A stretch of 64,000 nucleotides of DNA from Armatimonadota bacterium (GTDB lineage: Bacteria; Vulcanimicrobiota; JACPDS01; JBDRKI01), in the NCBI GenBank assembly GCA_043814095.1, contig JBDRKI010000099.1, positions 1-64,000 on the forward strand, read 5' to 3'. Positions 1 through 64,000 of the stretch are shown here, in pieces. Position 1 is the stretch's first letter; the number at the start of each line of letters is the position of its first letter. The notes beneath the pieces are model-generated. The model saw only the letters and a program-made list of their open reading frames with translations, had not been told where the DNA came from and did no database searches. A program made the position numbers and the translations under genes.

Positions 1-803
1 ATAATATCCGAAGGCCAGTGGGTATTCTGCTGTATTCTTGAAAGACCGGATAAAAAAGCAAGCGGATATGTAAGCCATTTTATTTTATACGCTTCCCCCA
101 GTATGGTCGCGGTGGTGAAAACAGAATAAGTGTGTCCCGAAGGGAACGCGTCAAAAACCCAGCTGGGGCCTAAGTTTGCTATAGTATCGCTGGGACGGGC
201 CATGCCCACTACTCTTTTTGATGCCTGAACATTTAAGTCAAGCAGGCCTTCAGCGCCCATCTGGGCAACCTGTTTGCTTTTTTCATCGCCTTTTAAGGAT
301 ATAAGGCCGAAAAGGACAAGATCAATTCCGGCATCCCCCATGGCCGAAAGCATGCTCCCGTTGCCTTTCCAGAAATCATTTTTTCTCATATAATCATCTG
401 CGCGGGTATAAACCTGGTAGTCTTTATCAAAAAGATATCCTGTGGCAACAGCAGACAGGATTCTTTCGGAAGTATTCATCTGAGATGTAACATCATGAAA
501 ATTAAGAATGTTTTTAGGGTCGGTAACCATCTGTACTATCTGAACGGGATTTCTTTTATCCTGAAATCCTTCTTTCTTGTCTTTTTTTTCAATCTTTCTC
601 TCTTTTTTAAAAGGCTCGGATAAAAAGAAATATCTGTATACTTCGTTAAAAAGCATCTGTGATGACGCGAAATGCTCGTTATCAAGCAGCATTTCATGAG
701 CGGGAACATAATTTCCGGGAGCGGAAAAATCATCCGCGCGCGAAACATGCGTTGTTAAAATCAAAGTTAAAAAAAACATTAATAATATTGCGTATCTGCG
801 CAT
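1..803 (-). CDS. PAP2 family phosphatase with N-terminal signal peptide (3' end runs off the window)
   Basis: Not in the ORF track. Manual translation from ATG at 803 (MRRYAILLMFFLTLILTTHVSRA...) stays open to base 1 and contains the PAP2 motifs KRVVGMARP, FPSGHT and SRIQQNTHWPSD. Confidence 0.9.
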   Translation of the reverse strand, partial: MRRYAILLMFFLTLILTTHVSRADDFSAPGNYVPAHEMLLDNEHFASSQMLFNEVYRYFFLSEPFKKERKIEKKDKKEGFQDKRNPVQIVQMVTDPKNILNFHDVTSQMNTSERILSAVATGYLFDKDYQVYTRADDYMRKNDFWKGNGSMLSAMGDAGIDLVLFGLISLKGDEKSKQVAQMGAEGLLDLNVQASKRVVGMARPSDTIANLGPSWVFDAFPSGHTYSVFTTATILGEAYKIKWLTYPLAFLSGLSRIQQNTHWPSDI

Positions 804-818
804 AATAACTTTTCCCCG

Positions 819-1940
819 TCAGTTTTTAGAATTTTTAATCAGGCTCCTTACGAAATTCAACGCTTCTTCCGAATTATATTCCAAAACACCCTGCTGTGCC
901 AAATTTTCCGGGATAAAAAATCCCGCTTCAAAGCCGCCGCCGCTTTTCTTTATTAAATCCATTACGAAAGAAACCGCGCATAACTTATAAGCGGGAATTT
1001 CTTGCCACTGAAGCAAATTAATATCCCGCGCCCTTTTGTCCTGCGAAGCCCTGAAATCTTCAAACAATTTTTCAAAATGGTATATTCCCTTCAAATTATC
1101 CTGCGTATAATATATATATTCGCTTAACCCGTAAGAAAAAAACTTGAAGCTTTTTTTATACCTGCCCAGCACGGCCTTGTTTATAACGGCTCTTAAAATA
1201 TTGCGCTCGGCGTCTTTGCCGTGTATGCCTGCTCCGTTTAAGGTCTTTATAAAAACAATCCCCGCGTCCTGTGCGTCTGCCCCGTACGCCTGCACATGGT
1301 CATCCGCGTTATAAAGAACCGCGTGGACGAAAAAATCCGTACCGAGCCCCAGAAATTTCTCGGTTATTTTCTTCGCGTTCAGTATTTTTAAATAAGCAAG
1401 CTTTTCAATGCTCCGGCATTCGGCGGCGCTCCGGTAAATATTGACCATTGACGGCTCGGACTCTTTAATCACTGACGGGCAGGCCGATATTAATACCGCG
1501 AAACTGCTGCAGGGGAAAGCCGGATCAGACGCGTTTATAAGATGGAGGCAGCAAATATTGTCATTCTCATCGGAAGTCATAAATGAAATATTTTCGCAGT
1601 TTTTATAGGGCGCGGTTAACACAAATTCGCCCGTCTGCCGGTCATATTCACAGCCCGAAAGGATATTAATCCACTTTCCCGAGCTTTCGGATTGATAATA
1701 TATTTTTGAAGGAATTATAATATCGTAAAGAGCTCTCCCCTTTATAATTATATTATTTTTATAAAAGCTTATGGATCTGACTTTTACGATCAGGTAATCC
1801 GCGGAAAATATCTTTTTTCTGCTCGTAAGAAGCAGTCTGTCGGAAACTTTCCTTTTTTTGTCTTTCGCGCTTTCCCGGAGGAAGAAATCTTCAAAATGAA
1901 GAACTTTTCTTTTCTGTCCCGCCAGCCGGTCTGATAACAT
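819..1940 (-). CDS. Hypothetical protein (373 aa)
   Basis: Long ORF with a GGGG SD-like tract upstream, co-oriented with its neighbours; no family recognised. Confidence 0.7.
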   Translation of the reverse strand: MLSDRLAGQKRKVLHFEDFFLRESAKDKKRKVSDRLLLTSRKKIFSADYLIVKVRSISFYKNNIIIKGRALYDIIIPSKIYYQSESSGKWINILSGCEYDRQTGEFVLTAPYKNCENISFMTSDENDNICCLHLINASDPAFPCSSFAVLISACPSVIKESEPSMVNIYRSAAECRSIEKLAYLKILNAKKITEKFLGLGTDFFVHAVLYNADDHVQAYGADAQDAGIVFIKTLNGAGIHGKDAERNILRAVINKAVLGRYKKSFKFFSYGLSEYIYYTQDNLKGIYHFEKLFEDFRASQDKRARDINLLQWQEIPAYKLCAVSFVMDLIKKSGGGFEAGFFIPENLAQQGVLEYNSEEALNFVRSLIKNSKN

Positions 1941-1994
1941 ATATAACCCCTGTTTAATATATTATTGTTTTACCATATTTTACATATAACTATA

Positions 1995-3008
1995 TTAAAA
2001 CCCTGCTTTAAACAGGATAAATCCGATTGTAAGCCCTATGATAAACTTAAATATTTTTATGAAAACAGAATCCCTTACCGAATACGCTAAAAGGGGAAGC
2101 ATGGCATGGCCGTCCTGAACAAACGAGCTTGTAAACAAGACCGAAAAAGGAACAAAGCCGCCGGCGAAAAGAATAACAAAGATAAGGTGGGGTCCTGATT
2201 CGGGTATTAATCCTATGATAGCGCTTAAAAAAAGTATAACGCCGGGGTTTGATTTTACTATCTCCTTCAGGTTAAAAAACGACATCCCGAATTTCACGAA
2301 CAGAAGAGCGAAAAGGGTCCATAAAAATATGCGCCACATATGCTGTTTCATGATATGGTTGACTATATGCTCTTTAAGGTAATGGTCCGAAACCGTTAAC
2401 GCCATAATAAAAACAAAAAAGAGCACGACCATCATGAAAATTTTTACCCCGGTGCTGTCAACTTCAAATATATTGAAATACAGAAGAGCTATAAACACAA
2501 TGCTTGTGAATATAAAGCTTATCCTGGGGAGGGTAAAAATCCTTAAATTTTTGAAATCGTAGCACCCTTCACAGCTGTGCGCGTGCGAATGCTTTGTCTC
2601 ACACTCCCCGCTCGGAGAAATTTTAAAAACCCGCGCAACATAGTCCGCAAGGGGCGCGAAAGCAATTCCCAGCACAAAAAGAATCCCGAACAATACCAGC
2701 GCCTTTTCGGGGAAAAGCTGGAGCATGACAAAAGCCTCGTCGCCTTTTTCCGCGATCATGGCCGCGGTTAAAGCTCCTATCGTGAGAAGCCCCCTCATAT
2801 AAAAAGAAACATTAAGAAAGCCGCCCACGCACCCCGGAACGCTCCCTATAAGAGAAGCCGAGCCGTACTGGGCAAAAGGCCTGCCTTTAACCAGATTTTT
2901 AATCCTGCCGCCGGTTAAAACTTCCAGAAAATCGACAAGAAGCAGCATCGCGAATACAAACACGGTTATCGTGGCCGTTTCTCTTAAAATATCCAACAGT
3001 TCCGTCAT
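1995..3008 (-). CDS. Putative heavy-metal (Mn/As) transporter, DUF2899/ArsP_2-like
   Basis: Multi-TM protein with PGCVG, GDEAFVML, GLIPESGPH and QDGHAMLPLL motifs and a central His/Cys-rich loop (CETKHSHAHSCEGC). Confidence 0.75.
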   Translation of the reverse strand: MTELLDILRETATITVFVFAMLLLVDFLEVLTGGRIKNLVKGRPFAQYGSASLIGSVPGCVGGFLNVSFYMRGLLTIGALTAAMIAEKGDEAFVMLQLFPEKALVLFGILFVLGIAFAPLADYVARVFKISPSGECETKHSHAHSCEGCYDFKNLRIFTLPRISFIFTSIVFIALLYFNIFEVDSTGVKIFMMVVLFFVFIMALTVSDHYLKEHIVNHIMKQHMWRIFLWTLFALLFVKFGMSFFNLKEIVKSNPGVILFLSAIIGLIPESGPHLIFVILFAGGFVPFSVLFTSSFVQDGHAMLPLLAYSVRDSVFIKIFKFIIGLTIGFILFKAGF

Positions 3009-3160
3009 AGTAATATTATTATTTTAAAAAAAACCAATAAATCCTTTTTAAAAATATATTTACTTAATTTGATTTTTTAAGTTAAATAAAAAAGGATGGC
3101 GGAAATAATCGCAGAAAGTAAAATGTCGGTATCAAAAAAAAAGAATTACAGGAGAAAATT

Positions 3161-3550
3161 ATGAAAATAACAGCAACACACATAAAAGACCAGACTTATA
3201 AGATAAACGCGAGGGGGCATGAACTTATCACGGCAAAGCCGAGAGAGGGTGAAGACTATCCCATTTCCCCTCCCGAATTATTTATATCATCACTGGCATC
3301 ATGCATAGGCATATACGCGGTTGATTTCCTTGCCCGGCGCGGGGTTAAAACAGAAGGGCTTGAGGTGGAAGCCGATTTTGAAAAGATAACCGAAGACGGT
3401 AAAACACGGCTGGATAACATAAAAATCAAACTGACCCTCCCTGAAAAACTTGATGAGAAATACAGCAATGCTTTCTTAAAGGTAATTGACGCGTGCCTGG
3501 TTCATGAAACAATAAGGCGCAATCCCGAAATAAAGATTGAGGTAAAATGA
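3161..3550 (+). CDS. OsmC family protein
   Basis: SPPELFISSLASC and C-terminal ACLVHETI Cys pair; AGGAG SD. Confidence 0.85.
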   Translation: MKITATHIKDQTYKINARGHELITAKPREGEDYPISPPELFISSLASCIGIYAVDFLARRGVKTEGLEVEADFEKITEDGKTRLDNIKIKLTLPEKLDEKYSNAFLKVIDACLVHETIRRNPEIKIEVK

Positions 3551-4083
3551 ACCTTAAGAAAATGATATACAGCGTATTCTTCTCGGCGTTAACCGCGGCG
3601 GGAGCGTATATCGCCTTCCCGACGCCTTTTTCCCCTGTCCCTGTAACACTGCAGAGTCTGTTTGTTCTTTTGGCAGGGGCGCTTCTCGGCTCTTCATACG
3701 GGGCATTAAGCCAGATTGTATATATACTGCTCGGGGTATCGGGAATACCGGTATTCGCGGGAGGAGCAGCCGGCCCCTTTGCCCTGGCAGGACCCACCGG
3801 GGGCTATCTTCTCGGATTTATTATTGCCGCTTTTACGGTGGGAAAATTATCTGAGATTATAAAAAAGAATAATTTCTATATATATACCGGGACATTCACC
3901 CTGGGAACATTTATTATCTATATCATAGGGGCAGGATACCTTAAATTTTTCATGCATATTAATTTTAAAAGCGCTGTATTTTTAGGAATACTTCCCTTTG
4001 TGCCCGGAGGAATATTAAAAATAATCGGGGGGAGTTTTCTCGCCGTAAAACTTAAAAGAATCCTTGAAACCGTTATGAACTGA
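3547..4083 (+). CDS. bioY: Biotin transporter BioY (ECF S-component)
   Basis: PVPVTLQ, G-x-PVFAGG and GPTGGYLLGF motifs; ATGA overlap with osmC. Confidence 0.95.
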   Translation: MNLKKMIYSVFFSALTAAGAYIAFPTPFSPVPVTLQSLFVLLAGALLGSSYGALSQIVYILLGVSGIPVFAGGAAGPFALAGPTGGYLLGFIIAAFTVGKLSEIIKKNNFYIYTGTFTLGTFIIYIIGAGYLKFFMHINFKSAVFLGILPFVPGGILKIIGGSFLAVKLKRILETVMN

Positions 4084-5022
4084 TTAAGGTATGTATATCT
4101 CCGGTTTTAATGTTATGGCGTACTTTTCTCTTACTTTTTCTATTACAACCCTTATGAGCTTCCTTATATCATCGCATGAAGCGTTATTTTCATTTACTAT
4201 AAAATTAGCGTGATGTTCGGATATCCTTCCTCCGCCTATCCTCACTCCCTTAAGATTGCAGTCCTCAATTAAATACGCGGATGAAACCTTCCCCGCCCAC
4301 TTTTTCATAAATTCTTTAATATTGGGATTTATTTTCATGCATTGTTTTATCTCTTTTTTATCGTCAATATTTTTAAATATTGAGCCGGCGTTGGGAAGAT
4401 TTAAAGGATGTTTTTCATTTCTGTAATTTATGCATTTTTCATACTTTTCTTTCAGCTCTTCCGGGGATTTGTCTTTATTGAGCTTAAACTCGGCTTCTAA
4501 AATTATATGCCTGCGGTTATGTTTGAACATGCTGTCCCTGTAGCCGAAAGAGCATTTTTCTTTTCCCGCCTCGCGCGAGACGCCTTTTTCATCCATATAT
4601 ACAACCGAAATAATATTATCCGATATACATCCCCCGAAAGCGCCCGCGTTGCCCCTTACGGCTCCGCCGACCGTGCCTGGAAGCCCGGAAGCCCATTCAA
4701 TGCCCGAATAACCGTTCTCAACGGCATGCCTCACAATAGAATTCATCCGGGCGCCGGACTGGGTCTTCAAAATACAGTCTTCTATTGAAAAACTTTCCAT
4801 CCCCAGCTTTATAACAACACCGTTATATCCTTGGTCGCGGAATAAGATGTTGCTCCCGCCCCCCAGTATCAGGAAAGGAAGGCTTTTTTCGTTCGCGTAA
4901 AAAATCGCGTATTTTAACTGATCGGTATCTTTAACTTCAAAAAAATGAGCGCACTCCCCGCCGATTTTAAAGGTGGTATAATCGGCAAGAGTTACAGTTT
5001 TAGGACTTAACAATGCTTCCAC
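4084..5022 (-). CDS. murB: UDP-N-acetylenolpyruvoylglucosamine reductase
   Basis: TTFKIGG, LGGGSN, GLPGTVGGAVRGNAGAFG, FGYRDS, NAGSIFKN and HANFIVN motifs. Confidence 0.97.
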   Translation of the reverse strand: MEALLSPKTVTLADYTTFKIGGECAHFFEVKDTDQLKYAIFYANEKSLPFLILGGGSNILFRDQGYNGVVIKLGMESFSIEDCILKTQSGARMNSIVRHAVENGYSGIEWASGLPGTVGGAVRGNAGAFGGCISDNIISVVYMDEKGVSREAGKEKCSFGYRDSMFKHNRRHIILEAEFKLNKDKSPEELKEKYEKCINYRNEKHPLNLPNAGSIFKNIDDKKEIKQCMKINPNIKEFMKKWAGKVSSAYLIEDCNLKGVRIGGGRISEHHANFIVNENNASCDDIRKLIRVVIEKVREKYAITLKPEIYIP

Positions 5023-5909
5023 TATTTAAACTCCTCCGGCATATTGTAAAAACACTGAGGGTTTACGGCTTCGCCGTTTACAAACAGTCCCCAGTGCAGA
5101 TGCGGGCCTGACGATGTTCCCGTCGCGCCTACCCTGCCTATTAACTGATTCTTTTTCACGTCTTGATTTTCTTTAACTTCCATTTTTGAAAGGTGGATAT
5201 AGAGACTTGTAACTCCCTGTCCGTGATCCACAACTATCGTATTCCCGTAAACAACCGGTATGTATTTCGCAAAAACAACTTTCCCTGAACCGGCCGCACA
5301 AACAGGCGCGCCTTGCGGCGCAGCAATATCTATCCCTTTATGGAAATTATAATATTCTCCGTTATGGTACCTGCGGGTGCCGAGCTGTGTCACTACAGGC
5401 CCCCTGCATGGGGAGGTAAAATTGCCCTTCCAGAGCCTTTCATTGCTGTATGTCATTATCCTGGCATCCAGGATATCATCTTCATCGTCTTTTGTTTTGC
5501 TGTGATAATTCTGCTTCTGCGTTTTTGACAGGGTCAGATACTGCGCCGGAAACTTCTTCGCTTTTATATTAACTGTCTTTATTATTTCAAAAGACGAATA
5601 CCCGTCCATCCCTTTGTCTTTTGTTAATAAAAATTTTATACTGCTTTCCCCCGGGGCTGCCTCTACCGGGATAGAGAGTATTGCCTGCAGAACAGGTCCT
5701 TTATTAAAAAGCTTGTATTCAAGATTATTCCAGAATGCGGCCCCTATAATATTGCTATCCGGATCTGCTATGGTTGCGAATACCGCATCACCCTGATATC
5801 CGGAGGTCTTAATATCTATAACTGGCTCTTCCGCATGCAGGGAGGCGCTAAAAAACATCCCCGCAGACAGAATGATTATTAAAGTTATGATTTTGACTGT
5901 TTTACTCAT
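5022..5909 (-). CDS. M23 family metallopeptidase, secreted
   Basis: Signal peptide; HKGID, YGNTIVVDH and GPHLHW zinc motifs. Confidence 0.92.
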   Translation of the reverse strand: MSKTVKIITLIIILSAGMFFSASLHAEEPVIDIKTSGYQGDAVFATIADPDSNIIGAAFWNNLEYKLFNKGPVLQAILSIPVEAAPGESSIKFLLTKDKGMDGYSSFEIIKTVNIKAKKFPAQYLTLSKTQKQNYHSKTKDDEDDILDARIMTYSNERLWKGNFTSPCRGPVVTQLGTRRYHNGEYYNFHKGIDIAAPQGAPVCAAGSGKVVFAKYIPVVYGNTIVVDHGQGVTSLYIHLSKMEVKENQDVKKNQLIGRVGATGTSSGPHLHWGLFVNGEAVNPQCFYNMPEEFK

Positions 5910-5917
5910 ATTTTTAT

Positions 5918-6844
5918 TTACACTGTTTTCGGCATTTTCGTAAATCCCTGACCGTAAACCTCATAAATATCGGTAAGAATGACAAAAGCGTTCCTGTCCG
6001 TATCTTTTACAATCTCTATTAACTTATAAATCTCGCGCCTTGAAACAACACACATTAAAATCTCCCGTTCATTTTCCGTGTAAGCGCCCTTACCGTAAAA
6101 TATTGTACAGCCCCTGTATAAATCCTTTAGAATCTTTCCGCGTATTTCCTCGTCTTTATCCGAAATTATGTAAGCGGCTTTGGTATTCCCAAGCCCTTCA
6201 ACAATCATGTCTATGACCTTGCTGAAAGCTATTAAGCTTAAAAAGCCCACAAGGGCGTATCCCACATTTTTAAACGCGAAGCCGGCAAGCGATATGACAA
6301 AAAAGTCCGCAATAACATACGCCTGGCCCGCTGTCATTATCTTGTATTTAGAACATATCTGCGCCACTATATCCGATCCTCCGGTGGACCCGCCTGCCCT
6401 GAAAACAAGCCCGAGCCCCACGCCCAAGAGAATCCCTCCAAAAATAGAGGCAAGTATGGGGGTTACCGAATCCAGTATCTGCACTTTTGAGGGATCGCCT
6501 AAAAGATAAACCGGCACATTAGGCAGAAATTTAGGATAAAAAACTTCTGTTATGAAATCGGTAAGAAATGAAGACATGAATATCCCGTAAAGCGTTTTCG
6601 CGCCGAACTGTTTTCCCAAAAATTTAAGGCCTATCAAAAACAAGGGAATATTAAAAAGAAGCATTGTTATTCCCAGCGGGACATGCCAGAATTTAAACAA
6701 AACAATGCTTAAGCCGCTGACCCCGCCCGGGGAAATCTTGTAAGGGGCAAGGAACCAGTCCAGACTTAACGCCATAAGAAGGCACCCGAAAGTAATAACC
6801 ACATAATCCCATACAAGAAGTTTTATCTTTTCTTTGGTAGCCAT
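5918..6844 (-). CDS. YitT family membrane protein
   Basis: PGGVSG, NIPLF and GGSTGGSD motifs; C-terminal DUF2179-like domain (VYGQGF). Confidence 0.93.
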   Translation of the reverse strand: MATKEKIKLLVWDYVVITFGCLLMALSLDWFLAPYKISPGGVSGLSIVLFKFWHVPLGITMLLFNIPLFLIGLKFLGKQFGAKTLYGIFMSSFLTDFITEVFYPKFLPNVPVYLLGDPSKVQILDSVTPILASIFGGILLGVGLGLVFRAGGSTGGSDIVAQICSKYKIMTAGQAYVIADFFVISLAGFAFKNVGYALVGFLSLIAFSKVIDMIVEGLGNTKAAYIISDKDEEIRGKILKDLYRGCTIFYGKGAYTENEREILMCVVSRREIYKLIEIVKDTDRNAFVILTDIYEVYGQGFTKMPKTV

Positions 6845-6889
6845 AACAATATTATCCTTTATATAAATAATGTTTATCTTAGGTATAAA

Positions 6890-6918
6890 AGCATAATTTA
6901 CTTATGTATAATTGTCAA
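6890..6918 (-). promoter_or_regulatory. Sigma-70/A promoter for yitT-M23-murB
   Basis: TTGACA-17 bp-TATGCT on the minus strand. Confidence 0.6.
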
Positions 6919-7022
6919 CAGAAAGAGCTTATGTTATACTATTGTTTATTAAATAGTAATATAAAATAAGACAAAATAAAGCAATACAAGATAATATATT
7001 TAATAAGGTAGGGATTTCCAAA

Positions 7023-8204
7023 TTGAAGATATTAATAGGATCTGAATCATTTTTTCCGGGAATATCGGGGCTTTCTGTTTCTACCGATATCCTGGCAAAA
7101 AAACTGAGCAAAAAAGGACATAAAGTAAGTGTTGTTGTTCCTTCCGCCCACCTTTTAACATCCGGTGTTTTCAGGAAAAACGGATACAAGCTCTACCGCC
7201 TGCATTCTATAGCAAATCCTTTCCGGAAAAACTTCCGCATAACAATATTCCCCATGAACAAAATAAAAGGGATTCTTAACAGGGAAAAACCGGATATCAT
7301 ACACCTGCAGGATCCTAATTTCATATGCCAGTCTTTAAAAAAGCTGGGTAAAAAAATGAATATACCTGTCATAGGGCACTGTCATTTTATGCTTGAATAC
7401 ATTCTCACCTATATAATGTATTTAAAGCCCCTGCATTCCCAGATTAAGAATTTTCTGTCCGAACAGCTTGCCTCTTTCTATAATGAATGCAGTTATGTAA
7501 TAACCCCCAGCGATTTTGTGGCCGAAGACCTTATACGGCGAGGGGTAAAAACTCCGGTAAAAGCCGTCCCCATGGGGATAGAGTTTGAAAAATTTAACGA
7601 CAACAAAGCAAGCGCTTCCGGAATTAAAAGGTTAAGACTCCCCGATAAATTTAAAGCGCTTTATCTGGGCAGGATTGATAAAGATAAAAATTTGGAAGTG
7701 TTTTTCGAATCAATACCAGAAATACTTAAAAAAATTGATATACACATCATAATCTGCGGGACCGGCAGCCAACTTAAACATTTTAAAAGCCTTGCTGGCA
7801 AATTAAAGATAAAGAACAACATTTCTTTCATCGGGCCATTCCGCTATACCGACAAAATGATACCTCTTATCTATAAAAACGCGGATATATTTATTATGCC
7901 TTCGGCAATAGAAACCCAGAGCATAGTGACCCTGGAAGCCATGGGTGCGGGACTGCCTATTGTGGCCGCTAAAGGAGGAGCTGTCCCCGAATATATAAAA
8001 GACATGAAAAACGGTATACTGTTTGACCCGGATGATCCGAAAGACCTTGCCCGGGCTGTCGTTTACCTGCATGAGAACAGGGAATTAATGGAATCCATGA
8101 AAAGGGAAAATGCCTTGTTTGCGAAAGAACAGACCATAGACAACACGATAAACAGGATAGAGGACATATACAACCTGGTTAACGGAGGAAAAAATGAAAA
8201 CTAA
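7023..8204 (+). CDS. Glycosyltransferase family 4 (diacylglycerol glucosyltransferase-like)
   Basis: TTG start; GT-B motifs YLGRIDKDKN and ETQSIVTLEAMGAGLPIV. Confidence 0.88.
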   Translation: MKILIGSESFFPGISGLSVSTDILAKKLSKKGHKVSVVVPSAHLLTSGVFRKNGYKLYRLHSIANPFRKNFRITIFPMNKIKGILNREKPDIIHLQDPNFICQSLKKLGKKMNIPVIGHCHFMLEYILTYIMYLKPLHSQIKNFLSEQLASFYNECSYVITPSDFVAEDLIRRGVKTPVKAVPMGIEFEKFNDNKASASGIKRLRLPDKFKALYLGRIDKDKNLEVFFESIPEILKKIDIHIIICGTGSQLKHFKSLAGKLKIKNNISFIGPFRYTDKMIPLIYKNADIFIMPSAIETQSIVTLEAMGAGLPIVAAKGGAVPEYIKDMKNGILFDPDDPKDLARAVVYLHENRELMESMKRENALFAKEQTIDNTINRIEDIYNLVNGGKNEN

Positions 8205-9384
8205 AACAAATAATCTCTCCCATGAAACAAAGGCGATACACGCGGGTGAGCACCCCGATAAATTATTCGGCGCGGTAACAACCCCTATTTACCAGACTTC
8301 AATATTCGCTTTTGAAAATGCCGCCGAAGGCGCGGCAAGATTCTCGGGAAAAAACGGGGGATATAAATATACCCGGCTCGGAAACCCCACCGTTAAAGCC
8401 CTGGAAGACAAAGTCGCGGCGCTTGAAGGCGCGTACTGCGGGATAGCGACTTCCACCGGTATGGCCGCGGTAACAACCGTCTACCTTACATTTCTTTCTT
8501 CGGACAGCCACATATTAAGCACAGATTCGCTTTACGGACCTTCAAGGCTTGTAATTGAAAAATATTTTTCAAAATTCGGCGTAAAATACAGCTATGTGGA
8601 TACCTCCGATATAAAAAATATTGAAAAAAACATGCGCCCCGACACGAAAATGATATATATTGAAACCCCGGCAAACCCGACAATGAAGCTTGCTGATATT
8701 AAAAAATGCGCGCAAATCGCGCATAAGCACGGGGCGGTACTCGCGGTTGACAACACATTTATGAGCCCCGTATACCAGAGGCCCATAGAACTCGGGGCTG
8801 ATATAGTCATTCACAGCATGACAAAATTTTTAAACGGACATTCGGACGTTGTTGCCGGCATGATCTTAACAAAAAACAAAAATCTGGCCGATAAGATAAA
8901 ACCCGTCCTTTGCCATTTCGGCGGAACAATAGATCCCACCCAGGCCTGGCTTGTGTTAAGGGGCGTAAAATCGCTTGCCCTGCGCGTGGAAAAAGCACAG
9001 GAAAATGCCATTAAACTCGCTAAATTCCTTTCCAGACACCCTAAAATAAAATGGGTGAAGTATCCGGGGCTGCCATCGCACCCGCAGTACAAACTGGCTA
9101 AACAGCAGATGTCGGGCTCCGGCTCCATACTCTGCTTTGAATTAAAAGGCGGTATATCCGCGGGTAAAAAACTCCTGAATAATACAAACTTATGCACCCT
9201 TGCGGTTTCCCTGGGAGGGCTGGAAACCCTTATACAGCATCCCGCATCCATGACTCACGCGGCAGTTCCCAAAAAAGCAAGAGAGGAATCGGGCATTACC
9301 GACGGGTTAATACGCCTCTCGGTAGGATGTGAAAGCTGTAAAGATCTTGAAAATGACCTGGCACAGGCATTAAAAAAAGCTTAA
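8194..9384 (+). CDS. PLP-dependent trans-sulfuration enzyme (methionine gamma-lyase / cystathionine gamma-synthase family)
   Basis: YTRLGNPT, ETPANPT, DNTF, HSMTKFLNGHSD (PLP Lys), AVSLGG and HPASMTH motifs. Confidence 0.93.
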   Translation: MKTKTNNLSHETKAIHAGEHPDKLFGAVTTPIYQTSIFAFENAAEGAARFSGKNGGYKYTRLGNPTVKALEDKVAALEGAYCGIATSTGMAAVTTVYLTFLSSDSHILSTDSLYGPSRLVIEKYFSKFGVKYSYVDTSDIKNIEKNMRPDTKMIYIETPANPTMKLADIKKCAQIAHKHGAVLAVDNTFMSPVYQRPIELGADIVIHSMTKFLNGHSDVVAGMILTKNKNLADKIKPVLCHFGGTIDPTQAWLVLRGVKSLALRVEKAQENAIKLAKFLSRHPKIKWVKYPGLPSHPQYKLAKQQMSGSGSILCFELKGGISAGKKLLNNTNLCTLAVSLGGLETLIQHPASMTHAAVPKKAREESGITDGLIRLSVGCESCKDLENDLAQALKKA

Positions 9385-9393
9385 GGAGCGCTT

Positions 9394-11064
9394 ATGGACA
9401 AAACAATGCTCGCGGTAAAATACAAAGAAAATGATTATACCTTTCCTAAAGGGACTAAATTCATTGAGATAAAAAACAAACTGAAAGCGGAATTAAAATA
9501 TCCCATAATCGCCTTAAGGGTCAATAACATCATAAAAGAGCTTAATGATCACCTGGAAGAAGACTGCGCGATTGAATTTGTTGACATATCGGACGATGAC
9601 GGCATAAGAATCTACCAGAGAGGGCTTTGTTTCGTGCTTGTAAGAGCCGCTCAGGAAGTATTCCCCGATTCAAAAGCATATATAGACCACTCCTTAAGCA
9701 GAGGACTGTACTGTGAGATAAAAAACTCGCGCCCTATTTTAAAAGAAGGACTAAGACAGGTTGAAGAACGCATGCGTGAAATAATAGAAAATGACGAACC
9801 TTTCGTAAAAGAAAAGCTCGCGAAAAAAGACGCCGTTGAGCTCTTTGAAATGGAAGGCATGTCCGAAAAAGTCAGTCTTTTAAAGAACCTGAAGAAAGAA
9901 TTTTTCTTTATTTACTACTGCGGCTGGCTCGTGGATTATTTTTACGGGTACATGCCACCGTCAACCGGGATATTAAAAACTTTTGAGCTTATGTACTACC
10001 CTCCCGGCCTTATACTGAGATTTCCCGAAAAATCAAACCCTCTTCTTCTTCCGGAATTTATTGACAATCCGAAACTTGCCAGTGTTTTCCATGAATACAA
10101 AGAATGGAGCCAGATCCTGGAAGTGCCCGACGTGGGGGCATTAAATAATATAATAGAATCAGGAGAAATAAACGACCTTATAAGGGTGGCGGAAGCCCTT
10201 CAGGAGAAAAAAATAGCACAGATAGCGGACATGGTAACAAAGAACATAAGAAGCCTGAGATTAGTGCTTATCGCCGGACCGTCAAGTTCGGGCAAAACCA
10301 CTTTCGCGCAGAGGCTTGCCGTTCAATTAAGAGTGAACGGATTAAAGCCGGTAGCCATATCCCTTGATGATTATTTCGTAAACAGGGAAGATACCCCGCG
10401 CGATGAAGACGGCAATTTTGATTTTGAAAACATCAACGCCCTTGACCTTGAACTCTTTAATGATAACATAAACCGGTTGATATACGGGGAAGAGGTGGAA
10501 ATCCCCAGATTTGATTTTACCGTCGGGAAAAGAAAGCCCCAGGGCAAAAAGCTTAAGATTACGCCCGAACACCTGCTTATAGTTGAAGGAATACACGGCC
10601 TTAACGAAAAACTTACCGAAAGCGTGTCTAAATCCAATAAATATAAAATTTACATAAGCGCATTAACACAGCTTAACCTTGACGAACACAACAGGATACC
10701 CACAACGGACTCGCGCCTCTTAAGAAGGATTGTAAGGGATTACCAGTTCAGGAACCACAGCGCTCTCGATACAATAAAAATGTGGCAGAGCGTAAGAAAA
10801 GGCGAAGACAAAAACATATTCCCCTTCCAGGAAGAAGCCGATGTAATGTTTAACTCCGCCCTTATATATGAACTGGCGGTTCTTAAGGATTTCGCCAAAA
10901 CCCAGCTTGAGATGATAAACCAGAATCTGCCGGAATTCGCCGAGGCAAGGCGCCTTCTGACTTTCTTAGAATACTTCATAGGCGTAGGCACCGATGAGAT
11001 ACCCACCAACTCAATATTAAGGGAATTCATAGGCGCAACCTGCTTCTTTAAAACGGATTTATAA
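9394..11064 (+). CDS. Nucleoside (uridine) kinase with N-terminal ThrRS-like TGS/editing domains
   Basis: N-terminus resembles ThrRS N1/N2; C-terminus has the P-loop AGPSSSGKTT plus SLDDYF, EGIHGLN and RLLRRIVRD. Confidence 0.88.
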   Translation: MDKTMLAVKYKENDYTFPKGTKFIEIKNKLKAELKYPIIALRVNNIIKELNDHLEEDCAIEFVDISDDDGIRIYQRGLCFVLVRAAQEVFPDSKAYIDHSLSRGLYCEIKNSRPILKEGLRQVEERMREIIENDEPFVKEKLAKKDAVELFEMEGMSEKVSLLKNLKKEFFFIYYCGWLVDYFYGYMPPSTGILKTFELMYYPPGLILRFPEKSNPLLLPEFIDNPKLASVFHEYKEWSQILEVPDVGALNNIIESGEINDLIRVAEALQEKKIAQIADMVTKNIRSLRLVLIAGPSSSGKTTFAQRLAVQLRVNGLKPVAISLDDYFVNREDTPRDEDGNFDFENINALDLELFNDNINRLIYGEEVEIPRFDFTVGKRKPQGKKLKITPEHLLIVEGIHGLNEKLTESVSKSNKYKIYISALTQLNLDEHNRIPTTDSRLLRRIVRDYQFRNHSALDTIKMWQSVRKGEDKNIFPFQEEADVMFNSALIYELAVLKDFAKTQLEMINQNLPEFAEARRLLTFLEYFIGVGTDEIPTNSILREFIGATCFFKTDL

Positions 11065-11110
11065 TAGACAATTTTCCTTGTTTTTAAGGATTTTCTGTTT
11101 GAGTGGTAAA

Positions 11111-11166
11111 TGTTAACATTTTGTTAACATTTTTGTAATATTTTGTTAATATACTTTTACTATAAT
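11111..11166 (+). promoter_or_regulatory. Four 11-bp-period direct repeats (Pho-box-like) followed by a -10 TATAAT
   Basis: TGTTAACATTT / TGTTAACATTT / TTGTAATATTT / TGTTAATATAC at 11111-11154; TATAAT at 11161-11166. Confidence 0.6.
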
Positions 11167-11201
11167 ATAAATAAGGGAAATGCTATTATTTGGGGGTTGT
11201 T

Positions 11202-12089
11202 ATGTCCTATGAACAGAAACCTGTAAACGTAAAAGACGTTATGTATGATCTCTTCAGTGAAAAAGAAGTAAGGTACGATAAATACAGAGCGCTTGCCGAA
11301 CATCTTTCAGATCCGGAGAAAATTAATTTTACCGAAAAAATACTTGCTAAAACATACGTAAATTCTCTTATCAGAACATTTAATATCCTCGCGGGCTGTA
11401 AGCACAGGTTATTCAGATCCGTTGAAAAAAACTCAACAAAAATAACTGATGCATGTAATGACCTTCTCGGTAAAGAAAAATACGCGGACGCTCTTGGTTT
11501 AATGTATTCTGCTTTAAAATATAATACGGGGCTTGATAAAAATTATAAGGTGATGGTTGATAATATAATTAAAAAAGACTCGCCAGAAAAGAAAGAAGCT
11601 TCTGAAATAAAAGAAAAAGAAGTTAGTAAAAATGAAACAGAAAAATCCATCTCTGAAGAATCTAAGAAAACAGACAGTTCTTTTAATTTAAAGAAATTCA
11701 ATTCAGAACCTGCCTCCTTAAAAACCATTGATTCAAAAGAATTTGAGATCATAGAAGGAACTTATAAAAAATATAAAAGGTTTATGAAAAGCATCTGGGG
11801 AGTATATTTTGAGAAAAAAGATATAATAACCGGAAAGAAAAAGACAACAGACGTAAAAATAAAGATAGACGCTCACCCCGTAAAAGGAAAAGACGAAAAC
11901 GGGGATTATATTGAATACAGGGCAACACGCACAGATACCGAAAAAGGGAGAAAAGGAATAATTAAGACAACAACAACTAAAAAAGTATTCAGAAAATATA
12001 CCACCGGTGAAGTCGCATCAAAGGAAACACACCGTAAAACAATAGGCAGGAACTTCGTATCCGAAACTTTTGAAGAAAAACTTAAATAG
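11202..12089 (+). CDS. Hypothetical Lys/Glu-rich protein
   Basis: ORF track 11190..12089; ATG at 11202 follows a GGGGG SD; no family recognised and no signal peptide. Confidence 0.7.
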   Translation: MSYEQKPVNVKDVMYDLFSEKEVRYDKYRALAEHLSDPEKINFTEKILAKTYVNSLIRTFNILAGCKHRLFRSVEKNSTKITDACNDLLGKEKYADALGLMYSALKYNTGLDKNYKVMVDNIIKKDSPEKKEASEIKEKEVSKNETEKSISEESKKTDSSFNLKKFNSEPASLKTIDSKEFEIIEGTYKKYKRFMKSIWGVYFEKKDIITGKKKTTDVKIKIDAHPVKGKDENGDYIEYRATRTDTEKGRKGIIKTTTTKKVFRKYTTGEVASKETHRKTIGRNFVSETFEEKLK

Positions 12090-12092
12090 ATA

Positions 12093-12707
12093 CTATATCA
12101 TATCTTTTATCCAGGAAAGGTCGCCCTTTCCTTCTCTTATTATTCTGGGAATTTCTTCTGTTAAATCTATTATTGAGGAATATGCGGCGTATAAAAGACC
12201 TGTGTCAATCACGGCGTCAAGCCCGTGCCCGAAGCGCTCGTTAATATACCCCGGGTCCGAAAGTATATGGTCTTCGGCAACGCCCGCGCTTGTGTTTATT
12301 ATGGGGTTCCCCAGTTTCTCAACAAGCTCAAGACAGATATCGTTATCGGGCACCCTTATACCTACTGTCTTTTTAGGATGCATAAGTATTCTCGGGGTAA
12401 GTTTCGTGGAATTTAAAATAAAGGTGTAGGGGCCGGGCAGAAGTTCTTTCATTATCTTGTAGGCGTTATTGGAAAGCATCGCGTATTTCGCAACCTGCCC
12501 TATATCAGAGCATATGAATGTAAGAGGTTTATTTTTTTTGAAATTCTTAAGCGTGTATATCTTCTCTATGGCCTGATGTGAATGTATGTCGCACCCGATA
12601 CCGTAAACGGTATCGGTGGGATAGCATATCACCCCGCCTTTTTTTAACATATCAACGGCGATATTTATAAGCTTTTCTTTCGGATAATCTTTATCAAAAT
12701 AGAGCAT
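12093..12707 (-). CDS. Sua5/YciO/YrdC family protein (threonylcarbamoyl-AMP synthase-like)
   Basis: YPTDTVYGIGC, PGPYTFIL, TVGIRVP and NTSA motifs; single-domain, YciO-like size. Confidence 0.9.
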   Translation of the reverse strand: MLYFDKDYPKEKLINIAVDMLKKGGVICYPTDTVYGIGCDIHSHQAIEKIYTLKNFKKNKPLTFICSDIGQVAKYAMLSNNAYKIMKELLPGPYTFILNSTKLTPRILMHPKKTVGIRVPDNDICLELVEKLGNPIINTSAGVAEDHILSDPGYINERFGHGLDAVIDTGLLYAAYSSIIDLTEEIPRIIREGKGDLSWIKDMI

Positions 12708-12714
12708 AATATTT

Positions 12715-12742
12715 ATTATAACTTTTACAAGATAAAAGTCAA
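12715..12742 (-). promoter_or_regulatory. Sigma-70/A promoter placed for a leaderless transcript of the Sua5/YciO gene
   Basis: TTGACT-16 bp-TATAAT, with only 7 nt between TATAAT and the ATG at 12707; no SD. Confidence 0.6.
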
Positions 12743-12818
12743 AAATTATTATTATTGAATTATTCCCTTAAGACAAAGGTAAATAAGTAAATTATATAGA
12801 ATCTTTTATATAATTTAT

Positions 12819-14222
12819 ATGAATGAAAAACAGAAAAAAACCTTAAAAATAATGCTTTTGATTCTTCTCGTTTTCATATTCCTTTTTAACTCATATTTTT
12901 TAATACCCGGAAAATACAGGAAAACCGCGGAAAAATACTTAGAATCGGCCGTTTACTTTCCTTCCGACCTCTTAAGTTTTTACGGCAAAACAATCGTGGT
13001 ATTCGCGCCCCACTGCGATGACGAAGTGCTGGGATGCGGCGGACTTATTAAAAAAGCGGTATCGGCCGGCGCAAAAGTGCACATTGTTCTTATTACAAAC
13101 GGGGAAGGTTTTAAATACGCCGTTGAAGCTAAATTTTTAAAAGTTACGCCGAGCGTTGAAAATTATATTGATTTCGCCCGTATAAGACAGAAAGAGAGCC
13201 TTTCCGCGTTAAAACATCTGGGGATTGACCCGAAAAATATTTTCTTTCTCGGGTATCCTGACAGGGGCATAGCAAGAATGTGGGAGACAAACTGGGGTAG
13301 GGATAACCCGTTTTACTCACCTTATACAAAAAACTACTCATCGCTTTATGAAAACAGCTTCACAAAAAACACCCCTTACTCAGGGGAGGCGCTTTTTTCC
13401 GATATAGAAAAAATACTTAAAATCACGGGTCCGGATATTATCTATATACCGCATACCATGGATGCACATCCCGATCACTGGGCCGCAAACTGCTTTATAA
13501 CCGCCGCGGTTGAGAAAGAAAAGCATGGCAAAAAACCGCGGGTGCTGGCTTACCTCGTGCACAGAGGAAATTGGCCTTATCCTTCCGGAATACACACGTC
13601 TCTTGCCTTAATACCTCCAAAAATCCTGCAGAAAACAGGCACCCAGTGGGAGATACTCCCCCTCGGGGAACTGGTTGCCCGAGAAAAACTTGCCGCTATA
13701 AAAGAATACAAAACACAGCTTCTCTTTATGAAAAACTACCTTTTTTCCTTCGCGAGAAAAAACGAGGTTTTCGGCGCCTATCCCGGAGTTAAAATTAAAA
13801 ACATGGAAACAAACATGACAGGGGAAATTGTAATAAAAAACCCTTCAGGCGATACAATGAAAAAAAAGACGGAGAAAGACTGCGCCATTGATAAAATATG
13901 CGCTTATAAATATAACGGAAACTTGTATATAACCGTTAAAACGGTAAAAAACATCTCCGGAAAAACAAGGATAACTTTGTTTTTGACCCTGTTTTACGGT
14001 GAGAATAAATTAAAAAGGAAAGAAATAACTTATGACTGCGGTATGCGAGAGAATAATGACGCGCTTAAAAGATTTACCGTGCTACGCAATAAAAATATGG
14101 CAACCTTTATAATCCCCCTTAAACAGATAAATAACCCCCGGAAAATATTTCTGGGGGCTAAGTCCTACAACGGCAAAAGCTTGGTTGACCGCACATCTTA
14201 CAGGATGCTTATTCTGGAATAA
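12819..14222 (+). CDS. PIG-L/LmbE family deacetylase, N-terminally membrane-anchored
   Basis: APHCDDE, TNGE, LGYPD and HPDH motifs; N-terminal TM helix; extra C-terminal beta-rich region. Confidence 0.88.
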   Translation: MNEKQKKTLKIMLLILLVFIFLFNSYFLIPGKYRKTAEKYLESAVYFPSDLLSFYGKTIVVFAPHCDDEVLGCGGLIKKAVSAGAKVHIVLITNGEGFKYAVEAKFLKVTPSVENYIDFARIRQKESLSALKHLGIDPKNIFFLGYPDRGIARMWETNWGRDNPFYSPYTKNYSSLYENSFTKNTPYSGEALFSDIEKILKITGPDIIYIPHTMDAHPDHWAANCFITAAVEKEKHGKKPRVLAYLVHRGNWPYPSGIHTSLALIPPKILQKTGTQWEILPLGELVAREKLAAIKEYKTQLLFMKNYLFSFARKNEVFGAYPGVKIKNMETNMTGEIVIKNPSGDTMKKKTEKDCAIDKICAYKYNGNLYITVKTVKNISGKTRITLFLTLFYGENKLKRKEITYDCGMRENNDALKRFTVLRNKNMATFIIPLKQINNPRKIFLGAKSYNGKSLVDRTSYRMLILE

Positions 14223-14225
14223 AAT

Positions 14226-15470
14226 TTATTTTACTTTTTTTAATCCTTTATCCAGTCTAATATCTTTCATTTTTTCTTCCTTCTCCAGCTTTTCCATTAT
14301 CTTTTTTGTGTCCCTTGCTATAACGAGCTCTTCGTTTGTGGGTATCACAAACACATTTACCTTGCCCGAGCTTATTAAGATATCATTCTTCTCGTTAAGC
14401 TTTTCATCCAGCTTAACACCCATAAATTCCAGGCCTTTTAATGTAAGGGTTCTGGTAATGGGCGATTTTTCGCCAACCCCTGCGGTAAATACTATTGCGT
14501 CCACGCCTCCCATAATAGCCGCGTACGCCCCTATATATTTCTGTATGCGGTGGCAGTATACCTCAAAAGCCACCTTGTGATGCGGGGTTCCTTCAAAATA
14601 CCCTTCTTCTATCTCTCTCATATCATTTGTAATCCCGCTTATGCCCTTGACTCCGCTTTTTTTGTTTAATACATCATCCATTTCGGCAGTGGTAAGCTTT
14701 TCGGAATCCATGATATAAAGGACAAGAGCCGGATCTATATCACCGCAGCGCGTGCCCATCACAAGGCCTTCTAATGGAGTAAAGCCCATTGATGTATCTA
14801 TTGATATGCCGTTTTTAACCGCTGCCATTGACGCGCCGTTGCCAAGGTGGCAGGTAATTATCTTGCACTGGTTATAATGTTTATTCATAAGCTCTGCCGC
14901 TTTATGGGATACATAATGATGGGAAGTACCGTGGAACCCGAATCTTCTCACGCCCAGCTTTGTATAATATTCATAAGGAAGCGCGTAAAGATAAGATTCT
15001 ACCGGCATCTTTGAGTGAAAAGCCGTGTCAAAAACAGCGACATTGGGAACATCGGGCATAAGCTCCTTACAGACTTCTATGCCCTTTAAATTATGCGGGT
15101 TGTGAAGGGGCGCAAATTTTATACAGTTTTTTATCTCTTTTATAACTTCATTGTTTACATATACCGAATCGGTAAATTTTTCACCGCCGTGAACCACCCT
15201 GTGGCCTATGCCTGAAAGTTCTTTTTTATCTTTTATGACACCGTACGATTTATTCGATATTGTCTCAAACACAAGGTTTATCGCTTTGTCGTGATCAAGT
15301 CTGCCGACTTCTTTTTTCATCCTATCTTTACCTGCCGGGTGATATCTTAAAACAGCGCTCTCCTGGCCTATGCATTCAATAAGACCCACAGCCAGAGAGC
15401 TCTCGGTTTTATAACTAAACACCTGAAACTTAACAGATGAACTCCCGCAGTTTAAAACAAGTATTTTCAT
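14226..15470 (-). CDS. ackA: Acetate kinase
   Basis: ILVLNCGSSSVK, GHRVVHGG, APLHNP, FDTAFH, HLGNGAS and PTNEELVIA motifs. Confidence 0.98.
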   Translation of the reverse strand: MKILVLNCGSSSVKFQVFSYKTESSLAVGLIECIGQESAVLRYHPAGKDRMKKEVGRLDHDKAINLVFETISNKSYGVIKDKKELSGIGHRVVHGGEKFTDSVYVNNEVIKEIKNCIKFAPLHNPHNLKGIEVCKELMPDVPNVAVFDTAFHSKMPVESYLYALPYEYYTKLGVRRFGFHGTSHHYVSHKAAELMNKHYNQCKIITCHLGNGASMAAVKNGISIDTSMGFTPLEGLVMGTRCGDIDPALVLYIMDSEKLTTAEMDDVLNKKSGVKGISGITNDMREIEEGYFEGTPHHKVAFEVYCHRIQKYIGAYAAIMGGVDAIVFTAGVGEKSPITRTLTLKGLEFMGVKLDEKLNEKNDILISSGKVNVFVIPTNEELVIARDTKKIMEKLEKEEKMKDIRLDKGLKKVK

Positions 15471-15484
15471 AACAGCCTCCGTTT

Positions 15485-16879
15485 TTAATTAAGAACGACG
15501 GTATCCCTGTATTCCGGAATATTAACTTCCCATTTATATTTTTTCTCTATTTTTTCTTTTAAAGATTCTATCGCCTTTTCTTCGCCGTGCACAAGAAAAA
15601 CCTTTGAAGGGTCGGATTCAAGATTAAAGAGCCAGTATAATATCTCTTCATAATCCGCATGGGCGGAGAAGCCGTTTATGACTTTTATCTTTGCTTCCAC
15701 CGGGAAAATCCGGCCGAATATCTTTATATTCTTCTCCCCCTCTAAAATTCTTCTCCCGCGGGTTCCCTCGGCCTGATACCCGCTGAAAAGTATCGTGTTT
15801 TTAGGGTCGCTTATGCGGTGAACAAGGTGATGCAGTATCCTGCCTCCCGTGCACATCCCGTCAGCGGATATAATAATATTCCCCGCGCCTAATTTATTCA
15901 GTTTTTTGGACTCTTCGTGCTTTCTCACGTAATGAAGGTTGTGGCAGAGTATGGGGGACTGCCCTTTATCTTCAAGCTTCTGCGTTTCTATATCATGGTA
16001 GTTTTTATACTTTAAAAATATTTTGGTCGCATTAATCGCCATGGGAGAATCAATATACACATTTGTCTTTTTGCTGATCCTTCCGGTATCCTGAAGCCTT
16101 TTAATATAATAAAGGATGGCCTGGGTCCTGCCCACAGAGAACGCGGGTATTAACAGAACGCCTCCGGCCGAGAAGGTATCATTAATGACTTTTTCCAGTT
16201 CAAACTCGTTGCTTTCCGAAGAATGAAGCCGGTTCCCGTAAGTTGATTCCAGAACAAGATAATCCGCTTTATATACCGGTGAGGGATTTTTTAATATAGG
16301 CACCTGGTAATGGCCGAGGTCTCCCGAGAAAATAATCCTTCTTACTTTCCCGTCATATCTTAATATAATCTCAAGTATCGCCGAACCGAGGAGATGCCCG
16401 GCATCCAGAAACTTAACCTGTATATTATCGGAAATTTTGTATACCTGATTATAATTTCTCGGCACAAAATACTTAAGGGATTCTTCAGCGTCTCTTACGG
16501 TATACAGGGGCATGGCAACTTCATATTTTGAAAACCCCTTTTTGTTGGCGTAAGCGGCGTATTCTTCCTGCAGGTGCGCCGAATCAAGAAGAAGGATCTG
16601 ACACAGGTCCACAGTGGGCTTTGTCGCCCATATCTGACCCTTAAATCCTTCTTTTGTGAATTTAGGTATATATCCCGTATGATCTATATGCGCGTGCGTA
16701 AGGATGCAGTAATCTATATCTGCGGGGTTAACGGGGAGTTTTTCCCAGTTCCTGCGCCTTAATTCCCTTAATCCCTGATACAAACCGCAGTCTATCAAAA
16801 TATTAACACGCCCGTCGGTTAAATAAAACTTGGATCCTGTAACTGTTTTGGTAGCGCCTAAAAATTGTAATCTAAACAT
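15485..16879 (-). CDS. MBL-fold beta-CASP metallo-hydrolase (RNA-processing family)
   Basis: THAHIDH, AGHLLGS, FSGDLG, ESTYG, GRTQ and FSAHAD motifs. Confidence 0.93.
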   Translation of the reverse strand: MFRLQFLGATKTVTGSKFYLTDGRVNILIDCGLYQGLRELRRRNWEKLPVNPADIDYCILTHAHIDHTGYIPKFTKEGFKGQIWATKPTVDLCQILLLDSAHLQEEYAAYANKKGFSKYEVAMPLYTVRDAEESLKYFVPRNYNQVYKISDNIQVKFLDAGHLLGSAILEIILRYDGKVRRIIFSGDLGHYQVPILKNPSPVYKADYLVLESTYGNRLHSSESNEFELEKVINDTFSAGGVLLIPAFSVGRTQAILYYIKRLQDTGRISKKTNVYIDSPMAINATKIFLKYKNYHDIETQKLEDKGQSPILCHNLHYVRKHEESKKLNKLGAGNIIISADGMCTGGRILHHLVHRISDPKNTILFSGYQAEGTRGRRILEGEKNIKIFGRIFPVEAKIKVINGFSAHADYEEILYWLFNLESDPSKVFLVHGEEKAIESLKEKIEKKYKWEVNIPEYRDTVVLN

Positions 16880-18047
16880 TTATCTCCTGAATAACTTTCT
16901 GGGCTATTTTTTTTGCCCCGCCCGGCGGGCCCATTCTCTCACGCCCTATTTTGGCCATATATTCGTATTTCGCGGGATTTTCTAAAATAGAAATTACTTC
17001 ACCTGCAATCTTAACCGGATCTTTATCAACAACGCTTAAAGCGTCCCCTAAAAGCCCTTTTTGGCGAAGCCTGTACCACCCGAGATTGCCGTCCGGCGTC
17101 TTTTCGGAAAACGCGACAACGGGTTTTCCCAGCCCTACCGCCTGTTCGTTCGCCGTGCCGGCCTGGCCCATAATAATATGGGCCCTGGTTATTATATCCC
17201 CGAAAATACCCCGTGTAAGATACACTGTGGAATTTCCCTTTTTCAGCTCCCCGACAATGCCTTTTGTGTAATTTGTCGGAGTAAGCTCCCATCCCAGACT
17301 TATAGATGGCGCCACCATATCTCCCATATCAACCGAAGAAGCAAGCGCCGTGAAGTATTTTACATCCCAGTTAACTTTTTTGCCCAATACTTCAACCGCC
17401 TGAAGAATCATTGAAAAATCTTTATACACATCTTCGCGGCTCCCAGGAAGTATGCCCACGACAACCTGCGGGTACTGTGTTCCCATGTTGCAGTCAACAG
17501 GATTTATGCAGTCCATCATGACATTCCCCGCAAAAACCGCGTTAATGCCGTAATCCCGCAGATCCGAAGCTGTAACCTCATCCCTGGGAAAAACAGTATC
17601 GCAGTATTTTTTAAAAAGTTTTTTTTCTTTATCCGAATAAGGACAGAAATAATTTGATTTTGCCGTCCCCACAAAAATTTGTTTTCTTTTTGTAAAAAAA
17701 GAATTTAAAATAACCGGGTAAGAATCACCCACTGACAATGAAAGATCTGTTTTTGAACGTATTTTTAATATTGAATTTATCTGCCCGAATGTCAAGCCTA
17801 TAAGCCCGGCTTTTACATCGTTAAAAAGCATCTTTGCGTGATTGGAAGGCACTAGCCCCCCGCTCGGCATAAGTTTGGTAGGACCGAGTTTTTTTACATC
17901 AACATTATTATAGGCATGCCCCTTGCCCACAAGGGGTAAGGCATATACGGTAATCCCCTGATCCGCTTTTTTAATCTCTGAAATTACTTGGGCGGCTATC
18001 TCGTCTTCGCCGTAGCCGTTGCTTAATACCAAAATATTCTTATCCAT
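16872..18047 (-). CDS. Lipid-A-disaccharide synthase-related GT-B glycosyltransferase (TIGR03492-like)
   Basis: LSNGYGED, LPLVGKG, PSGG, GNVMMD, LPGSR, AGTANEQAVGLGKP and RMGPPGGA motifs. Confidence 0.85.
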   Translation of the reverse strand: MDKNILVLSNGYGEDEIAAQVISEIKKADQGITVYALPLVGKGHAYNNVDVKKLGPTKLMPSGGLVPSNHAKMLFNDVKAGLIGLTFGQINSILKIRSKTDLSLSVGDSYPVILNSFFTKRKQIFVGTAKSNYFCPYSDKEKKLFKKYCDTVFPRDEVTASDLRDYGINAVFAGNVMMDCINPVDCNMGTQYPQVVVGILPGSREDVYKDFSMILQAVEVLGKKVNWDVKYFTALASSVDMGDMVAPSISLGWELTPTNYTKGIVGELKKGNSTVYLTRGIFGDIITRAHIIMGQAGTANEQAVGLGKPVVAFSEKTPDGNLGWYRLRQKGLLGDALSVVDKDPVKIAGEVISILENPAKYEYMAKIGRERMGPPGGAKKIAQKVIQEINV

Positions 18048-18056
18048 AAAACACCC

Positions 18057-18821
18057 TTATAATTTTATAAGTTCGGTGGTTTCTATATCAAATTTTTTAC
18101 TTCCCGGTTCTTTGCCCTTTTCTTTTTTATATACATTTAAATTTATCTTTGTTATATACCTTCCGTGGCTGCCGGAATAAAAAATAAAGCTGTTCCCTGC
18201 CGCTACCGGCTCTTTTAGCGCTTTATGGTCATGCCCTCCTAAAAAGATAAGGCTCTCTTGAAGGCTTTCCGCGATCTTTATGCATCTTTCGTATTCAAGA
18301 TGCATAAGCACGATTATAATGTCTGCTTTATCTTTTATCTCCTCGATTACATCTTTAAGAGATATTATATAATCCGTAAATTCAAATCCCGATAAGTTTT
18401 TCAAAAAAGAGCCCGGACCATACTGCCGGGGGGTTATCCCCGTTACGGCTATGTTTACCCCGTTTAAGTTCTTAATAATATACCGTTTTATAAGATTTTC
18501 ATTTTTCAGGTCTTTCAGGTTGGCGGAAACAAAAGGCATTTCTGTCTGTTTTACCCTGTTTTTAAAAATACTTCTCAGGTAATGAAACTCCCTGTTTCCC
18601 ACAGCCACCGCATCATAGCCCGCGTCACGCATTTTATCCAGTATATCTTCTCTTTTTTTAAAAACAGTTGAGCTTCCCCATATCGCGTCTCCGGAATCCA
18701 GAAGCAGGCTGTTCTGCCTGTTTATGGGGAGCTGTTCCAGATAAGGAAAAACCGCCCTCTCATTATGCAGATCGGTTGTGTGATAAATTAAAATCTTTTC
18801 ACCTGCCATATCCCGTTCCAT
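18057..18821 (-). CDS. Calcineurin-like metallophosphoesterase (5'-nucleotidase/UshA N-terminal domain only); candidate UDP-diacylglucosamine hydrolase
   Basis: HTTDLH, DSGD, GNREF, FVSAN, LMH and GGHDH motifs; no signal peptide and no C-terminal domain; alternative start at 18809. Confidence 0.8.
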   Translation of the reverse strand: MERDMAGEKILIYHTTDLHNERAVFPYLEQLPINRQNSLLLDSGDAIWGSSTVFKKREDILDKMRDAGYDAVAVGNREFHYLRSIFKNRVKQTEMPFVSANLKDLKNENLIKRYIIKNLNGVNIAVTGITPRQYGPGSFLKNLSGFEFTDYIISLKDVIEEIKDKADIIIVLMHLEYERCIKIAESLQESLIFLGGHDHKALKEPVAAGNSFIFYSGSHGRYITKINLNVYKKEKGKEPGSKKFDIETTELIKL

Positions 18822-20704
18822 ATCATCCCGACTATTGAGGCATCGCGGTTAATCATTAAAGCCATTATGATCATCATAGCGGCGATAATGGCCAGCGTGT
18901 GTATCTCAGCCTTAAAAATAACCTGCCAGTTAAAACGTCCCTGCAGTTCAAAATAAGGGCGCAGCGCGTTAGGTATAATTCTCGGGACCATTTTAGCGTA
19001 TATAAGGTAGGGTTCCCCGAAGGTTTCGTATAAATATACTTCTTCCAGAGGAATTATGATGCCGTAAACTACCATATATCCCATAAGAAAGAGCATAAGC
19101 ACGATAACTCTTTCTACGGACAGCATACCGCCTATGGCCATAAAATAAAAGCCAAGGGCTGTTACGCAGTTGCCCAGATACAGGGGATTTTTAATATAGG
19201 CGTAGGGGCCCGCCGTAACAAGCTGCGGGGCCATAAGCTCGCTTTCCCTCGTGGTTGAGCCCGCGTACCCGACACCCCAGATACGCAGAAATTCGCCCCC
19301 GAAAACAAAGATAAGTCCGAACAAAAACGAATACAGCGTGGGACGCGCGATAAAAAGCACAAAAACAGCCAGAGGCGCGAGAATCCAACCGCGCCATCCG
19401 AAAACAAACTCCCTGAAAGGCGTGCGTATTTTATGCGCATTGGCAAATAAATTTACGCTTGAATCAAGCGAACTTAATATAAGTTCGGCTATCTTCGTTG
19501 AAGCATCATGCTTGCCTTTAGTCACCTCAATTAATTCGTGGCTCATTTTTTCCCTTACATCATCATTCTTTAAAAGCTCCGCGGCCACATTCGTAACTTC
19601 TTCAGCTTTCTGTTCCACAATAACTTCAGGCACAATTTCTTTATCGGCAATCTGGTTTGGAAGCGCCGTAAATTTAATTCTCTTTAGTATCCAGTAAAGA
19701 AGCTTCTTCCTGAAAAAGGAGCCCATCGGAAGCGAACCCAGAAAGCCGGTAAGCCCGCCGCGCGGTATTTTCGCGCGCCATGTTGATGAAACAATCATGG
19801 GTTTTCCGAGCGCGGCCACTTCAGCGGTATTGGTGCCAGGTATGGTAAGCACAAGGTCGGATAAATTAATCACATCATACTGCATGCCCTGGAGCACCCT
19901 TACCTTAAGGCCTTTCTCCGTTTTTATAAACAACGAGCCGTTATTGGTTATAAGCTCGGCTTTTGTGCCCTCCAGCCCGCTGCCGGAAGGAGTAAGGCAT
20001 TTTTCAAGATCTTTTAAAGATAAAAACGGTGATACGCCGAGTAAAAACTGTATGTTGCTGAAACGGTCTTTCAGCTCTTCCGCCACTTTTAAATAGTAAG
20101 GAAGGCTTTCTTTCACATGATAGAACCTGCTGCCCGGAAGTATGCCGACAGTATGAGAAGTCTCTTCTATGCCCCACTGTTTGCTCACAGCCAGCTTATC
20201 AAGGGTGGGCTTTGCCTGTTCAACCATTAGATTCCCGACAACCACAATCCTGTCTTTTTTAAACCCCAAATCTGCCATCTCCTGGGCTATTGCCTCATCC
20301 TGCACGCCGAGGTAATCAAAATATTTATTCCATTTTGACGCTTTTACCGAATATGCGACCGAAGGATACCTGAGCCTTCTGGAGACTATAAGAGCGTGCC
20401 AGAAATCCCCGCCCAGAAAAACCACGCTCCCGAAAGCGGCGGGAGAATATTTTTTAAGCCTGAAACCGAAAAGAAACTGTACAAACTCTTTAGGATTTAT
20501 AACAACATCAACACCGTCAATGGCTTTGGCAATTTCTTCTTCTTTACCGCTCGCGTAAGGACACGGTACAAGCATAACAATTATGCGTATCTCCGGACGA
20601 CTTAATTTTAACTTTGCAATTGTTATTCTCACCCATGAAGAAAGCTCTCCCGGACTGTTTGTTATTATAACTATATCTTTTTTCTTATCATCAACTTTAA
20701 GCAT
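18788..20704 (-). CDS. LpxB-like GT-B glycosyltransferase fused to a C-terminal ICMT/PEMT-family membrane methyltransferase (LmtA-like)
   Basis: N-part has ITNSPGELSSW, LVPCPYASG, FLGGD, LPGSR, PGTNTAE and ALPN...IVPE; C-part has LRIWGVGY, LVTAGPYAYIKNPLYLGN and EEVYL...FG. Probable ATG at 20704 (track start 20749). Confidence 0.82.
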   Translation of the reverse strand: MLKVDDKKKDIVIITNSPGELSSWVRITIAKLKLSRPEIRIIVMLVPCPYASGKEEEIAKAIDGVDVVINPKEFVQFLFGFRLKKYSPAAFGSVVFLGGDFWHALIVSRRLRYPSVAYSVKASKWNKYFDYLGVQDEAIAQEMADLGFKKDRIVVVGNLMVEQAKPTLDKLAVSKQWGIEETSHTVGILPGSRFYHVKESLPYYLKVAEELKDRFSNIQFLLGVSPFLSLKDLEKCLTPSGSGLEGTKAELITNNGSLFIKTEKGLKVRVLQGMQYDVINLSDLVLTIPGTNTAEVAALGKPMIVSSTWRAKIPRGGLTGFLGSLPMGSFFRKKLLYWILKRIKFTALPNQIADKEIVPEVIVEQKAEEVTNVAAELLKNDDVREKMSHELIEVTKGKHDASTKIAELILSSLDSSVNLFANAHKIRTPFREFVFGWRGWILAPLAVFVLFIARPTLYSFLFGLIFVFGGEFLRIWGVGYAGSTTRESELMAPQLVTAGPYAYIKNPLYLGNCVTALGFYFMAIGGMLSVERVIVLMLFLMGYMVVYGIIIPLEEVYLYETFGEPYLIYAKMVPRIIPNALRPYFELQGRFNWQVIFKAEIHTLAIIAAMMIIMALMINRDASIVGMIWNGIWQVKRF

Positions 20705-20705
20705 A

Positions 20706-21860
20706 TTACTCCTCAACTTTATTAATAATATCGCGGATGAGCCCGGCAACTTTATTAATTACGCCGCCGGATTCAAAATTTTCTTTAATTCTTCGTAAAT
20801 CGCAGAGCATATCCCTTCTGGCGGGACTTTCTTTAATAAGCTCGCGCGCAAGCACGCTTATCCTGCGCGGACTTATGTCTTTTTGAATAAATTCAGGAAC
20901 GACTTCTTTTCCCAGAATAATATTAGGCAGAGAAATATGCTTAAGGTACGGGAATAATATCTTTGCCGCCGTATAATCAAACCAGTTTAACCTGTATAAG
21001 ACTATCATGGGGGTTAAAAAATACGCGGCCTCAAGAGTCGCTGTCCCGCTTGAAGTTATAATAAGATCGGATGCCTGCATTACATCATAAGCGGACCGGG
21101 TAACCCGTACAGGAAAGCCTGTCTTTGCCCTTGTTAAGTAATCCCTTATAATCTTCTCTATATGGGGCGATGAAGCCGGTATCATAAAGAAGGTCTCCGG
21201 GTCTTTCTCGTGAATCAGCATGGAAGTCTCTATCATACTGCCCAGAAGGAGCCTGACTTCATGAGCCCTGCTGCCGGGAAGAAGCCCTATAACCTTATCT
21301 TCTTTTATCCTGTACTCTTTTTTTATGCTGTGTTTATCCCTGCGCGCATCCTCTATTGCGTCAACTATTGGGTGGCCGAAATAATAAACTTTTTTTCCTG
21401 CTTTTTCATACATATTTTTAGTATGTTCAAAAACAGGTACGACATAATCAAAGAACCGGGCGTAACGGCGGGTTTTATCAAGATTTTCTTTCCTCCATGC
21501 GGAAGGCGGAAAATAATACATCATCTTGATGTTGTGTTTTTTAACATACTCCGCTATGCGCACATTTATTGCGGGCGAATCTATTAAAATCAAAAGATCG
21601 GGCTTGAATTTCACTATATCTTTTTTAAGCTTATCCACCTTAAACCACAGGTAGGGAACTTTCTTAACGGCTTCCCATATGCCTATAACTCCCCATGAAG
21701 AAGTATCCGTAAAATGTTCAAGCTCCTCGGATTTTAAACTGTGTCCGCCGGCTCCAAGAAACACAATATTATTATCCATCTGCTTCAGTTTCTTTACCAG
21801 TAATGAAGAATGCAGATCTCCAGAGGATTCAAACGAAGTTATGGCTATTTTTTTGTTCAT
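20706..21860 (-). CDS. lpxB: Lipid-A-disaccharide synthase
   Basis: ESSGDLH, LIDSP, PPSAW, GHP, LLPGSRAHE, SGTATLE, ISLPNII and VPEFIQ motifs; directly downstream of lpxA. Confidence 0.92.
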   Translation of the reverse strand: MNKKIAITSFESSGDLHSSLLVKKLKQMDNNIVFLGAGGHSLKSEELEHFTDTSSWGVIGIWEAVKKVPYLWFKVDKLKKDIVKFKPDLLILIDSPAINVRIAEYVKKHNIKMMYYFPPSAWRKENLDKTRRYARFFDYVVPVFEHTKNMYEKAGKKVYYFGHPIVDAIEDARRDKHSIKKEYRIKEDKVIGLLPGSRAHEVRLLLGSMIETSMLIHEKDPETFFMIPASSPHIEKIIRDYLTRAKTGFPVRVTRSAYDVMQASDLIITSSGTATLEAAYFLTPMIVLYRLNWFDYTAAKILFPYLKHISLPNIILGKEVVPEFIQKDISPRRISVLARELIKESPARRDMLCDLRRIKENFESGGVINKVAGLIRDIINKVEE

Positions 21861-21871
21861 AAAAAATTACA

Positions 21872-21917
21872 GGGCCGGTTTTGTGAAATTCAAAATTGAA
21901 ATTCTCAAAACTGGCCC
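21872..21917. repeat. Imperfect inverted repeat between lpxA and lpxB
   Basis: GGGCCGGTTTTGTGAAATT...AATTCTCAAAACTGGCCC; on the minus strand it is followed by TGTAATTTTTT and then the lpxB ATG. Confidence 0.6.
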
Positions 21918-21927
21918 CGGTACTCCA

Positions 21928-22710
21928 TTATTTTCCGACTATTCCCAGCCTTGACGGATTATTTAAAAAATCTACCAAATGGCGGACTTCTTTGTCTGAA
22001 TTAAGATTGCTGTTAATTTCATCAACAGCCTGACCTATATTGAGTTTGGAATCCATAATATATTTGTACGCTTTTTTAAGCTCTTTTCTTCCTTTTTCGT
22101 CAATGCCTTTACGCGCCAATCCCCTGTAGTTTATACCGTAAAGTTTGATAGGCTGGCCGTCAGCGATTGAAAAAGGAGGCACGTCTTTTACTACCTTGGA
22201 AAAACCGCCTACCATTGCCATCTTGCCTATTTTGGCAAACTGGTGGATACCCGTCATACCGCCTATAACGGCATGATCTTCCACTTCAACATGACCGGAA
22301 AGCCCTGTTGAATTGGCGATTACTATGCCGCTGCCGAGCACGCAGTTGTGTGCCACGTGCACAAAAGCCATAAGCATATTATCGTTTCCGATAACTGTCT
22401 TTCCGCCTTCGTCCGCGGCCCTGTGAACGGTTATGAATTCGCGCAGTATATTATTGTCGCCTATCTCAACATAGCTTTCAAAATCCTTGTATTTTAAATC
22501 CTGGGGGGGAGCGCCTATAACGGATGAGACCCCTATCTTGTTGTTACTGCCTATTTTAGTCCATCCCTCTATAACACAGTGAGAAGCTATTTTGGTATTA
22601 TCGCCTATTATGACATTTTTCCCGATTATGGAATAAGGGCCTACCTCTACTCCCTTGCCTAATTTGGCCCCTTGATCAATGATAGCCGTAGGGTGTATCA
22701 CTTGCTTCAC
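21928..22710 (-). CDS. lpxA: Acyl-ACP--UDP-N-acetylglucosamine (or UDP-GlcNAc3N) acyltransferase
   Basis: Hexapeptide repeats, PQDLKY, HVAHNC (catalytic His), GHV, HQF and DVPPF motifs. Confidence 0.97.
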   Translation of the reverse strand: MKQVIHPTAIIDQGAKLGKGVEVGPYSIIGKNVIIGDNTKIASHCVIEGWTKIGSNNKIGVSSVIGAPPQDLKYKDFESYVEIGDNNILREFITVHRAADEGGKTVIGNDNMLMAFVHVAHNCVLGSGIVIANSTGLSGHVEVEDHAVIGGMTGIHQFAKIGKMAMVGGFSKVVKDVPPFSIADGQPIKLYGINYRGLARKGIDEKGRKELKKAYKYIMDSKLNIGQAVDEINSNLNSDKEVRHLVDFLNNPSRLGIVGK

Positions 22711-22711
22711 C

Positions 22712-23695
22712 TCAATTTTTTGTCATGGCCAGATATTCTTCAGCAAGCTCTCTGTTGCGTTTTACCGTTTTCATGGAGCTTACAATCTGCATGGCCAGCT
22801 CCAGCGCGCGTTTGCCGTCTTCCCCCGAAACCATGGGGGTTTTATGCTGTGACACGCATTCTATGAAATGAGCCAGCTCCAGGCGCAGAGGTTCGTCTTT
22901 CTCAACATATATATGCTCAAATGTATTGGGTTTGCCGTTCATGGGCGGTTTCATTAAAGTTACCGCCTGGTTTATAAAATCAAGAAGCAGGGTCCTGCCG
23001 TTCTCAATAACCTTCATCTGCCTTAGCTTCTCACCGCTTACCCTGGAGGATAAAAGCTGGGCGACACAGCCGTTTTTAAATGTGATCTTCACTATCGCCA
23101 GATCCTCAAAATCAGAGTATACGGATATCCCTGTTGCCTGAATCTCCTTAATATCCGATTTAACAATATTAAGAAGTATATCAAGATCATGAACCATTAA
23201 ATCCCAGACAATGCCCACGTCTAAATTCCTGTTTGTGGGGAAAGACATTCTCTGGGCTTCAATAAATAAAGGTTCGTTTATAAGTTTTTTAAACATCAGC
23301 ATCGCGGGATTAAACCTCTCCAGGTGGCCTACCTGCAGAATCATGTCTTTGCCGTTTGCCATATCTATTAATTCTTTGGCCTGACTCAAATCGGTTGTTA
23401 TAGGTTTTTCAATCATTACATGTATATTTCTGCTTAAAAAATCTTTGGCAATCTGATGGTGAAGATTTGTCGGAACTGCAATATTGACGGCGTCTACTTT
23501 TGCAAAAAGATCCTTATAATCAACGTAATAATCGGTCTGCAGCTTTCTCGCGACTCCTTCGCCGAGATCTTTCTGAATATCAACAAGGCCGGTCAGCTCA
23601 ACATTTTCCATTTCCGAATATATTCTGGCGTGGTGCCTGCCCATGTTGCCTACACCTATAACACCAACTCTGATTTTATTACTCAAAGCGTTCAC
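22712..23695 (-). CDS. Gfo/Idh/MocA oxidoreductase, GnnA-like (UDP-GlcNAc 3-dehydrogenase)
   Basis: GVGNMG, EKP, VGHLERFNPA and DLMVHDLD motifs; 1 bp from lpxA. Confidence 0.8.
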   Translation of the reverse strand: MNALSNKIRVGVIGVGNMGRHHARIYSEMENVELTGLVDIQKDLGEGVARKLQTDYYVDYKDLFAKVDAVNIAVPTNLHHQIAKDFLSRNIHVMIEKPITTDLSQAKELIDMANGKDMILQVGHLERFNPAMLMFKKLINEPLFIEAQRMSFPTNRNLDVGIVWDLMVHDLDILLNIVKSDIKEIQATGISVYSDFEDLAIVKITFKNGCVAQLLSSRVSGEKLRQMKVIENGRTLLLDFINQAVTLMKPPMNGKPNTFEHIYVEKDEPLRLELAHFIECVSQHKTPMVSGEDGKRALELAMQIVSSMKTVKRNRELAEEYLAMTKN

Positions 23696-23734
23696 CTCTG
23701 CTTAAACAGCGTATTTTTCCCGTATATTGTGATT

Positions 23735-23763
23735 ATTATCTTACAAAAGATATCTTATGTCAA
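23735..23763 (-). promoter_or_regulatory. Internal sigma-70/A promoter upstream of the gnnA-like gene and lpxA-lpxB module
   Basis: TTGACA-17 bp-GATAAT on the minus strand in the 92-bp gap after lpxC-fabZ. Confidence 0.65.
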
Positions 23764-23787
23764 TATTAAAATATATTATTATATCTC

Positions 23788-25053
23788 TTATTTTTCCACC
23801 ACGAGGGCAAACATAAGTTCGCCTTCAGCCACCACCTTGTCTTCCACTTTAGCGATGACTTTAACCTTGCCCATCTGGTTGCTTCTTAAGCTGATAACAT
23901 CGGCCTCAATTAAAAGCTGGTCTCCCGGAACAACGGCTTTTCTGAATTTTACCTTGTCTATCCCGGCAAAGAAAGGGGTTATTTTTTTGTCTCTGCGCCC
24001 GTTTAAAAGCATAATGCCGCCCACCTGGGCCATTGCCTCAATAATTAAAACACCCGGCATAATCGGATTCCCGGGGAAATGACCGTTAAAGAACGGCTCG
24101 TTTATCGTTACGTTTTTTATCCCGACAGACCTTTTATCGTTCTCAAGCTCAAGAATCCTGTCCACCAGCAAAAACGGATAACGGTGCGGTAAAATACCGA
24201 ATATCTCTTTAATATTAATGTCAGCCACTGTACCCTCCTTAACCACAGGCAGTCTTTTGATAAAATCAATATCCAGACTATGGCTGGATTTATAAGCGTA
24301 AATATGCGCCTTAAGCGGTTTTCCCAAAACGGCCAGATCTCCGATAAGGTCCAGTCCTTTATGGCGGACAATCTCGTCATCAAAACGGAGTTTGGTCATT
24401 ATACTATCCTGTTTTATAACCACTGCGTTATCAAGAGAGCCGCCAAGAGCCAGATTTCTTTCCTTTAAGCTCTCTACTTCCTCCCAGAAACCAAAAGTTC
24501 TCGCGGGAGCAACTTCGGAAAGAAAATCATTTTTTTCCTTAATAAAATCAAAACTCTGGGCACCTACCATGGGATGGTTAAAATTTACCAGAGTTGTAAT
24601 TTTCAGTTCATCCGCGGGATGAGCGGTTATGAAAGAGTCGCCCTTTTTAAACGAGAACGGCTCTTTTATTATAAGATAGGATTTATCGGCGTTCTGTTCA
24701 AGCAGATGAGATTTTATCTCGGCGGCAAAAGGAAGAGCACTCCCGTCTAAAGCCGGTATTTCTTCGCCGCTTACCTCTATAAGCAGGTTATCAACCCCGT
24801 AAGCGTAAAGCGCCGCCAGAAGATGTTCCACCGTCCTGACATTACAGTTTTTTGTTCCTACGGATACGGAACGAACTGTAGACAATACACCAGCCGGACA
24901 CAATTCAATCTCGGGCGTTCCTGGAAGATCTACACGTTTAAATTTAATGCCGTAATTTTCTTCCCTGGGAATCAATCTGACTTTTACCTCTGTACCCGAG
25001 TGAAGGCCTATGCCGGAAAATTCCAGTTCTTGTTTTAATGTTTTCTGCTTCAT
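23788..25053 (-). CDS. lpxC/fabZ: Bifunctional LpxC-FabZ fusion
   Basis: LpxC motifs [24 protein letters not shown] and [10 protein letters not shown]; FabZ motifs [11 protein letters not shown] and [20 protein letters not shown]. Confidence 0.97.
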
Positions 25054-25090
25054 TTTAAACCGTTATTTATTTTGTTTTGATTAGATTGAC

Positions 25091-26089
25091 TTATTTTGCC
25101 TTATTTTCAAGTTCTTCTATTCTTTTATTAAAACTTTCAATGGTTTTAGAGAGGGATGTCATATATGACTGCATTTTTAATTCTTCCCTGTGGCTCTTTG
25201 CGGGGAAACCGCTTACCATGCTTTTGGGTTTTATCTCTTTTGTAACACCGGCGCGTCCGAGCACCATTGTGTCATGCCCTATCTTCACGTGATCGGATAC
25301 CCCCACCTGGGCCGCCAGTATAACCCGGTCTCCGACTTTGGAAGATCCTGCTACACCGGTCATGGCAACGATTATACAATCTTCACCTATCTCAACATTA
25401 TGTGCTATATGAACAAGGTTGTCTATCTTAGTGCCCCTGCCTATCCTGGTAGCGCCTGTTGTGGCTCTGTCCACGCAGGTATTTGAACCGATCTCCGCCT
25501 CATCTCCTATATGCACGGTGCCGAGCTGGGGTATCTTAAAATTCTTAGCGCCTTCCTTAACATAGCCGAAGCCTTCGGAACCTATTACCGCGCCGCTGTA
25601 TATGATCACACTGCGCCCCATAAAAACCCTGTCAAATATGACAGCATTGGGATAGATTACCGTTCCTGCGCCTATTTCAGCGCCTTCACCTATATAAACA
25701 CCGGCATGAATCTGAACATTATCACCGATAACGGCGCCCTTATTAATCACCGCGTTCGGACCCACGGCAACATCTTTGCCGAGCCGCGCTTCAGGGTCTA
25801 TAACCGCCTTCTCGTGTATGCCGTTAAGAGGCGTTTTTACTTCAAACAAACCCAAAACTTTCGCAAACGCAAGCTTTGGATCGCCGGCAACAAGAAGGGT
25901 CTTGCCCCTAATGTCAGTATATTTAATTTTATTGCTCGCGATAATAACGCCTGCCGTGGAGTTTAAGGCCTTCTCAAAATTTCTCGTATCCGCCGCCCAG
26001 ATGATGGAACTCGGACCGGAAATTTCCACATCATCGCCTTTTAATTCGGCTTTTATTTCCCGCGCTATTTCGCTTGCTTTAAAAGACAT
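25091..26089 (-). CDS. lpxD: UDP-3-O-(3-hydroxyacyl)glucosamine N-acyltransferase
   Basis: Hexapeptide repeats, IGSEGFGY, KIPQLG, TKIDNLVHIAHNV and SGFPA motifs; probable ATG at 26089 (track start 26125). Confidence 0.96.
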   Translation of the reverse strand: MSFKASEIAREIKAELKGDDVEISGPSSIIWAADTRNFEKALNSTAGVIIASNKIKYTDIRGKTLLVAGDPKLAFAKVLGLFEVKTPLNGIHEKAVIDPEARLGKDVAVGPNAVINKGAVIGDNVQIHAGVYIGEGAEIGAGTVIYPNAVIFDRVFMGRSVIIYSGAVIGSEGFGYVKEGAKNFKIPQLGTVHIGDEAEIGSNTCVDRATTGATRIGRGTKIDNLVHIAHNVEIGEDCIIVAMTGVAGSSKVGDRVILAAQVGVSDHVKIGHDTMVLGRAGVTKEIKPKSMVSGFPAKSHREELKMQSYMTSLSKTIESFNKRIEELENKAK

Positions 26090-26099
26090 TTCAATACCT

Positions 26100-26507
26100 T
26101 TACTGCAGTTTATTTTTAATTTCATCGGTTATATCTATTCCGCCGTATTCCACGGCAAAATCCACCACTACAATATTCAGTTTCTTTTTCTTCGCGATTT
26201 GCGCAACCACTTCTTCAAGCTTTTCATCAAGAGCGTTGCCTTTTTCCTTCCATTTTTCGTTCATCTGCTCAATAACCGCCTTTTGTTTGTCCGTTATCTT
26301 AGACGGGTCTTTGGGCAGTTTGCCGAGCAGAAGATCGCTCTCAACCTGGTACTCGCTCATCAAGTCCCTGTATTCCGCCCAGTTGGCAAGAAGCTTATAC
26401 CTGTTAATAATGCCTGTTTTTAAATTTGCCGGCTTACACCCGGTGACAGAAATAATAATCCCCATACATATAAACAACACTGCCGCGACTATAACTATTT
26501 TTTTCAT
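26100..26507 (-). CDS. Small OmpH/Skp-like protein with lipobox
   Basis: Lipoprotein signal ...SVTGC; Skp-type C-terminus (IAKKKKLNIVV...YGGIDITDEI). Confidence 0.7.
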   Translation of the reverse strand: MKKIVIVAAVLFICMGIIISVTGCKPANLKTGIINRYKLLANWAEYRDLMSEYQVESDLLLGKLPKDPSKITDKQKAVIEQMNEKWKEKGNALDEKLEEVVAQIAKKKKLNIVVVDFAVEYGGIDITDEIKNKLQ

Positions 26508-26516
26508 ACGTCCTCC

Positions 26517-27830
26517 TTATTCCATTTCCATAACCTGTTTGGTCAGATCAACAGCATCTATATCCAGAATATATTCTCCTACAACATAAGATATATTCTC
26601 CGGTATTGCGGCTTTTCCGACCTTCTGGCTTATACTGCTTATAATCTCGTCGTAAAGACGGTCCCTCTGCTCTTCAAGTATTTCAATCTGTTTTTCCAGT
26701 TCTTTCCTTCTTTCGTCAGAAAGCTTGTCCAGAGATTCTTTTTTATCCATGGCCTTTTCTACAAGCTCTTTTTCCTGCTTTTCAAGCTTTTTCTGCAGTT
26801 CAATCCTTTTGTCCTCAAACTGTTTCTCATATTTAGCGGAAAGCTCTTCAACCTGTTTCTGGTACGCTACTCTTTTTTCTTCCAGTTTCTGCTTGGCATA
26901 TTTATACTGGGGTGATGAGAGTTCTTTCTTGCTGGAATATTTCTCATAAAGCCCTTTTCCTTTTATCTGGGCCATAACGTCTTTTTCAAGATCCTCGTTA
27001 TACCGGGCAACTTCCCGCTCTATTTCATTAACTCTTTTCAGCTTATATTCTTCAAACTTTTTATCAAGCTGGAGCTGTTTAATTTCCGCAAGGTGCGATT
27101 CTCTCGCGTTCAGAGCTTTAAGCTGATTGATCACTTCTTCCCTTTCCTCGGGCGTTACAGCGTTGTCGCGTTTAAAAACCAGGTTGATTTTTTCATTCTG
27201 ATTTTTAAGCTGTATTTCCCTCTCGTAAGCGGAAAGTTCCTGGCGCTGTTTCTCTTTAATACCCCTTAGCTCCTCAGTTAATTTTTTCTGCAGTTCAAGG
27301 CGCTTTGCCGCAACCTGTTTTTCCTTAAACGCAATTAAGTCCTTGACAAACTGGTCCAGGCTCTGCTGGAGCGTCTGGGATGTAACTTTTTTGGGCGGGG
27401 CCAGAAGTTCTTCGGGGCTCGGTCCCTGCGATTGAAGTATTTTTATCTGCTCAACTATCTGGTTTTTTTCTGCTTCCATCTGCGAACCAAGCTCGGCCTG
27501 TTCTTTCTGCAGTCTCTTCTGTATCTGGAGCAGCTCTTCACCGAGCTGCTGGGCCGCCTGCTGCTGCTTTTTCTCCATCATAACGGCCACGCTCTTTAAG
27601 GGGTCAAGCTCCATATCCAGCTGTTCCTGCAGGCCCATAAGCTGTTCGTTAAGCTTTACAAGCTTATCATAATCAGGATGGGCTTCTATAAGCTTATCCA
27701 GTTCAACCACGCCGAATTTACCGTAAGGCATATCCGCGCTGTTAACGGGGGTTTTAAATATGAAGAAACTGGCGGCAAATACAATGCCGACAAGCACCGT
27801 TACTGTTATCGCATATTTTAAAAATCTCAT
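26517..27830 (-). CDS. OmpH/Skp-like protein with very long coiled coil
   Basis: Signal peptide, Skp N-strand (FGVVELDKLIEAHPDY) and C-strand (VDLTKQV) around ~330 aa of Q/E/K heptads. Confidence 0.7.
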   Translation of the reverse strand: MRFLKYAITVTVLVGIVFAASFFIFKTPVNSADMPYGKFGVVELDKLIEAHPDYDKLVKLNEQLMGLQEQLDMELDPLKSVAVMMEKKQQQAAQQLGEELLQIQKRLQKEQAELGSQMEAEKNQIVEQIKILQSQGPSPEELLAPPKKVTSQTLQQSLDQFVKDLIAFKEKQVAAKRLELQKKLTEELRGIKEKQRQELSAYEREIQLKNQNEKINLVFKRDNAVTPEEREEVINQLKALNARESHLAEIKQLQLDKKFEEYKLKRVNEIEREVARYNEDLEKDVMAQIKGKGLYEKYSSKKELSSPQYKYAKQKLEEKRVAYQKQVEELSAKYEKQFEDKRIELQKKLEKQEKELVEKAMDKKESLDKLSDERRKELEKQIEILEEQRDRLYDEIISSISQKVGKAAIPENISYVVGEYILDIDAVDLTKQVMEME

Positions 27831-27859
27831 ATTAACACGATCCCTCTATAATCAAACTT

Positions 27860-28684
27860 TTATTTCTCGGTCTGGGCCCTGAATTCCTTAACTACTTCTT
27901 CGGTCACATTGACGCCGCCGAACATTATGCTGTTCTTGCTTAAAATAAGGCTTAATCCCTTATTTTTTGATATCTGCTCAACGACTTTGATAACGGTATC
28001 GTTTACTGGAGAATATATTTCCGCTCTTTTCTTGTAAAAATCCATCTCATACTGCCTTGTAAGTTTTTCCCTTTCCTTGCTTCCAAGCTTCTTGATCTGC
28101 GCTTCAATCTGGCCCTGCAGGCCTTTATAGTAAGCGGCAAGCTTCTCGTCCGCGTCACGGAACGCTTTTAACCTTCTTATAACTTCCTGATCAAAATATC
28201 CCACGGGTGAATTAAATTTCGCAGGAAGAGAGCTTAATTTTAATTCTTTCTCGCTGCCGACCATTTTAATAACATCATCTGTTATGTCTTTAATCCCGTA
28301 AACGGATATCTTTTTGTCAACGACCACGCTCATACCGCTCTTGCCTGCCACGACTTCTATCGCGGCCTCAACTCTTTCTTTCAGCGGATTTAAAAGAACT
28401 GCTCTTTTCTGCTCAAGCTGCTGCTGGTATGTTATAAGGAGCTCGCTCTGCTTGGCTTTTGACAGGTCTTTTGCTTTTTTGTTGTACAGATCGTAAACTT
28501 CTTTAGCGAAAGTTTCATACTGTTTTAACGCGCCGGCAAATTTTTCAGACGCGAATATTTTATCCTGATCAACACAGCCCACCTGTGCCGCCGGATTTGA
28601 TAAGCTTCCTATAAGAAACTTCACACCGAAAATAATACCTACAATTACCAGAACTATTACTGCTGCAGTAATAAACTTTTTCAT
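27860..28684 (-). CDS. OmpH/Skp family chaperone with two tandem Skp domains
   Basis: Two repeats: VGCVDQDKI...YGIKDITDDV and VGYFDQEVI...FGGVNVTEEV. Confidence 0.8.
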   Translation of the reverse strand: MKKFITAAVIVLVIVGIIFGVKFLIGSLSNPAAQVGCVDQDKIFASEKFAGALKQYETFAKEVYDLYNKKAKDLSKAKQSELLITYQQQLEQKRAVLLNPLKERVEAAIEVVAGKSGMSVVVDKKISVYGIKDITDDVIKMVGSEKELKLSSLPAKFNSPVGYFDQEVIRRLKAFRDADEKLAAYYKGLQGQIEAQIKKLGSKEREKLTRQYEMDFYKKRAEIYSPVNDTVIKVVEQISKNKGLSLILSKNSIMFGGVNVTEEVVKEFRAQTEK

Positions 28685-28706
28685 GATTTAAACCTCCTTG
28701 TTTTTA

Positions 28707-30836
28707 CTAAAACGACTGTCCCATGCCGATTGAGAACCTGCCTTTACCGCCGCCCCTTACGGCATAGTCTATCCTTATAACGCCTACTGCCAGGCCGATC
28801 TTCTGGAAGACAAGCCTTAAACCAACGCCTACGTCCTTGCGCAGGGTTGAATCCTGTCCCGGCGACCATGCGTTGCCCGCATCGGCAAAAACCGCGGCCT
28901 TTAAAAGATCTATCTTGCCCACTGGGAACCTGTACTCGGCGTTCGCAAGAAGCATCCTTGAGCCGAATATTGAGTTATCCTCGTAAGCTCTTAAAGTATC
29001 AACACCGCCTATGTAAAAATACTCCATTGCCGGGGGTATTCCCGATATCGCCCCTCCCCACAACCTTAAAGCTATGCTTCTTTCTTTTTTAAGTGGGAAA
29101 TATCTTCTTATTTCGGCCTGATACTTGCTGAAGTTATAAGAACCCTTTAGTGAATTTCCGGCCACCATGCCGGATGTATTTATATAATAACCCTTATAGG
29201 GATTAAATACGTCATCTCTTGTGTCATATATGCCGGTAAGGGATACCGCGTTTAAAGAACCGCTGCCCATGGCTATCGGCGTATATTCCGACGCCGCGCT
29301 TTTGTTCATAGCTATGGTTTCCCTTCTTAATCCTATAATGCCGCGAAGGTCAAGACCCAGCCATCTTCCGTAAGAGACTGTGCCGCCTCCCCTGTGATCG
29401 TCATAATAGGAGTACAGGACAGGTTCGGTATCGTATATGGGCTGTCTCAGTTCCCTGTAAGTACTGTTGAAAACCGAGAAACCTATCTGATCGGCGCGCT
29501 TGTTAATCGCCGGCGAATAATAAGATACTGCCCATGAATCTATATTGAAGCCCCTCTGCCAGCTTGTTGATATACTCTGGCCGTTTCCTCCCAGATTCCT
29601 CATATTGGCGGTAACCCCGCCCGTTAAGCCGCTTCTGGATGTCGCGCTAACGCCGCCGCCGCCGTAGCCCACGCCGAAGGTAAAGAAGTTATACTTCTTT
29701 GGCTCTTTAACTTTCCATATGACTATATATTTGTCGGGAGCCGAACCCTGCTCTGTTTCTATCTCTATATTGTCAAAAAGCTGCAGGTCCTGGAGATGCC
29801 TGTGATCTCTCATTATGCTTTCACTGCGCAGGAACATTCCCTGCTTCATCTTTAATATGCGCATAATGAAATATGTTTTGGTTTTTACATTGCCGGTTAC
29901 TTCCACTTTTTCAACGGTAACTTCCGCAACATCAATATTTACAATCCCCTTGTCATAATCTATCTGCGGCTGCTGTATGTTGGCAAAATAGTCTTTCTCT
30001 TTGTAAAAATCTAAAAGATTCGTAAGATCTTTTGATAGAACTTTTTTATTAAAAAGCTCCCCTGGCTTTAAATTTATTATCTTTTTCAGCTTTTCTTCGG
30101 AATAGGTTTTATTGCCGGTTATGTTTACTTCCGTTATCATCATCGCTTCTCTTATGTCTATCTTTATCTCGCCTTCAGGGGTCCATATTATATCCTTAAT
30201 ATGGTTCGGGAGCCAGTAGCCGAGATCTTCATTATAATAATTTCTTATCACCGCAAGGTCGCCGCTTAAAACTTTATTGTTAAGAATCTTACCGATCTTG
30301 GTTTCCATAAGAGCCAGAAGTTTATCAGTAGTAACTATTTTATTACCGGTTATTTCTATCTCTTTAACTATCGGATTTTCCAGAACCGTGAATACCACCT
30401 TTACGCCGTCGTCAAAAGGAACTTCCGAGTAATTTACGTCGGAGAAGTATCCCATATCCAGGATGGCGCGCCTGTCCCTTATAAGTTTGGGCTCTAGAAC
30501 AGGATCGCCCGTTTTGGTTATTAAAACATTTTTTATTTCATCTGCGGGAATTGCATTATTTCCCTCTATAACAACCGCGGTTACAAGTTTAGGTTTCTCG
30601 CTTACCACATCTTCCGGAAGAGGAAGCCCCTCATAAGGGATCTCTTCTACGGTTTCTTCTTTATCGGTATCTTCCATGGATGCGGGAAGCTCTTCTTCCG
30701 TATGCACCGGCTGGGGAACGGCAGGCTTTTTGTCCTTGTTATCCTCGGCCAAAACAGCGCTTGTTATTAACGCGATAACAGCCAGAAGAAGTATCAATAT
30801 AATTATTTTTGATCTGCCGTATAATAATTTATTCAT
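28707..30836 (-). CDS. bamA: Omp85/BamA outer-membrane assembly protein (3 POTRA domains + barrel)
   Basis: Signal peptide, three POTRA repeats (IEGN/ITGN), NLGGNGQ, DTRDD and AEYRFP motifs, terminal GQSF. Confidence 0.92.
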   Translation of the reverse strand: MNKLLYGRSKIIILILLLAVIALITSAVLAEDNKDKKPAVPQPVHTEEELPASMEDTDKEETVEEIPYEGLPLPEDVVSEKPKLVTAVVIEGNNAIPADEIKNVLITKTGDPVLEPKLIRDRRAILDMGYFSDVNYSEVPFDDGVKVVFTVLENPIVKEIEITGNKIVTTDKLLALMETKIGKILNNKVLSGDLAVIRNYYNEDLGYWLPNHIKDIIWTPEGEIKIDIREAMMITEVNITGNKTYSEEKLKKIINLKPGELFNKKVLSKDLTNLLDFYKEKDYFANIQQPQIDYDKGIVNIDVAEVTVEKVEVTGNVKTKTYFIMRILKMKQGMFLRSESIMRDHRHLQDLQLFDNIEIETEQGSAPDKYIVIWKVKEPKKYNFFTFGVGYGGGGVSATSRSGLTGGVTANMRNLGGNGQSISTSWQRGFNIDSWAVSYYSPAINKRADQIGFSVFNSTYRELRQPIYDTEPVLYSYYDDHRGGGTVSYGRWLGLDLRGIIGLRRETIAMNKSAASEYTPIAMGSGSLNAVSLTGIYDTRDDVFNPYKGYYINTSGMVAGNSLKGSYNFSKYQAEIRRYFPLKKERSIALRLWGGAISGIPPAMEYFYIGGVDTLRAYEDNSIFGSRMLLANAEYRFPVGKIDLLKAAVFADAGNAWSPGQDSTLRKDVGVGLRLVFQKIGLAVGVIRIDYAVRGGGKGRFSIGMGQSF

Positions 30837-30912
30837 CTTTATGCTCCTTGATTATGTAAAAGTTTGCCGTTATATTGCATGTGTAGCAAAAAAGTCTTTT
30901 ATCTTTCTATAA

Positions 30913-30941
30913 GTTATACCACAATCCTCTTAATATATCAA
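30913..30941 (-). promoter_or_regulatory. Sigma-70/A promoter for bamA-skp-lpxD-lpxC
   Basis: TTGATA-17 bp-TATAAC with extended -10 TG on the minus strand. Confidence 0.55.
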
Positions 30942-30973
30942 TATCTAATATATTATAATAAATTAGCACTGTT

Positions 30974-33900
30974 TTAGTACTGGTAGGTGGCCTTTATCCC
31001 GTAAAAATAGTTACCGAACTGGTCATTCTCAACCATAAGCATTGTCCTTCTCTGGAGCTTGTATTCCATGCCCCATATCTCATTCATTATGCCCTGCATG
31101 CCGTAAACTCTTGTATAGGTCATGAAGAACTTATCATCACTGCCTATGGCTTTGGCTATTTTTACAGACCATATACCCGGTCCGCCGTAATCAAACCCTA
31201 CATCCCCCGATAATATATTCTGGCTTATTGACTGTATAAGCGGCTGGAGAACGCTCATCTGGAGAGCGCTGTACATATACTTTGAGAACAATCCCTGGTT
31301 TCCGGCAAGCGGCACGCTGGGCAGAATTTTAGACGCCAGAAGCGCGACAATCTGGTCCTCTGAAAGCGGCGGATCCGAAGTAAAGGCGCTTACCGGTCTG
31401 TCAATACTGCCGCTTAATTCCACGAATATGTCCACATCGCTCACGGTTGTACGGGCTTCAAGATCAATCTTGGGCATCATGTCTTCCCTGCCGTCAAAAA
31501 ACGCCATGCCGTCTATAATCTTAAAAGACGTGTTATAGAAATTAATACTGCCCTGGGAGAAATTAATCTGCCCTTTTAAAGTGGGCTTTGCGTCCCGCCC
31601 CCTTATCTCTAAAAGGCCCGTACTCTTAAAATGTGTGCTTAAAACGTTTGACTGGCTGTTAAGCCATACATTATCAAGTATAAGGTCCAAGTTGTATGCC
31701 GTTGAATCCAGCTCGGCAGGGGCTTTCTTTCCGGGCTTCTCGCCCATTTTCTTGGCAACATTGGCAAGCTCTAAAAGATTAAGGTTCCCGCCTATGGCCT
31801 TTAACATGCCCGCTAATTTCTTGTCATGCGAAGGACCCTTAAGACTTATATCCCCGTCCAGTTCGCCGCTGTAGTATTTGGCGGAATAAATTTTTAAACT
31901 GCTTAACTTTAAATTTAAATCGTATTCTTCCGGCAGGAACCCCTCAAAAGATATATCCCCGCTTAAATTAAAGCTCCCGCCGCCCATCTTAGCGCCGAAT
32001 TCATCAAACCGGAGCCGGTCATCAACAAAAGTTATTTTTATGTCTATATCCTCCATGGGGGTATCAACCTGGTTAAATTTAATATAGCCGTTTTTAACCG
32101 TTACGTTGCCGTGCATCTCTATATCGTAAATAGGGCCGGAAAATTTAATCTCGCCGTTTATGGGTCCGGTGGAAGTTTCAACAATGTCGCCCAAAAGATT
32201 TAATATACTTAAATCTTTCTCCGAAAACTTAACATTAAACTCAAGCGGGGCTGATGTATAAAACTCACCCCTCTGTATAACTATTGGCATATTTCCGTAA
32301 GCTTTTATCTGGTGCTTGCCCTTTAAAACCTTCCAGTCTTTAAACTGCAGCATACCGTCCGCCCCGGTTATAATCCCGCTGAATTCGTCAAACCCGAACC
32401 CGTCAAAACTGCCCTTATATAATCTAAAACCGCCTTCTATATCAGGCGATAAACAGCTGTTGCTGGCGGCAAAAACAGAGTTCAGCATTCCGGATATTCT
32501 GTGGCCTCCCGGGAGAAACGGGTTTAAAAAACCTACATCAAGGTTATTTGTGTTTAATTTAATCTCTATATTTCCAGCGGTATTTATCGTACCTGAAGCT
32601 TTCGCCCACCCGGCGCTCTGCGTAAGCACGACATCATTTATTGTCCAGTTTTTATCTTCAAGCCCAAGGTCCACTTTCAACGAATCAATCTTGGTTTTAT
32701 CAAAAAGGCCGTCCTTTAAACTGCCCCTTAAAACAAGCTTGGGATTGGCAAGAACTCCTCCAAGCATCATATATGAATCTATAGTGCCGTTTAACCTGTC
32801 TTTCAAGCCGGACTTCATAAGGGCAAGAATAGTAGAAAGACTGCCCGAGACTGAGGTAAGCTCAAGGTCAAACACCGGCTGCTTGTCTTCCGGAGCGCCG
32901 AACGCGGCAAATAGATTCTTGCCGCCCGAGGCGGAAAAATCTATGCTTCCGGAAAGATTATACGAAGGAACTTTACCCCTGCCCGCTTTCTGTTTTATGC
33001 CTCCCGGGGAATCTTTTTCTTCTTCTATGTATAACGGGTTCAGATTTAAAACACTGTTTTCAAAATCCGCATTACACAGCGCTTTTGAAAATTTCTTGTC
33101 ATTTATGACAACATTCTCGTATTCCAGCTTAGCTATAACATGCGGAGAAGAAACGGATCCGAGCACTTTTATATTAAATTTGCCGGCGCCTTCCACTTCC
33201 CCCAGATAATCACTCATAAACGGCATCTCGGCAAGGGGGAAATCATCCGCGTAAAAAGTAAATTCCAGAATACCCCTGTCATTTATACTGCCGAAACCAA
33301 GGATTTCCCCTTTATTAACGGTGAGCTTCAGATCCGAAAGAACATAGCTTCTGTTGCTTGATGTAAGGTCAAGTTTCAGCTCCTTAAACACTTTTCCCAT
33401 TAATTTTAAATTAAAAATATCTATGCTTCCCGAAATTGCGGGTTTAGACATTTCCCCTTTTACCGAAAAATTGGAGGACAGTTTTCCTTCTATATCCTGG
33501 GAAGAGAAAGCCGTGGCCTGCATTATCTTTTTTATGTTAAGCTTGTTTGTAATTATATTTAAGTCCATGCTCTTTTTGCCGGAGACATCTATGCTCCCGC
33601 AGATACATAATTTTCCGTCACCCTGATAAAACTCTACGGGCTTAAAATTCAAACGGTTGTCCGCGTATTCAAAATCCGTTTTCAGGGTAAAGAAATCATC
33701 GTTTATTAGGCCGCCGGGGATATTAAGAAAGCCCAGCATATTCAGATTATTGTTTTTATACTTAAGGCTTCCCGCCGTTGAAACCTCAAATTTTATATCT
33801 TTTGTCTTAACCATGTCCGGCGAAGAGATGCCGAAAAGATTTAAGACCTCATCAACGTTTGAAAGCTTCCTGTTTATAAGGTGGTATTTAACATCCGCGT

Positions 33901-36253
33901 CATTAAGGGAGATCTCGCCCGTTAACCCCAGGAACATTGTCTTCCCGAAAAGGGAGAGCGTGTCAAAAATAAGCCTATCGGCTGAAAATTCCAGATCATA
34001 ATAACCGCTCTCCATGGGGAGGGTCGCGAGCATTCCCTCTTTAAGGTCAAAGTTCCCGGAAGCAAAATACGTGCCGTTTCTAATGCGCAGTATTGAATCT
34101 AAATATATCACTCCTTTTATTAAATCGGGCCTTGCGATTATGCTTGCCACATCTATATTATTGGCGCTTAATACCGAAAGGGCCGTCCCTCCGTTTTTAT
34201 AGAAATTATTAAAGCCCGTCATGTTTATATTCTTAATTTTCTCGTCAAGCCCGAACGAATAAAAATATCCTTTATGTTTATTCCCGTCAAAATAAAGATT
34301 TATATCCGAACTTTTCCCGAACAGCTTAAAATTATCACGCGCAAAAGTCCTGTTAAGGGAAGAAAGATCAGCCCCCATGCAGAGAAGGTAGCCCTGCAGC
34401 TCCTCGGCTTTATTATTCTGGTAATATCCGAAGTTTACCGGCGCTCCCAAAACAATACCCGCGCCTTTATCAAGAAGCAATTTATCCGGCTCAAAATAAG
34501 CGTCAAAGCCAAGCCTGCCGGCGGAAAGCCCTTCGGCCGCGAAAGAGGCGTTTTTAAGAAAAGCAAAAAACCTGGGATCTTTAAATGTGCCCCTTAACCC
34601 GCCTCCCAAGCTTAATCTGCCCGTAAAAGGCCCTAATGTCTTAAAACCCCTTCCGGAGAAATTCAAATTTTTAGCCCAAATATTAAAATCCATAACCGAG
34701 CTTTTAAAATCAACTTCCCCTCCGGCTTCAGCGACTTTTTTACTGCCCTGGAATATACCGGCTTTTTTCAGGTAAAAAAGGTCTGCCCCGAAAACAAAGC
34801 TCGCGCTGGCCTTGCCCGGAACACGCGTGATAAAGAGCATCTCGCTAAGATCGGCACTCCCGAACATAACGGGATCTTTTACCGGGCCCGCCACGCAGAA
34901 ATAAAAATCGGATTTAAAATCAACGGTATCATTCTTAAACCCCGGGATTATTCTTCCGAGTTCAAGGCCGCTGCCCTTAACAGACAAAATAACTTCCTGC
35001 GGTTCTTTTACCATATACATACCGCTTGCGGATAGTTTACCGTCTCCCGCTTTCGCGGTTATATCATTAACAAAAAGAATGTCATCATAAAATTCCAGAC
35101 CGAATAAAATATCTTTTAATCTGCCCGGGGCGGAACTGTCTTTAAGAAGGTAAGCTACGTTTTCCGCTTCTATATCCGCTTTTATAACAGGCAGATCCCC
35201 CTTCCCTTTTATACTTATAAAAGCGGAAGCATTGCCAGTTATATCAATCTCAAAATCCGAGGTCCAAAATTTTCCGATCTGCTTAAGATCAAAATCAACC
35301 GCCTCTATGTCAACGATTAAAAACGGCCATGCGAAATCGGTAATAACGCCCTTAGCGGAAACAGGCACTGTCCCGAACAGCGCGTCAATGCCTTTTGAGA
35401 ACAGGCAGTTGTCGGATATATCAATCTTGCCGGTCATATCATGGAACTCATACGGAAACCCTTTGCAGTAAAAAGCGCCGTCATCCACATATAAGCTTCC
35501 CTGGTAGTCTGTAATACCGCTTTTTAACCCTGTTATAAACCAGATATCAAGATCGGCAACGCCGTCCCTGAAAAAGAAATCCCTGTTAACGAAAAGATAA
35601 TTTATATAATCAACAAGCAGTATATCGGAAGCGCTAAGAAGGGTGTAAAGGTTGCCCTTTCTCATGCTCCCCTCTACGGTCATCTTTTTACCGCCCTGTG
35701 AAATACTGCCAGATACCGTATTGTTCCTGTCAAAATAATTATAACGGAAATTTATCTTATCAAGTTTTGTACTTCTTTTAGCGACAAAAATATCTTCTAT
35801 CTTAACTTTGCCGCCCTCTACTATTATCTCCCCTTTATATATCCCCTTAATCTTTACTTCTTCGTCTTTTTTCTTCTTTTTCTTGCCCTGCTTAAAAATG
35901 GTAGATACATTCCATGTTCCATGATCAAGTTTTTTAAGATAAACAGAGGGCTCAACAACTTTTACCTTATCAACAAAAGCCCTGCCCATAAAAACATTGA
36001 ATATCCCGTACCTTATATCGATCTCCTTAACAGATATAACGGAATTATTATTCCCGTCCCTTACCTTTATATCATCAGCAACAAGTCTGTTAATCTTTAC
36101 GGCCATCCCCCCTATATTTATCCTGCCGTTCGTAAAAAAGGCAAACCCGTACATAACAGCTGTTTTAACCAGAAAGCTGAACGAGAAACATATAAGTAAT
36201 AGTAATACTATTACTATAATTATCTTTTTTCTTTTTTTAATAAAATTAAGCAT
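30974..36253 (-). CDS. tamB: TamB/AsmA-like translocation and assembly module protein (DUF490 C-terminus)
   Basis: ~1760 aa with an N-terminal TM anchor, repetitive beta-taco sequence and SDPPLSEDQIVALL near the C-terminus; adjacent to bamA. Probable ATG at 36253 (track start 36301). Confidence 0.88.
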   Translation of the reverse strand: MLNFIKKRKKIIIVIVLLLLICFSFSFLVKTAVMYGFAFFTNGRINIGGMAVKINRLVADDIKVRDGNNNSVISVKEIDIRYGIFNVFMGRAFVDKVKVVEPSVYLKKLDHGTWNVSTIFKQGKKKKKKDEEVKIKGIYKGEIIVEGGKVKIEDIFVAKRSTKLDKINFRYNYFDRNNTVSGSISQGGKKMTVEGSMRKGNLYTLLSASDILLVDYINYLFVNRDFFFRDGVADLDIWFITGLKSGITDYQGSLYVDDGAFYCKGFPYEFHDMTGKIDISDNCLFSKGIDALFGTVPVSAKGVITDFAWPFLIVDIEAVDFDLKQIGKFWTSDFEIDITGNASAFISIKGKGDLPVIKADIEAENVAYLLKDSSAPGRLKDILFGLEFYDDILFVNDITAKAGDGKLSASGMYMVKEPQEVILSVKGSGLELGRIIPGFKNDTVDFKSDFYFCVAGPVKDPVMFGSADLSEMLFITRVPGKASASFVFGADLFYLKKAGIFQGSKKVAEAGGEVDFKSSVMDFNIWAKNLNFSGRGFKTLGPFTGRLSLGGGLRGTFKDPRFFAFLKNASFAAEGLSAGRLGFDAYFEPDKLLLDKGAGIVLGAPVNFGYYQNNKAEELQGYLLCMGADLSSLNRTFARDNFKLFGKSSDINLYFDGNKHKGYFYSFGLDEKIKNINMTGFNNFYKNGGTALSVLSANNIDVASIIARPDLIKGVIYLDSILRIRNGTYFASGNFDLKEGMLATLPMESGYYDLEFSADRLIFDTLSLFGKTMFLGLTGEISLNDADVKYHLINRKLSNVDEVLNLFGISSPDMVKTKDIKFEVSTAGSLKYKNNNLNMLGFLNIPGGLINDDFFTLKTDFEYADNRLNFKPVEFYQGDGKLCICGSIDVSGKKSMDLNIITNKLNIKKIMQATAFSSQDIEGKLSSNFSVKGEMSKPAISGSIDIFNLKLMGKVFKELKLDLTSSNRSYVLSDLKLTVNKGEILGFGSINDRGILEFTFYADDFPLAEMPFMSDYLGEVEGAGKFNIKVLGSVSSPHVIAKLEYENVVINDKKFSKALCNADFENSVLNLNPLYIEEEKDSPGGIKQKAGRGKVPSYNLSGSIDFSASGGKNLFAAFGAPEDKQPVFDLELTSVSGSLSTILALMKSGLKDRLNGTIDSYMMLGGVLANPKLVLRGSLKDGLFDKTKIDSLKVDLGLEDKNWTINDVVLTQSAGWAKASGTINTAGNIEIKLNTNNLDVGFLNPFLPGGHRISGMLNSVFAASNSCLSPDIEGGFRLYKGSFDGFGFDEFSGIITGADGMLQFKDWKVLKGKHQIKAYGNMPIVIQRGEFYTSAPLEFNVKFSEKDLSILNLLGDIVETSTGPINGEIKFSGPIYDIEMHGNVTVKNGYIKFNQVDTPMEDIDIKITFVDDRLRFDEFGAKMGGGSFNLSGDISFEGFLPEEYDLNLKLSSLKIYSAKYYSGELDGDISLKGPSHDKKLAGMLKAIGGNLNLLELANVAKKMGEKPGKKAPAELDSTAYNLDLILDNVWLNSQSNVLSTHFKSTGLLEIRGRDAKPTLKGQINFSQGSINFYNTSFKIIDGMAFFDGREDMMPKIDLEARTTVSDVDIFVELSGSIDRPVSAFTSDPPLSEDQIVALLASKILPSVPLAGNQGLFSKYMYSALQMSVLQPLIQSISQNILSGDVGFDYGGPGIWSVKIAKAIGSDDKFFMTYTRVYGMQGIMNEIWGMEYKLQRRTMLMVENDQFGNYFYGIKATYQY

Positions 36254-36353
36254 AATATAATTTAAATAACTTCTAAATTTTAATAAAATAACCTTCTGCA
36301 TTACGAATTAATTTAGTAGTCGCAAAAAATTCATTATTATTTATATTTTCAAT

Positions 36354-36391
36354 AAAAAACCGCCATGAATAACTTATCATAACGGTTTTTT
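36354..36391. terminator. Intrinsic terminator-like hairpin
   Basis: AAAAAACCGCCATGA...TCATAACGGTTTTTT. Confidence 0.55.
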
Positions 36392-36644
36392 GTATATATT
36401 TCTAGCTATTAAGCTGATTCCTTATGTAGAACTAATATTTATACCGCCGTTTTCCTGTATATTCCATAACGCTTTTAGCTATATCAGTGCAACTTATTTA
36501 CGAAAGAACCACATATAACAAATGGAAAACTCATAGAAAATACATACCAGAGGGGCCATTATGTTCTTACTTCATGAAGAGCCATAATCACATTTGATTT
36601 TTGATTCGGCTTTCGACGTATTCGTCAAATCAGGCCTAAATCAA

Positions 36645-36851
36645 TTAATTCGGAAGATAAACAATCAGCAATGAAACGCAAAGCCACAATATAACAACCC
36701 AAAACTGCCATGTCAAAAGCATACTTCTAACATTATCCCTAAAGCCCCCAAGTCGTATTCTATCAGGTTCTGTATATGATGTTTCTTTTGGATATGCTGT
36801 TTTACACAAGAAAAAAGAGACGTTAAATGCACTGTAGGCCAATATATGCGA
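36645..36851 (-). pseudogene. Degenerate remnant of a second CPBP/CAAX protease gene (C-terminal part)
   Basis: SHILAYSAFN..KETSYTEPDRIRLGGFRDNVRSMLLTWQFW aligns with SSMLAHGTFN...KETPNAEVDTVRFKGFWGNIKSLFGLWQFW of the adjacent intact gene, with an internal deletion and a His-to-Tyr change. Confidence 0.7.
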
Positions 36852-36879
36852 ATCGTCTCGTCAAAAATCTACAAAAAAC

Positions 36880-37779
36880 CTAATGCTTTATAAAAGAACT
36901 CAATAAAATAAAAAGAAACAACAGCATAATACTCCAAAACTGCCATAGGCCGAATAAGCTTTTTATATTGCCCCAAAATCCTTTAAACCTAACCGTGTCT
37001 ACCTCGGCATTGGGGGTTTCTTTTATTAACAATTTAAACAATAATATTATCAATATAATTGATAGTATTATTAAAACGGGGGGAAGATGGTATTTAGTAT
37101 ATGCGCTAAATTTATAGGTGTAAAAATAAGCAAATAATATAGCTGTGGCATTAAAAGTTCCGTGGGCTAACATGCTCGAAAAAATTGAGCCTGTCCTATA
37201 GACCAAATAACCCAAGACCAAACTCACAAAAATAGAAGATATAATATGTGAGATGCAGTTCATGTGTAGGGCACCAAAAAGAAACGAAGCGATAACAATC
37301 GCTTGAATAAAGCCAAATTTTTTAAAAGCATTCAAAAGATAGCCTCTAAAATAAAATTCTTCGTATAATGGAGCGATAATTACCATTAAAAAGATAAATA
37401 AATAAGAATCTAAATTATTATTTGATTTGGGATAGGGATCAGCAATAATAACGACTGAAGCGCAGAAAGATTTAATTAAATAATATAAGTAAGTGCCTGT
37501 GAAAAAACTAATAACACCGATTAGAATTGATAAAATTACTATTCGGTAATTTATTTTTTTAATACTAAAAGCATTTATAATATTAAGCTTTTGCTTTTTT
37601 GCCGCTATGAGAAGTATTAAAATAAGAAATATATTGTTAATAACATCACTAAAATATTTAAACCCAAACAAATTTTTGTTAATACTGTATAGTACTCCCC
37701 CTAAAATAAGCATAATCAAAAATAAATTTAATGCGTTTCTTACCGAAGAATGCCTAATCTCTTGAATATCATTTTGCAT
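36880..37779 (-). CDS. CPBP family intramembrane glutamic endopeptidase (CAAX/Abi)
   Basis: APLYEEFYFRG, LFGALH and HGTFN motifs; multi-TM; markedly AT-rich. Confidence 0.92.
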   Translation of the reverse strand: MQNDIQEIRHSSVRNALNLFLIMLILGGVLYSINKNLFGFKYFSDVINNIFLILILLIAAKKQKLNIINAFSIKKINYRIVILSILIGVISFFTGTYLYYLIKSFCASVVIIADPYPKSNNNLDSYLFIFLMVIIAPLYEEFYFRGYLLNAFKKFGFIQAIVIASFLFGALHMNCISHIISSIFVSLVLGYLVYRTGSIFSSMLAHGTFNATAILFAYFYTYKFSAYTKYHLPPVLIILSIILIILLFKLLIKETPNAEVDTVRFKGFWGNIKSLFGLWQFWSIMLLFLFILLSSFIKH

Positions 37780-37807
37780 ATCGAACCTTTCGCATACAAT
37801 TGCGCCG

Positions 37808-37842
37808 AATAACCGCCCTGATATAACTTCAGGGCGGCTATT
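37808..37842. terminator. Stem-loop between the orphan fragment and the CAAX gene
   Basis: AATAACCGCCCTGA-loop-TCAGGGCGGCTATT. Confidence 0.55.
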
Positions 37843-37880
37843 ATCTCTCTACGAATCGCTCTTATATGAGAATCGCAGAG

Positions 37881-38078
37881 TTACCAACCCGACCCGCCGC
37901 CAGAGCTTTTCTGTGCTTCCTTTGATTTTTTTTCAGCTTTCTTGACATCTTGTTTTGATGCCCATTTGCCGGCCGATTCACCGACCTTCTTTGCTGCGAT
38001 ATTTGCCCCTTGTATTATACCGTTTATGATTTCTACATAAGGATTGGCGGGGGGAGTTGGTATAGTAGGAGGAATAAA
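37881..38078 (-). pseudogene. Start-less 65-codon open frame, probable 5'-truncated gene remnant or small peptide
   Basis: FIPPTIPTPPANPYVEIINGIIQGANIAAKKVGESAGKWASKQDVKKAEKKSKEAQKSSGGGSGW*; preceded by an in-frame TAG and followed by a hairpin. Confidence 0.4.
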
Positions 38079-38094
38079 CTATTTAAAAAATGTT

Positions 38095-38135
38095 AAGCCC
38101 TTAACGAATATTCTGCTAATATTTATTAAGGGCTT
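38095..38135 (-). terminator. Terminator of the atp-murA-mreB-like operon
   Basis: AAGCCCTTAA...TTAAGGGCTT hairpin followed by a T-tract on the minus strand, just after the mreB-like stop. Confidence 0.7.
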
Positions 38136-38150
38136 GATTGATTTTTAAAT

Positions 38151-39131
38151 TTAATTATATGCGGCACCGTTTACGAATATGGCGTTCCCTGTTCCTATTG
38201 CCACGCATGATATCGGATCTTCCGCTATCTTAACGGGCATGCCCGTCGCTTTTGTTATTAAAATATCCAGTCCGCAGAGAAGCCCGCCGCCGCCCGTTAA
38301 AACAATGCCTTTGTCTATTATGTCGGCTGAGAGCTCGGGAGGTGTTTTTTCAAGCACGCTTTTTACCGCTTCAACCATAAGGGTAAGGGGCTCTTCCAAT
38401 GCTTCCCTTACTTCTTCTGAATTAATTGTTATTGTTTTGGGAAGCCCGTTTATAAGGTCGCGTCCCCTTATTTCCATGGTTCTGGGTGTTTCTTCCGGAT
38501 ATGCCGAACCTATTTTTATTTTAATGTCCTCGCTTGTTCTTTCGCCTATCATGAGGTTATACGTTTTCCTTATATACCTTACTATCGCTTCATCCATTTT
38601 ATTGCCGGCAACCCTTATTGATTCTCCGACAACTATGCCGCCTAAAGATATAACGGCTATGTCCGTTGTTCCGCCGCCTATATCAACGACCATATTCCCG
38701 CAGGGTTCTTCAACTTTAAGACCCGCGCCTATGGCCGCGGCCATGGGTTCTTCTATAAGGAATGCTTTCCTCGCGCCCGCGCTTAAAGCGGCTTCAAGAA
38801 CGGCTCTTTTTTCAACCGAAGTTACTTCCATGGGAACACATACGATAACTGAAGGCTTGAAGAATCTTCTTTTGCCGCAGACTTTGTTTATGAAATATTT
38901 TAACATGGCTTCGGTTACTTCATAATCGGCGATAACGCCTTCGCGGAGAGGCCTTATGGCAACGATATTCGCGGGTGTTCTGCCAAGCATCTGGCGCGCC
39001 TGCTCGCCTACCGCAAGAATTTTATTCGTGTTTTTATCTATCGCGACAACGGAAGGTTCTTTTAAAACTATACCTTTGTTATGCGCGTGCACAAGAACTG
39101 TAGCTGTTCCAAGATCAATCCCTATATTCAT
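38151..39131 (-). CDS. mreB: Rod shape-determining protein MreB/Mbl
   Basis: [33 protein letters not shown] and LTGGG motifs; position after atp-murA matches Firmicutes mbl. Confidence 0.96.
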
Positions 39132-39145
39132 GGTGTCCCCCTTTA

Positions 39146-40399
39146 TTACTCCGCTCTCTTTATATTTCCGCCCAAGCTTGTTATTTTATCTTCAAATTTT
39201 TCATAACCGCGCTCTATGTATTCCACGCCGAAAACTTCACTCCGGCCCTCAGCCGCAAGAGCGGCCGCGACAAGCGCGCCGCCCGCGCGCAGGTCCCCTG
39301 CTTCCACCGGCGCACCCGTTAAGGTTTTTACGCCCCTTACGACGGCTCCCCTGTTCCTTATTATTATATCGGCTCCCATTCTCCGCAGTTCGTCAACATA
39401 TCCGAACCTGCCGTTAAAGATGGTCTCCTCAACAAAGCTTACGCCTTTCGCGGTTGTAAGCATCGCAACAAGCGGAGGCTGAAGATCGGTAGGAAACCCA
39501 GGATAGGGTTCCGTGGCTATCTCTACCGCGTTATAATTCTTTAAAGCCTTTAATTGTATAGTATCACTTGTAGTTTTTGTGTCAATACCCGTTCTTTCCA
39601 GAACTTCAAGTACGGCCTTTAGATGATTCGGGTTGACTTTATTTATTAAAATATCGCCTTTTGTTTTTGCGGCGGCGAAAAGGTAAGTCCCTGCTTCTAT
39701 CCTGTCGGGTATAATTTCATATTCGGCGCCGTGAAGCCTGCTCACGCCGTCTATTATAAGTTCTTTGGTGCCTATACCTTTTATTCTGGCGCCGCACTTA
39801 TTTAAAAAATGCGCGAGGTCGTTAACTTCCGGCTCGCATGCGGCATTATCAATTAATGTTTCGCCTTTTGCCATGCACGCGGCCATCATAACATTTTTAG
39901 TCGCGCCCACGCTTGACCTGGCAAAGTAAATTTTATTTCCCGTAAGGCCCCTGGCCCTGGCATCAAGTATGCCGTGTTCAAGAGAAACTTTGGCACCGAG
40001 CTTTTCAAAGCCGTGGATATGAAGATCAACCGCCCTGCTTCCTATAACGCATCCGCCGGGGAGAGGAACTTCCGCCCTGTTAAACCTTGCAAGAAGAGGG
40101 CCTGTAATATCAAATGAGGCATGAATTTTTTTTACAAGCTCGTAAGGCGCGGGGGTTTCTGTCATGGCTGAAGAGTCAATGAAAACTTCGCCGCTTCCTT
40201 CAAAAGTTATATCGGCTCCGAGCTTTTTTAAAAGCTGGACCATAACCCTTACATCCGATATGTCGGGAACGTTGCTCAGGTAAACTTTTCCCGACACAAG
40301 AATGGAAGCCGCCATAATGGGAAGCGCGGCGTTTTTCGCGCCACTTGCGGTTATTTCTCCCCTTAAAGGAGTCCCGCCATCAATTACATACTTTGCCAC
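39146..40399 (-). CDS. murA: UDP-N-acetylglucosamine 1-carboxyvinyltransferase
   Basis: [18 protein letters not shown] (active-site Cys), [10 protein letters not shown] and DLRAG motifs. Confidence 0.98.
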
Positions 40400-40411
40400 A
40401 CATACTCCCGG

Positions 40412-40828
40412 TTATATATTTTTTTTAGCAAGATTAAGCTTTACTATTTCCTGTTTAAGCTGTATCTCAAGGGTATCCGTATTTAAATCGGGCTTTTCCC
40501 TTGCGGCTGAAAGCTCATGCTCTATTCTTTCTTTCTCTCTTAAAACTTCTTCATAGTCTATTTCTTCAGCTCTTTCCGCGAAATCAACAAGCAGGGTTGC
40601 TTTATTCTCCCTGACCTGGAGAAATCCGTCGCCTATCGCGAAATGCATAATCTTAAATTCGGTCCGGACAAAAAGCTCGCCGGAAATAACCATGCCCATC
40701 AAAGGGGCGTGATGTGCCAGCACGCAGATCTGCCCGTCCTCCATATAAAGGGTGATGCCGCATACGGCTCCTTTAAATTTCAGCCTCTCGGGTGTTATTA
40801 TCTCAAGCAAAAAAGTTACGTCTGCCAA
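40412..40828 (-). CDS. atpC: ATP synthase F1 epsilon
   Basis: LEIITPE, VLAHHAPL and GDGFLQV motifs; operon position. Confidence 0.95.
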   Translation of the reverse strand: MADVTFLLEIITPERLKFKGAVCGITLYMEDGQICVLAHHAPLMGMVISGELFVRTEFKIMHFAIGDGFLQVRENKATLLVDFAERAEEIDYEEVLREKERIEHELSAAREKPDLNTDTLEIQLKQEIVKLNLAKKNI

Positions 40829-40842
40829 AGGGACCCCCTTAG

Positions 40843-42285
<1,443 letters not shown>

Positions 42286-43131
42286 CTATTTTTTAAGCGC
42301 CTCAACGCCGCCCGCGACTTCAAGTATCTCGTTGGTTATGGCTTCCTGCCTGGCCCTGAAATACTGCAGTGTCAGTTCCGAGGATAATTTCTCGGCGTTA
42401 TCGGTCGCGTTGGTCATAGCGTGCAGTCTGGCCACAAGCTCTGTTGTTTTAGCTTCCAGCAGAATGCTGTATACGGTAACTTCAAGATATCTTTTTAAAA
42501 GAACATCCAGGGTTGATGTCTTATCGGGTTCAAAAATATAGTCTATTGACGCGGCAGCTGTTTTCTCCGTCTTAATGGGAAGTACTTTTTCAACTACCGG
42601 AGCGTGCGATAAAGAAGTTATGCTTTTTACGTAAAAACAGTTTACTTCATCAATTTCTTTTGAGATAAATTTTACGGCGATCTCAGCGGCGAGCTGTTTC
42701 GCGAAAGAGTAGCTGGGGGCCCATCCCAGGTACTGATCTATAAGATTAAAATTCCTATGGCCGAAATATTTATAGGCCTTGATGCCCAGAGCTATGGTCT
42801 CAAAAGAGATCTGCTGTTCTTTTATCCCGGCCTGGGCAAATTTAATAATGCTGTGATTATATGAGCCGCAGAGGCCCTTATCGGCTGTTATTACTATATT
42901 GAGAGCCTTCACGGGGTCTCTATATTCCATAAGAGGGTTAACGGCCTCTGATGTCTGATTAACAAGCTCTATGGTCATCTCCCTGATTTTATAGGAATAG
43001 GGTTTCGAAGACTTGTTTATCAGTTCAACTTTTTTTATGCGTGAAGCCGCAATCATCTTCATCGCCCTTGTAATCTGCGAGATGTTGTTCACGCTTTTTA
43101 TTTTTTGCTTAAGATCTCTTACGCCTGCCAC
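42286..43131 (-). CDS. atpG: ATP synthase F1 gamma
   Basis: ITRAMKMIA, DKGLCGSYN and ARQEAITNEILE motifs. Confidence 0.98.
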   Translation of the reverse strand: MAGVRDLKQKIKSVNNISQITRAMKMIAASRIKKVELINKSSKPYSYKIREMTIELVNQTSEAVNPLMEYRDPVKALNIVITADKGLCGSYNHSIIKFAQAGIKEQQISFETIALGIKAYKYFGHRNFNLIDQYLGWAPSYSFAKQLAAEIAVKFISKEIDEVNCFYVKSITSLSHAPVVEKVLPIKTEKTAAASIDYIFEPDKTSTLDVLLKRYLEVTVYSILLEAKTTELVARLHAMTNATDNAEKLSSELTLQYFRARQEAITNEILEVAGGVEALKK

Positions 43132-43140
43132 AGCTTCTCC

Positions 43141-44658
43141 TTAATTAATTTCGGAAGAAATGCTTTCTTTAAACGACATGAAGGAGTCGTGTATAAGCTT
43201 CACTATCTCGTCATCAACCGCTTTTCTCTGCTTTATATATTCAAGCAACTGGGGATACTTGTCTTTTATAAATTTAATATAGCGTCCTTCATACTTTTCA
43301 ATATTTTTAATCTGCACTTCTCTTAAATATCCGTTTACCGCAAGATATATAAGGACAATCTGGCTTGCCACATCAACGGGAACAAACTGCTTCTGTTTCA
43401 AAACCTGTGTTATTCTTGCGCCTCTTTCAAGCTGTTCCTGGGACGTTTTATCAAGCTCATCCGATGAAAACTTGGTAAAGGCGGCCAGCTCCCTGTACTG
43501 CGCGAGATCAAGACGCAGCGGTCCGGCAACCTGCTTCATTCCCTTTATCTGCGCGGCGCCTCCGACCCTTGATACGGAAAGCCCGACATCAACCGCGGGT
43601 CTTATGCCCTGGTAGAAAAGGTCGGTATCAAGGTATATCTGGCCGTCGGTAATTGATATAAGGTTGGTGGGGATATATGCCGAGACATCCCCTAACTGCG
43701 TTTCAATAATGGGGAGAGCGGTTATAGAGCCGCCGCCCAGATCTTCGCTGAGCTTGGCCGATCTTTCAAGCAGTCTTGAATGAAGGTAAAACACGTCCCC
43801 GGGATAAGCTTCCCTTCCTGGAGGCCTTCTTAAAAGAAGCGATATCTCCCTGTAAGCTTTCGCGTGTTTTGTAAGATCATCATAAATAATAAGGACATCT
43901 TTGCCCTGATACATAAAATGCTCCGCCATGGCGCATCCCGCGTAAGGAGCTATATAGAGCATTGACGGGGGCTCATTGGCGTTAGCGGTTATAATTATGG
44001 TGTAATCCATGCATCCGTATTTAGTTAAGGTATCAACTATGGAGGCGACATTGTTCGTTTTCTGGCCTATAGCCACATAAATGCAGATTACGTTTTCTTC
44101 CTTCTGATTTATAATCGCGTCTATCGCTATCGCGGTTTTTCCCGTCTGCCTGTCGCCTATGATAAGCTCTCTCTGGCCCCTTCCTATGGGCACAAGAGCG
44201 TCTATGCATTTTAATCCTGTCTGCAGAGGCGTATCCACCGGCTGGCGCTGTATAACTTTAGGAGCCGGAAATTCTATCGGTCTGTAAGTTTCCGGCTTTA
44301 TCTCGCCTTTTTCGTCCACGGGCTGGCCCAGCGCGTTTAAGACGCGCCCTTTATAGGCGTCTCCGACGCCTACCTGCACGATACGCCCGGTGCCCTTTAC
44401 GGGATCCCCTTCTTTAATATGCCTGTCATCACCGAGGATAACACAGCCTATGCTGTCTTCCGCCAGGTTAAAAACTATGCCGTAAACTCCACCGGGAAAT
44501 TCAAGCAGCTCCCCTGCTTTCGCGTCGCTGAGGCCGTATACCGTAGCGATATTATCACCTACCTGCATGCAGGTACCGTACTTTATCTCTTCAATTATCG
44601 GCCTGTAGTTTTCTATCTCTTTTTTTATTATAGTGCTTATTTCTTCGGGTCTTATCAT
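43141..44658 (-). CDS. atpA: ATP synthase F1 alpha
   Basis: GDRQTGKT and [23 protein letters not shown] motifs. Confidence 0.99.
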
Positions 44659-44676
44659 GACGACACCTCATATTAT

Positions 44677-45225
44677 TTAATTTACGGCTGTTGCTTTTTC
44701 CCTAAACTGTTCAAGGTAGTTTCTTAAGCTTCCGTCTATAACCACGTCCCCGGCCTTTACGACAATACCGCCTATTAACTCCGGCAGTATGACTTCTTCA
44801 ACCTCTATTTTTCCGGGTTTTGTTCCGGAAGTTTTATACAGGGATGTTATGATGTTTTTCTTCTGCTCATCCGTTAATTTATAGGGGGTGTAGGCCTGCA
44901 CTTTTAAAACCTTGTTGTAATCATCAATAATAGACGAATATTCCTTTACAATCACGGGGAGAGTTTTTTCCCTTCTCTTTTTTACCAGCACGTGCAGGAA
45001 ATTCACAATATCCTGATCCGTGTCTTTAAAAATCTGGGATATTATATTATTCTTTACCTGTTTTGATATAACCGCGCAGTTAAAAACCCCCCTTAATTCC
45101 ATGTTTTTGGAAAACACGTCATTAACATCTGTAAGGATTTTTTTGTATTCTTCTATTTTATTTTTCTCCAAAGCCATCAAAAAAAGCGCTTCGGCATAAA
45201 CTTTGGCAATAGTAATATCAACCAT
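44677..45225 (-). CDS. atpH: ATP synthase F1 delta
   Basis: AKVYAEALF and LIGGIVVKAGDVVIDGSL motifs. Confidence 0.95.
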   Translation of the reverse strand: MVDITIAKVYAEALFLMALEKNKIEEYKKILTDVNDVFSKNMELRGVFNCAVISKQVKNNIISQIFKDTDQDIVNFLHVLVKKRREKTLPVIVKEYSSIIDDYNKVLKVQAYTPYKLTDEQKKNIITSLYKTSGTKPGKIEVEEVILPELIGGIVVKAGDVVIDGSLRNYLEQFREKATAVN

Positions 45226-45720
45226 TTATCTTGCGACTCTCCTTGTAAATTCATCTATTATCGCGCACTGGGTCTTTTCGTTCATTGATTCTTTAAGTAT
45301 CTTTGTCGCGACTTCAACCGCAGCCGATGCAATCTGGGCTTTAAGCTCGTCCTGCGCCCTTTTTCTTTCTCTTTCTATCTCGGCAAAAGCTCTTTCGTTG
45401 ATGCGCCTTACATCTTCCCTTCCGGATTCCACAATCTCGGTCTTTTCTTTCTGGGCTTCATTTACGGCATCCTGAAGAACTTTCGCCGCTTCGGTTTTTG
45501 CCCCGGCCATCTTGGACTCATACTCTTCCTTAAGCTTAATTGCCTGCGCATTAATGCTGTCGGCTTCATCCAGAGTATCCCTTACCTGTTTCTCTCTTTG
45601 TGATATTGCCGCTTTCAGCGGCTTGTAGAGAAAAGCGTTTAAGAAGAAAAGCAGGATAAAAAAATTAATAATCTGGATAATAATAGTCGGATAACTAAAT
45701 TCTAAAAGAGTTCCCTGCAT
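45226..45720 (-). CDS. atpF: ATP synthase F0 b
   Basis: QIINFFIL...LYKPL TM segment plus coiled coil; ATG at 45720 after GAGGG. Confidence 0.95.
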   Translation of the reverse strand: MQGTLLEFSYPTIIIQIINFFILLFFLNAFLYKPLKAAISQREKQVRDTLDEADSINAQAIKLKEEYESKMAGAKTEAAKVLQDAVNEAQKEKTEIVESGREDVRRINERAFAEIERERKRAQDELKAQIASAAVEVATKILKESMNEKTQCAIIDEFTRRVAR

Positions 45721-45802
45721 GTGATTACCCCTCAAACCGGCAAATAACAGAAAACGGACACCCCTTCTGCAGGAACGCCGTATCTTCTGCTAAAGCCGTT
45801 TA

Positions 45803-46036
45803 TTACTTTCCCACTATCCATAAAAGGATTGAGATAAGAAGCGCGTAAAGACAGAGTGATTCAATAAAAGCAAGACCGATAAGCAGGGCGGTCTGAATCT
45901 TTCCCGATGCTTCGGGATTTCTGCCGATTGCTTCCATCGCTTTGCCGATTGCATTGCCCTGCGCAAGCGCCGCGCCGAACGCGCCGAACGCTATTGCCAG
46001 CGCTGCTCCTATTAACGCAAAAAATGCTTTTTCCAT
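45803..46036 (-). CDS. atpE: ATP synthase F0 c
   Basis: Helical hairpin with RNPE loop and LAFIESLCLY carboxylate. Confidence 0.97.
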   Translation of the reverse strand: MEKAFFALIGAALAIAFGAFGAALAQGNAIGKAMEAIGRNPEASGKIQTALLIGLAFIESLCLYALLISILLWIVGK

Positions 46037-46091
46037 GTTTTCTCCTCCTAATTTATTTTTTATTAAAAAACCCGCTCTTGCGGGATAAATC

Positions 46092-47003
46092 CTAATGATC
46101 CTCAGTTACTATATGGGCTATGTATGAAAGCGAAAGAACCATAAATATCATTGCCTGTATAAATCCGGTAAGGCCACCTATAACGGTTACAAAGGCCGAA
46201 TTAAACCACACAAGAATTTTCGTTGTTCCGGTAATAAAATTAAGCTGGCCGGCCATAACAACGAGCCCCAGGAATACAGAGAGCGCAAGATGCTCGCCCA
46301 TGACATTTCCCATAAGACGGATGCTCAGAGATAAAACCCTTGCCAGTTCTTCGATAATGTTCAACACAAAGAAAAGAACCAGCAGAAACGGGCACAGTAT
46401 GTATTTAATCGCACCGTCCATGCTGGACCATATAACCGGTACCGGATAAAAATAATGGGCGAACCATCTCCAGAAGCCTATCAGATATTTTTTCGGGCCC
46501 TTTAAATTTTCCTCTGTCTTAACTTTTTTAAGGGCATTAGCCATGCCGTAATAAGTAAACCCGAGAAACGAAACCAGCGCATAAGCAACTGTGGTATTAA
46601 TATCTCTTGAGGGCGGTATGAAGGTCGGAATCATTGCTATCCAGTTGGCACATAAGATAAAAAGAAATATCGTCATGGCAAATGGGATATAGTTTTTGCC
46701 CTTGGGGCCCATCATGCTCTGCGCAAAGCCGCCCACCCAGTTATAGATAATCTCAAACATACACTGAAAGGGGCGGGGTATAATTCTTGACCTTCTGCCG
46801 GCAATAAATCCTATAATTATAAGCAGGAGTATTATTCCCCATGAATACACCAGTGTGTCAAGATGAACTTTATACCCAAAAAGATAGGCATTACAGAATC
46901 CCATGGCATGCTCGCCTATAGAACCGCCGTGAGAAGCCGCCGCCTGCGCGCCTTGATGCGCGCCTTCCGTGGCTACAGTTGCTGTTGAAACACCGTGCGC
47001 CAT
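46092..47003 (-). CDS. atpB: ATP synthase F0 a
   Basis: SLSIRLMGN (essential Arg) and IQAMIFMVLS motifs. Confidence 0.95.
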   Translation of the reverse strand: MAHGVSTATVATEGAHQGAQAAASHGGSIGEHAMGFCNAYLFGYKVHLDTLVYSWGIILLLIIIGFIAGRRSRIIPRPFQCMFEIIYNWVGGFAQSMMGPKGKNYIPFAMTIFLFILCANWIAMIPTFIPPSRDINTTVAYALVSFLGFTYYGMANALKKVKTEENLKGPKKYLIGFWRWFAHYFYPVPVIWSSMDGAIKYILCPFLLVLFFVLNIIEELARVLSLSIRLMGNVMGEHLALSVFLGLVVMAGQLNFITGTTKILVWFNSAFVTVIGGLTGFIQAMIFMVLSLSYIAHIVTEDH

Positions 47004-47066
47004 ATTTTAATCCCTCTTTATAGTTAAAAATTTCACAATCACTGACATAAAAATAAAAGCTGTCCG

Positions 47067-47351
47067 TCAGGCCAAACTCTTACTTTTATAAATTCTGTAT
47101 TTAATATATACCTGCATCAGGAACCATCCTGAAATTATACACCAGATATTTAATTTTACATAAATAACAAAAAATATCAAGACCAGGACCTCAATTATAA
47201 GTTTCACCCCGAGCATAGCGGACCAAAAAACTCTTTTATTACAGTATTTTTTGAAAACAAGGTCCAGTATTTTTTTTAAGCTTATAAAACTTAAATATGA
47301 TATTAAAACACCTAATATGAAACTTATAATATATATTAATACCTTTTCCAT
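47067..47351 (-). CDS. atpI: ATP synthase protein I-like small membrane protein
   Basis: Small multi-TM ORF directly upstream of atpB. Confidence 0.6.
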   Translation of the reverse strand: MEKVLIYIISFILGVLISYLSFISLKKILDLVFKKYCNKRVFWSAMLGVKLIIEVLVLIFFVIYVKLNIWCIISGWFLMQVYIKYRIYKSKSLA

Positions 47352-47356
47352 CGTAA

Positions 47357-47638
47357 TTAACTTTTCAGGAACGGCTTTATTAATTTAAATGCCGCATACG
47401 CGCCTATAAGTATTCCCATGATAACAAAAAGAGGAAAATAAAGATCGTTCCCTGTTTTGTCCGAGATATAGTTGCCTGCCAGTATTCCGAATACTATGCA
47501 AATGACCATCGTAAAACCCAGCGACATACCCAGGTTAAGACTGCTGGCAAATGCTTTGTTGTACTTTTTGTCTTCCGGCCCTCTTGCCTCTTCAATTTTT
47601 TCTTTCAGGAGTTCCGGCGTTATTTTTTCTTTGTTCAT
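47357..47638 (-). CDS. AtpZ/AtpI family protein
   Basis: Two-TM protein with G-x-x-x-G-x-Y-I-S-D pattern at the head of the atp operon. Confidence 0.75.
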   Translation of the reverse strand: MNKEKITPELLKEKIEEARGPEDKKYNKAFASSLNLGMSLGFTMVICIVFGILAGNYISDKTGNDLYFPLFVIMGILIGAYAAFKLIKPFLKS

Positions 47639-48777
47639 TCTTTATACTCTTTCACTTTCTTTTTCGTTTCTCCGAAATAATTTAAAATTATGCCCGTTAT
47701 TCTTTCGGCGGCGCGCCCGTCACCGTAGGGATTCATTGTCTTTGACATTTTTAAATACACTTTTTTATTCGTTAAAAGCTTATTCGCCAAACTAAAAATC
47801 TTATCGGTATCCGTCCCCGCCAGAACGGCAACCCCTTTTTTTATTCCTTCCGGGCGCTCGGTTGTTTTTCTTAAAACAAGAACCGGTTTTCCTAAAGAGG
47901 GGGCTTCTTCCTGTATCCCGCCGGAATCGGTCAGTATAATATACGAGGCATTAAGGTATTTAACAAGCTCCGGATACGGGAGCGGTTCTAAAAGATTAAC
48001 CCTGTCAATTCCCTTAAGCACGGAATACACCGTTTCCCTGACTTTGGGATTTTTATGCACGCTGAAAACAATCTCAACGTCTTTAAATTTTTCTACTATC
48101 TTTTTAAGCCCCGTACACATATCGTGCATTGGAGAACCCAGGTTTTCCCTCCTGTGGGCTTCTACAAAAATTATCTTTCTTTTTTTGCTTTTTATTCTGT
48201 CAATAAGATCTATATGTTTTCTCTTTTCCTTTTTCAATACATAGTAAAGCGCGTCTATAACCGTATTGCCCGTTATGTATATATTGTCTTTTATCCCGCA
48301 CTTTACAAGATTATTGTATGCCCATTTTGTGGGCGCAAAATGAAGCCGGGAAACAACAGATACAAATCTCCTGTTGACTTCTTCGGGATAGGGATTATGT
48401 ATGTCATCTGTGCGCAGACCCGCTTCAATATGCCCTACCGGTATTTTATGGTAAAATGCGGCAAGCGCGGATGCAAAAGCGCTTGTCGTATCTCCCTGCA
48501 CAAGCACGATATCGGGGGAAAATTTATCTAAAATTTTTCCCATGCCGGTAAGAGCTCTTGAAGTTATGTCAAAAAGCGTCTGGTTTTTCTGCATTATGTT
48601 AAGATCCGCATCCGGTTTTAAATTAAACAAAGATAAAACCTGATCCAGCATATGCCTGTGCTGGGCGGTAACGACTATTTTTGAATCTATTTTTTTATTC
48701 TTTGAAAACTCAAGCAAAACCGGAGCCATCTTTATGGCTTCAGGCCTTGTGCCGAAAACAGTCATGACTTTTATCAT
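47635..48777 (-). CDS. wecB: UDP-N-acetylglucosamine 2-epimerase (non-hydrolysing)
   Basis: FGTRPEAIKMAP, QGDTT, HIEAGLRT, HRREN and DSGGIQEEAP motifs. Confidence 0.97.
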   Translation of the reverse strand: MIKVMTVFGTRPEAIKMAPVLLEFSKNKKIDSKIVVTAQHRHMLDQVLSLFNLKPDADLNIMQKNQTLFDITSRALTGMGKILDKFSPDIVLVQGDTTSAFASALAAFYHKIPVGHIEAGLRTDDIHNPYPEEVNRRFVSVVSRLHFAPTKWAYNNLVKCGIKDNIYITGNTVIDALYYVLKKEKRKHIDLIDRIKSKKRKIIFVEAHRRENLGSPMHDMCTGLKKIVEKFKDVEIVFSVHKNPKVRETVYSVLKGIDRVNLLEPLPYPELVKYLNASYIILTDSGGIQEEAPSLGKPVLVLRKTTERPEGIKKGVAVLAGTDTDKIFSLANKLLTNKKVYLKMSKTMNPYGDGRAAERITGIILNYFGETKKKVKEYKE

Positions 48778-48786
48778 ATCATCCTC

Positions 48787-49773
48787 TTAGGTAAATACTA
48801 TATATAAACCAAACAGACATAACAGTGCGTTAATTATATATATGGTTAAAACCACCTTCTTGTGCGAAAGCCCCATGTTTAATAATTTATGATGCAGGTG
48901 TTCTTTGTCCGCTTTAAATATTGACTGCCCCTTAAACATTCTCCTGGTAACCGCATAGGTTGTGTCAAAAATAGGTATCCCCATAATAATTATGGGGATA
49001 ATAAAGACCATTGTGGCAGCCACCTTAAAAGCCCCCATTATTGACAATGACGAAAACACCATCCCTATGAAAAGGCTCCCCCCGTCGCCTAAAAATATTT
49101 TAGCAGGATAAAAATTATATTTTAAAAATCCCAGGGCCGAACCGGCAAGGGCAAGCATAAGAACTGTTACGGCCATCTGTCCCTTGGACGCGGTAATTAC
49201 GGCGAAAGCAACCGCGGATATCGCCGTTACGCCGCAAAGAAGGCCGTCCAGACCGTCAAGAAAATTAAGGGCGTTTGTCAGCCCCACAATCCAGATCAGT
49301 GTTAAAACCAGGCTTATGCCTTTATTAAGGTACAAGATTTTAACTTGCGGCAGGGATATAAAATCTATTGAGAACCCGAAATAATAAAGCGCGCAGGCTA
49401 TGCATATCTGGAAAAGAAGTTTTATTTTCGCCGATAGATTTTTTTTATCGTCAATTAATCCTATTATAAGTATTGTCGTGCCGCATATAAATAAACCTAT
49501 AAGCTTGTTTACGGTGCCGGCAACGTTTCCTACGGAAAAACTTCCATGAGAATGAAACATAATAAACGCTATGAGAAGAAGAACCGTTAAAAAGAATCCC
49601 AGGTATACGGCCACCCCTCCCCCGAGAGGAATGGGTTTTTTATGCACTTTCCTTGCCGCCGGAGCGTCCAGCAGTTTGTGTTTTTCAGCCGCTTTTTTTA
49701 CTGCCGGAGTAACCAGAACGGTTATTATTAAACTTCCAAGAAACGCGGCTATAAATAAAAAATTGTAGTTCAA
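48787..49773 (-). CDS. Undecaprenyl-phosphate alpha-GlcNAc-1-phosphate transferase (WecA/TagO)
   Basis: RKVH..PIPLGGG, GLIDD, NALNFLDGLDGL, IFLGDGG and HLHH motifs. Confidence 0.93.
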   Translation of the reverse strand: MNYNFLFIAAFLGSLIITVLVTPAVKKAAEKHKLLDAPAARKVHKKPIPLGGGVAVYLGFFLTVLLLIAFIMFHSHGSFSVGNVAGTVNKLIGLFICGTTILIIGLIDDKKNLSAKIKLLFQICIACALYYFGFSIDFISLPQVKILYLNKGISLVLTLIWIVGLTNALNFLDGLDGLLCGVTAISAVAFAVITASKGQMAVTVLMLALAGSALGFLKYNFYPAKIFLGDGGSLFIGMVFSSLSIMGAFKVAATMVFIIPIIIMGIPIFDTTYAVTRRMFKGQSIFKADKEHLHHKLLNMGLSHKKVVLTIYIINALLCLFGLYIVFT

Positions 49774-50324
49774 GACAGGCCTTCCGCTTCTTTGCTGGCC
49801 GGAGCTTGAGAAGCCATACAGGACAGGACAACTTTATTGCCGCCTGAGTCTTTTGCCCCCAAAATGGCGTCATGCCCCGCTGAAATCAGCTCGTCTATCG
49901 TAGAACCGCATTCCGGATACGAAACAACTCCCACATTTATAGCAACCTTTATCTCCGGCACATTCGCGGTGCCTATGAATGTGTGCTCTTCAACAGCTTT
50001 GCGCAAACGCTCTCCGGCGATTCTGGCGCCTTCGAGCGGGGTCTCCGGCAGAATGGCGATAAAAGTCTCGCCGCCGTATCTTCCCGCGAGGTCAACCGTT
50101 CTGTATATTTTCAGTATGAGAGCTCCGAACTGTTTTAAGATAGAATAAGAAACTCCCCATTTTACGTCATAATCCTTGATAAAATAATTATAGTCTAACT
50201 CAAAAAGAAGAAGAGCCAGCGGCCTTTTATACCTTTTAGCCCGCTCAAGTTCATTAGTAAGCCTTTTTTCGAAATACTTCTTATTGTAAAGCCCTGTGAG
50301 TTTATCAATAAGACTATCCTGCAT
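49770..50324 (-). CDS. Stand-alone degenerate GGDEF-domain protein
   Basis: DKLTGLYN start; I-site RTVD; active-site motif reads GGETF. Confidence 0.88.
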   Translation of the reverse strand: MQDSLIDKLTGLYNKKYFEKRLTNELERAKRYKRPLALLLFELDYNYFIKDYDVKWGVSYSILKQFGALILKIYRTVDLAGRYGGETFIAILPETPLEGARIAGERLRKAVEEHTFIGTANVPEIKVAINVGVVSYPECGSTIDELISAGHDAILGAKDSGGNKVVLSCMASQAPASKEAEGLS

Positions 50325-50343
50325 AATAACCTCTCAAATATCC

Positions 50344-51768
50344 TTAAAAGCTTTTCCCGACACCGAATATGGAAGTTTTAAGCTGGGGATCAAACACATT
50401 TCTCTGGCCGCCCAGAAGGTAAAACCCCGCGCCCACTTTAACCCTTCCTATGGCATCTACTTTTGTATTTTGAGTATCATAAGCATCAACCGATACTTCA
50501 AAGAATTTTCCTATCCTGGTGTCAAAGCCTATGCCGAGATTAGACCTTATTATGCCGAGTCTCGGGAATATCATGTCTTTATAATTAGTACCGGCCTGGA
50601 GATTATATAATGCGCCGTGACCTATATTGTCCGCTCCTATTTTATAATTCATTTTTCCGTCAGGGAAAAGCCTTAGATTCATATTGGGGGTTGAAAGTCC
50701 GGTTGCCTTAACCCATTCACCCTCAACATCCAGCCTGAATAATTTATTTTTCTTCTCCCCGTCACCGCCGATTATGTCATTTACGTTTGAAAACATTACA
50801 TTGGCCTGGTGAACCGTCTTTTTTGCTTCGCTTATTGTTTCTTTTAAGTCCTGCCTTATCTGCGGGTCGCTTGTTATTATCCTTATATCCGACGCTATGC
50901 CGGCTATGTTCTCCGACGCATCCTTTATGTTTGAAAGAGTAGCGGCTATATCTTCACTGAACTCTTCTTTGGTTACTATCTCATTTATTTTAGCAACCGC
51001 TGAATTTAAATTTACGGACATCTCTTTTATGTTCGTGACAATAACCTTCAGGTCATCTTCGTTATGGTTTGCCATCCTGTTAACAGAACCGCTGAACCCC
51101 ATAAGGTCGGAAGTTATCCTGTCAACAGAGCCCCTAAGATCGGCAACCATGCCTTTAACATCATTGCTTATTGATGATATGCTGCTGTCTATATTTTTAG
51201 ACGCGCTGTAGAAATTTGATACCGTTCCCTTGAATTCCGCCTGCATCTTAGGATCGCCCACCAGCTTATTTATCTGGGCTACGGCTTCCCTTAACTGCCT
51301 TAAAGTCTGCTGTCCTTCAACAAGCATTCTTTCAACCGATACCGGCGGCTGACCAAGAACTATATCTCCGGGGTTAAGGGGCGCCGCGGGTATCTGCGGA
51401 CCGGAGAGCCCCTCCTCTTTGGGCCTGGGATATATCTCAACCCATTTGTCGCCGAATAAAGACCCTAAAATAGTAAATATGGCATCTTTCTCTATCTGCA
51501 GTCCCTTATATGTTATTATAAGGGTGACCTCCACCCTGCCGTTCGGCAGTATCTCTATCTTCTTAACCTTGCCGACGGTAACACCCGAGAGAGAAACCTT
51601 GGCCTGTGGCTGAAGCCCGGCTATCTGATCAAAGACAACTCCTATCTCGTAACCGCTCTCCCTGTCCTTCCAGCTGCCTATCTGCGAGAATATAAGACCT
51701 ACGATTATCAATGCCAGCAAAGTGATCATTCCTACTTTCGCCGCTGATGAAATTTCCAAAACCATCAC
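50344..51768 (-). CDS. mlaD: MlaD/MCE protein with long helical stalk and predicted C-terminal beta-barrel region
   Basis: N-terminal TM, MCE domain (GLQPQAKVSLSGVTVGKV, LFGDKWVEI), heptad region, alternating beta C-terminus ending GVGKSF. Confidence 0.88.
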   Translation of the reverse strand: MMVLEISSAAKVGMITLLALIIVGLIFSQIGSWKDRESGYEIGVVFDQIAGLQPQAKVSLSGVTVGKVKKIEILPNGRVEVTLIITYKGLQIEKDAIFTILGSLFGDKWVEIYPRPKEEGLSGPQIPAAPLNPGDIVLGQPPVSVERMLVEGQQTLRQLREAVAQINKLVGDPKMQAEFKGTVSNFYSASKNIDSSISSISNDVKGMVADLRGSVDRITSDLMGFSGSVNRMANHNEDDLKVIVTNIKEMSVNLNSAVAKINEIVTKEEFSEDIAATLSNIKDASENIAGIASDIRIITSDPQIRQDLKETISEAKKTVHQANVMFSNVNDIIGGDGEKKNKLFRLDVEGEWVKATGLSTPNMNLRLFPDGKMNYKIGADNIGHGALYNLQAGTNYKDMIFPRLGIIRSNLGIGFDTRIGKFFEVSVDAYDTQNTKVDAIGRVKVGAGFYLLGGQRNVFDPQLKTSIFGVGKSF

Positions 51769-51781
51769 CCCTTCATTATGT

Positions 51782-52528
51782 CTATACCTTTATCGGTCCT
51801 TTTATGCTTCCGTGAATAAACTGCTGTACAACCGGATCTTTTGACTTTATAAACTCATCTTTTGTGCCGCATGCCACTATCTTGCCGTTATACAGCATGG
51901 CTATTTTATCACCTACCTGATACGCGCTCTCTAAATCATGAGTAACGACAACCGAGGTCGCGCTTAATCGTTTTTTTAAATCATTTATCAAGCCGCTTAT
52001 AACATTGCTCATTATGGGATCAAGCCCCGTTGTGGGCTCATCATAAAGTATTACCTCCGGTTTTATGGCTATAGTCCTGGCAAGAGACGCCCTTTTCTGC
52101 ATGCCCCCGGAAAGCTGTGCCGGCATAAGATGCGATTTGCCTTCAAGATCCACGATAGAGAGCATCTCGCCCACAACCTGCTGTATCTCTTCTTCCTTCA
52201 TGTGGGTGGCAAATTCCCTTAACCCGAACGCCACATTGTCCCCCACGTTAAGCGAGTCAAAAAGAGCCGGGCTCTGAAAAACCATTCCTACTTTTCTTCT
52301 TACCCTATCAAGTTCTTTACCCGAAAGGTTTGTTACATTTTTTCCCTCTATATATATATCACCACTAAAAGGCCTTAAAAGTCCTGTTATGGCCTTAAGA
52401 AGGGTGCTTTTGCCCACCCCGCTCAAACCCATAACAACAAGAGTCTCGCCTTTTTCAACGTCCAGGTTTATATTCTTTAATATGTCTTTTGATCCGAGCC
52501 TTATAACAAGGTTTCTTATCTTTATCAT
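51782..52528 (-). CDS. mlaF: ABC transporter ATP-binding protein MlaF
   Basis: GLSGVGKS, FQSPALFDSL, LSGGMQKR and YDEPTTGLDP motifs. Confidence 0.93.
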   Translation of the reverse strand: MIKIRNLVIRLGSKDILKNINLDVEKGETLVVMGLSGVGKSTLLKAITGLLRPFSGDIYIEGKNVTNLSGKELDRVRRKVGMVFQSPALFDSLNVGDNVAFGLREFATHMKEEEIQQVVGEMLSIVDLEGKSHLMPAQLSGGMQKRASLARTIAIKPEVILYDEPTTGLDPIMSNVISGLINDLKKRLSATSVVVTHDLESAYQVGDKIAMLYNGKIVACGTKDEFIKSKDPVVQQFIHGSIKGPIKV

Positions 52529-52551
52529 AACCCTTTACCTTAATTTATTAT

Positions 52552-53322
52552 TTAAAACAACCATGCGGACATAAAATAATTCGTGACAAAAACAAGTATT
52601 ATTGAATATACAACGGAACCGGTAGTAGCCTTACCGACACCGGCGGCCCCGCCTGAAGTATTTAATCCCTGGAAACAGCTTATCAGGGCTATCTCTACGG
52701 CAAACACGGCGGCTTTGTAAAGCCCGCCCCATAAATCCTGCATATCAAGCATTGTTCTTATGGAATCAAAAAATGTATGGTACTGCACATTAGCCATATA
52801 TTTCGCCACAATGGCTCCGCCAACTGTCCCGAAAAGATTCGCAAATAACGTAAGTATGGGTATCATAACAATGCACGCCAGCAATCTGGGCACAACAAGC
52901 TGTTTAACCGGGCTTACCGCCATGGCCTTAAGAGCGTCTATCTGCTCGGTAACTTTCATCGAACCAATCTCCGCCGTAATGGCGCTGCCCGCCCTGCCCG
53001 CCACAACTATGGCCGTAAGCATCGGGGCAAATTCCCTGCCCATGGCCATTGCGACACCGCCGCCCACAAGAGTGCCGACACCGTATTTTACGGCCAGCTG
53101 GGCAAGCTCAAGCGATATAACCATACCGGCAAAACAGGTTGTAAGGACAACTATGGATAAAGAGTTAACCCCCAGTATGGCCATCTGGTCAAGGGTCAGA
53201 TTAATTTTTACGTTGCCTTTAAATATATATGAAAGTGTTTCAAAAAAAAGCATTACTATGCCGCCGATATAATCGAACAGCCTTATTAACCATAACCCTA
53301 TATCTTCAAATATTGCAAACAT
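52552..53322 (-). CDS. mlaE: ABC transporter permease MlaE
   Basis: REFAP, AGRAGSAITAEIGSMKVTEQIDAL and GVGKATT motifs. Confidence 0.95.
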   Translation of the reverse strand: MFAIFEDIGLWLIRLFDYIGGIVMLFFETLSYIFKGNVKINLTLDQMAILGVNSLSIVVLTTCFAGMVISLELAQLAVKYGVGTLVGGGVAMAMGREFAPMLTAIVVAGRAGSAITAEIGSMKVTEQIDALKAMAVSPVKQLVVPRLLACIVMIPILTLFANLFGTVGGAIVAKYMANVQYHTFFDSIRTMLDMQDLWGGLYKAAVFAVEIALISCFQGLNTSGGAAGVGKATTGSVVYSIILVFVTNYFMSAWLF

Positions 53323-53425
53323 AAGTTTTTAATTTCTTTATAATAAAAATTATTCCTTTTTTATTAAACTTAACAATCATTATAAATTTTTTACACCGAT
53401 AATCTAAGAAAAGTTACCGCCAAAA

Positions 53426-53439
53426 AGAACACTTGTTCG
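53426..53439. promoter_or_regulatory. Gram-positive-type LexA (SOS/Cheo) box
   Basis: AGAACACTTGTTCG; reverse complement CGAACAAGTGTTCT fits CGAAC-RNRY-GTTC. Confidence 0.65.
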
Positions 53440-53448
53440 GTTTTCAAA

Positions 53449-53476
53449 TTGACAAAATACCCCGTTCTGATATAAT
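53449..53476 (+). promoter_or_regulatory. Sigma-70/A promoter for the SLT gene
   Basis: TTGACA-16 bp-TATAAT with extended -10 TG. Confidence 0.75.
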
Positions 53477-53550
53477 TTTATTAATTGAATATTCAGCATA
53501 ATATAATTCAGGTCTCATCCTGAAATTTGTTTTTTACGGGGTTATTTATC

Positions 53551-54291
53551 ATGAAGAAGAAACTTTTTAAAATATTCGCACTAACAATTATGGTAAGCAT
53601 ATTAAGCGCGGCTTCAATGTTCGCTGTCTGTTTCGCGGCAGAAAAAAACACCTGCGTTCTCCCAAATGACTTATCATCGGTAGGGGAGATTGCCTCAAGC
53701 ATTAATCCTGTAAACATTTACTCCAAAGCAGCCAAAAACTACGAAGAATTAAAAAAGACATATAAAAATAAAGAGCACCTGGGAAGAATCGGTTTCGGGA
53801 AACCAAAAGTATTAAAACCTATTTATATTTCCTGCTATAAAACTCACGCGCTGTCAAACAAACACATAACACTGGCCTCAAGAAGCGGGAATCCCGCGCA
53901 TTCCCATAAAGTTAAAGTTGATATAGCCCCCCTTATAGAAAAATACGCGAACAAGTACAAAGTAGACCCGCACCTTGTAAAGGCCATCATGAAAACAGAA
54001 TCAAACTTTAATCCTTACGCCGTAAGTCCATGGGGAGCCAAAGGACTTATGCAGTTAATGCCGGCAACGGCAAAATCTCTGGGAGTTACCGATATATTTG
54101 ACCCCGAGCAGAATATTCATGCAGGAACAAGATACATAAAAGGGCTTATAGAGAGAATGGGAAATATGACTTTTGCCATAGCCGCATATAACGCAGGGCC
54201 GTACAACGTTAAAAAATACGGGGGTGTTCCTCCTTTCGCGGAAACAAGAAATTTTGTAAGAAAAGTCATGAGGCACTATAATAATAGATAA
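53551..54291 (+). CDS. Lytic transglycosylase (SLT domain), secreted
   Basis: Signal peptide; AIMKTESNFNP, GAKGLMQLMP, AAYNAGP and ETRNFV motifs. ATG at 53551 (track start 53527). Confidence 0.93.
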   Translation: MKKKLFKIFALTIMVSILSAASMFAVCFAAEKNTCVLPNDLSSVGEIASSINPVNIYSKAAKNYEELKKTYKNKEHLGRIGFGKPKVLKPIYISCYKTHALSNKHITLASRSGNPAHSHKVKVDIAPLIEKYANKYKVDPHLVKAIMKTESNFNPYAVSPWGAKGLMQLMPATAKSLGVTDIFDPEQNIHAGTRYIKGLIERMGNMTFAIAAYNAGPYNVKKYGGVPPFAETRNFVRKVMRHYNNR

Positions 54292-54312
54292 TTTAAAATA
54301 ACACTCAAAAGC

Positions 54313-54348
54313 AAAAAGCGGAGCTTAATTTTAAGACTCCGCTTTTTT
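54313..54348. terminator. Bidirectional intrinsic terminator
   Basis: AAAAAGCGGAG...CTCCGCTTTTTT between convergent genes. Confidence 0.8.
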
Positions 54349-54370
54349 ATATACTCTTATCCTTATTCGT

Positions 54371-55081
54371 TTAATTTTCCGAACAGGGAGGACATGTATT
54401 CTGCTGCTGCTGCTGGCCCTGCTGCCACGAAGGATGCGGCTGATCTCCCGGATGCATAAACAGTACCGCCATGGCCTGTATTGTGCCGCCTGAAAGCTGG
54501 CCGCTTACCGTTACCTTGTCACCCTGCCGTATCTGGCTGATTGATGAGAACTGTCCGGCGGGCTCGGCTCCGTTCGCAAACGTAGTCATGGGAGATATAA
54601 CAACATTTAAGGGTCCCTGCTGTGTATTCAGAACAATCGCTTGCGGCGCCACACTGCTGACTATTCCTCCGGCAAACTGGGGCTGCTGCCCCTGCTGCTG
54701 TTGCTGTTCCATGTACTGAGGATAAGTCTGCGGAGATGAATTCTGCGGCTGGGCTTTAAACTGGGGCAAAAATATTATTTTCTGCGCCTTAATAGTCTGG
54801 GTCTGAAAATTAGCCATACCGGCAACACCGACCATGTCCCCCGGAGAAATATTGTTAATAGATGCCGGTGCTCCGGTTATTTTATTCGTAATTGTAGCCT
54901 GCGGGGAAACATATATGGTGATTCTCTGACCCTGCTGTCCCGTTAAAATAAGAATTCCCTGCGCGGCATTAACTTCAGCGCATTCCGCGCTTCCTTCAAA
55001 ATACTGCTCCTGCTGAGCACACGCAAAAGAAACAGAAAGAAACAATAAAACAAGACTTAATACAAGTATTTTTTTATACAT
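54371..55081 (-). CDS. Secreted Gln-rich protein with two DUF5666-like beta domains
   Basis: Signal peptide; two similar units (I-x-x-GD-x-V-x-V-x-G...TI-x-A) separated by poly-Q; AGGGAGGA SD. Confidence 0.75.
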   Translation of the reverse strand: MYKKILVLSLVLLFLSVSFACAQQEQYFEGSAECAEVNAAQGILILTGQQGQRITIYVSPQATITNKITGAPASINNISPGDMVGVAGMANFQTQTIKAQKIIFLPQFKAQPQNSSPQTYPQYMEQQQQQGQQPQFAGGIVSSVAPQAIVLNTQQGPLNVVISPMTTFANGAEPAGQFSSISQIRQGDKVTVSGQLSGGTIQAMAVLFMHPGDQPHPSWQQGQQQQQNTCPPCSEN

Positions 55082-55261
55082 ACTTCCTCCCTGTAAATAA
55101 ATTTAATTCTTATAAATTCTAATAAACTGATTAAAATCCTTTGAAATTATATTGTGAATATTTTTCAAAAAAATATAAAATTTGGAAGGTTTTGCTTTAA
55201 CAAAAGTATAATTTATTATAATAATTAAATTTAAACAATAAAAACAGGAGGTTAATTTTTT

Positions 55262-56473
55262 ATGAAAAAAATTACTTTTAAATTTCTTTTGCTGGCATTA
55301 ATAATGACTTTTTCCGTCTTTATTATATCCGGCTGTGCGGTAGTTGAAACATCAACAGGCACAACTTCCGCCGTAACATCAGCAATCAAAATAATAGCGG
55401 CGGGACAGTTCAGCTCCTTTAACGGCAGCTCTTATAACAACTTAGTTCAGCTTGATGATACCGGCACTATTGACGGTAATTTTAATGCGGGAACAGGTCC
55501 TGCCGGACCTGTTTATACAACAGCTTTACAGGATGACAAAAAAGTAGTCATCGGCGGATTCTTCACTTCGTTCAACGGAGATACTCATAATTACATAGCC
55601 CGAATTCTTGCAAACGGCACGATTGACGAAGATTTTTCGTCCGGCACAGGCGCGAATTCCTTCATAACCACAATGGCTCTGCAAAATGACGGAAAAATAC
55701 TGATCTGCGGGATGTTTACAACATATAACGGAACAGCAAGGGTAAGAATAGCAAGACTAAATGCCGACGGGACACTGGATACGAATTTTGATCCCGGAGA
55801 CGGCGCAAACCAGAGAATAAACTCAATCGCGCTACAAACCAACGGGAGCATACTCATCGGCGGTATATTCACGGCATACAACGGAACTGCAAGAGCCATG
55901 CTGGCCAGAGTAAATCCCGACGGAACTCTTGATGCGGCATTTGATCCCGGTACTGGCGCTAACAACAATGTTAGCTCAATAAATGTATTAAGCGACGGAA
56001 AAATACTGATTACCGGAGCATTCACAACCTACAACGGGACAACCGTTAACAGAATCGCCAGACTTAATGTAGACGGCACCATTGACAACACCTTTAATAA
56101 CGGCGGAGCGGGAGCCAACGATTCTATCAGGTCAGCGGCAGTATTAAGCGACGGAAGCATCATAATATGCGGCATATTTACAACATATAACGGAACAGCA
56201 AGATCAAGAGTGGCAAAGTTAAGCTCAGACGGCACGCTCAATGAAGATTTTGATCCCGGCACAGGCGCTGATGCTGAAGTTAATACCTTAAAAGTACAGA
56301 GTACCGGCAAAATACTGATCGGCGGTGACTTTACAAATTACAACAGAACAGACATAAACAGGATAGCCAGACTAAATGCCGACGGGACCCTTGATACAAG
56401 CTTTAATCCCGGCACGGGAGCATCAACGGATTCTGACTGGATATATACAATCCAGACAACAACTTCAACTTAA
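55262..56473 (+). CDS. Lipoprotein with seven delta-60 repeats (predicted beta-propeller)
   Basis: Lipobox ISGC; seven ~54-aa repeats GKIL(I)xGxFTxYNG...RIARLNxDGTLDxxFxPGxGA; AGGAGG SD. Confidence 0.88.
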   Translation: MKKITFKFLLLALIMTFSVFIISGCAVVETSTGTTSAVTSAIKIIAAGQFSSFNGSSYNNLVQLDDTGTIDGNFNAGTGPAGPVYTTALQDDKKVVIGGFFTSFNGDTHNYIARILANGTIDEDFSSGTGANSFITTMALQNDGKILICGMFTTYNGTARVRIARLNADGTLDTNFDPGDGANQRINSIALQTNGSILIGGIFTAYNGTARAMLARVNPDGTLDAAFDPGTGANNNVSSINVLSDGKILITGAFTTYNGTTVNRIARLNVDGTIDNTFNNGGAGANDSIRSAAVLSDGSIIICGIFTTYNGTARSRVAKLSSDGTLNEDFDPGTGADAEVNTLKVQSTGKILIGGDFTNYNRTDINRIARLNADGTLDTSFNPGTGASTDSDWIYTIQTTTST

Positions 56474-56506
56474 TTAATTTCTTAAGTTAAATATATATTT
56501 ATCAGT

Positions 56507-56532
56507 CAAAGACGCGCTTTTGCGCGTCTTTG
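56507..56532 (+). terminator. Intrinsic terminator-like hairpin
   Basis: CAAAGACGCGC-TTTT-GCGCGTCTTTG. Confidence 0.7.
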
Positions 56533-56583
56533 CATTAAAATCCTTAATATTTTCTGTTTTATATGTAATATTTAAAAAAACTC

Positions 56584-56612
56584 TTGACCTTTTTGTAAAA
56601 TTAAATTATAAT
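56584..56612 (+). promoter_or_regulatory. Sigma-70/A promoter of the tRNA operon
   Basis: TTGACC-17 bp-TATAAT with an A/T-rich upstream element. Confidence 0.7.
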
Positions 56613-56656
56613 TTGAATCTGTTACAGGATTATAAATTATAGTATAATTTATATGC

Positions 56657-56731
<75 letters not shown>

Positions 56732-56740
56732 TAACAACAT

Positions 56741-56816
56741 GGCCTCGTCGTCTAACGGTTAGGACATCACCCTTTCACGGTGAAGATTGCGGGTTCGAAT
56801 CCCGCCGAGGTCACCA
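56741..56816 (+). tRNA. tRNA-Glu(UUC)
   Basis: GGCCTCG/CGAGGTC acceptor stem, TCACC-CTTTCAC-GGTGA anticodon arm, GTTCGAATC, CCA. Confidence 0.96.
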
Positions 56817-56827
56817 TATTTTTATAA

Positions 56828-56902
56828 GGGCGGATAGCTCAGCGGGAGAGCATCTCGTTTACACCGAGGAGGTCGCAGGTTCAATCCCTGCTCCGCCCAC
56901 CA
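56828..56902 (+). tRNA. tRNA-Val(UAC)
   Basis: GGGCGGA/TCCGCCC acceptor stem, CTCG-TTTACAC-CGAG anticodon arm, GTTCAATC, CCA. Confidence 0.96.
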
Positions 56903-56914
56903 CAATGAAAATAC

Positions 56915-56946
56915 AAAAAAGACTGTCTTAAAAAGACAGTCTTTTT
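56915..56946. terminator. Bidirectional terminator after the tRNA operon
   Basis: AAAAAGACTGTCTT-AAA-AAGACAGTCTTTTT. Confidence 0.8.
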
Positions 56947-56969
56947 ATATCAATAATATTTAAGAAACT

Positions 56970-57227
56970 TTATGCCCCAAGCATATCCTTTATTAAGCTT
57001 TTTAACTCAACATTGCTAGTTTTCGCGTATATTTCAAAAATATCAATAAGCCTGACATTGCTAATCAATGAAGGATTCTCTTTTTTTATCTCTTCTTTTA
57101 CTTTTGTGAGCTTGTCTAAAAAATTTAACTTTGCTTCGGCATACCTGATTTGTTTTTTTCTTGAATATTTTCCAGGACCCATAAAATATTCGGGGATAGT
57201 TTCATAATTTTTAACGCCTGTATCCAT
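56970..57227 (-). CDS. Small hypothetical protein
   Basis: ORF track 56970..57260; ATG at 57227 follows a GGTGG SD-like tract; no family recognised. Confidence 0.5.
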   Translation of the reverse strand: MDTGVKNYETIPEYFMGPGKYSRKKQIRYAEAKLNFLDKLTKVKEEIKKENPSLISNVRLIDIFEIYAKTSNVELKSLIKDMLGA

Positions 57228-57303
57228 AAAGCCACCACCCCTTCTTTTCATATTATACATATATCATACCAGAAATCACATATTTACACAATAACACATT
57301 AAA

Positions 57304-58725
57304 TTATCCGCGCAGATTGTTAATTAGCGACCTTGTCATATTTAATATTTTTGGGGGCATATTTCTTGAAATTATGCCTTTTAAGCAGTAAATTATGTTT
57401 GAAAGAAGAGGCCTTCTGCCCTTATATATATTATAATAAAACCAGTCAAATTCTTTCTGGATCTTATGCCTTGAAAATCCGGGAAGATCAAGAAATGCTT
57501 TTTTTCTTTCCATTCCCGTGTAGGAATTATTGCTTATTAATCCTTGTTCTTCGCATAAATTATAAAGTTCGGTGCCGGGATAGGGGTAAAAGATGCCTAA
57601 TCTGGCTTCATCGGGAGAACATTCTCTGGCGCATTGTATTGTTTCTTTAAAATCACACGGGGTTTCGGTTGGAAGCCCGACCATCATATACAGATTTACT
57701 TTAAGCCCGGCGACCCTTGCTTGTTTAACCGCCTTTATTATATCTTCATTAGAATAACGCCTCTTGAGTATTTCTTCCCTGATTCTTCCGTTCCCTGATT
57801 CCAGTCCTATATTTACAAATTCAAAATTTGCTTTCTTTAATGAGTTAAAAAGCCCCGAATAATCAACACCCGGGATTATTCTTAAATTTGCTCCGTAACT
57901 TAATTTATTTTTAACCGTTCTGTTAAATTCTTCAAGTTCTGAACATAAGTTTAGGGCAAACTCCGTATTTACTCCTATAGTTTCTATCTCAAAATATATA
58001 CAGCTTGAGTTCGGGAATAATCTCAAAAGATCTTTTATCTCTTTTAATATATTGCCCGGGGACATTAACCTTACATACCGGCCCCTAGCAAGCCCGGCCA
58101 GCACATGGTTACAGCAGTACGTACACCGGAAGGGACACCCTCTTCCTATAAGAACAGGTTGGGTGGATTTTACATCTTTAATACATTTTGCCCAAATCTT
58201 TCTGTCAGGAAAAGGTAATTTACCTAAATCCTGGAGAAAATCCCTTACAGGATTTTTTTCTATCTCCCTTCCTTGTTTAATCCATAAATTCTTTATTCTT
58301 GACGGCTTTTGATCTTTTTCCAGCTGTTCTACAAGCTCCAGAACCGGGTATTCACCCTCCCCTATACATAAAGCATCAAATGGATCTTTTATTACTTCAT
58401 CGGGATTTAAGGATACATGCGGGCCGCCTGCTATAAGGTAAATGCCGGGGTATTTCATTTTTATATATCCGGCTGTTTTGGAAATAAAATCATATTCGGT
58501 GGCAAGAGCGGTGAAACATATTAATTTTGGATTAAATTCTTTTACAGTTTTATCTATTAATTTTTCTTTGTCTTTTAACCCCAGAACAAGCAGATCGGTA
58601 TTATGACCGTTAAGCTTTAAAACAGATGAGATATACGATATCCCCATCCTTATATCTATCCAGTGACCTAAAGGCTTAATCGGGTCCGTATAATCTAATG
58701 ATCCTGTTATGAATAATATATTCAT
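57304..58725 (-). CDS. B12-binding domain radical SAM protein
   Basis: N-terminal cobalamin-binding domain (GGPHVS, IGEGE), RGCPFRCTYC, IGLESG, MVGLPTET and PYPGTELY motifs. Confidence 0.92.
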   Translation of the reverse strand: MNILFITGSLDYTDPIKPLGHWIDIRMGISYISSVLKLNGHNTDLLVLGLKDKEKLIDKTVKEFNPKLICFTALATEYDFISKTAGYIKMKYPGIYLIAGGPHVSLNPDEVIKDPFDALCIGEGEYPVLELVEQLEKDQKPSRIKNLWIKQGREIEKNPVRDFLQDLGKLPFPDRKIWAKCIKDVKSTQPVLIGRGCPFRCTYCCNHVLAGLARGRYVRLMSPGNILKEIKDLLRLFPNSSCIYFEIETIGVNTEFALNLCSELEEFNRTVKNKLSYGANLRIIPGVDYSGLFNSLKKANFEFVNIGLESGNGRIREEILKRRYSNEDIIKAVKQARVAGLKVNLYMMVGLPTETPCDFKETIQCARECSPDEARLGIFYPYPGTELYNLCEEQGLISNNSYTGMERKKAFLDLPGFSRHKIQKEFDWFYYNIYKGRRPLLSNIIYCLKGIISRNMPPKILNMTRSLINNLRG

Positions 58726-58879
58726 TAATTTTATCCCCTACTATATTATAACTGTTAAATTTTTTATATGAAAGGATTTATCCTTTTTATTTCATATAAA
58801 TATAATTATGGAAGGATTTTATTATTTTTTAAAGAAAACTTTTAAACTTATATAAATTTAAAAAGGAGGACAACAAGCC

Positions 58880-60016
58880 ATGAAAAGATTTTATACTTTC
58901 TTCGCGTTCATAGCGGTGCTTGCCGGTATCGGCATCCTGCTCTACGGATGCGGCGGAGTGGCAAGTTCACTGCTTACCGCTACCAACTCCGGCGCGATAG
59001 CCCTGACCGCGACACTGACAGGAGCCGCGGCAAGGTCCGTAAGCCCGGTATCAAAATCAATAAAAGCGGCGGGCGACATGGATGATTATTCCTACTGCCA
59101 TGACAATCCATGGTATCTAGACAAGCTCCAGATACCCAGCTCTTACAAAGTAGGGCTCGGAGAAACAAAAATTATGCAGGAAGACGATTATAATTCCGCC
59201 ACGGCACATACTTTCAGCCTGGGCAATGTAAACGGAGAAGCCGTATCTGTTTCCAATCCTTTTGTTGTAGATATGACCTCCGGAACATTTACAATATCAA
59301 GCGGCCAGTCCCTGCCCACACCGGGAACTTACACTCACATGGGAAATACGATTGCTTATATAGAGCAGACACTTACCGGAGCCCTTGACCCTATCAACCC
59401 GTCAGAAGTTTCAACGGGGAGATTGAGGGTATATCCCTCAACAGTCAATGGTATCCAGGCAGGAGACATACTGCTTTATGACGCAGATGAAGGATGGTGC
59501 TGGATAAACAGAACAACATACGCATTGACACCCATAACTTCACCAAGACCGGGCGGCTCTGCATCGGGCTGGGATTATCCCCATATCGGGAACATGATAA
59601 CCGGCGAACCGACAGTTGAAACAGGCGTTGAAGTAATCCAGGACTCATTCTGGTCATTAAGAACAACAAACAACTTGCCTACATTCATGGCGGCAGAAGC
59701 AGCGGCCCTGGCCGCAAACGGCTATGTATTCAAAGACACAATGGCGCTGGGAACCCCAATTACAATCGCAGCCGGAAATTCTTATACATTAACTCTTGAT
59801 TTTGATATTTCAGCAACTGTTGACGGATACTTCACGGGCGCCATGGCAGTACCCGGCGAAACAGGCACATTCTTCTGGGATGACGCCTTTGCCGACGGCT
59901 ACTTTAAACCATTCCTGGCATTCGCGTCGGGCGGCGACCAGACAGACGGAAACGGATCCCCGGGATTCCATCCCCTGCCGCCGACAATTACGGCAACAGC
60001 GACATCTACTAATTAA
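58880..60016 (+). CDS. Hypothetical lipoprotein (Thr/Gly/Ser-rich, beta-rich)
   Basis: Lipobox LYGC(GG); AGGAGG SD; followed by a terminator. Confidence 0.8.
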   Translation: MKRFYTFFAFIAVLAGIGILLYGCGGVASSLLTATNSGAIALTATLTGAAARSVSPVSKSIKAAGDMDDYSYCHDNPWYLDKLQIPSSYKVGLGETKIMQEDDYNSATAHTFSLGNVNGEAVSVSNPFVVDMTSGTFTISSGQSLPTPGTYTHMGNTIAYIEQTLTGALDPINPSEVSTGRLRVYPSTVNGIQAGDILLYDADEGWCWINRTTYALTPITSPRPGGSASGWDYPHIGNMITGEPTVETGVEVIQDSFWSLRTTNNLPTFMAAEAAALAANGYVFKDTMALGTPITIAAGNSYTLTLDFDISATVDGYFTGAMAVPGETGTFFWDDAFADGYFKPFLAFASGGDQTDGNGSPGFHPLPPTITATATSTN

Positions 60017-60030
60017 TTAATAAATTTACC

Positions 60031-60067
60031 AAAAAAACCGTCCCTATTTTTCGGGACGGTTTTTTTT
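60031..60067. terminator. Bidirectional intrinsic terminator
   Basis: AAAAAAACCGTCCC...GGGACGGTTTTTTTT. Confidence 0.85.
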
Positions 60068-60092
60068 ATTTCTCACATAATTATTTATAATG

Positions 60093-60542
60093 CTATATTT
60101 TTATTGTAAAATTCATCTTGTAAGTTTTAACGCCGGGGAAGACCTGCAGTTTTAGTTTCGTTTTTGCCTCTATCTGTTTTAAAATATCTTTTAATCTTTT
60201 CTTTGAGGAAGCAGATACCGTAAACCATATATTGTATTCTCCGTCCCTTAAAAAATTATGCGTAACTTCCGGAAACTTATTTATAATCTCCGCTGTCTTT
60301 TTAATTTTACTGCCGGATACCGCGCATGCGGCAAGAACAACCTTTCTTCCGGTTTTATCCGAATTAAAGCTGGGTGTAATACGCCTTATCAGGCCTTTTT
60401 TCTTAAACTTTTTTATAATATCAATTACTTTTGCTTCCGTTATGTTAACTTTTTCGGATATCTTCTTATAGGGACGTTCCGTTACGGGAAAATCGTCCTG
60501 CAGAATATTCAAAAGTTTTTTTTCCATGGAAGTAAATTTCAT
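60093..60542 (-). CDS. ahbA: Siroheme decarboxylase subunit alpha (Lrp/AsnC-like)
   Basis: LQDDFPVTERPY and EVTHNFLR...YNIWFT motifs; follows hemB and a heme radical SAM. Confidence 0.8.
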   Translation of the reverse strand: MKFTSMEKKLLNILQDDFPVTERPYKKISEKVNITEAKVIDIIKKFKKKGLIRRITPSFNSDKTGRKVVLAACAVSGSKIKKTAEIINKFPEVTHNFLRDGEYNIWFTVSASSKKRLKDILKQIEAKTKLKLQVFPGVKTYKMNFTIKI

Positions 60543-60545
60543 ATC

Positions 60546-61547
60546 CTATCCTTTCGCGCTCATAATACAGAACGGATCCTGCATAAGATAATCGCCGTAA
60601 ACAGCGTAAGCGTGAGCGCGGCATCCCCCGCATATATTCTTACTGTCGCAGGAAGCGCAGCTCCCTTTTAAGTCCTGAAGGCGCAGCTCATTGAACAATC
60701 TGCTTTCTGTCCATATCCTGCTGAATTTTTTATCCCTGACATTACCGGCGCTCACCGGCAGATAAGGGCACGGGTGGACTTCCCCTCCGGGGAGAATAAC
60801 ACAGTATGAGGCTCCGGCAAGACAACCCTTTGTATAAGGAAGATTAAGCCCCGCTTTTTTCGCAATACGCATAAATGAAGGCGCGCATGTGGGTTTTATC
60901 TCTATTTCTATTTCCTTATTCTTAATTTTTCTCGCTATATTTTCCAGCAGCTTCTCCTGGTCTTCAGGCGATATCTGATCAGAAGTTATGTCTTTGCCCC
61001 GTCCGGCGCCTACAAGAAAGAAAAGATGGTGGGCCCGCGCGCCGCATTTTACGGCAAAATCCGTAATTTTATCTATCTGATTTATATTATCCTTTGTAAC
61101 CGTTGTGTGGATCTGGAATTCTAAATTTATTTTCTTTAAATTTTCCATTGCAAGAAGCGCCTTTTTAAAAGCGCCTTCAGATTTTCTAAACGCGTCGTGC
61201 TCTTTTTCCGATATAGAATCCATGCTTATGCCCGCTCTTTTTAAGCCGGAGCGTTTCAGCTCCAGGGCAACTTCCCTGTTTATAAGGGTGCCGTTTGTCC
61301 CGAGGACAACCCTTAATCCTTTATCCGAAGCGTATTTTATTATCCGGAAAATATCTTTTCTTAGAAGAGGCTCCCCTCCGCTTAATATTAAAATTTTAAA
61401 ACCGCATAATACAATCTCATCAACCAAAGACAAAGCTTCCTGTGTTGTAAGCTCGTCGTGAGAAGGCGAGCCTGCGTCCCTGTAGCAGTGAACACAGTTA
61501 AGGTTGCATGCTTTTGTTATGTTCCATGAAATAATTACAGGCTGCAT
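60546..61547 (-). CDS. Radical SAM/SPASM heme biosynthesis protein (NirJ2/AhbD-like)
   Basis: SWNITKACNLNCVHCYRDAG, SGGEPL, KPTCAP, GCLAG, PCPY and CASC...CGGCRA motifs. Confidence 0.85.
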   Translation of the reverse strand: MQPVIISWNITKACNLNCVHCYRDAGSPSHDELTTQEALSLVDEIVLCGFKILILSGGEPLLRKDIFRIIKYASDKGLRVVLGTNGTLINREVALELKRSGLKRAGISMDSISEKEHDAFRKSEGAFKKALLAMENLKKINLEFQIHTTVTKDNINQIDKITDFAVKCGARAHHLFFLVGAGRGKDITSDQISPEDQEKLLENIARKIKNKEIEIEIKPTCAPSFMRIAKKAGLNLPYTKGCLAGASYCVILPGGEVHPCPYLPVSAGNVRDKKFSRIWTESRLFNELRLQDLKGSCASCDSKNICGGCRAHAYAVYGDYLMQDPFCIMSAKG

Positions 61548-61548
61548 A

Positions 61549-62520
61549 TTATTTTAACCAGACTGCCGCATCTTTAGCGTGATAAGTTAAGATTATATCC
61601 GCGCCGGCCCTTTTTATAGAATGAAGGATCTCCATGACGATTTTTCTTTCATCAACCCACTCGCGTTGGGCGGCGGCCTTTACCATTGAATACTCGCCGC
61701 TTACATTGTATGCGGCTATTGGATGCATAAATCTCTGCTTTGCCTCTTTTATGACATCAAGGTAAGCAAGCGCAGGCTTTACCATAACAATATCGGCCCC
61801 TTCTTCTATATCAAGAGAAATCTCCCTTAACGCCTCCCTTATATTACAGCCGTTCATCTGGTATGACTTCCTGTCGCCGAAAGAAGGCGCGGAACCGGCG
61901 GCTTCCCTGAAAGGCCCGTAAAAAGAGCTCGCGTATTTTGCCGCGTAAGAAAGTATGCCTACATTATCAAAGCCGTTATCATCAAGAGCTTCCCTTATAA
62001 CGGCGACTCTCCCGTCCATCATGTCGGACGGGGCAACCATATCAACCCCGGCTTTTGCCTGCGCTATCGCGATCCTCGCAAGATAATCAAGCGTTCTGTC
62101 ATTATCAACTTTCCCGCCGTCTATAATCCCGCAGTGCCCGTGGGATGTATATTCGCACATGCAGATATCCCCTATTACGAGAAGATTCAACTTCTCTTTT
62201 TTTAATGCGCGGACGGCCTGCTGTATGATGCCTTCATCGCTCCATGCGTCAGAACCCTCATCGTCTTTTTCCGGGGGTATCCCGAAAAGAATAATCGCGG
62301 GTATTCCCAAAGATTCAACTTCTTTGACTTCTTCAATGAGTTTATCAACGGAAAAGTGATAACACCCCGGCATAGCTTGAATCTCTTTCTTAATACCGGT
62401 GCCCGGGACAACAAATAAAGGATAAATAAAATCCTTAACGCTTAAGTTTGTTTCCGAGACCATCTCCCTTAATATCGGATTTTCTCTTAATCTTCTCATC
62501 CTGGTATCCGGAAATCCCAT
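61549..62520 (-). CDS. hemB: Porphobilinogen synthase
   Basis: [28 protein letters not shown] and YNVSGEY motifs. Confidence 0.98.
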
Positions 62521-62529
62521 AAATACCTC

Positions 62530-63285
62530 CTAGTTAATTTTCAACTTCGCGAATTCCCTTAAAGCTTCCAGCTCTTCCATTTTATTTATTCCTATGCACG
62601 CCGAATGAATAAATTCCTTATCCAGCGCGAACTTTACCGCTTCTTCAAACTTATGCGCCGTTCTGCCTTCGCCCAGCACTTTCATGACATAAATACCCTT
62701 GCCGTTTCCGTGCGCTACCTTTAGGGCATTATCATAATCCCGTATCCCGGCGTCCATATGATCTTCGTCTATATTGTAATTTGTCATAATAACATCAATC
62801 TCCGAAAGGTTAACCAGAAATTCCAGTATATCTATGGAGTGGGTAGATGCGCCGACCGCCTTAATAATTCCTTCTTTTTTAAATTTATGCAGTTCACTTA
62901 AAGCGCTTGACCTGTCCATGTAATCCTGCATGTCATCAACTTCATGCATAAGCATTATATCTATATAGTCCGTGTTCAATTCTTTCAGTGATTCTTCAAC
63001 GCCGAGACGCATATCTTCGCCTGTCTGAGCGTGAGATTTCGTGGCAATTATAACTTTATCCCTTTTTACCGTCTTAAGGGCTTCGGCAATATGCGGGTGA
63101 GTACCGTAATCATCTGATGTGTCCCAGAAATTCATGCCGAAATCAATGCTCCTGGCGAGTATAATGCCGTAATATTCGCAGGATACATCCGCCTGCGAGC
63201 TTCTGCCTCCGACGCCGTATGTCCCGGTGCCTATACAGAGCCGGGGAACTTCTATGCCGGTATTCCCGAATTTTACTTTGTTCAT
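62530..63285 (-). CDS. Aldo/keto reductase
   Basis: FWDTSDDYG, IATK, SLKELNTDYID and MKVLG motifs. Confidence 0.9.
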   Translation of the reverse strand: MNKVKFGNTGIEVPRLCIGTGTYGVGGRSSQADVSCEYYGIILARSIDFGMNFWDTSDDYGTHPHIAEALKTVKRDKVIIATKSHAQTGEDMRLGVEESLKELNTDYIDIMLMHEVDDMQDYMDRSSALSELHKFKKEGIIKAVGASTHSIDILEFLVNLSEIDVIMTNYNIDEDHMDAGIRDYDNALKVAHGNGKGIYVMKVLGEGRTAHKFEEAVKFALDKEFIHSACIGINKMEELEALREFAKLKIN

Positions 63286-63309
63286 GATCCTGCTCCGCGG
63301 AATAAATAT

Positions 63310-64000
63310 TTATTTTTCAACATCTATCCTGCTCTCAAATTTATAATCTATTACTTTTTTCTCCCTCATATAATCAGCAACAACATCCCTTATAATCGCG
63401 TATTGTTTTAAATCGGTGCAGTCTTCAAGATCTTCATACTTACCGCCCACAAATGCCATAAAACTGTTCGTGGCGATTTTATAAGTCTTCTCCGGATCTA
63501 TTTTTTCAAAACCGCCCGTTTTATCTTTAATATAAATATCCCGCACGCAGTTACCGGTGTCTTCGGGATAAAATTTCATCTTCATGCCGGAGACAAACAA
63601 TCCCCTGTCATCGGGTCCGAAAGATTTATTCAGCATTGAGACAATATTCTTCCCTTTTATGTTCATCGTAACAAGTGTATTATCAAAAGGCAGGCATTTA
63701 AACACATCCCCGAAGGTAATTTCTCCCTTATAGAAAGAGTCCCTTATCCCGCCGGGGTTGTAAAAAGTCATATCCGCGCCGGATGTTTCCTGCATCACAT
63801 CGCATATAAAGTTGCCCAGGGGGATATCTTTTTTGTTCGCCTTGCCTTTTCTCTTGTTAATTAAATCAGTTTTATTAACCGCAAGAACCTCTTCCATCTT
63901 GCTTTTTACAAGATTATTGTAATGGTTAACCATATTTGCTATTTTAGGATCTTCTTTAATCTTTGAAGGATCTATTTTTGTAATTTCTGTTCCTTTTGTA
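63310..64000 (-). CDS. 5'-nucleotidase family protein, C-terminal domain (5' part outside the window)
   Basis: LGNFICD, NPGGIR, LPFDN, VSG and YKIATNSF motifs; the frame stays open to the window edge. Confidence 0.88.
   Translation of the reverse strand, partial: TKGTEITKIDPSKIKEDPKIANMVNHYNNLVKSKMEEVLAVNKTDLINKRKGKANKKDIPLGNFICDVMQETSGADMTFYNPGGIRDSFYKGEITFGDVFKCLPFDNTLVTMNIKGKNIVSMLNKSFGPDDRGLFVSGMKMKFYPEDTGNCVRDIYIKDKTGGFEKIDPEKTYKIATNSFMAFVGGKYEDLEDCTDLKQYAIIRDVVADYMREKKVIDYKFESRIDVEK

What the first reader, a model, noticed from the sequence alone, without database searches (positions are those of the whole stretch)
16872..23763. Self-promoted, non-canonical lipid A module: GnnA-like, LpxA, three LpxB-family enzymes, a fused methyltransferase and an atypical phosphoesterase
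Seen: an internal TTGACA-17-GATAAT promoter precedes six tightly coupled genes (gnnA-like, lpxA, lpxB, lpxB-like::ICMT fusion, metallophosphoesterase, TIGR03492-like GT). No lpxH/lpxI/lpxG, lpxK, waaA/kds or msbA occurs anywhere in the 39-kb envelope cluster. Known: the Raetz pathway needs one LpxB, a UDP-diacylglucosamine hydrolase, LpxK and WaaA; cyanobacteria lack the late steps and carry LpxB-related GTs; Leptospira uses GnnA/GnnB and the methyltransferase LmtA. Inference: this may be an undescribed route to a Kdo-free, possibly 2,3-diamino and phosphate-methylated lipid A, with the extra GT-B paralogs adding sugars in place of LpxK/WaaA.
Basis: partly seen in the sequence, partly recalled or inferred. 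Interest (0 to 1): 0.85.

Follow-up and report, generated by a model that had tools for sequence, protein, structure and literature searches.

The report
Kdo-free lipid A operon variant
An uncultured bacterium makes its outer-membrane anchor lipid with a gene set that lacks the usual late enzymes and carries instead an unstudied phosphoesterase, two extra LpxB-like sugar transferases and a methyltransferase, which gives testable candidates for steps that have been unaccounted for since such short pathways were first seen in cyanobacteria.

Summary
They continue a TamB-BamA-Skp-LpxD-LpxC/FabZ envelope cluster. LpxH, LpxI, LpxK, WaaA and KdsA were not found in the 99%-complete genome. None passed its family cut-off in 41 same-phylum genomes, apart from one marginal LpxK match, and LpxL was 0 of 41.

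The order LpxA-LpxB-(GTx-MT)-MPE-T3492 is conserved across the phylum. Three gene fusions link the parts: LpxB::GTx, GTx::MT and MPE::T3492.

The "atypical phosphoesterase" is a short UshA-type metallophosphoesterase. Its catalytic His is always Arg (GNRE), the substitution that marks LpxH. In 34 related operons it is mutually exclusive with LpxI: 17 have MPE only, 16 LpxI only, none both. I read it as a fourth, convergent UDP-diacylglucosamine pyrophosphatase (about 0.6).

GTx and T3492 are true LpxB homologues with the UDP-binding and catalytic motifs intact. Genomes that carry them almost always lack LpxK and WaaA. They probably glycosylate the lipid A disaccharide; this is inferred.

In 3 of 8 relatives a GnnB-type aminotransferase sits beside the GnnA-like gene.

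A Kdo-less "four-enzyme" pathway has been in print since 2010, so this is a new variant. It comes with strong enzyme candidates and no biochemistry.

The parts
25091..26125 (-). lpxD (upstream, same cluster)
   Evidence: NF002060 331.2 bits, cut-off 207
23788..25053 (-). lpxC-fabZ fusion gene (upstream, same cluster)
   Evidence: TIGR00325 272.6 bits (cut-off 187) and FabZ NF000582 190.7 bits (cut-off 113) in one 421-aa ORF
23735..23763 (-). sigma-70-like promoter motif TTGACA-17-GATAAT
   Evidence: Read directly. It is the best of 38 consensus sites in 14000-31000 (11 of 12), but the number of sites is not above shuffles. An RNA-library contig at 23548-23784 spans it. Function is not shown.
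22712..23695 (-). GnnA-like GFO/IDH/MocA dehydrogenase (candidate UDP-GlcNAc 3-dehydrogenase)
   Evidence: NF040723 271.7 bits, below the cut-off of 450. The best solved relative is 7bvj, 172.6 bits. A DegT gene is adjacent in 3 of 8 assessable relatives.
21928..22710 (-). lpxA
   Evidence: NF003657 341.6 bits, cut-off 226
20706..21860 (-). lpxB (GT19 lipid-A-disaccharide synthase)
   Evidence: TIGR00215 210.8 bits, cut-off 190.25; Pfam LpxB 251.9 bits. PGSR motif in 11 of 11 orthologues.
19450..20704 (-). GTx: LpxB-like glycosyltransferase domain of the fused gene (domain border approximate)
   Evidence: hhalign against LpxB gives probability 99.9, E 3e-37. PGSR in 11 of 11 and GG[DE] in 11 of 11. 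Fused to LpxB in one genus (845-aa ORF). It is a separate gene from MT in most relatives.
18788..19449 (-). MT: membrane ICMT/PEMT-type methyltransferase domain of the fused gene
   Evidence: PEMT 26.0 bits (cut-off 25), ICMT 22.4 (24), LmtA TIGR04571 47.4 (325). The motifs GPYxxvRNPlYxGN and EExxLxxxFGxxYxxY are conserved in 34 homologous ORFs.
18057..18821 (-). MPE: short cytoplasmic UshA-type metallophosphoesterase with GNRE, candidate UDP-2,3-diacylglucosamine pyrophosphatase
   Evidence: No signal peptide or membrane helix seen in the translation (by eye). GNRE in 17 of 17 orthologues and GNR[ED] in 81 of 82 short representatives. Model pLDDT 93; nearest folds are 5'-nucleotidase/UshA N-domains. 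Mutually exclusive with LpxI in operons.
16872..18047 (-). T3492: TIGR03492 LpxB-related glycosyltransferase
   Evidence: TIGR03492 298.8 bits, cut-off 219.2. hhalign against LpxB gives probability 99.0, and against GTx 99.6. LPGS[RK] in 16 of 16. Present in 41 of 41 same-phylum genomes.

Best explanation
The block is the distal half of a lipid A operon of the short, Kdo-independent type. This is the 'four-enzyme pathway' plus lineage-specific completing enzymes.

Shown here: LpxD, LpxC-FabZ, LpxA and LpxB are canonical. The genome and its phylum have no detectable LpxH, LpxI, LpxK, WaaA, KdsA or LpxL.

Inferred chain of steps:
1. The GnnA-like dehydrogenase, with a DegT aminotransferase encoded elsewhere in this genome, may convert UDP-GlcNAc to UDP-GlcNAc3N.
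2. LpxA, LpxC and LpxD make the UDP-diacyl sugar.
3. The short GNRE metallophosphoesterase (MPE) cleaves its pyrophosphate to give lipid X. This is the job of LpxH, LpxI or LpxG elsewhere. MPE uses UshA-type UDP-sugar hydrolase chemistry and has the same His-to-Arg change that LpxH acquired.
4. LpxB condenses the two halves.
5. GTx and T3492, two diverged LpxB homologues that keep the UDP-pyrophosphate motif and the catalytic acid, add sugars from UDP-sugar donors to the tetra-acyl disaccharide. With no LpxK or WaaA, the free 4' and/or 6' hydroxyls are the likely sites. These sugars start a Kdo-free core.
6. The LmtA-like membrane methyltransferase fused to GTx methylates the product, most simply on the 1-phosphate.

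Export would go through the LptFG-type system present on another contig.
For: Gene identities.

Absences in G000 (98.97% complete): LpxK, WaaA, LpxH, LpxI, KdsA.

Absences in 41 same-phylum genomes, G000 included:
- LpxK: 1 of 41 over the cut-off. That match is marginal (26.7 bits, 29.3 with its neighbours, in a 455-aa frame).
- WaaA 0 of 41; LpxI 0 of 41; LpxH 0 of 41.
- KdsA 0 of 41 over the cut-off; LpxL 0 of 41.

Conservation:
- T3492 is present in 41 of 41 genomes.
- A short MPE copy is present in 40 of 41, and lies within about 1 kb of T3492 in 35 of 41. This is my reading of the coordinates.
- The order LpxD-LpxC-(GFO)-LpxA-LpxB-(GTx-MT)-MPE-T3492 holds in the loci fetched from 17 relatives.

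Fusions: LpxB::GTx (816-847-aa frames in six genomes of one genus). GTx::MT (this genome and others). MPE::T3492 (P0073 and P0290).

MPE:
- GNRE in 17 of 17 orthologues.
- Of the 148 best representatives read out of 150, 81 of 82 short ones have GNR[ED]. Of the 66 long 5'-nucleotidases, 64 carry GNH[DE]; of the other two, one has GNRE and one has no such motif.
- Opiyo et al. state that His-to-Arg in block GNH(E/D) occurs only in LpxH (PMC3087551, passages).
- No LpxH chain matches the MPE profile at E<=10, so the change is convergent.
- Among the 34 of 80 T3492 loci that also hold LpxA and LpxB, 17 have MPE only, 16 have LpxI only, none has both and 1 has neither.

GTs:
- hhalign probabilities are 99.9, 99.0 and 99.6.
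- The residues that Bohl et al. list for E. coli LpxB (E15, D98, P198-R201, E281; PMC5785501) are kept.
- Of 27 T3492-bearing genomes outside the phylum that I searched, 26 lack both WaaA and LpxK.

Other:
- A DegT gene lies between fabZ and the GnnA-like gene in L014, L016 and L024.
- LptF/G is present.
- In one related locus the gene after T3492 is a Wzy_C O-antigen ligase.
Against: - No biochemistry, no lipid analysis and no clean transcript data exist for any of these genes.
- A YaeI/LpxG-like phosphoesterase exists on contig C48 (NF033458 131.8 bits, cut-off 350) and could be the hydrolase.
- MPE sits next to T3492 and is fused to it in two proteins. It is neither next to nor fused to LpxB, the enzyme that would consume its product.
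- T3492 rings above the cut-off in two control genomes, which I take to be Synechococcus elongatus and Deinococcus radiodurans. By my recollection D. radiodurans makes no lipid A. The family is therefore not tied to lipid A everywhere.
- One Halothermotrichaceae-labelled genome has GTx and T3492 as well as LpxK and WaaA. Papers report lpxK and kdtA in Halothermothrix orenii and in Halanaerobiales (PMC2626281, PMC5007114).
- Completeness of the 27 outside genomes is unknown.
- The MPE and LpxI operon types follow two clades, so the exclusivity may reflect one replacement event and not many independent ones.
- This genome has no DegT gene on the window's contig.
- The MT scores far below the LmtA cut-off (47 against 325 bits).
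- No cyanobacterial member of the MPE family was seen, so MPE does not explain the cyanobacterial gap.
Confidence: 0.5

Rival explanations
1. The operonic MPE is not the UDP-diacylglucosamine hydrolase. The YaeI/LpxG-like phosphoesterase on contig C48, or an unknown enzyme, makes lipid X. MPE would then act later, for instance by removing the 1-phosphate of the disaccharide or by cleaving a nucleotide- or diphosphate-linked intermediate made or used by T3492.
For: The C48 protein (L111:495-1409) hits LpxG NF033458 at 131.8 bits and YaeI at 102.5 bits. MPE is adjacent to T3492 in 35 of 41 genomes and is fused to it in P0073 and P0290. Cyanobacterial lipid A is reported to lack phosphate (PMC3087551), so a dephosphorylating step is needed somewhere in such pathways.
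Against: The LpxG-like match is below the cut-off in 41 of 41 genomes. It is missing at E<=1e-10 from 16 of 41, including all 7 genomes of family f12 and all 3 of f9, and these still carry LpxA-LpxB-MPE-T3492. The same model rings in Bacillus subtilis and Lactococcus lactis, which have no lipid A. MPE and LpxI never co-occur in the 34 operons compared. The His-to-Arg change matches LpxH.
Confidence: 0.17
2. GTx, MT and T3492 do not modify lipid A. They build a separate membrane glycolipid and are only co-located and co-regulated with the lpx genes. The lipid A here would stop at a bare, or otherwise finished, disaccharide.
For: TIGR03492 rings in Deinococcus radiodurans, which by my recollection has no lipid A. 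T3492 stands without lpx neighbours in many of the 80 loci. A GTx paralogue on C102 lies in a different context, next to ADP-heptose genes.
Against: There is an LpxB::GTx fusion in one genus. The position directly after lpxB is kept in both the MPE-type and the LpxI-type operons, across differently labelled phyla. Lpt genes and an MsbA-like exporter are interleaved with GTx and T3492 in L048 and L069. An O-antigen ligase follows T3492 in L081.
Confidence: 0.13
3. GTx and/or T3492 are alternative disaccharide synthases, that is, LpxB isozymes. They would serve, for example, GlcN3N versus GlcN halves or differently acylated halves. They would not add further sugars.
For: All three share fold, UDP-pyrophosphate motif and catalytic acid. 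A GnnA-like gene implies two possible sugar backbones.
Against: The three families are old and distinct (about 19-26% identity in the profile alignments). They co-occur in nearly every genome, including those without the GnnA-like gene. GTx diverges from LpxB in the N-terminal, acceptor-side half: only columns 127-441 align.
Confidence: 0.1
4. The canonical late genes exist but were missed, either through extreme divergence or because they lie in the unassembled 1%. The product would be ordinary Kdo2-lipid A.
For: G000 has 129 contigs. Marine Armatimonadota MAGs are reported to encode KdsABCD and KdtA (PMC10290634, passage).
Against: Five families are absent from a 98.97%-complete genome. The same holds for 31 same-phylum genomes that are at least 90% complete, two of them in a single contig. 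The control genomes ring as expected in every search.
Confidence: 0.03

Closest known systems
'Four-enzyme pathway' of Cyanobacteria and Dictyoglomi (Opiyo et al. 2010, PMC3087551)
   Same: The cluster is lpxD-lpxC-fabZ-lpxA-lpxB and nothing else of the nine Raetz enzymes is present: no LpxH, LpxK, WaaA or LpxL. Controls show Synechococcus elongatus ringing for TIGR03492 but not for LpxK, WaaA, LpxH or LpxI.
   Different: This is a different lineage; the contig titles read Armatimonadetes, Xenobia and Vulcanimicrobiota. The operon here carries four further conserved genes (MPE, GTx, MT, T3492) that the 2010 paper does not discuss in the passages I read. No cyanobacterial MPE was seen.
UDP-2,3-diacylglucosamine hydrolases LpxH, LpxG (calcineurin-like phosphoesterases) and LpxI
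   Same: MPE belongs to the same superfamily as LpxH and LpxG. All five metallophosphoesterase blocks are present, and block 3 reads GNR(E), as in LpxH only. It lies in an lpx operon and is mutually exclusive with LpxI.
   Different: MPE has no sequence match to LpxH (TIGR01854; no LpxH chain at E<=10) and none to LpxG. It belongs to the 5'-nucleotidase/UshA branch. It has no membrane helix, whereas LpxG has one (PMC4807358). Its activity is untested.
UshA / 5'-nucleotidase (UDP-sugar hydrolase) family
   Same: The N-terminal metallophosphatase fold matches (Foldseek E 6e-17 to 1ush; profile 105 bits to UshA). The chemistry needed, UDP-sugar to UMP plus sugar-1-phosphate, is UshA's own.
   Different: MPE lacks the C-terminal 5_nucleotid_C substrate domain (254 aa against about 520-550). 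It has no signal peptide. The catalytic His of GNHE is Arg.
LpxB, lipid-A-disaccharide synthase (GT19; E. coli structures 5W8S/5W8X)
   Same: GTx and T3492 are homologues (hhalign probability 99.9 and 99.0). They keep the E, D, PGSR and E residues listed for E. coli LpxB.
   Different: GTx scores 53.6 bits against a cut-off of 190 on TIGR00215. T3492 has no Pfam LpxB hit. A canonical LpxB is encoded next to them, so they are paralogous families of unknown acceptor and donor.
LmtA, lipid A 1-phosphate methyltransferase of Leptospira (TIGR04571)
   Same: It is in the same ICMT/PEMT membrane methyltransferase superfamily. LmtA is the best-scoring methyltransferase model in NCBIfam (47.4 bits). 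The gene sits in a lipid A operon.
   Different: The score is far below the model's cut-off of 325 bits. The conserved motif reads RN where, as I recall, ICMT enzymes usually have RH. It is fused or adjacent to a glycosyltransferase. The substrate is untested.
GnnA/GnnB (UDP-GlcNAc 3-dehydrogenase and transaminase; Acidithiobacillus, Leptospira)
   Same: The best solved relative is 7bvj (172.6 bits). The gene lies next to lpxA, and a DegT partner is adjacent in three relatives.
   Different: The score is below the archaeal equivalog cut-off (271.7 against 450). This genome has no adjacent aminotransferase; it has nine strong DegT genes elsewhere.
Outer-membrane gene cluster of diderm Firmicutes (Antunes et al. 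2016, PMC5007114)
   Same: The envelope cluster has the same TamB/BamA/Skp-lpx layout. LpxI-type relatives with LpxA-LpxI-LpxB-GTx-T3492 followed by Lpt genes carry Bacillota and Halanaerobiales titles.
   Different: That paper reports lpxACDIBK/waaM/waaA/kdsABCD. Here LpxI, LpxK, WaaA and Kds are absent and MPE is present.

Membership tests
Raetz pathway, complete (Kdo2-lipid A) | LpxK, WaaA, Kdo synthesis (KdsA) and late acyltransferase LpxL/M are present | tested here: not met
   G000: no match to PF02606, PF04413 or TIGR01362. PF03279 0 of 41, G000 included. Phylum: LpxK 1 of 41 (marginal), WaaA 0 of 41, KdsA 0 of 41 over the cut-off.
Four-enzyme lipid A pathway (Opiyo 2010) | Only LpxA, LpxC, LpxD and LpxB of the nine enzymes, clustered as lpxD-lpxC-fabZ-lpxA-lpxB | tested here: met
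   definition from PMC3087551 passages.
LpxH (TIGR01854) | Sequence membership above the model cut-off | tested here: not met
   No match in G000 or in 41 of 41 genomes. The MPE profile finds no LpxH chain at E<=10.
LpxH (TIGR01854) | Block 3 reads GNR(D/E) instead of GNH(D/E) | tested here: met
   GNRE in 17 of 17 orthologues and GNR[ED] in 81 of 82 short representatives. Feature definition from PMC3087551.
LpxH / LpxG / LpxI (function) | Hydrolyses UDP-2,3-diacylglucosamine to lipid X and UMP | not testable with these tools
   Only indirect evidence: operon position and mutual exclusivity with LpxI.
LpxG (NF033458) | Score above 350 bits | tested here: not met
   MPE has no hit. The C48 protein scores 131.8 bits. 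0 of 41 genomes are over the cut-off.
LpxI (PF06230/PF17930) | LpxI domains present | tested here: not met
   0 of 41, G000 included. The model works: L069:4571-5374 scores 156 and 120 bits.
5'-nucleotidase / UshA | N-terminal metallophosphatase domain plus C-terminal 5_nucleotid_C domain, with GNHE | tested here: not met
   Only the N-domain is present. There is no PF02872 hit, and His is replaced by Arg.
LpxB (TIGR00215, GT19) | Score above 190.25 bits | tested here: met
   Met for 20706-21860 (210.8 bits). Not met for GTx (53.6 bits) or for T3492 (no hit).
TIGR03492 (LpxB-related protein) | Score above 219.2 bits | tested here: met
   298.8 bits for 16872-18047.
LmtA (TIGR04571) | Score above 325 bits; methylates the lipid A 1-phosphate | tested here: not met
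   47.4 bits. Activity is not testable here.
ICMT/PEMT methyltransferases | Pfam gathering score and conserved C-terminal motifs | tested here: inconclusive
   PEMT 26.0 (cut-off 25) passes; ICMT 22.4 (cut-off 24) does not. The motifs are conserved in 34 homologues.
GnnA/GnnB | UDP-GlcNAc 3-dehydrogenase with a partner aminotransferase, linked to lpxA | tested here: inconclusive
   Dehydrogenase 271.7 bits against a cut-off of 450. The top solved relative is 7bvj. The partner is adjacent in 3 of 8 relatives but not in G000.

The most novel reading that the evidence does not exclude
The short GNRE phosphoesterase is a fourth, independently evolved class of UDP-2,3-diacylglucosamine pyrophosphatase, after LpxH, LpxI and LpxG. 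GTx and T3492 found two new GT19-like families that build a Kdo-independent inner core directly on a lipid A disaccharide that was never 4'-phosphorylated. This alternative late pathway would be shared by the Xenobia/Vulcanimicrobiota/Armatimonadetes-labelled phylum, many diderm Bacillota-labelled MAGs, Aerophobetes and probably cyanobacteria. If so, it is the long-missing second half of the 'four-enzyme' pathway.
Probability: 0.3. Interest if true: 0.85.

Novelty: new variant of a known kind. Interest (0 to 1): 0.68.

Why it matters
Lipid A synthesis is the textbook example of a conserved, essential pathway and a drug target. Yet whole phyla have only its first half, and nobody has shown how they cleave UDP-diacylglucosamine or attach a core without Kdo.

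This operon puts strong candidates side by side, linked by conserved order and three gene fusions. One is a phosphoesterase that arrived at LpxH's signature substitution from a different branch of the superfamily. The others are two LpxB paralogue families with intact active sites and an LmtA-like methyltransferase.

Each candidate can be tested with assays that already exist: lpxH complementation, lipid X thin-layer assays, UDP-release glycosyltransferase assays, and lipid A mass spectrometry. If the candidates hold up, Kdo and the 4'-phosphate would no longer count as universal features of lipopolysaccharide, and there would be markers for recognising LPS-type outer membranes in uncultured Terrabacteria.

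Tried and rejected
- The search for related loci with the MPE alignment A1 failed because no stretch was conserved enough. I used the T3492 alignment A2 instead.
- The listing of cluster members on ten short MPE representatives gave no organism names.
- Literature: 'TIGR03492' is in 0 papers. Searches for LpxB-like/LpxB paralogue terms, for Terrabacteria with LpxK and Kdo, and for Eremiobacterota/Armatimonadota with LPS found no paper that gives a function to T3492, GTx or the short phosphoesterase. They may list lipid A genes of relatives.
- I could not confirm from a paper that 7bvj is GnnA.
- Foldseek of the T3492 model ranks UDP-GlcNAc 2-epimerases first and lists no LpxB. I take this as GT-B clan likeness. 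E. coli LpxB is a domain-swapped dimer (PMC5785501), and I relied on the profile comparison.
- LptD (PF04453) gave no match, but the model rings only in E. coli and Caulobacter among the controls, so this says little.
- PF00149 scanned over the six frames of the genome did not even recover MPE itself, so that list of phosphoesterases is not exhaustive.
- Sequencing runs: only small shares were held (0.07-0.13 of the words). The parts of the block without contig cover in runs X1-X3 say nothing.
- The ESM Atlas lists cyanobacterial clusters as nearest to GTx (0.98-0.99). The cyanobacterial link for GTx remains a lead.
- I did not search for MsbA in G000.

Full report
**What is there.** The window is contig C99 of a 2.50-Mb genome in 129 contigs, 98.97% complete. 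Between 36301 and 16872 every gene is on the minus strand. In order they are:
- TamB (30974-36301), BamA (28707-30836) and three Skp/OmpH paralogues;
- LpxD (25091-26125) and an LpxC-FabZ fusion (23788-25053);
- then the six genes of the finding.

Further upstream lie MreB, MurA, the ATP synthase operon, WecB, a GT4 transferase and MlaEFD. "Envelope cluster" is therefore a fair name.

The six genes are:
- a GFO/IDH/MocA dehydrogenase, nearest to UDP-GlcNAc 3-dehydrogenase (271.7 bits, cut-off 450);
- LpxA and LpxB, both above their cut-offs;
- a 638-653-aa fusion of an LpxB-like domain ("GTx") with a PEMT/ICMT/LmtA-like membrane methyltransferase ("MT");
- a 254-aa metallophosphoesterase ("MPE");
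- a TIGR03492 protein ("T3492"; 298.8 bits, cut-off 219).

The TTGACA-17-GATAAT motif is present at 23763..23735 and is the best consensus site in 17 kb. The number of such sites is what shuffles give.

**Absences.**

In G000 I found no LpxK, WaaA, LpxH, LpxI or KdsA. The control genomes rang as expected each time.

The same holds for the 41 same-phylum genomes, G000 included, of which 31 are at least 90% complete:
- LpxK: 1 of 41 over the cut-off, a marginal 26.7-bit match;
- WaaA 0 of 41;
- LpxI 0 of 41;
- LpxH 0 of 41;
- KdsA 0 of 41 over the cut-off. Sub-cut-off matches of about 100-136 bits in 39 of 41 look like the related DAHP synthases that also ring in Bacillus and Thermotoga;
- LpxL 0 of 41.

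LptF/G is present.

The Kdo-free route as such is nonetheless not new.

**Which phylum.** Earlier notes of this scan call the genome Armatimonadota.

Titles of homologous proteins and loci read Armatimonadetes, Candidatus Xenobia, Vulcanimicrobiota or Eremiobacteraeota. Some read "Bacillota", "Chloroflexota" or "Synergistia".

Marine Armatimonadota MAGs are reported to have KdsABCD and KdtA (PMC10290634, passage). That does not fit the 0 of 41 found here. The lineage is therefore probably the Xenobia/Eremiobacterota-type one. I leave this open.

The cultured Vulcanimicrobium alpinus is described as diderm. Its major fatty acids include iso-C14:0 3-OH and iso-C13:0 3-OH (PMC9758169, passages), which fits a lipid A-like lipid.

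**Conservation and fusions.**

- The fused protein finds relatives in 40 of 41 genomes.
- T3492 is in 41 of 41, and in 34 it is over the cut-off.
- A short MPE copy is in 40 of 41; G025 shows only long 5'-nucleotidases.
- From the coordinates, MPE lies within about 1 kb of T3492 in 35 of 41 genomes. The six exceptions are G003, where MPE sits beside GTx::MT 13 kb from T3492; G009, G022, G027 and G031, where the two are on different contigs; and G025.

I fetched 20 loci from 17 relatives and annotated them by BLAST against the window's proteins. The order is LpxD-LpxC-(FabZ)-(GFO)-LpxA-LpxB-(GTx-MT)-MPE-T3492.

The minimal form, LpxA-LpxB-MPE-T3492, is seen in L019, L025, L026 and L029. MPE and T3492 are thus the core additions. 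GFO, GTx and MT are common but movable.

Three fusions tie the parts together:
- LpxB::GTx, as 816-847-aa open frames in six genomes of one genus (L027);
- GTx::MT, here and in several relatives, while most relatives have two adjacent genes;
- MPE::T3492, in P0073 (650 aa) and P0290 (640 aa), both keeping GNRE.

**The phosphoesterase.**

MPE shows no signal peptide or membrane helix when read by eye.

Its nearest solved relatives are the N-terminal domains of 5'-nucleotidases and UshA. The AlphaFold model (pLDDT 93) says the same. It lacks the C-terminal substrate domain of that family.

In the alignments the GNHEF of the nucleotidases is GNREF here. Arg is invariant in 17 of 17 orthologues and in the 22-sequence alignment A1.

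A profile search of 1.84 billion representatives gave 27,458 hits. I read 148 of the best 150:
- 81 of the 82 short proteins (<330 aa) have GNR[ED] and 1 has GNHE;
- 64 of the 66 long, multi-domain proteins carry GNH[DE]. Of the other two, one has GNRE and one has no such motif.

Opiyo et al. state that among metallophosphoesterases this His-to-Arg change in block 3 is found only in LpxH. MPE is not an LpxH: it has no TIGR01854 match and no LpxH chain matches its profile at E<=10. The change is therefore convergent.

UshA's own reaction is UDP-sugar to UMP plus sugar-1-phosphate. By name (NF007109) and by my recollection, that is the chemistry needed here.

The phyletic pattern agrees.
- A scan of GTDB species genomes with the T3492 alignment found 339 relatives, of which the best 80 loci were kept.
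- 29 of the 80 have a GNRE MPE beside T3492.
- 34 of the 80 also hold LpxA and LpxB. Of these, 17 have MPE only, 16 have an LpxI-type gene between lpxA and lpxB only, none has both, and one (L053) has neither.
- LpxI identity was confirmed by Pfam for L069.
- All 12 qualifying loci of the relatives' set are MPE only.

The two operon types follow two groups of organisms. This may therefore be a single replacement and should not be read as many independent events.

The rival candidate is a 304-aa YaeI/LpxG-like protein on C48 (LpxG model 131.8 bits, cut-off 350). In relatives it is never over the cut-off. It is absent at E<=1e-10 from 16 of 41 genomes, including whole families that keep the lpx-MPE-T3492 operon. 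The model also rings in Bacillus subtilis and Lactococcus lactis.

I put MPE = UDP-diacylglucosamine pyrophosphatase at about 0.6.

Two points count against it:
- MPE is adjacent and fused to T3492 and not to LpxB, the enzyme that would use its product.
- No cyanobacterial member was seen; the ESM Atlas taxa are Armatimonadota, Vulcanimicrobiota and Bacillota.

**The two extra glycosyltransferases.**

Profile-profile comparison shows real homology:
- GTx against LpxB: probability 99.9, E 3e-37, over the C-terminal 264 columns;
- T3492 against LpxB: 99.0, E 8e-18, full length;
- T3492 against GTx: 99.6.

Bohl et al. list E15, S17, D98, P198-G199-S200-R201, T277 and E281 as the E. coli LpxB active site (PMC5785501, passages). 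The equivalents are kept:
- PGSR in 11 of 11 LpxB and 11 of 11 GTx sequences;
- LPGS[R/K] in 16 of 16 T3492 sequences (14 R, 2 K);
- the Asp of the putative base as GG[D/E] in 11 of 11 GTx and [V/S]GD in 16 of 16 T3492;
- the ribose-binding Glu invariant in all three.

They are thus most likely active, inverting, UDP-sugar-dependent transferases working at the membrane surface.

Their position directly after lpxB is kept in the LpxI-type operons too: LpxA-LpxI-LpxB-GTx-(MsbA-like ABC exporter)-T3492. In L069 these are followed by a sugar-1-phosphate nucleotidyltransferase, LptA, LptB and LptFG.

Outside the phylum I searched 27 T3492-bearing genomes for WaaA and LpxK. 26 have neither. One Halothermotrichaceae-labelled genome has both, side by side. 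Completeness of these 27 is unknown.

Papers report lpxK and kdtA in Halothermothrix orenii and a full set in Halanaerobiales (PMC2626281, PMC5007114).

The association between these GTs and the absence of LpxK and WaaA is therefore strong but not absolute. TIGR03492 also rings in Deinococcus radiodurans.

My reading is that they glycosylate the tetra-acyl disaccharide and so start a Kdo-free core. That is inference, at about 0.45.

Other observations agree with LPS assembly, but none shows the acceptor:
- a GTx paralogue on C102 lies next to the two halves of HldE (ADP-heptose synthesis);
- the genome has five GT9 matches;
- in L081 an O-antigen ligase follows T3492.

**The methyltransferase and the diamino sugar.**

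The MT domain keeps the family's motifs, GPYxxvRNPlYxGN and EExxLxxxFGxxYxxY, in 34 homologous ORFs. Its best NCBIfam methyltransferase match is LmtA, at 47 bits against a cut-off of 325.

It recurs in both operon types: next to GTx, or between lpxA and lpxB.

Without LpxK, the 1-phosphate is the only phosphate available. LmtA-like methylation of it is the simplest guess, at about 0.35.

The GnnA reading rests on three things:
- the model hit;
- 7bvj as the best solved relative. I recall this entry as A. ferrooxidans GnnA and could not confirm it from a paper;
- a DegT aminotransferase (417 and 397 bits) placed between fabZ and the dehydrogenase gene in 3 of 8 assessable relatives: L014, L016 and L024.

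G000 has nine strong DegT genes, none of them on this contig. A GlcN3N backbone is plausible here, at about 0.5.

**Transcription.** Run X2, a groundwater metatranscriptome, holds four short contigs at least 99% alike. They lie at 20302-20514, 20820-20987, 21941-22139 and 23548-23784.

The last one spans the promoter-like site and ends 4 nt short of the lpxC-fabZ stop. At a depth of about 2, and with DNA carry-over possible, this is only a hint. It suggests that the block is expressed and that some transcripts read through from upstream. "Self-promoted" is not shown.

**Verdict.** It probably mis-casts the phosphoesterase, overstates the novelty of a Kdo-free route, and leaves the GT and MT functions unproven.

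What is new is a coherent, fusion-linked set of candidate enzymes for the unexplained steps of short lipid A pathways. I found no paper that assigns them a function (searches; supplements closed).

Noticed in passing
window 15485-16879 (-): A beta-CASP metallo-beta-lactamase ribonuclease gene starts 8 nt inside the end of the T3492 gene. It scores 420 bits on the Cas14 MBL/CASP model (cut-off 800) and 313 bits on archaeal aCPSF1 (cut-off 580). It is not next to T3492 in the relatives examined.
   Followed up: partly
L022:10303-11397 (-); also L037, L040, L044, L045: In one family of relatives a second LpxD-like acyltransferase gene lies between lpxB and GTx, in addition to the canonical lpxD. 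This hints at N-acylation of a further amino sugar.
   Followed up: no
L016:15712-17511, L022:16255-17763, L024:15446-17293, L027:14126-15958; G000 homologue L115:7221-9044 (-): A conserved protein of about 600 aa with no Pfam or NCBIfam family sits between lpxD and lpxC in several relatives. In this genome its homologue (about 26% identity) is on another contig.
   Followed up: partly
L114:5046-9630 (G000 contig C102): A GTx paralogue (402 aa) lies in a row with the two separate halves of HldE (heptose-7-phosphate kinase and heptose-1-phosphate adenylyltransferase) and an asparagine-synthase-type amidotransferase.
   Followed up: no
P0216, P0226: Two TIGR03492 homologues carry the JGI name 'tetraacyldisaccharide 4'-kinase'. 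This looks like an annotation transfer error, but it shows that pipelines may report LpxK where there is none.
   Followed up: no
window 26517-27830 (-): One of the three Skp/OmpH paralogues is 437 aa long, and the OmpH match covers only its last 130 residues. The N-terminal 300 residues are unassigned.
   Followed up: no
window 36001-38000: GC drops to 0.32 here, against about 0.42 elsewhere. The stretch lies around an Rce1-like CAAX protease gene (36880-37779) and a 580-nt gap upstream of tamB.
   Followed up: no
window 63310-64000 and beyond (C99:64009-64752): A full-length 5'-nucleotidase (518-aa frame with the 5_nucleotid_C domain) lies at the window's edge. It is the long paralogue of the short MPE.
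   Followed up: no
G000, whole genome: G000 lacks even the sub-cut-off KdsA/DAHP-synthase-like match that 39 of 41 same-phylum genomes show. Its route to aromatic amino acids may therefore differ.
   Followed up: no

Follow-up and report, generated by a model that had tools for sequence, protein, structure and literature searches.

The phosphoesterase gene and its lipid A cluster

The metallophosphoesterase (MPE) considered here is encoded on the reverse strand of a 64,000-nucleotide stretch of DNA, called the window, within a run of genes for lipid A synthesis (Table 1). In the direction of transcription, lpxD, an lpxC-fabZ fusion, an oxidoreductase gene, lpxA and lpxB are followed by a gene for a fusion protein with an LpxB-like domain, by the focal MPE gene and by a gene for a GT-B protein of the TIGR03492 type. 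The fusion ORF overlaps the start of the focal MPE by 34 nt if the first ATG is used, and by 22 nt if translation begins at the alternative start Met5 (position 18809), which is the start used in the database gene call of 250 aa. An earlier note on this DNA had placed the gene between two LpxB paralogs, overlapping the upstream one, and this is the arrangement that we find, with the LpxB-like fusion upstream and the TIGR03492 protein downstream. The latter keeps the UDP-binding motifs PGSR and GTAxE; a PDB sequence search with it returned weak matches to UDP-GlcNAc 2-epimerases alone (E 0.02–0.2) and none to LpxB. The GnnA-like oxidoreductase gene hints at a GlcN3N backbone.

Table 1. Features of the lipid A cluster in the window, with the model matches on which the assignments rest
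Feature	Position	Strand	Details
TIGR03492 "lipid-A-disaccharide synthase-related", GT-B protein	16872–18047	−	298.8 bits (cut-off 219.2); 9 nt downstream of the focal MPE
Focal MPE, candidate UDP-2,3-diacylglucosamine pyrophosphatase	18057–18821	−	254 aa, single-domain UshA-N-type, GNRE family
GNRE codons (G75-N76-R77-E78)	18588–18599	−	Arg instead of the catalytic His of GNH(E/D)
Fusion of LpxB-like domain (about residues 25–430) and C-terminal membrane PEMT/ICMT/LmtA-like methyltransferase	18788–20749	−	653 aa; Pfam, NCBIfam
lpxB, lipid A disaccharide synthase	20706–21860	−	TIGR00215 210.8 bits (cut-off 190.25); PF02684 251.9 bits
lpxA	21928–22710	−	TIGR01852 318.6 bits (cut-off 231)
GFO/IDH/MocA oxidoreductase, GnnA-like	22712–23695	−	Best match UDP-N-acetylglucosamine 3-dehydrogenase NF040723, 271.7 bits, below the cut-off of 450
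lpxC-fabZ fusion	23788–25053	−	TIGR00325 272.6 bits, TIGR01750 189.1 bits, both above cut-offs
lpxD	25091–26125	−	TIGR01853 324 bits (cut-off 242.5)

The translation of the focal MPE contains the motifs HTTDLH (residues 14–19), DSGD (42–45), FVSAN (97–101) and GGHDH (195–199) in addition to GNRE, all as read in the earlier note. The Pfam search gave PF00149 (Metallophos) alone, with 25.7 bits against a cut-off of 21.5; 5_nucleotid_C (PF02872) was not matched and the protein stops at residue 254, which agrees with the note's description of a single-domain MPE of the 5'-nucleotidase/UshA type that lacks the C-terminal nucleotide-binding domain. Among the NCBIfam models, the N-terminal halves of the UshA-like, SoxB, UshA and NadN models were matched, all far below their cut-offs (UshA NF007109, 66.7 bits versus 600; UshA-like NF041198, 98.6 versus 275). 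All 35 sequence matches in the PDB are of the 5'-nucleotidase type; GNREFH of the focal MPE aligns with GNHEFD of these enzymes, and three of the alignments show GNrEF in the query against GNHEF. No match was obtained at E ≤ 0.01 to the NCBIfam models of LpxH (TIGR01854), LpxG (NF033458) and LpxI, nor to LpxI_C (PF06230) in Pfam. Due to the position of the DxH motif, which begins at residue 17, there is no room for a signal peptide, and a hydrophobic segment was not found (maximum 19-residue Kyte-Doolittle mean 0.99), so that the cytoplasmic location assigned earlier holds. When all six frames of the 2.5-Mb genome were scanned with regular expressions, five pattern matches were obtained, and the focal ORF was the sole one with D.H..GD..GNR[DE]. 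A PF00149 profile scan of the same genome listed five other phosphoesterase ORFs and missed the focal one, and is thus not exhaustive.

The GNRE family and its predicted fold

In a tree of 174 related domains, all 82 rows with GNRE fall into one clade with an SH-like support of 99, while the two-domain relatives of the family have the GNH(E/D) motif. Thirteen residues, namely D17, H19, D42, G44, D45, G75, N76, R77, E78, N101, H174, H197 and H199, do not vary among the 76 family members aligned. The arginine is hence conserved as strictly as the metal ligands, and it is also found in 26 of 26 sequences of a smaller alignment. The Asp that follows Glu-Phe in GNHEFD is mostly His in the family. 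Since the motif is invariant in all 76 members and the focal ORF is the only one of its kind in the genome, GNRE is not a chance match. Judged by sequence, the GNRE proteins are a distinct family.

The AlphaFold2 model of the focal MPE has a pLDDT of 95.7. Its best structural matches are N-domains of 5'-nucleotidases, with VIA-align Z-scores of 25–27 and rmsd values of 2.4–3.2 over 231–238 residues; Foldseek gave TMq values of 0.73–0.80 and E-values of 1e-16 to 1e-19 against 5'-nucleotidase-type structures. The LpxH structure 5b49_A follows at rank 41 with a Z-score of 10.4 and 155 aligned residues. Because the fold is that of a 5'-nucleotidase N-domain (Z 26–27) and distant from LpxH, the arginine appears to be convergent with that of LpxH, as the earlier note had inferred. 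A different outcome was obtained for the lipid-binding cap that the note had suggested looking for in a predicted structure. Neither such a cap nor a hydrophobic insertion was seen. By structural alignment and secondary structure, the whole length of the model corresponds to a bare 5'-nucleotidase N-domain to which no domain has been added, although a small lipid-binding surface may be present. In LpxH the acyl chains are bound by a helical cap according to the cited text of PMC6286764, and the bare catalytic domain seen here counts against a lipid X-forming function.

Genomic linkage and lipid A genes in related genomes

Related loci (n = 80) were collected with a 10-row alignment of the family. 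A TIGR03492 gene lies directly downstream of the MPE gene in 71 of the 80, and in 64 the gene immediately before the MPE gene encodes LpxB or the LpxB-like/LmtA fusion (the fusion in 17). One or more lpx genes occur in 73 loci. The earlier note had made its proposal depend on GNRE homologues being linked to lpx genes, and these counts are in its favour. The commonest order is lpxD-lpxC/fabZ-lpxA-lpxB-MPE-TIGR03492. The stop of the MPE gene and the start of the TIGR03492 gene overlap in 49 of 64 pairs, and a protein of 650 aa (P0038) is a natural MPE-TIGR03492 fusion. One of the loci (L029) comes from a record labelled Melainabacteria; its phylum sample is the window's own phylum.

Eight loci are listed as having no lpx neighbours (seven by the count of lpx matches). 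In five of these eight the order is kdsD-kdsC-MPE-membrane protein, and a family search confirmed two. None of the eight genomes has LpxH, LpxI or TIGR03492 above cut-off (0/8 each); an LpxB-type gene is all that they keep in its place. All five genomes with the kdsD-kdsC context encode LpxK and WaaA (5/5 each); as far as their sequences tell, the other pathway genes looked for are present and only a known hydrolase is lacking. The kdsD-kdsC loci thus appear as a second, independent LPS context for the MPE.

In the source genome, which is 99% complete, LpxH (TIGR01854) and LpxI (PF06230) were not found, and the sole LpxG-like protein reaches 131.8 bits against a cut-off of 350; a canonical enzyme of this kind would have spoken against the earlier proposal. 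The survey was extended to 121 genomes of the window's phylum, 91 of them of high quality. The GNRE family profile matches 121 of 121 (best hits mostly at or below 1e-56, in short frames), but this is not a clean count of the family, as paralogues of the two-domain UshA-like type are also matched by the profile, at about 1e-50. The best match in one genome (G025), whose cluster ends at a contig edge, is probably such a paralogue. A repeat count with a better profile gave 149 of 150 genomes of the same phylum, one being the unpublished G250. LpxB-type genes occur in 120 and TIGR03492 in all of the 121 genomes, while LpxH, LpxI_C (PF06230) and LpxG above cut-off each occur in 0 of 121. For genomes that carry the family, which is the direction covered here, this fits the mutual exclusion for which the earlier note had proposed to look. 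LpxK was likewise found in 0 of 121, and WaaA above cut-off in just one. The pathway of the phylum is therefore non-canonical, and the true substrate of the MPE could differ from that of the canonical route. TIGR03492 was also present in Synechococcus and Deinococcus, which were included as controls.

Proposed function and comparison with known enzymes

Lipid A synthesis cannot do without the formation of lipid X, which is the acceptor needed by LpxB. Three classes of lipid X-forming enzymes are described, LpxH, LpxI and LpxG, and the cited text of a 2025 review lists just these (PMC12444477). Since 2010, whole lineages have been on record that encode lpxA, lpxC, lpxD and lpxB without any of the known hydrolases, under the term "four-enzyme pathway", according to the part of PMC3087551 cited here. 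We propose that the focal MPE is probably a UDP-2,3-diacylglucosamine pyrophosphatase of a fourth kind that evolved by convergence. For the GNRE family as a whole we lean, a little less firmly, towards a fourth independent class of UDP-2,3-diacylglucosamine hydrolases, which would have been recruited from a periplasmic-type UshA domain, would have converged on the arginine of LpxH and would serve both the LpxK-less and almost WaaA-less route of the phylum and a route with LpxK, WaaA and Kdo. In the literature we found no description of a fourth hydrolase class of this kind, and nothing relevant on TIGR03492 or on lipid A in Eremiobacterota.

On this reading, the ORF encodes a soluble cytoplasmic two-metal MPE that is derived from the catalytic N-domain of UshA/5'-nucleotidase enzymes, with loss of the signal peptide and of the C-terminal nucleotide-binding domain. 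Most likely, it would cleave the pyrophosphate of UDP-2,3-diacylglucosamine to UMP and lipid X; due to the GnnA-like gene in the cluster, the GlcN3N analogue may be the substrate here. Two metal ions would be held by D17, H19, D45, N76, H174, H197 and H199 and would activate a water molecule, which would attack the phosphate on the UMP side. R77, at the position of the general-acid His, might bind and neutralise the sugar-1-phosphate leaving group, as a counterpart of Arg80 in LpxH. In the phylum route the MPE would be translationally coupled to, and in one case fused with, the uncharacterised TIGR03492 protein, which may replace the missing late steps. The second route, with LpxK, WaaA and Kdo-synthesis genes, would be served in genomes that carry the label Armatimonadota in their records.

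The tight pairing with TIGR03492, seen in the downstream position, the overlaps and the fusion protein, could also mean that the MPE acts together with this protein on a different UDP- or phosphate-bearing intermediate of lipid A. The MPE might remove UMP from a UDP-linked disaccharide made from two UDP-diacylglucosamines, or it might be a catalytic subunit to which TIGR03492 contributes the UDP-lipid pocket of the lost C-terminal domain. The retained PGSR and GTAxE motifs are consistent with this, and so is the scarcity of LpxK and WaaA in the phylum, by which the later steps must differ. We consider such a joint function unlikely, as the eight GNRE genomes without TIGR03492 above cut-off, five of them with the MPE gene beside kdsD-kdsC, argue that the MPE does not depend on TIGR03492, and as the net chemistry would still be the release of UMP from a UDP-linked lipid A precursor. 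An obligatory role of TIGR03492 as the substrate-binding partner was downgraded on account of the same eight genomes. A complex prediction for the two proteins, run on paired 65-row alignments and with no control runs, returned a score of 0.00 and a mark of 0.32, and bears neither way on whether they bind each other.

The main rival to lipid X formation by the GNRE protein is the weak YaeI/LpxG-like protein encoded elsewhere in the genome (contig C48 of G000). It would be the enzyme that makes lipid X, and the GNRE protein would simply ride in the operon, as an auxiliary phosphoesterase for nucleotides or UDP-sugars. The C48 protein has 304 aa, LpxG is its best NCBIfam match, and it shares N-terminal membrane helices and GNHD with the LpxG described in the cited text of PMC4807358. 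Relatives below the cut-off occur in 60 of the 121 phylum genomes and in all five genomes with the kdsD-kdsC context, and could make lipid X in the genomes that carry them. However, the 350-bit cut-off is reached in none of the 121 and none of the five genomes, and in three families of the phylum, all with lpxB and the GNRE gene, even a weak match is found in only 2 of 45 genomes (the largest family), 0 of 3 and 0 of 6. The LpxG model also matches, below its cut-off, in the controls Bacillus subtilis, Lactococcus lactis and Methanosarcina, which are not known to make lipid A. The C48 gene, moreover, has no lpx neighbours; it adjoins SpoIID-like and alpha/beta-hydrolase ORFs, named from reading their translations. 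We therefore regard lipid X formation by the C48 protein as improbable, slightly more so than a joint function with TIGR03492.

A monoesterase (5'-nucleotidase) activity is also established for enzymes of the UshA type. That the MPE is a cytoplasmic phosphomonoesterase, which takes the 1-phosphate off lipid X or off the disaccharide 1-phosphate and so yields the phosphate-free lipid A of four-enzyme pathway bacteria, would fit this activity and the LpxK and WaaA counts, which resemble the "four-enzyme" type of Cyanobacteria with an LPS lacking Kdo and phosphate in the cited part of PMC3087551, but it is highly improbable, as it leaves lipid X formation unexplained, the LmtA-like methyltransferase domain in the cluster implies that the 1-phosphate is retained, some of the genomes with the family do encode LpxK and WaaA, and the loss of the general-acid His would suit a phosphate better than an alcohol as leaving group.

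Lipid X formation by the GNRE family, if true, would fill, in these lineages at least, the gap that has long been noted in the "four-enzyme" route to lipid A. The source of the LpxB acceptor in that pathway has had no explanation so far, and the family is a concrete and testable candidate. It would also represent a second independent His-to-Arg change in an MPE acting on the same substrate, and thus a clean case of convergent evolution of an active site. The annotation of LPS pathways in a large, mostly uncultured soil phylum would improve, and TIGR03492, with its members in Synechococcus and Deinococcus, would become the next protein to be explained in the assembly of lipid A without Kdo.

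Compared with the UshA/5'-nucleotidase family (E. coli UshA, the T. thermophilus 5'-nucleotidase, CD73, NadN and SoxB), the GNRE protein has the fold of the N-domain and shares the metal-ligand motifs DxH, GD, GN.E, SAN and GGH.H. UshA cleaves the pyrophosphates of UDP-sugars (NCBIfam description). In contrast to these enzymes, the GNRE protein lacks a signal peptide and 5_nucleotid_C, carries an invariant Arg for the catalytic His, forms a clade of its own and is a cytoplasmic protein encoded among lipid A genes. With LpxH of beta- and gammaproteobacteria it has in common the calcineurin-like MPE superfamily, the change from His to Arg in GNH(D/E), the cytoplasmic side and the proposed reaction, but it is not matched by TIGR01854, its structure is distant and the helical cap is not seen in its model. 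If the function is shared, the arginine arose independently of LpxH. The discussion in PMC5016852 reports the replacement of His by Arg "only in LpxH", where the Arg forms a salt bridge with the phosphate of lipid X, in agreement with the earlier note, which had taken it as the hallmark of LpxH.

Chlamydial LpxG is likewise an MPE that replaces LpxH in a lineage without LpxH and LpxI, and was found through the missing step (PMC4807358, in the text cited). It has an N-terminal membrane helix and GNHD according to the same source, whereas the focal MPE has neither, and its model NF033458 matches the C48 protein of the genome weakly and the focal MPE not at all. LpxI of alphaproteobacteria and others has an unrelated fold and attacks the beta-phosphate without a catalytic metal centre, according to the part of PMC6286764 cited here. 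Its discovery started from an uncharacterised gene within the lpxA-lpxD-lpxB operon of bacteria without lpxH (PMC6286764, cited text), and the operon argument for the GNRE protein is the same.

The GNRE phosphoesterase and its family

The frame of the focal phosphoesterase comprises 254 codons, and its translation carries the motifs listed in the table. The calcineurin-like phosphoesterase family PF00149 is its only Pfam match (25.7 bits, cut-off 21.5), with no match to the 5_nucleotid_C domain. In the NCBIfam search the N-terminal halves of the UshA-like, SoxB, UshA and NadN models were matched, all well under their cut-offs, and the LpxH, LpxG and LpxI models were not. All 35 matches of a PDB sequence search are of the 5'-nucleotidase type, and in the printed alignments GNrEFh of the focal protein stands opposite their GNHEFD. 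Translation, Pfam, NCBIfam and PDB agree in every detail with the earlier note, which had described a single UshA-type domain with GNRE in place of GNH(E/D). Hydrophobic segments are absent from the protein (the highest Kyte-Doolittle mean over 19 residues is 0.99), and its DxH motif, which begins at residue 17, leaves no space for a signal peptide. An internal contrast is provided by a 518-aa frame at the contig's end, partly within the window's final 0.8 kb: this two-domain UshA-like 5'-nucleotidase with N-terminal hydrophobic leader and GNHE is the canonical secreted paralogue of the focal protein.

GNRE is invariant in all 26 proteins of similar length from a word-indexed sequence search. 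When 1.84 billion cluster representatives were searched exhaustively with HMMER, 7043 matches reached E ≤ 0.001; among the best 150, which were examined, proteins shorter than 300 aa carry GNRE and long two-domain proteins carry GNH(E/D). In a midpoint-rooted tree, calculated with FastTree only, 82 of 174 domain rows form one clade (SH-like support 99), consisting of 79 short GNRE rows, the sole long GNRE row and two rows mislabelled by the regular expression. The latter are presumably the mislabelled P0041 and P0057, which both carry GNREF, since this fits the count of three label changes. The four short GNH rows fall outside the clade. G44, G75, R77 and E78 are invariant in a 76-member alignment, as are the residues that we take to be metal ligands from their correspondence to UshA.

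The AF2 model of the focal protein (pLDDT 95.7) resembles 5'-nucleotidase N-domains with Z 26-27, and LpxH (5b49_A) follows at rank 41 with Z 10.4. This distance argues that the Arg was not inherited from LpxH, and the modelled fold is thus in line with the convergence proposed in the earlier note. The lipid-binding cap for which the note had suggested looking was not seen on the model.

Genomic context

The focal gene belongs to one minus-strand array running from lpxD through ackA.

Features of the lipid A array, motifs of the focal protein and related loci
Feature	Position	Strand	Remark
lpxD	26125-25091	(-)	
lpxC-fabZ fusion	25053-23788	(-)	
GnnA-like oxidoreductase	23695-22712	(-)	between lpxC-fabZ and lpxA
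lpxA	22710-21928	(-)	
lpxB	21860-20706	(-)	
LpxB-like/LmtA-like fusion	20749-18788	(-)	653 aa; C-terminal PEMT/ICMT/LmtA-like membrane methyltransferase domain
Phosphoesterase (GNRE)	18821-18057	(-)	
HTTDLH	residues 14-19		
DSGD	residues 42-45		
GNRE	residues 75-78; 18588-18599	(-)	
FVSAN	residues 97-101		
GGHDH	residues 195-199		
TIGR03492 protein	18047-16872	(-)	9 nt past phosphoesterase
beta-CASP/metallo-beta-lactamase nuclease	16879-15485	(-)	followed by ackA
Two-domain UshA-like protein	contig C99, ~63.2-64.8 kb	(-)	
YaeI/LpxG-like protein	contig C48, ~38994-39908 (L001:1318-2232)	(-)	304 aa
Polytopic membrane protein	L077:8713-10632; L058:8802-10685; L033:2449-3843		next after kdsD-kdsC-phosphoesterase

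Loci encoding relatives numbered 236 in a pattern scan that took one genome per species, and the best 80 of them were analysed by tblastn with the window's proteins; the counts that follow refer to these 80. TIGR03492, a family named 'lipid-A-disaccharide synthase-related', lies directly downstream of the phosphoesterase in 71 loci, and LpxB or the LpxB-like/LmtA fusion directly upstream in 64. The most frequent order is lpxD-lpxC/fabZ-lpxA-lpxB-phosphoesterase-TIGR03492. One or more lpx genes accompany the phosphoesterase in 73 loci, so that the linkage to lpx genes expected in the earlier note holds. With starts chosen by script, the phosphoesterase stop overlaps the TIGR03492 start in 49 of 64 pairs, mostly as a 4-nt ATGA, and in one representative (P0038, 650 aa) both proteins are naturally fused. 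Judged from this gene arrangement, TIGR03492 is predicted to be translationally coupled to the phosphoesterase.

The window's fusion protein matches LmtA_Leptospira under cut-off (47.4 bits), a hint that the 1-phosphate of lipid A is methylated as in Leptospira. In 17 loci the gene immediately before the phosphoesterase encodes this fusion; most of these loci also have the GnnA-like gene, which only some of the related clusters carry. With this UDP-GlcNAc 3-dehydrogenase candidate (271.7 bits, cut-off 450), the lipid A backbone may be built on 2,3-diamino-glucose. There is an 8-nt overlap between the TIGR03492 stop and the start of the beta-CASP gene. The product of the latter matches best a type VII CRISPR Cas14 model (420.5 bits, cut-off 800) and second aCPSF1, and probably acts as a general nuclease of the RNase J/CPSF kind.

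Eight loci (seven in the tblastn count) have no lpx neighbours, and five of them show the order kdsD-kdsC-phosphoesterase followed by a large membrane protein; in two, a family search confirmed the order, with KpsF/KdsD and KdsC over their cut-offs. In the genomes of the eight, neither LpxH nor LpxI was found (0/8 each), nor was TIGR03492 over cut-off (0/8), with weak LpxB-type cross-matches only. LpxK and WaaA are present in all five kdsD-kdsC genomes. The GNRE enzyme thus has another LPS context, independent of the first, in which it can evidently do without TIGR03492. The polytopic membrane protein has a weak LIC_10190-family match in three loci (30-42 bits, cut-off 100).

Candidates for lipid X formation in the phylum

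LpxH, LpxI, LpxK and the WaaA N-domain had no match in the window's genome, which is 99% complete. Across a phylum sample of 121 genomes (91 of high quality), LpxH, LpxI_C, LpxK and LpxG over cut-off were each found in none, and WaaA over cut-off in one, which has 9% contamination. The GNRE profile matches all 121, not a clean family count because two-domain paralogues also match at ~1e-50. LpxB-type proteins occur in 120, the lpx cluster of the remaining genome ending at a contig end, and TIGR03492 in 121 (77 over cut-off). The canonical LpxH or LpxI whose presence would have spoken against the earlier note was thus not found, and LpxG was likewise missing over cut-off; a sub-cut-off LpxG-like protein is, however, encoded on contig C48 of the window's genome.

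This membrane-anchored YaeI/LpxG-like metallophosphoesterase with GNHD is the main rival of the GNRE protein as candidate for lipid X formation, and may serve in the window's genome or in those with the kdsD-kdsC context. LpxG is its top NCBIfam match (131.8 bits, cut-off 350; YaeI 102.5, cut-off 188), and sub-cut-off relatives occur in 60 of the 121 genomes and in all five kdsD-kdsC genomes. However, the LpxG model gives such matches in Bacillus, Lactococcus and Methanosarcina too, and only 2 of 45 genomes of the largest family have a C48-type relative. The C48-type protein cannot account for lipid X formation across the phylum. Its gene adjoins ORFs resembling SpoIID and an alpha/beta-hydrolase, as named from their translations.

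Record titles of the related loci are mostly Vulcanimicrobiota or Eremiobacteraeota, and several titled Armatimonadetes or Melainabacteria (L013 and L029 among others) belong, by identical contigs, to the sampled phylum. Labels are unreliable for the GNRE-bearing group. Burkholderiales, Synergistia, Binatia and 'proteobacterium' titles also appear doubtful, judged from shared gene order alone.

Comparison with known systems

The best-supported reading, to which we lean, is that the GNRE family would supply the UDP-2,3-diacylglucosamine pyrophosphatase step; its substrate, its products and what R77 does are inferred. Arg80 of LpxH is the counterpart of the invariant Arg: according to an excerpt of PMC5016852, it stands 'only in LpxH' where other enzymes have the general-acid His, and it forms a salt bridge to the phosphate of lipid X. 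The capless model would count against a simple LpxH-like mechanism. The discovery of LpxI, as described in part of PMC6286764, rested on the same genomic argument.

The missing LpxK and WaaA mark the downstream lipid A pathway as unusual and similar to the 'four-enzyme' route that a section of PMC3087551 outlines for Cyanobacteria and Dictyoglomi. The TIGR03492 model is over cut-off in Synechococcus elongatus and in Deinococcus radiodurans as well. The TIGR03492 protein retains PGSR and GTAxE, by which LpxB-type GT-B enzymes bind the nucleotide, and, given the phylum's lack of LpxK and near lack of WaaA, it may perform a late step in the assembly of lipid A or core.

Our literature search found no description of a fourth hydrolase class, of TIGR03492 or of the phylum's lipid A, and the extract of a 2025 review (PMC12444477) names LpxH, LpxI and LpxG only. 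The proposed reaction itself is known, and the superfamily is shared with LpxH and LpxG; new in the GNRE family are its different branch, with a cytoplasmic UshA-type domain that is capless in the model, and the convergent Arg.

Follow-up and report, generated by a model that had tools for sequence, protein, structure and literature searches.

A predicted glycosyltransferase-methyltransferase fusion in the lipid A operon of an uncultured Eremiobacterota-type bacterium

The open reading frame that follows lpxB in the window (the whole stretch of 64,000 nucleotides that was analysed) is a real, lineage-specific gene fusion; in most Eremiobacterota-type genomes, its two component genes stand next to each other in the lipid A operon. 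The fusion joins a glycosyltransferase (GT), paralogous to LpxB, to a membrane methyltransferase (MT). With a probability of about one half, the product would be a bifunctional late lipid A enzyme: its GT would add a sugar to the disaccharide, and its MT would place a methyl group on an anionic moiety, the 1-phosphate being the most likely one.

The frame extends over 18788..20749 of the minus strand and is free of stop codons for 638 aa from the ATG at 20704. The original prediction of a GT and a membrane MT joined in a single uninterrupted ORF therefore holds, with residues ~1-420 forming the GT-B part and residues ~438-638 the MT; the latter is encoded at about 18791-19393, in agreement with its earlier placement. 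The two motifs cited at that time, NSPGELSSW and LVTAGPYAYIKNPLYLGN, are found in the translation and are unchanged at most positions across 12 fused homologues. The gene is composed as follows:

18788..20704, minus strand: GT-MT fusion gene, 638 aa plus stop codon (translation, both Pfam domains, AF2 model)
19445..20704, minus strand: GT19-superfamily GT-B glycosyltransferase domain, residues ~1-420, LpxB paralogue (PF02684, hhalign, structure matches)
19394..19444, minus strand: helical linker between both domains, residues ~421-437 (AF2 secondary structure, pLDDT about 85)
18791..19393, minus strand: membrane methyltransferase domain of the ICMT/PEMT superfamily, with five long hydrophobic helices, residues ~438-638 (Pfam, NCBIfam, structure matches)
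20709..20714, minus strand: Shine-Dalgarno-like GAGGAG, inside the lpxB 3' end, upstream of the ATG at 20704

The ATG at 20704 is the likely start, since GAGGAG precedes it by 5 nt and the stop codon of lpxB by 1 nt. Going by these signals, the start of the fusion is translationally coupled to lpxB. The whole fusion was modelled with a pLDDT of 92.2 and a pTM of 0.85 (AF2), and the linker falls where relatives with unfused GT and MT genes have a stop/start overlap or a short gap.

Full-length two-domain proteins, 12 in number, were present among the 120 best of 665 homologue matches, drawn from the lgn, jgi, ncbi and ena sources. A first set (P0002-P0010) measures 607-637 aa and is 49-78% identical to the window protein; a second one (P0070-P0072) measures 580-587 aa, with 33-34% identity. 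In the alignment of all 12, the mean column identity is 60% and both domains are conserved; as far as these homologues indicate, the fusion is under constraint. The fused label requires three changes on the GT-domain tree, at least two of which are forced by the starred branches. A further fused ORF occurs in genome G026; its identity to proteins from each of the fused clades is about 33-35%.

An assembly chimera or a sequencing stop-loss artefact would be an extremely improbable source of this frame. The genome is a 129-contig draft, and the junction was not spanned by any read or contig: the sequencing-run search for the window returned small shares only (0.23, 0.10, 0.09), and none of the six short contigs (151-223 nt, from three sequencing runs) that match the stretch lies between 19096 and 19892, the interval spanning the junction. 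Moreover, high-GC relatives do yield false long frames. Against this, 12 fused relatives come from other assemblies of several sources (34-78% identity), and fused ORFs were also read directly at loci L001, L002 and L069. The GC content of the window is about 43%, which makes false long frames unlikely there, and both domains and the linker were modelled confidently as one chain. A contig of 213 nt from an RNA library is identical to 20302-20514; transcription is not thereby shown.

Two frames in high-GC relatives, G091 (626 aa) and G096 (580 aa), were considered as fusions and rejected as high-GC artefacts. Other long frames in the 101-genome sample belong to G093 (517 aa), G020 (506), G100 (496), G080 (452) and G060 (444); the length of an open frame is an unreliable fusion detector in high-GC relatives.

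The fusion lies within a lipid A operon, immediately after the true lpxB, a position that supports the original prediction. The order is lpxD, lpxC/fabZ, gnnA, lpxA, lpxB, GT-MT, metallophosphoesterase (MPE), TIGR03492:

25091-26125, minus strand: lpxD (named from translation and conserved order in 40 related loci, not from a family scan)
23788-25053, minus strand: lpxC-fabZ fusion (LpxC PF03331 at 24250-25047; fabZ from translation and order in 40 loci, not from a family scan)
22712-23695, minus strand: gnnA-like UDP-GlcNAc 3-dehydrogenase (Pfam and NCBIfam support)
21928-22710, minus strand: lpxA (named from translation and conserved order in 40 related loci, not from a family scan)
20706..21860, minus strand: true lpxB (PF02684, 251.9 bits; TIGR00215, 210.8 vs. 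cut-off 190.25; E. coli LpxB, E 6e-38)
18057..18821, minus strand: cytoplasmic UshA-like metallophosphoesterase, overlapping the 3' end of the fusion (Metallophos and UshA-like NCBIfam matches)
16872..18047, minus strand: TIGR03492 "lipid-A-disaccharide synthase-related protein", third GT19-type gene of the operon (298.8 bits vs. cut-off 219.2)

The MPE carries a GNRE block, comes after lpxB, GT and MT in relatives as well, and is a candidate LpxH substitute.

In most relatives, the GT and the MT are separate adjacent genes. The MT is located downstream of the GT on the same strand in 38 of the 42 related lpxB-GT loci, at a distance of at most 110 nt in 35 of them; three of the remaining four loci are interrupted by a contig end. 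In 12 loci an LpxB-GT fusion is found instead, these architectures being counted by ORF length. Together with the GT-MT set, the LpxB-GT proteins show that fusions tie LpxB to the GT and the GT to the MT, and the arrangement and joining of these genes make it reasonable to infer that glycosylation is coupled with methylation. Locus L003 and nine Sericytochromatia-type loci had also been taken for LpxB-GT fusions and were rejected as cross-hits on an ORF-length recount; the Sericytochromatia-type loci are of high GC, and simple ORF picking is unreliable in them.

The two genes are nevertheless separable. No MT orthologue was detected in three Sericytochromatia-labelled genomes that carry the GT, and no lpx neighbours of the GT homologues were found within the flanks of the Sericytochromatia-labelled loci. 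In Eremiobacterota family f10, which accounts for 38 of the 100 other sampled genomes, the three operons examined (high-GC genomes) read lpxB-MPE-TIGR03492 and are devoid of gnnA, GT and MT. The f10 MT lies outside the lpx operon, beside a sugar-nucleotide epimerase/dehydratase gene in two of three loci and a cation-efflux gene in two of three; an operon-type GT orthologue was not found in f10. Separability follows from the three GT genomes lacking an MT and from the f10 MT lying off the lpx operon.

The GT domain matches LpxB PF02684 (Pfam) with 57.4 bits vs. a cut-off of 22.6, the best stretch covering residues 263-400. With hhalign, it aligns to the window's own LpxB with a probability of 98.9 over residues 113-414, and profile comparison with E. 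coli LpxB (5w8s) gave an E of 5.9e-11. When the whole model was submitted to Foldseek, only the GT domain was recognised; the matches belong to the GT-B enzymes, the fifth of them being LpxB 5w8s (E 4.5e-11). In the E. coli enzyme, the active site is described as E15, S17, D98, P198-G199-S200-R201, T277 and E281 in the part of Bohl 2018 (PMC5785501) that treats it. Residues R193, T291 and E295 of the GT align to R201, T277 and E281, respectively, and the PGSR block at 190-193, T291, E295, E20 and D100 do not vary among the 12 fused proteins. E20 and D100 are probably the counterparts of LpxB active-site residues, as suggested by motif inspection only (G-E-x-S/T; a strand, then D). On the strength of these kept motifs, the domain is predicted to be a catalytically intact GT19 glycosyltransferase.

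The GT is distinct from both neighbouring paralogues. It reaches 52.2 bits against the LpxB equivalog TIGR00215, below the cut-off of 190.25 that the upstream gene passes with 210.8, and 54.5 bits against TIGR03492, under the cut-off of 219.2. Its N-terminal acceptor half remains unaligned with LpxB in hhalign, suggesting that the acceptor differs from that of LpxB. The nearest Atlas clusters are LpxB-like proteins of ~430 aa, mostly labelled Cyanobacteriota, and relatives are also present in Sericytochromatia-labelled MAGs. The earlier assignment to a cyanobacterial LpxB-like type is thus right as to the nearest clusters, but the named cyanobacterial family, TIGR03492, is the other operon gene at 16872-18047. 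Modelling LpxB and the GT domain as a complex gave a score of 0.00, which is evidence neither of binding nor of its absence.

In Pfam, the MT domain scores marginally: PEMT PF04191 gave 26.1 bits vs. a cut-off of 25 on the whole protein (residues 461-564) and 25.6 on the domain alone, and ICMT PF04140 gave 22.5 vs. 24 on the whole protein and 25.5 on the domain alone. PEMT matches all 25 orthologues scanned, and the fusion ORF is the sole PEMT-family match of its own genome. Profile comparison retrieved Tribolium ICMT 5vg9 (E 6.3e-10), to which both ICMT cofactor-region motifs align, and Ma-ICMT 4a2n (E 2.1e-7). The MT modelled alone has a pLDDT of 88.8, and its four best Foldseek matches are ICMT-family chains (probability 0.99-1.00, TM 0.48-0.56, with weak E values of 0.02-0.4). 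In the AF2 helices, two helical hairpins lie between the GT domain, motif 1 and motif 2; by this parity argument, all three would face one side of the membrane.

A mere anchor or scaffold for the GT, with methyl transfer lost, is a highly unlikely role for this domain. Membrane association is required by LpxB itself, according to a section of PMC5785501, and the marginal Pfam scores would suit a decayed enzyme; yet 28 columns, both cofactor-region motifs included, are invariant in 25 MT orthologues of 36-62% identity, and the MT is kept in 101 of 101 sampled genomes, even where no GT adjoins.

The best NCBIfam family of the MT is LmtA_Leptospira (TIGR04571) in 25 of 25 orthologues (best E 9e-18). 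The window MT scores 47.5-48.8 bits over model positions 47-202 of 252, far under the cut-off of 325; the best-family match supports the proposed likeness to LmtA, but the MT is not an LmtA orthologue. The isopcys_mtase family also matches 25 of 25 (best E 1.1e-10; window MT, 35.5 bits), and MddA 18 of 25. The ICMT superfamily includes carboxyl, N- and S-methyltransferases. With this mixed membership, the LmtA score below cut-off and the MddA matches, homology does not fix the chemistry of the MT.

Carboxyl methyl-esterification is the classical chemistry of ICMT/Ste14, and the GT could transfer a uronic acid or other carboxylated sugar to lipid A, the carboxylate of which the MT would methyl-esterify. 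This sugar-acid route is considered unlikely. The solved relatives of the MT (5vg9, 5v7p, 4a2n) are carboxyl methyltransferases, the isopcys_mtase matches point the same way, a tight GT-MT module (adjacent in 38/42 loci, or fused) suits a product-to-substrate relay, and the route would work even on a phosphate-free lipid. On the other hand, the LmtA model outscores the ICMT model on the window MT and covers more of the domain, and f10 keeps the MT where the operon-type GT orthologue was not found. Methylation of the 1-phosphate remains the preferred reading.

A link through CAAX processing between the ICMT-like domain and an Rce1-like gene (36880-37779) was discarded, since 16 kb separate the two and they do not share an operon.

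The late enzymes of lipid A synthesis are largely missing. In the window's own genome (98.97% complete, in 129 contigs), LpxH, LpxI, LpxK, WaaA, KdsA and LpxL were not matched, and KdsB reached 33.6 bits, far under the cut-off of 155. As genes for Kdo synthesis and transfer were not found in this genome, Kdo2-lipid A, the named substrate of LmtA, cannot be made. In the phylum sample, LpxK and WaaA exceeded the cut-off in 1/101 genomes each and LpxC in 100/101, and the MT was matched in 101/101.

TIGR03492 also matches in Deinococcus radiodurans, an organism that is not known to make lipid A; hence, GT19 relatives are not necessarily tied to this lipid. The GT-MT pair might then merely travel with the lpx operon and modify another membrane lipid, for instance a glycolipid or, in a PEMT-like manner, a phospholipid head group. 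The best Pfam match of the MT being PEMT, the unlinked f10 MT and the Sericytochromatia-labelled GT loci devoid of lpx neighbours within the flanks are all consistent with such a target. Nevertheless, this explanation is improbable: the module is fixed between lpxB and the MPE in 38/42 loci, LpxB-GT fusions occur in 12, the start of the fusion appears coupled to lpxB, and the phylum-wide absence of the usual late enzymes leaves lipid A steps to be filled.

The bifunctional lipid A enzyme, as preferred here, would take the tetra-acyl disaccharide produced by LpxB as its substrate, on the cytoplasmic side of the inner membrane. Anchored by the helices of the MT, the GT domain would transfer a sugar from a UDP-sugar to the 6'-OH that is free on the distal unit; LpxB, too, uses an acceptor of this kind. 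On the same lipid, the SAM-dependent MT domain would methylate an anionic group; as with Leptospira LmtA, the most likely target is the 1-phosphate. Together with the downstream MPE and the TIGR03492 gene, the fusion would be part of a late pathway replacing LpxH, LpxK and WaaA in the phylum. The substrates, step order and chemistry are those that we infer for this enzyme. The cyanobacterial LPS, built by the same four-enzyme pathway, is described as lacking phosphate in a passage of Opiyo 2010 (PMC3087551); if the lipid were phosphate-free here too, there would be no 1-phosphate for the MT.

A bolder and rather unlikely reading is that Eremiobacterota complete lipid A in the absence of Kdo and LpxK, with the MPE in place of LpxH, GT19 paralogues in place of WaaA and LmtA-like 1-phosphate methylation phylum-wide. 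The paralogues (the operon GT, TIGR03492 and a fourth copy beside HldE-like genes) would link the disaccharide directly to the first core sugars. If this is true, the fusion would be a natural record of two steps acting on one substrate at one membrane site.

The original prediction did not recognise the architecture as described; in agreement, a literature search outside supplementary files found no publication on an LpxB-ICMT fusion, and nothing on Eremiobacterota lipid A chemistry. Some members of the phylum inhabit animal guts, and innate immunity and cationic peptides recognise lipid A according to its phosphate chemistry. A cultured member, Vulcanimicrobium alpinus, has been reported to be Gram-negative and to contain 3-OH fatty acids (PMC9758169). 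A pathway of only four enzymes (LpxA, C, D, B) was noted for Cyanobacteria and Dictyoglomi in a portion of Opiyo 2010 (PMC3087551), and how such diderms complete and decorate lipid A has been a question since that paper. Here, two uncharacterised genes of this late-pathway gap are physically joined, between lpxB and the candidate LpxH substitute. The GT-MT pair offers named candidates for the unstudied finishing of the outer-membrane lipid in a phylum devoid of the usual late enzymes, and possibly a second case of lipid A methylation, outside Leptospira.

LmtA of Leptospira interrogans (TIGR04571, lipid A Kdo2 1-phosphate O-methyltransferase, Ste14p-like) is likewise a polytopic membrane enzyme of the ICMT superfamily associated with lipid A. 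The lipid A of Leptospira is reported to have four amide-linked chains and a methylated phosphate. Both Leptospira and the window organism possess a gnnA-type gene, implying a 2,3-diamino sugar backbone. The window MT differs from LmtA in being fused or adjacent to a GT19 glycosyltransferase and in its score (about 48 vs. the cut-off of 325), and the substrate Kdo2-lipid A is excluded in its host, where Kdo genes and LpxK were not found. ICMT/Ste14 (PF04140; 4A2N, 5V7P) has its fold and cofactor-region motifs in common with the window MT; its known substrates are prenylated proteins, whereas no sign of protein prenylation was seen for the window MT. LpxB (CAZy GT19, PF02684, TIGR00215; E. coli 5W8S, 5W8N, 5W8X) shares the GT-B fold, the C-terminal nucleotide-binding half and the PGSR/T/E residues with the window GT, which, unlike LpxB, is a paralogue with a C-terminal methyltransferase and an unaligned N-terminal half. 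The closest parallel in architecture is offered by the double-length LpxB-GT proteins (805-858 aa) of gut-type Eremiobacterota: these are also fusions of neighbouring genes, of the same GT family and operon, but their N-terminal partner is LpxB, and the MT is a separate gene downstream.

The fused gene was read in the window as a single minus-strand ORF (18788..20749) in which a glycosyltransferase domain of the LpxB superfamily (GT) precedes an ICMT/PEMT-type methyltransferase domain (MT). A TTG start farther upstream would overlap lpxB. The product was taken as a protein of 638 aa starting at the ATG at 20704, since GAGGAG lies 5 nt before this codon and the lpxB stop codon one base before it. 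Its first two thirds match Pfam LpxB (57.4 bits, cut-off 22.6), and residues ~461-564 match PEMT (26.1 bits, cut-off 25) and, below the cut-off of 24, ICMT (22.5 bits). The NCBIfam matches (TIGR03492, the lipid-A-disaccharide synthase-related family, 54.5; lpxB, 52.2; LmtA_Leptospira, 47.5 bits) are all far under their cut-offs. AlphaFold2, with an input alignment of 76 sequences, models the whole protein as a confident single chain (pLDDT 92.2, pTM 0.85).

The original prediction of one uninterrupted ORF joining both domains is borne out by this 638-aa frame, by fused homologues and by fused ORFs read directly in three related loci (L001, L002 and L069). An artefact absent from relatives had also been considered. 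In a search of 5.8 billion proteins (8000 candidates scored, 665 with E <= 0.001), the best 120 of the 665 matches contain 12 full-length fusions: P0002-P0010 (607-637 aa, 49-78% identity) and P0070-P0072 (580-587 aa, 33-34%). The same 120 hold one 461-aa fragment with both domains, 10 proteins of 789-831 aa and ~96 stand-alone GTs of 351-451 aa. The alignment of twelve fused proteins, which omits P0005 (nearly identical to P0004), has a mean column identity of 60%, with invariant blocks in the GT and MT domains alike. With a GC content of ~43%, the window is unlikely to produce long frames by chance. In the 101-genome phylum sample, G000, G001 and G026 were verified as true fusions, five other long frames being outside this count. 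The fusion is genuine, and the literature searched yielded no paper describing it. The apparent fusions in two high-GC relatives, G091 and G096, are false long frames.

The gene is part of a lipid A operon with the order lpxD, lpxC-fabZ, gnnA-like, lpxA, lpxB, GT-MT, metallophosphoesterase (MPE), TIGR03492, all on the minus strand.

Features of the lipid A operon and its upstream region in the window
26517-36301, minus strand: envelope cluster directly upstream of lpxD, with tamB (1775 aa), bamA, skp/ompH and a gene for a 437-aa protein of no Pfam family
18788-20704, minus strand: fused GT-MT gene
18057-18821, minus strand: MPE, a 254-aa cytoplasmic UshA-like metallophosphoesterase, which follows lpxB/GT/MT in related loci
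16872-18047, minus strand: TIGR03492 gene, full-score match (298.8 bits), last of the operon

The gnnA-like gene is of the UDP-GlcNAc 3-dehydrogenase type, the true lpxB scores 210.8 bits with TIGR00215, and MPE overlaps the 3' end of the fused gene. LpxC and FabZ form one 421-aa ORF (23788-25053, minus strand); they occupy separate frames or ORFs in many related loci. Near the operon, a gene at 12819-14222 (plus strand) encodes a 467-aa PIG-L/LmbE-type de-N-acetylase that carries a hydrophobic segment at its N-terminus and may deacetylate sugars or glycolipids. A Rce1-like CAAX-type protease gene (36880-37779, minus strand) is unlinked to the ICMT-like domain.

A scan with one genome per species gave 62 related loci, which were then searched by tblastn with the proteins of the window. 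Their record titles (Candidatus Xenobia, Vulcanimicrobiota, Eremiobacteraeota, UBP9, Candidatus Bruticola) include some evidently loose labels, and 20 of the 62 carry Sericytochromatia or other cyanobacterial labels. LpxB adjoins GT in 42 loci, and in 38 of these MT lies downstream of GT on the same strand, at no more than 110 nt in 35 (the exceptions are L031, L056 and L060). In three others (L010, L034, L061), the contig edge comes right after GT, and in L050 MT was not found by tblastn in the remaining 1.8 kb. LpxB, GT and MT are all separate in the majority of loci; LpxB is fused to GT with a separate MT in 12 (ORFs of 808-858 aa), and the GT-MT fusion occurs in L001, L002 and the window. 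In a quick maximum-likelihood analysis of 60 GT domains, supported by SH-aLRT only, the LpxB-GT proteins form a single clade. The GT-MT state requires three changes, the well-supported branches forcing at least two. Many relatives (L004, L005, L007, L012, L013, L024, L044 and L049) encode, between MT and MPE, a small multi-helix membrane protein of 146-254 aa that is rich in Gly/Ala and has a basic N-terminus; it is not present there in the window, L001 or L003.

GT and MT need not occur together: no MT orthologue was found in three Sericytochromatia-labelled genomes that carry GT. In one large Eremiobacterota family, with 38 members among the other 100 sampled genomes, the three operons examined read lpxD-lpxC-fabZ-lpxA-lpxB-MPE-TIGR03492, with gnnA, GT and MT absent. 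The MT of this family lies outside the operon, following a NAD-dependent sugar epimerase/dehydratase in two of three loci and preceding a cation-efflux gene in two of three, and the family's best GT-like matches are unlinked, with only 26-30% identity. GT-MT thus looks like a cassette placed between lpxB and MPE, and MPE-TIGR03492 is part of the invariant core.

The preferred reading of the fused protein is a bifunctional enzyme of late lipid A synthesis, and a role in the lipid A pathway is considered likely, with a probability of about 0.75. This reading is set in a phylum where LpxC is found in 100 of the 101 sampled genomes (each at least 85% complete), and LpxK and WaaA above cut-off in one each, the WaaA carrier having 9% contamination. 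MT is present in all 101 (E <= 2.5e-26 in 100) and GT, at E <= 1e-30, in 94. The genome of the window (2.50 Mb, 129 contigs, 98.97% complete, 1.38% contamination) has no match to LpxK, WaaA, LpxH, LpxI, LpxL or KdsA, and KdsB reaches only 33.6 bits against a cut-off of 155. LptD was also unmatched, with an insensitive model that detects just 2 of 14 control genomes. The GT-MT ORF is the sole PEMT-family match in this genome.

Two further operon genes bear on the pathway. The third metallophosphoesterase block of MPE, which also keeps its place in the three operons examined in the Eremiobacterota family, is GNRE in the window and in all eight relatives compared; Opiyo et al. (2010, PMC3087551) give the H-to-R change in this block as typical of LpxH. 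MPE is a candidate UDP-2,3-diacylglucosamine hydrolase. The TIGR03492 family also matches in Synechococcus, Deinococcus and Bacteroides control genomes, and is therefore not confined to lipid A producers. A fourth GT19-like gene lies in the sampled genome G000:

G000:C102:114940-116136 (L072:6944-8152), minus strand: 402-aa GT19-like protein, PF02684 35.7 bits

It has 31% identity to the GT domain and may be a core glycosyltransferase using activated heptose. Just upstream of its gene lie a pfkB-type sugar kinase gene and one for a cytidylyltransferase-like protein, a pair that looks like a split HldE; an asparagine-synthase-like gene lies downstream. In another related locus (L068:10274-12295, minus strand), an insert that has a LAGLIDADG-like match separates the two halves of a 673-aa GDP-mannose 4,6-dehydratase, which suggests an intein.

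The alignments of MT to Tribolium ICMT (E 6.3e-10) and to Ma-ICMT (E 2.1e-7) span both cofactor-region motifs. Modeled separately (pLDDT 88.8), its four best Foldseek matches are ICMT-family chains, with weak E-values, and its scanned orthologues match LmtA_Leptospira (25/25, best E 9e-18), isopcys_mtase (25/25) and MddA (18/25). Hydrophobic helices are modeled at 438-452, 457-481, 507-523, 529-562 and 593-620; as one hairpin lies between GT and motif 1 and another between the two motifs, GT and both motifs are expected on the cytoplasmic side. Members of the ICMT superfamily methylate O, N or S atoms, and the chemistry cannot be read from homology; the single most likely methyl acceptor, proposed tentatively, would be the 1-phosphate.

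Among solved structures, E. coli LpxB is the best match to the GT part (E 5.9e-11), and hhalign matches the LpxB of the window to GT residues 113-414 (probability 98.9). Through the alignment of the two LpxB proteins, GT P190-G191-S192-R193, T291 and E295 correspond to E. coli P198-R201, T277 and E281, which contact pyrophosphate and ribose, R201 being critical (Bohl et al., PMC5785501). E20 and D100 resemble, by motif only, LpxB E15 and the proposed base D98. None of these GT residues varies among the fused proteins. No alignment to LpxB was obtained for the N-terminal half, which binds the acceptor, so the acceptor is probably a different one. LpxK was found in none of 36 genomes belonging to the same class as a Sericytochromatia-labelled genome with a GT homologue. 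According to Opiyo et al. (PMC3087551), cyanobacterial LPS is without Kdo, heptose and phosphate, and a "four-enzyme pathway" is described there for Cyanobacteria and Dictyoglomi; the late-enzyme pattern of this phylum is that pathway.
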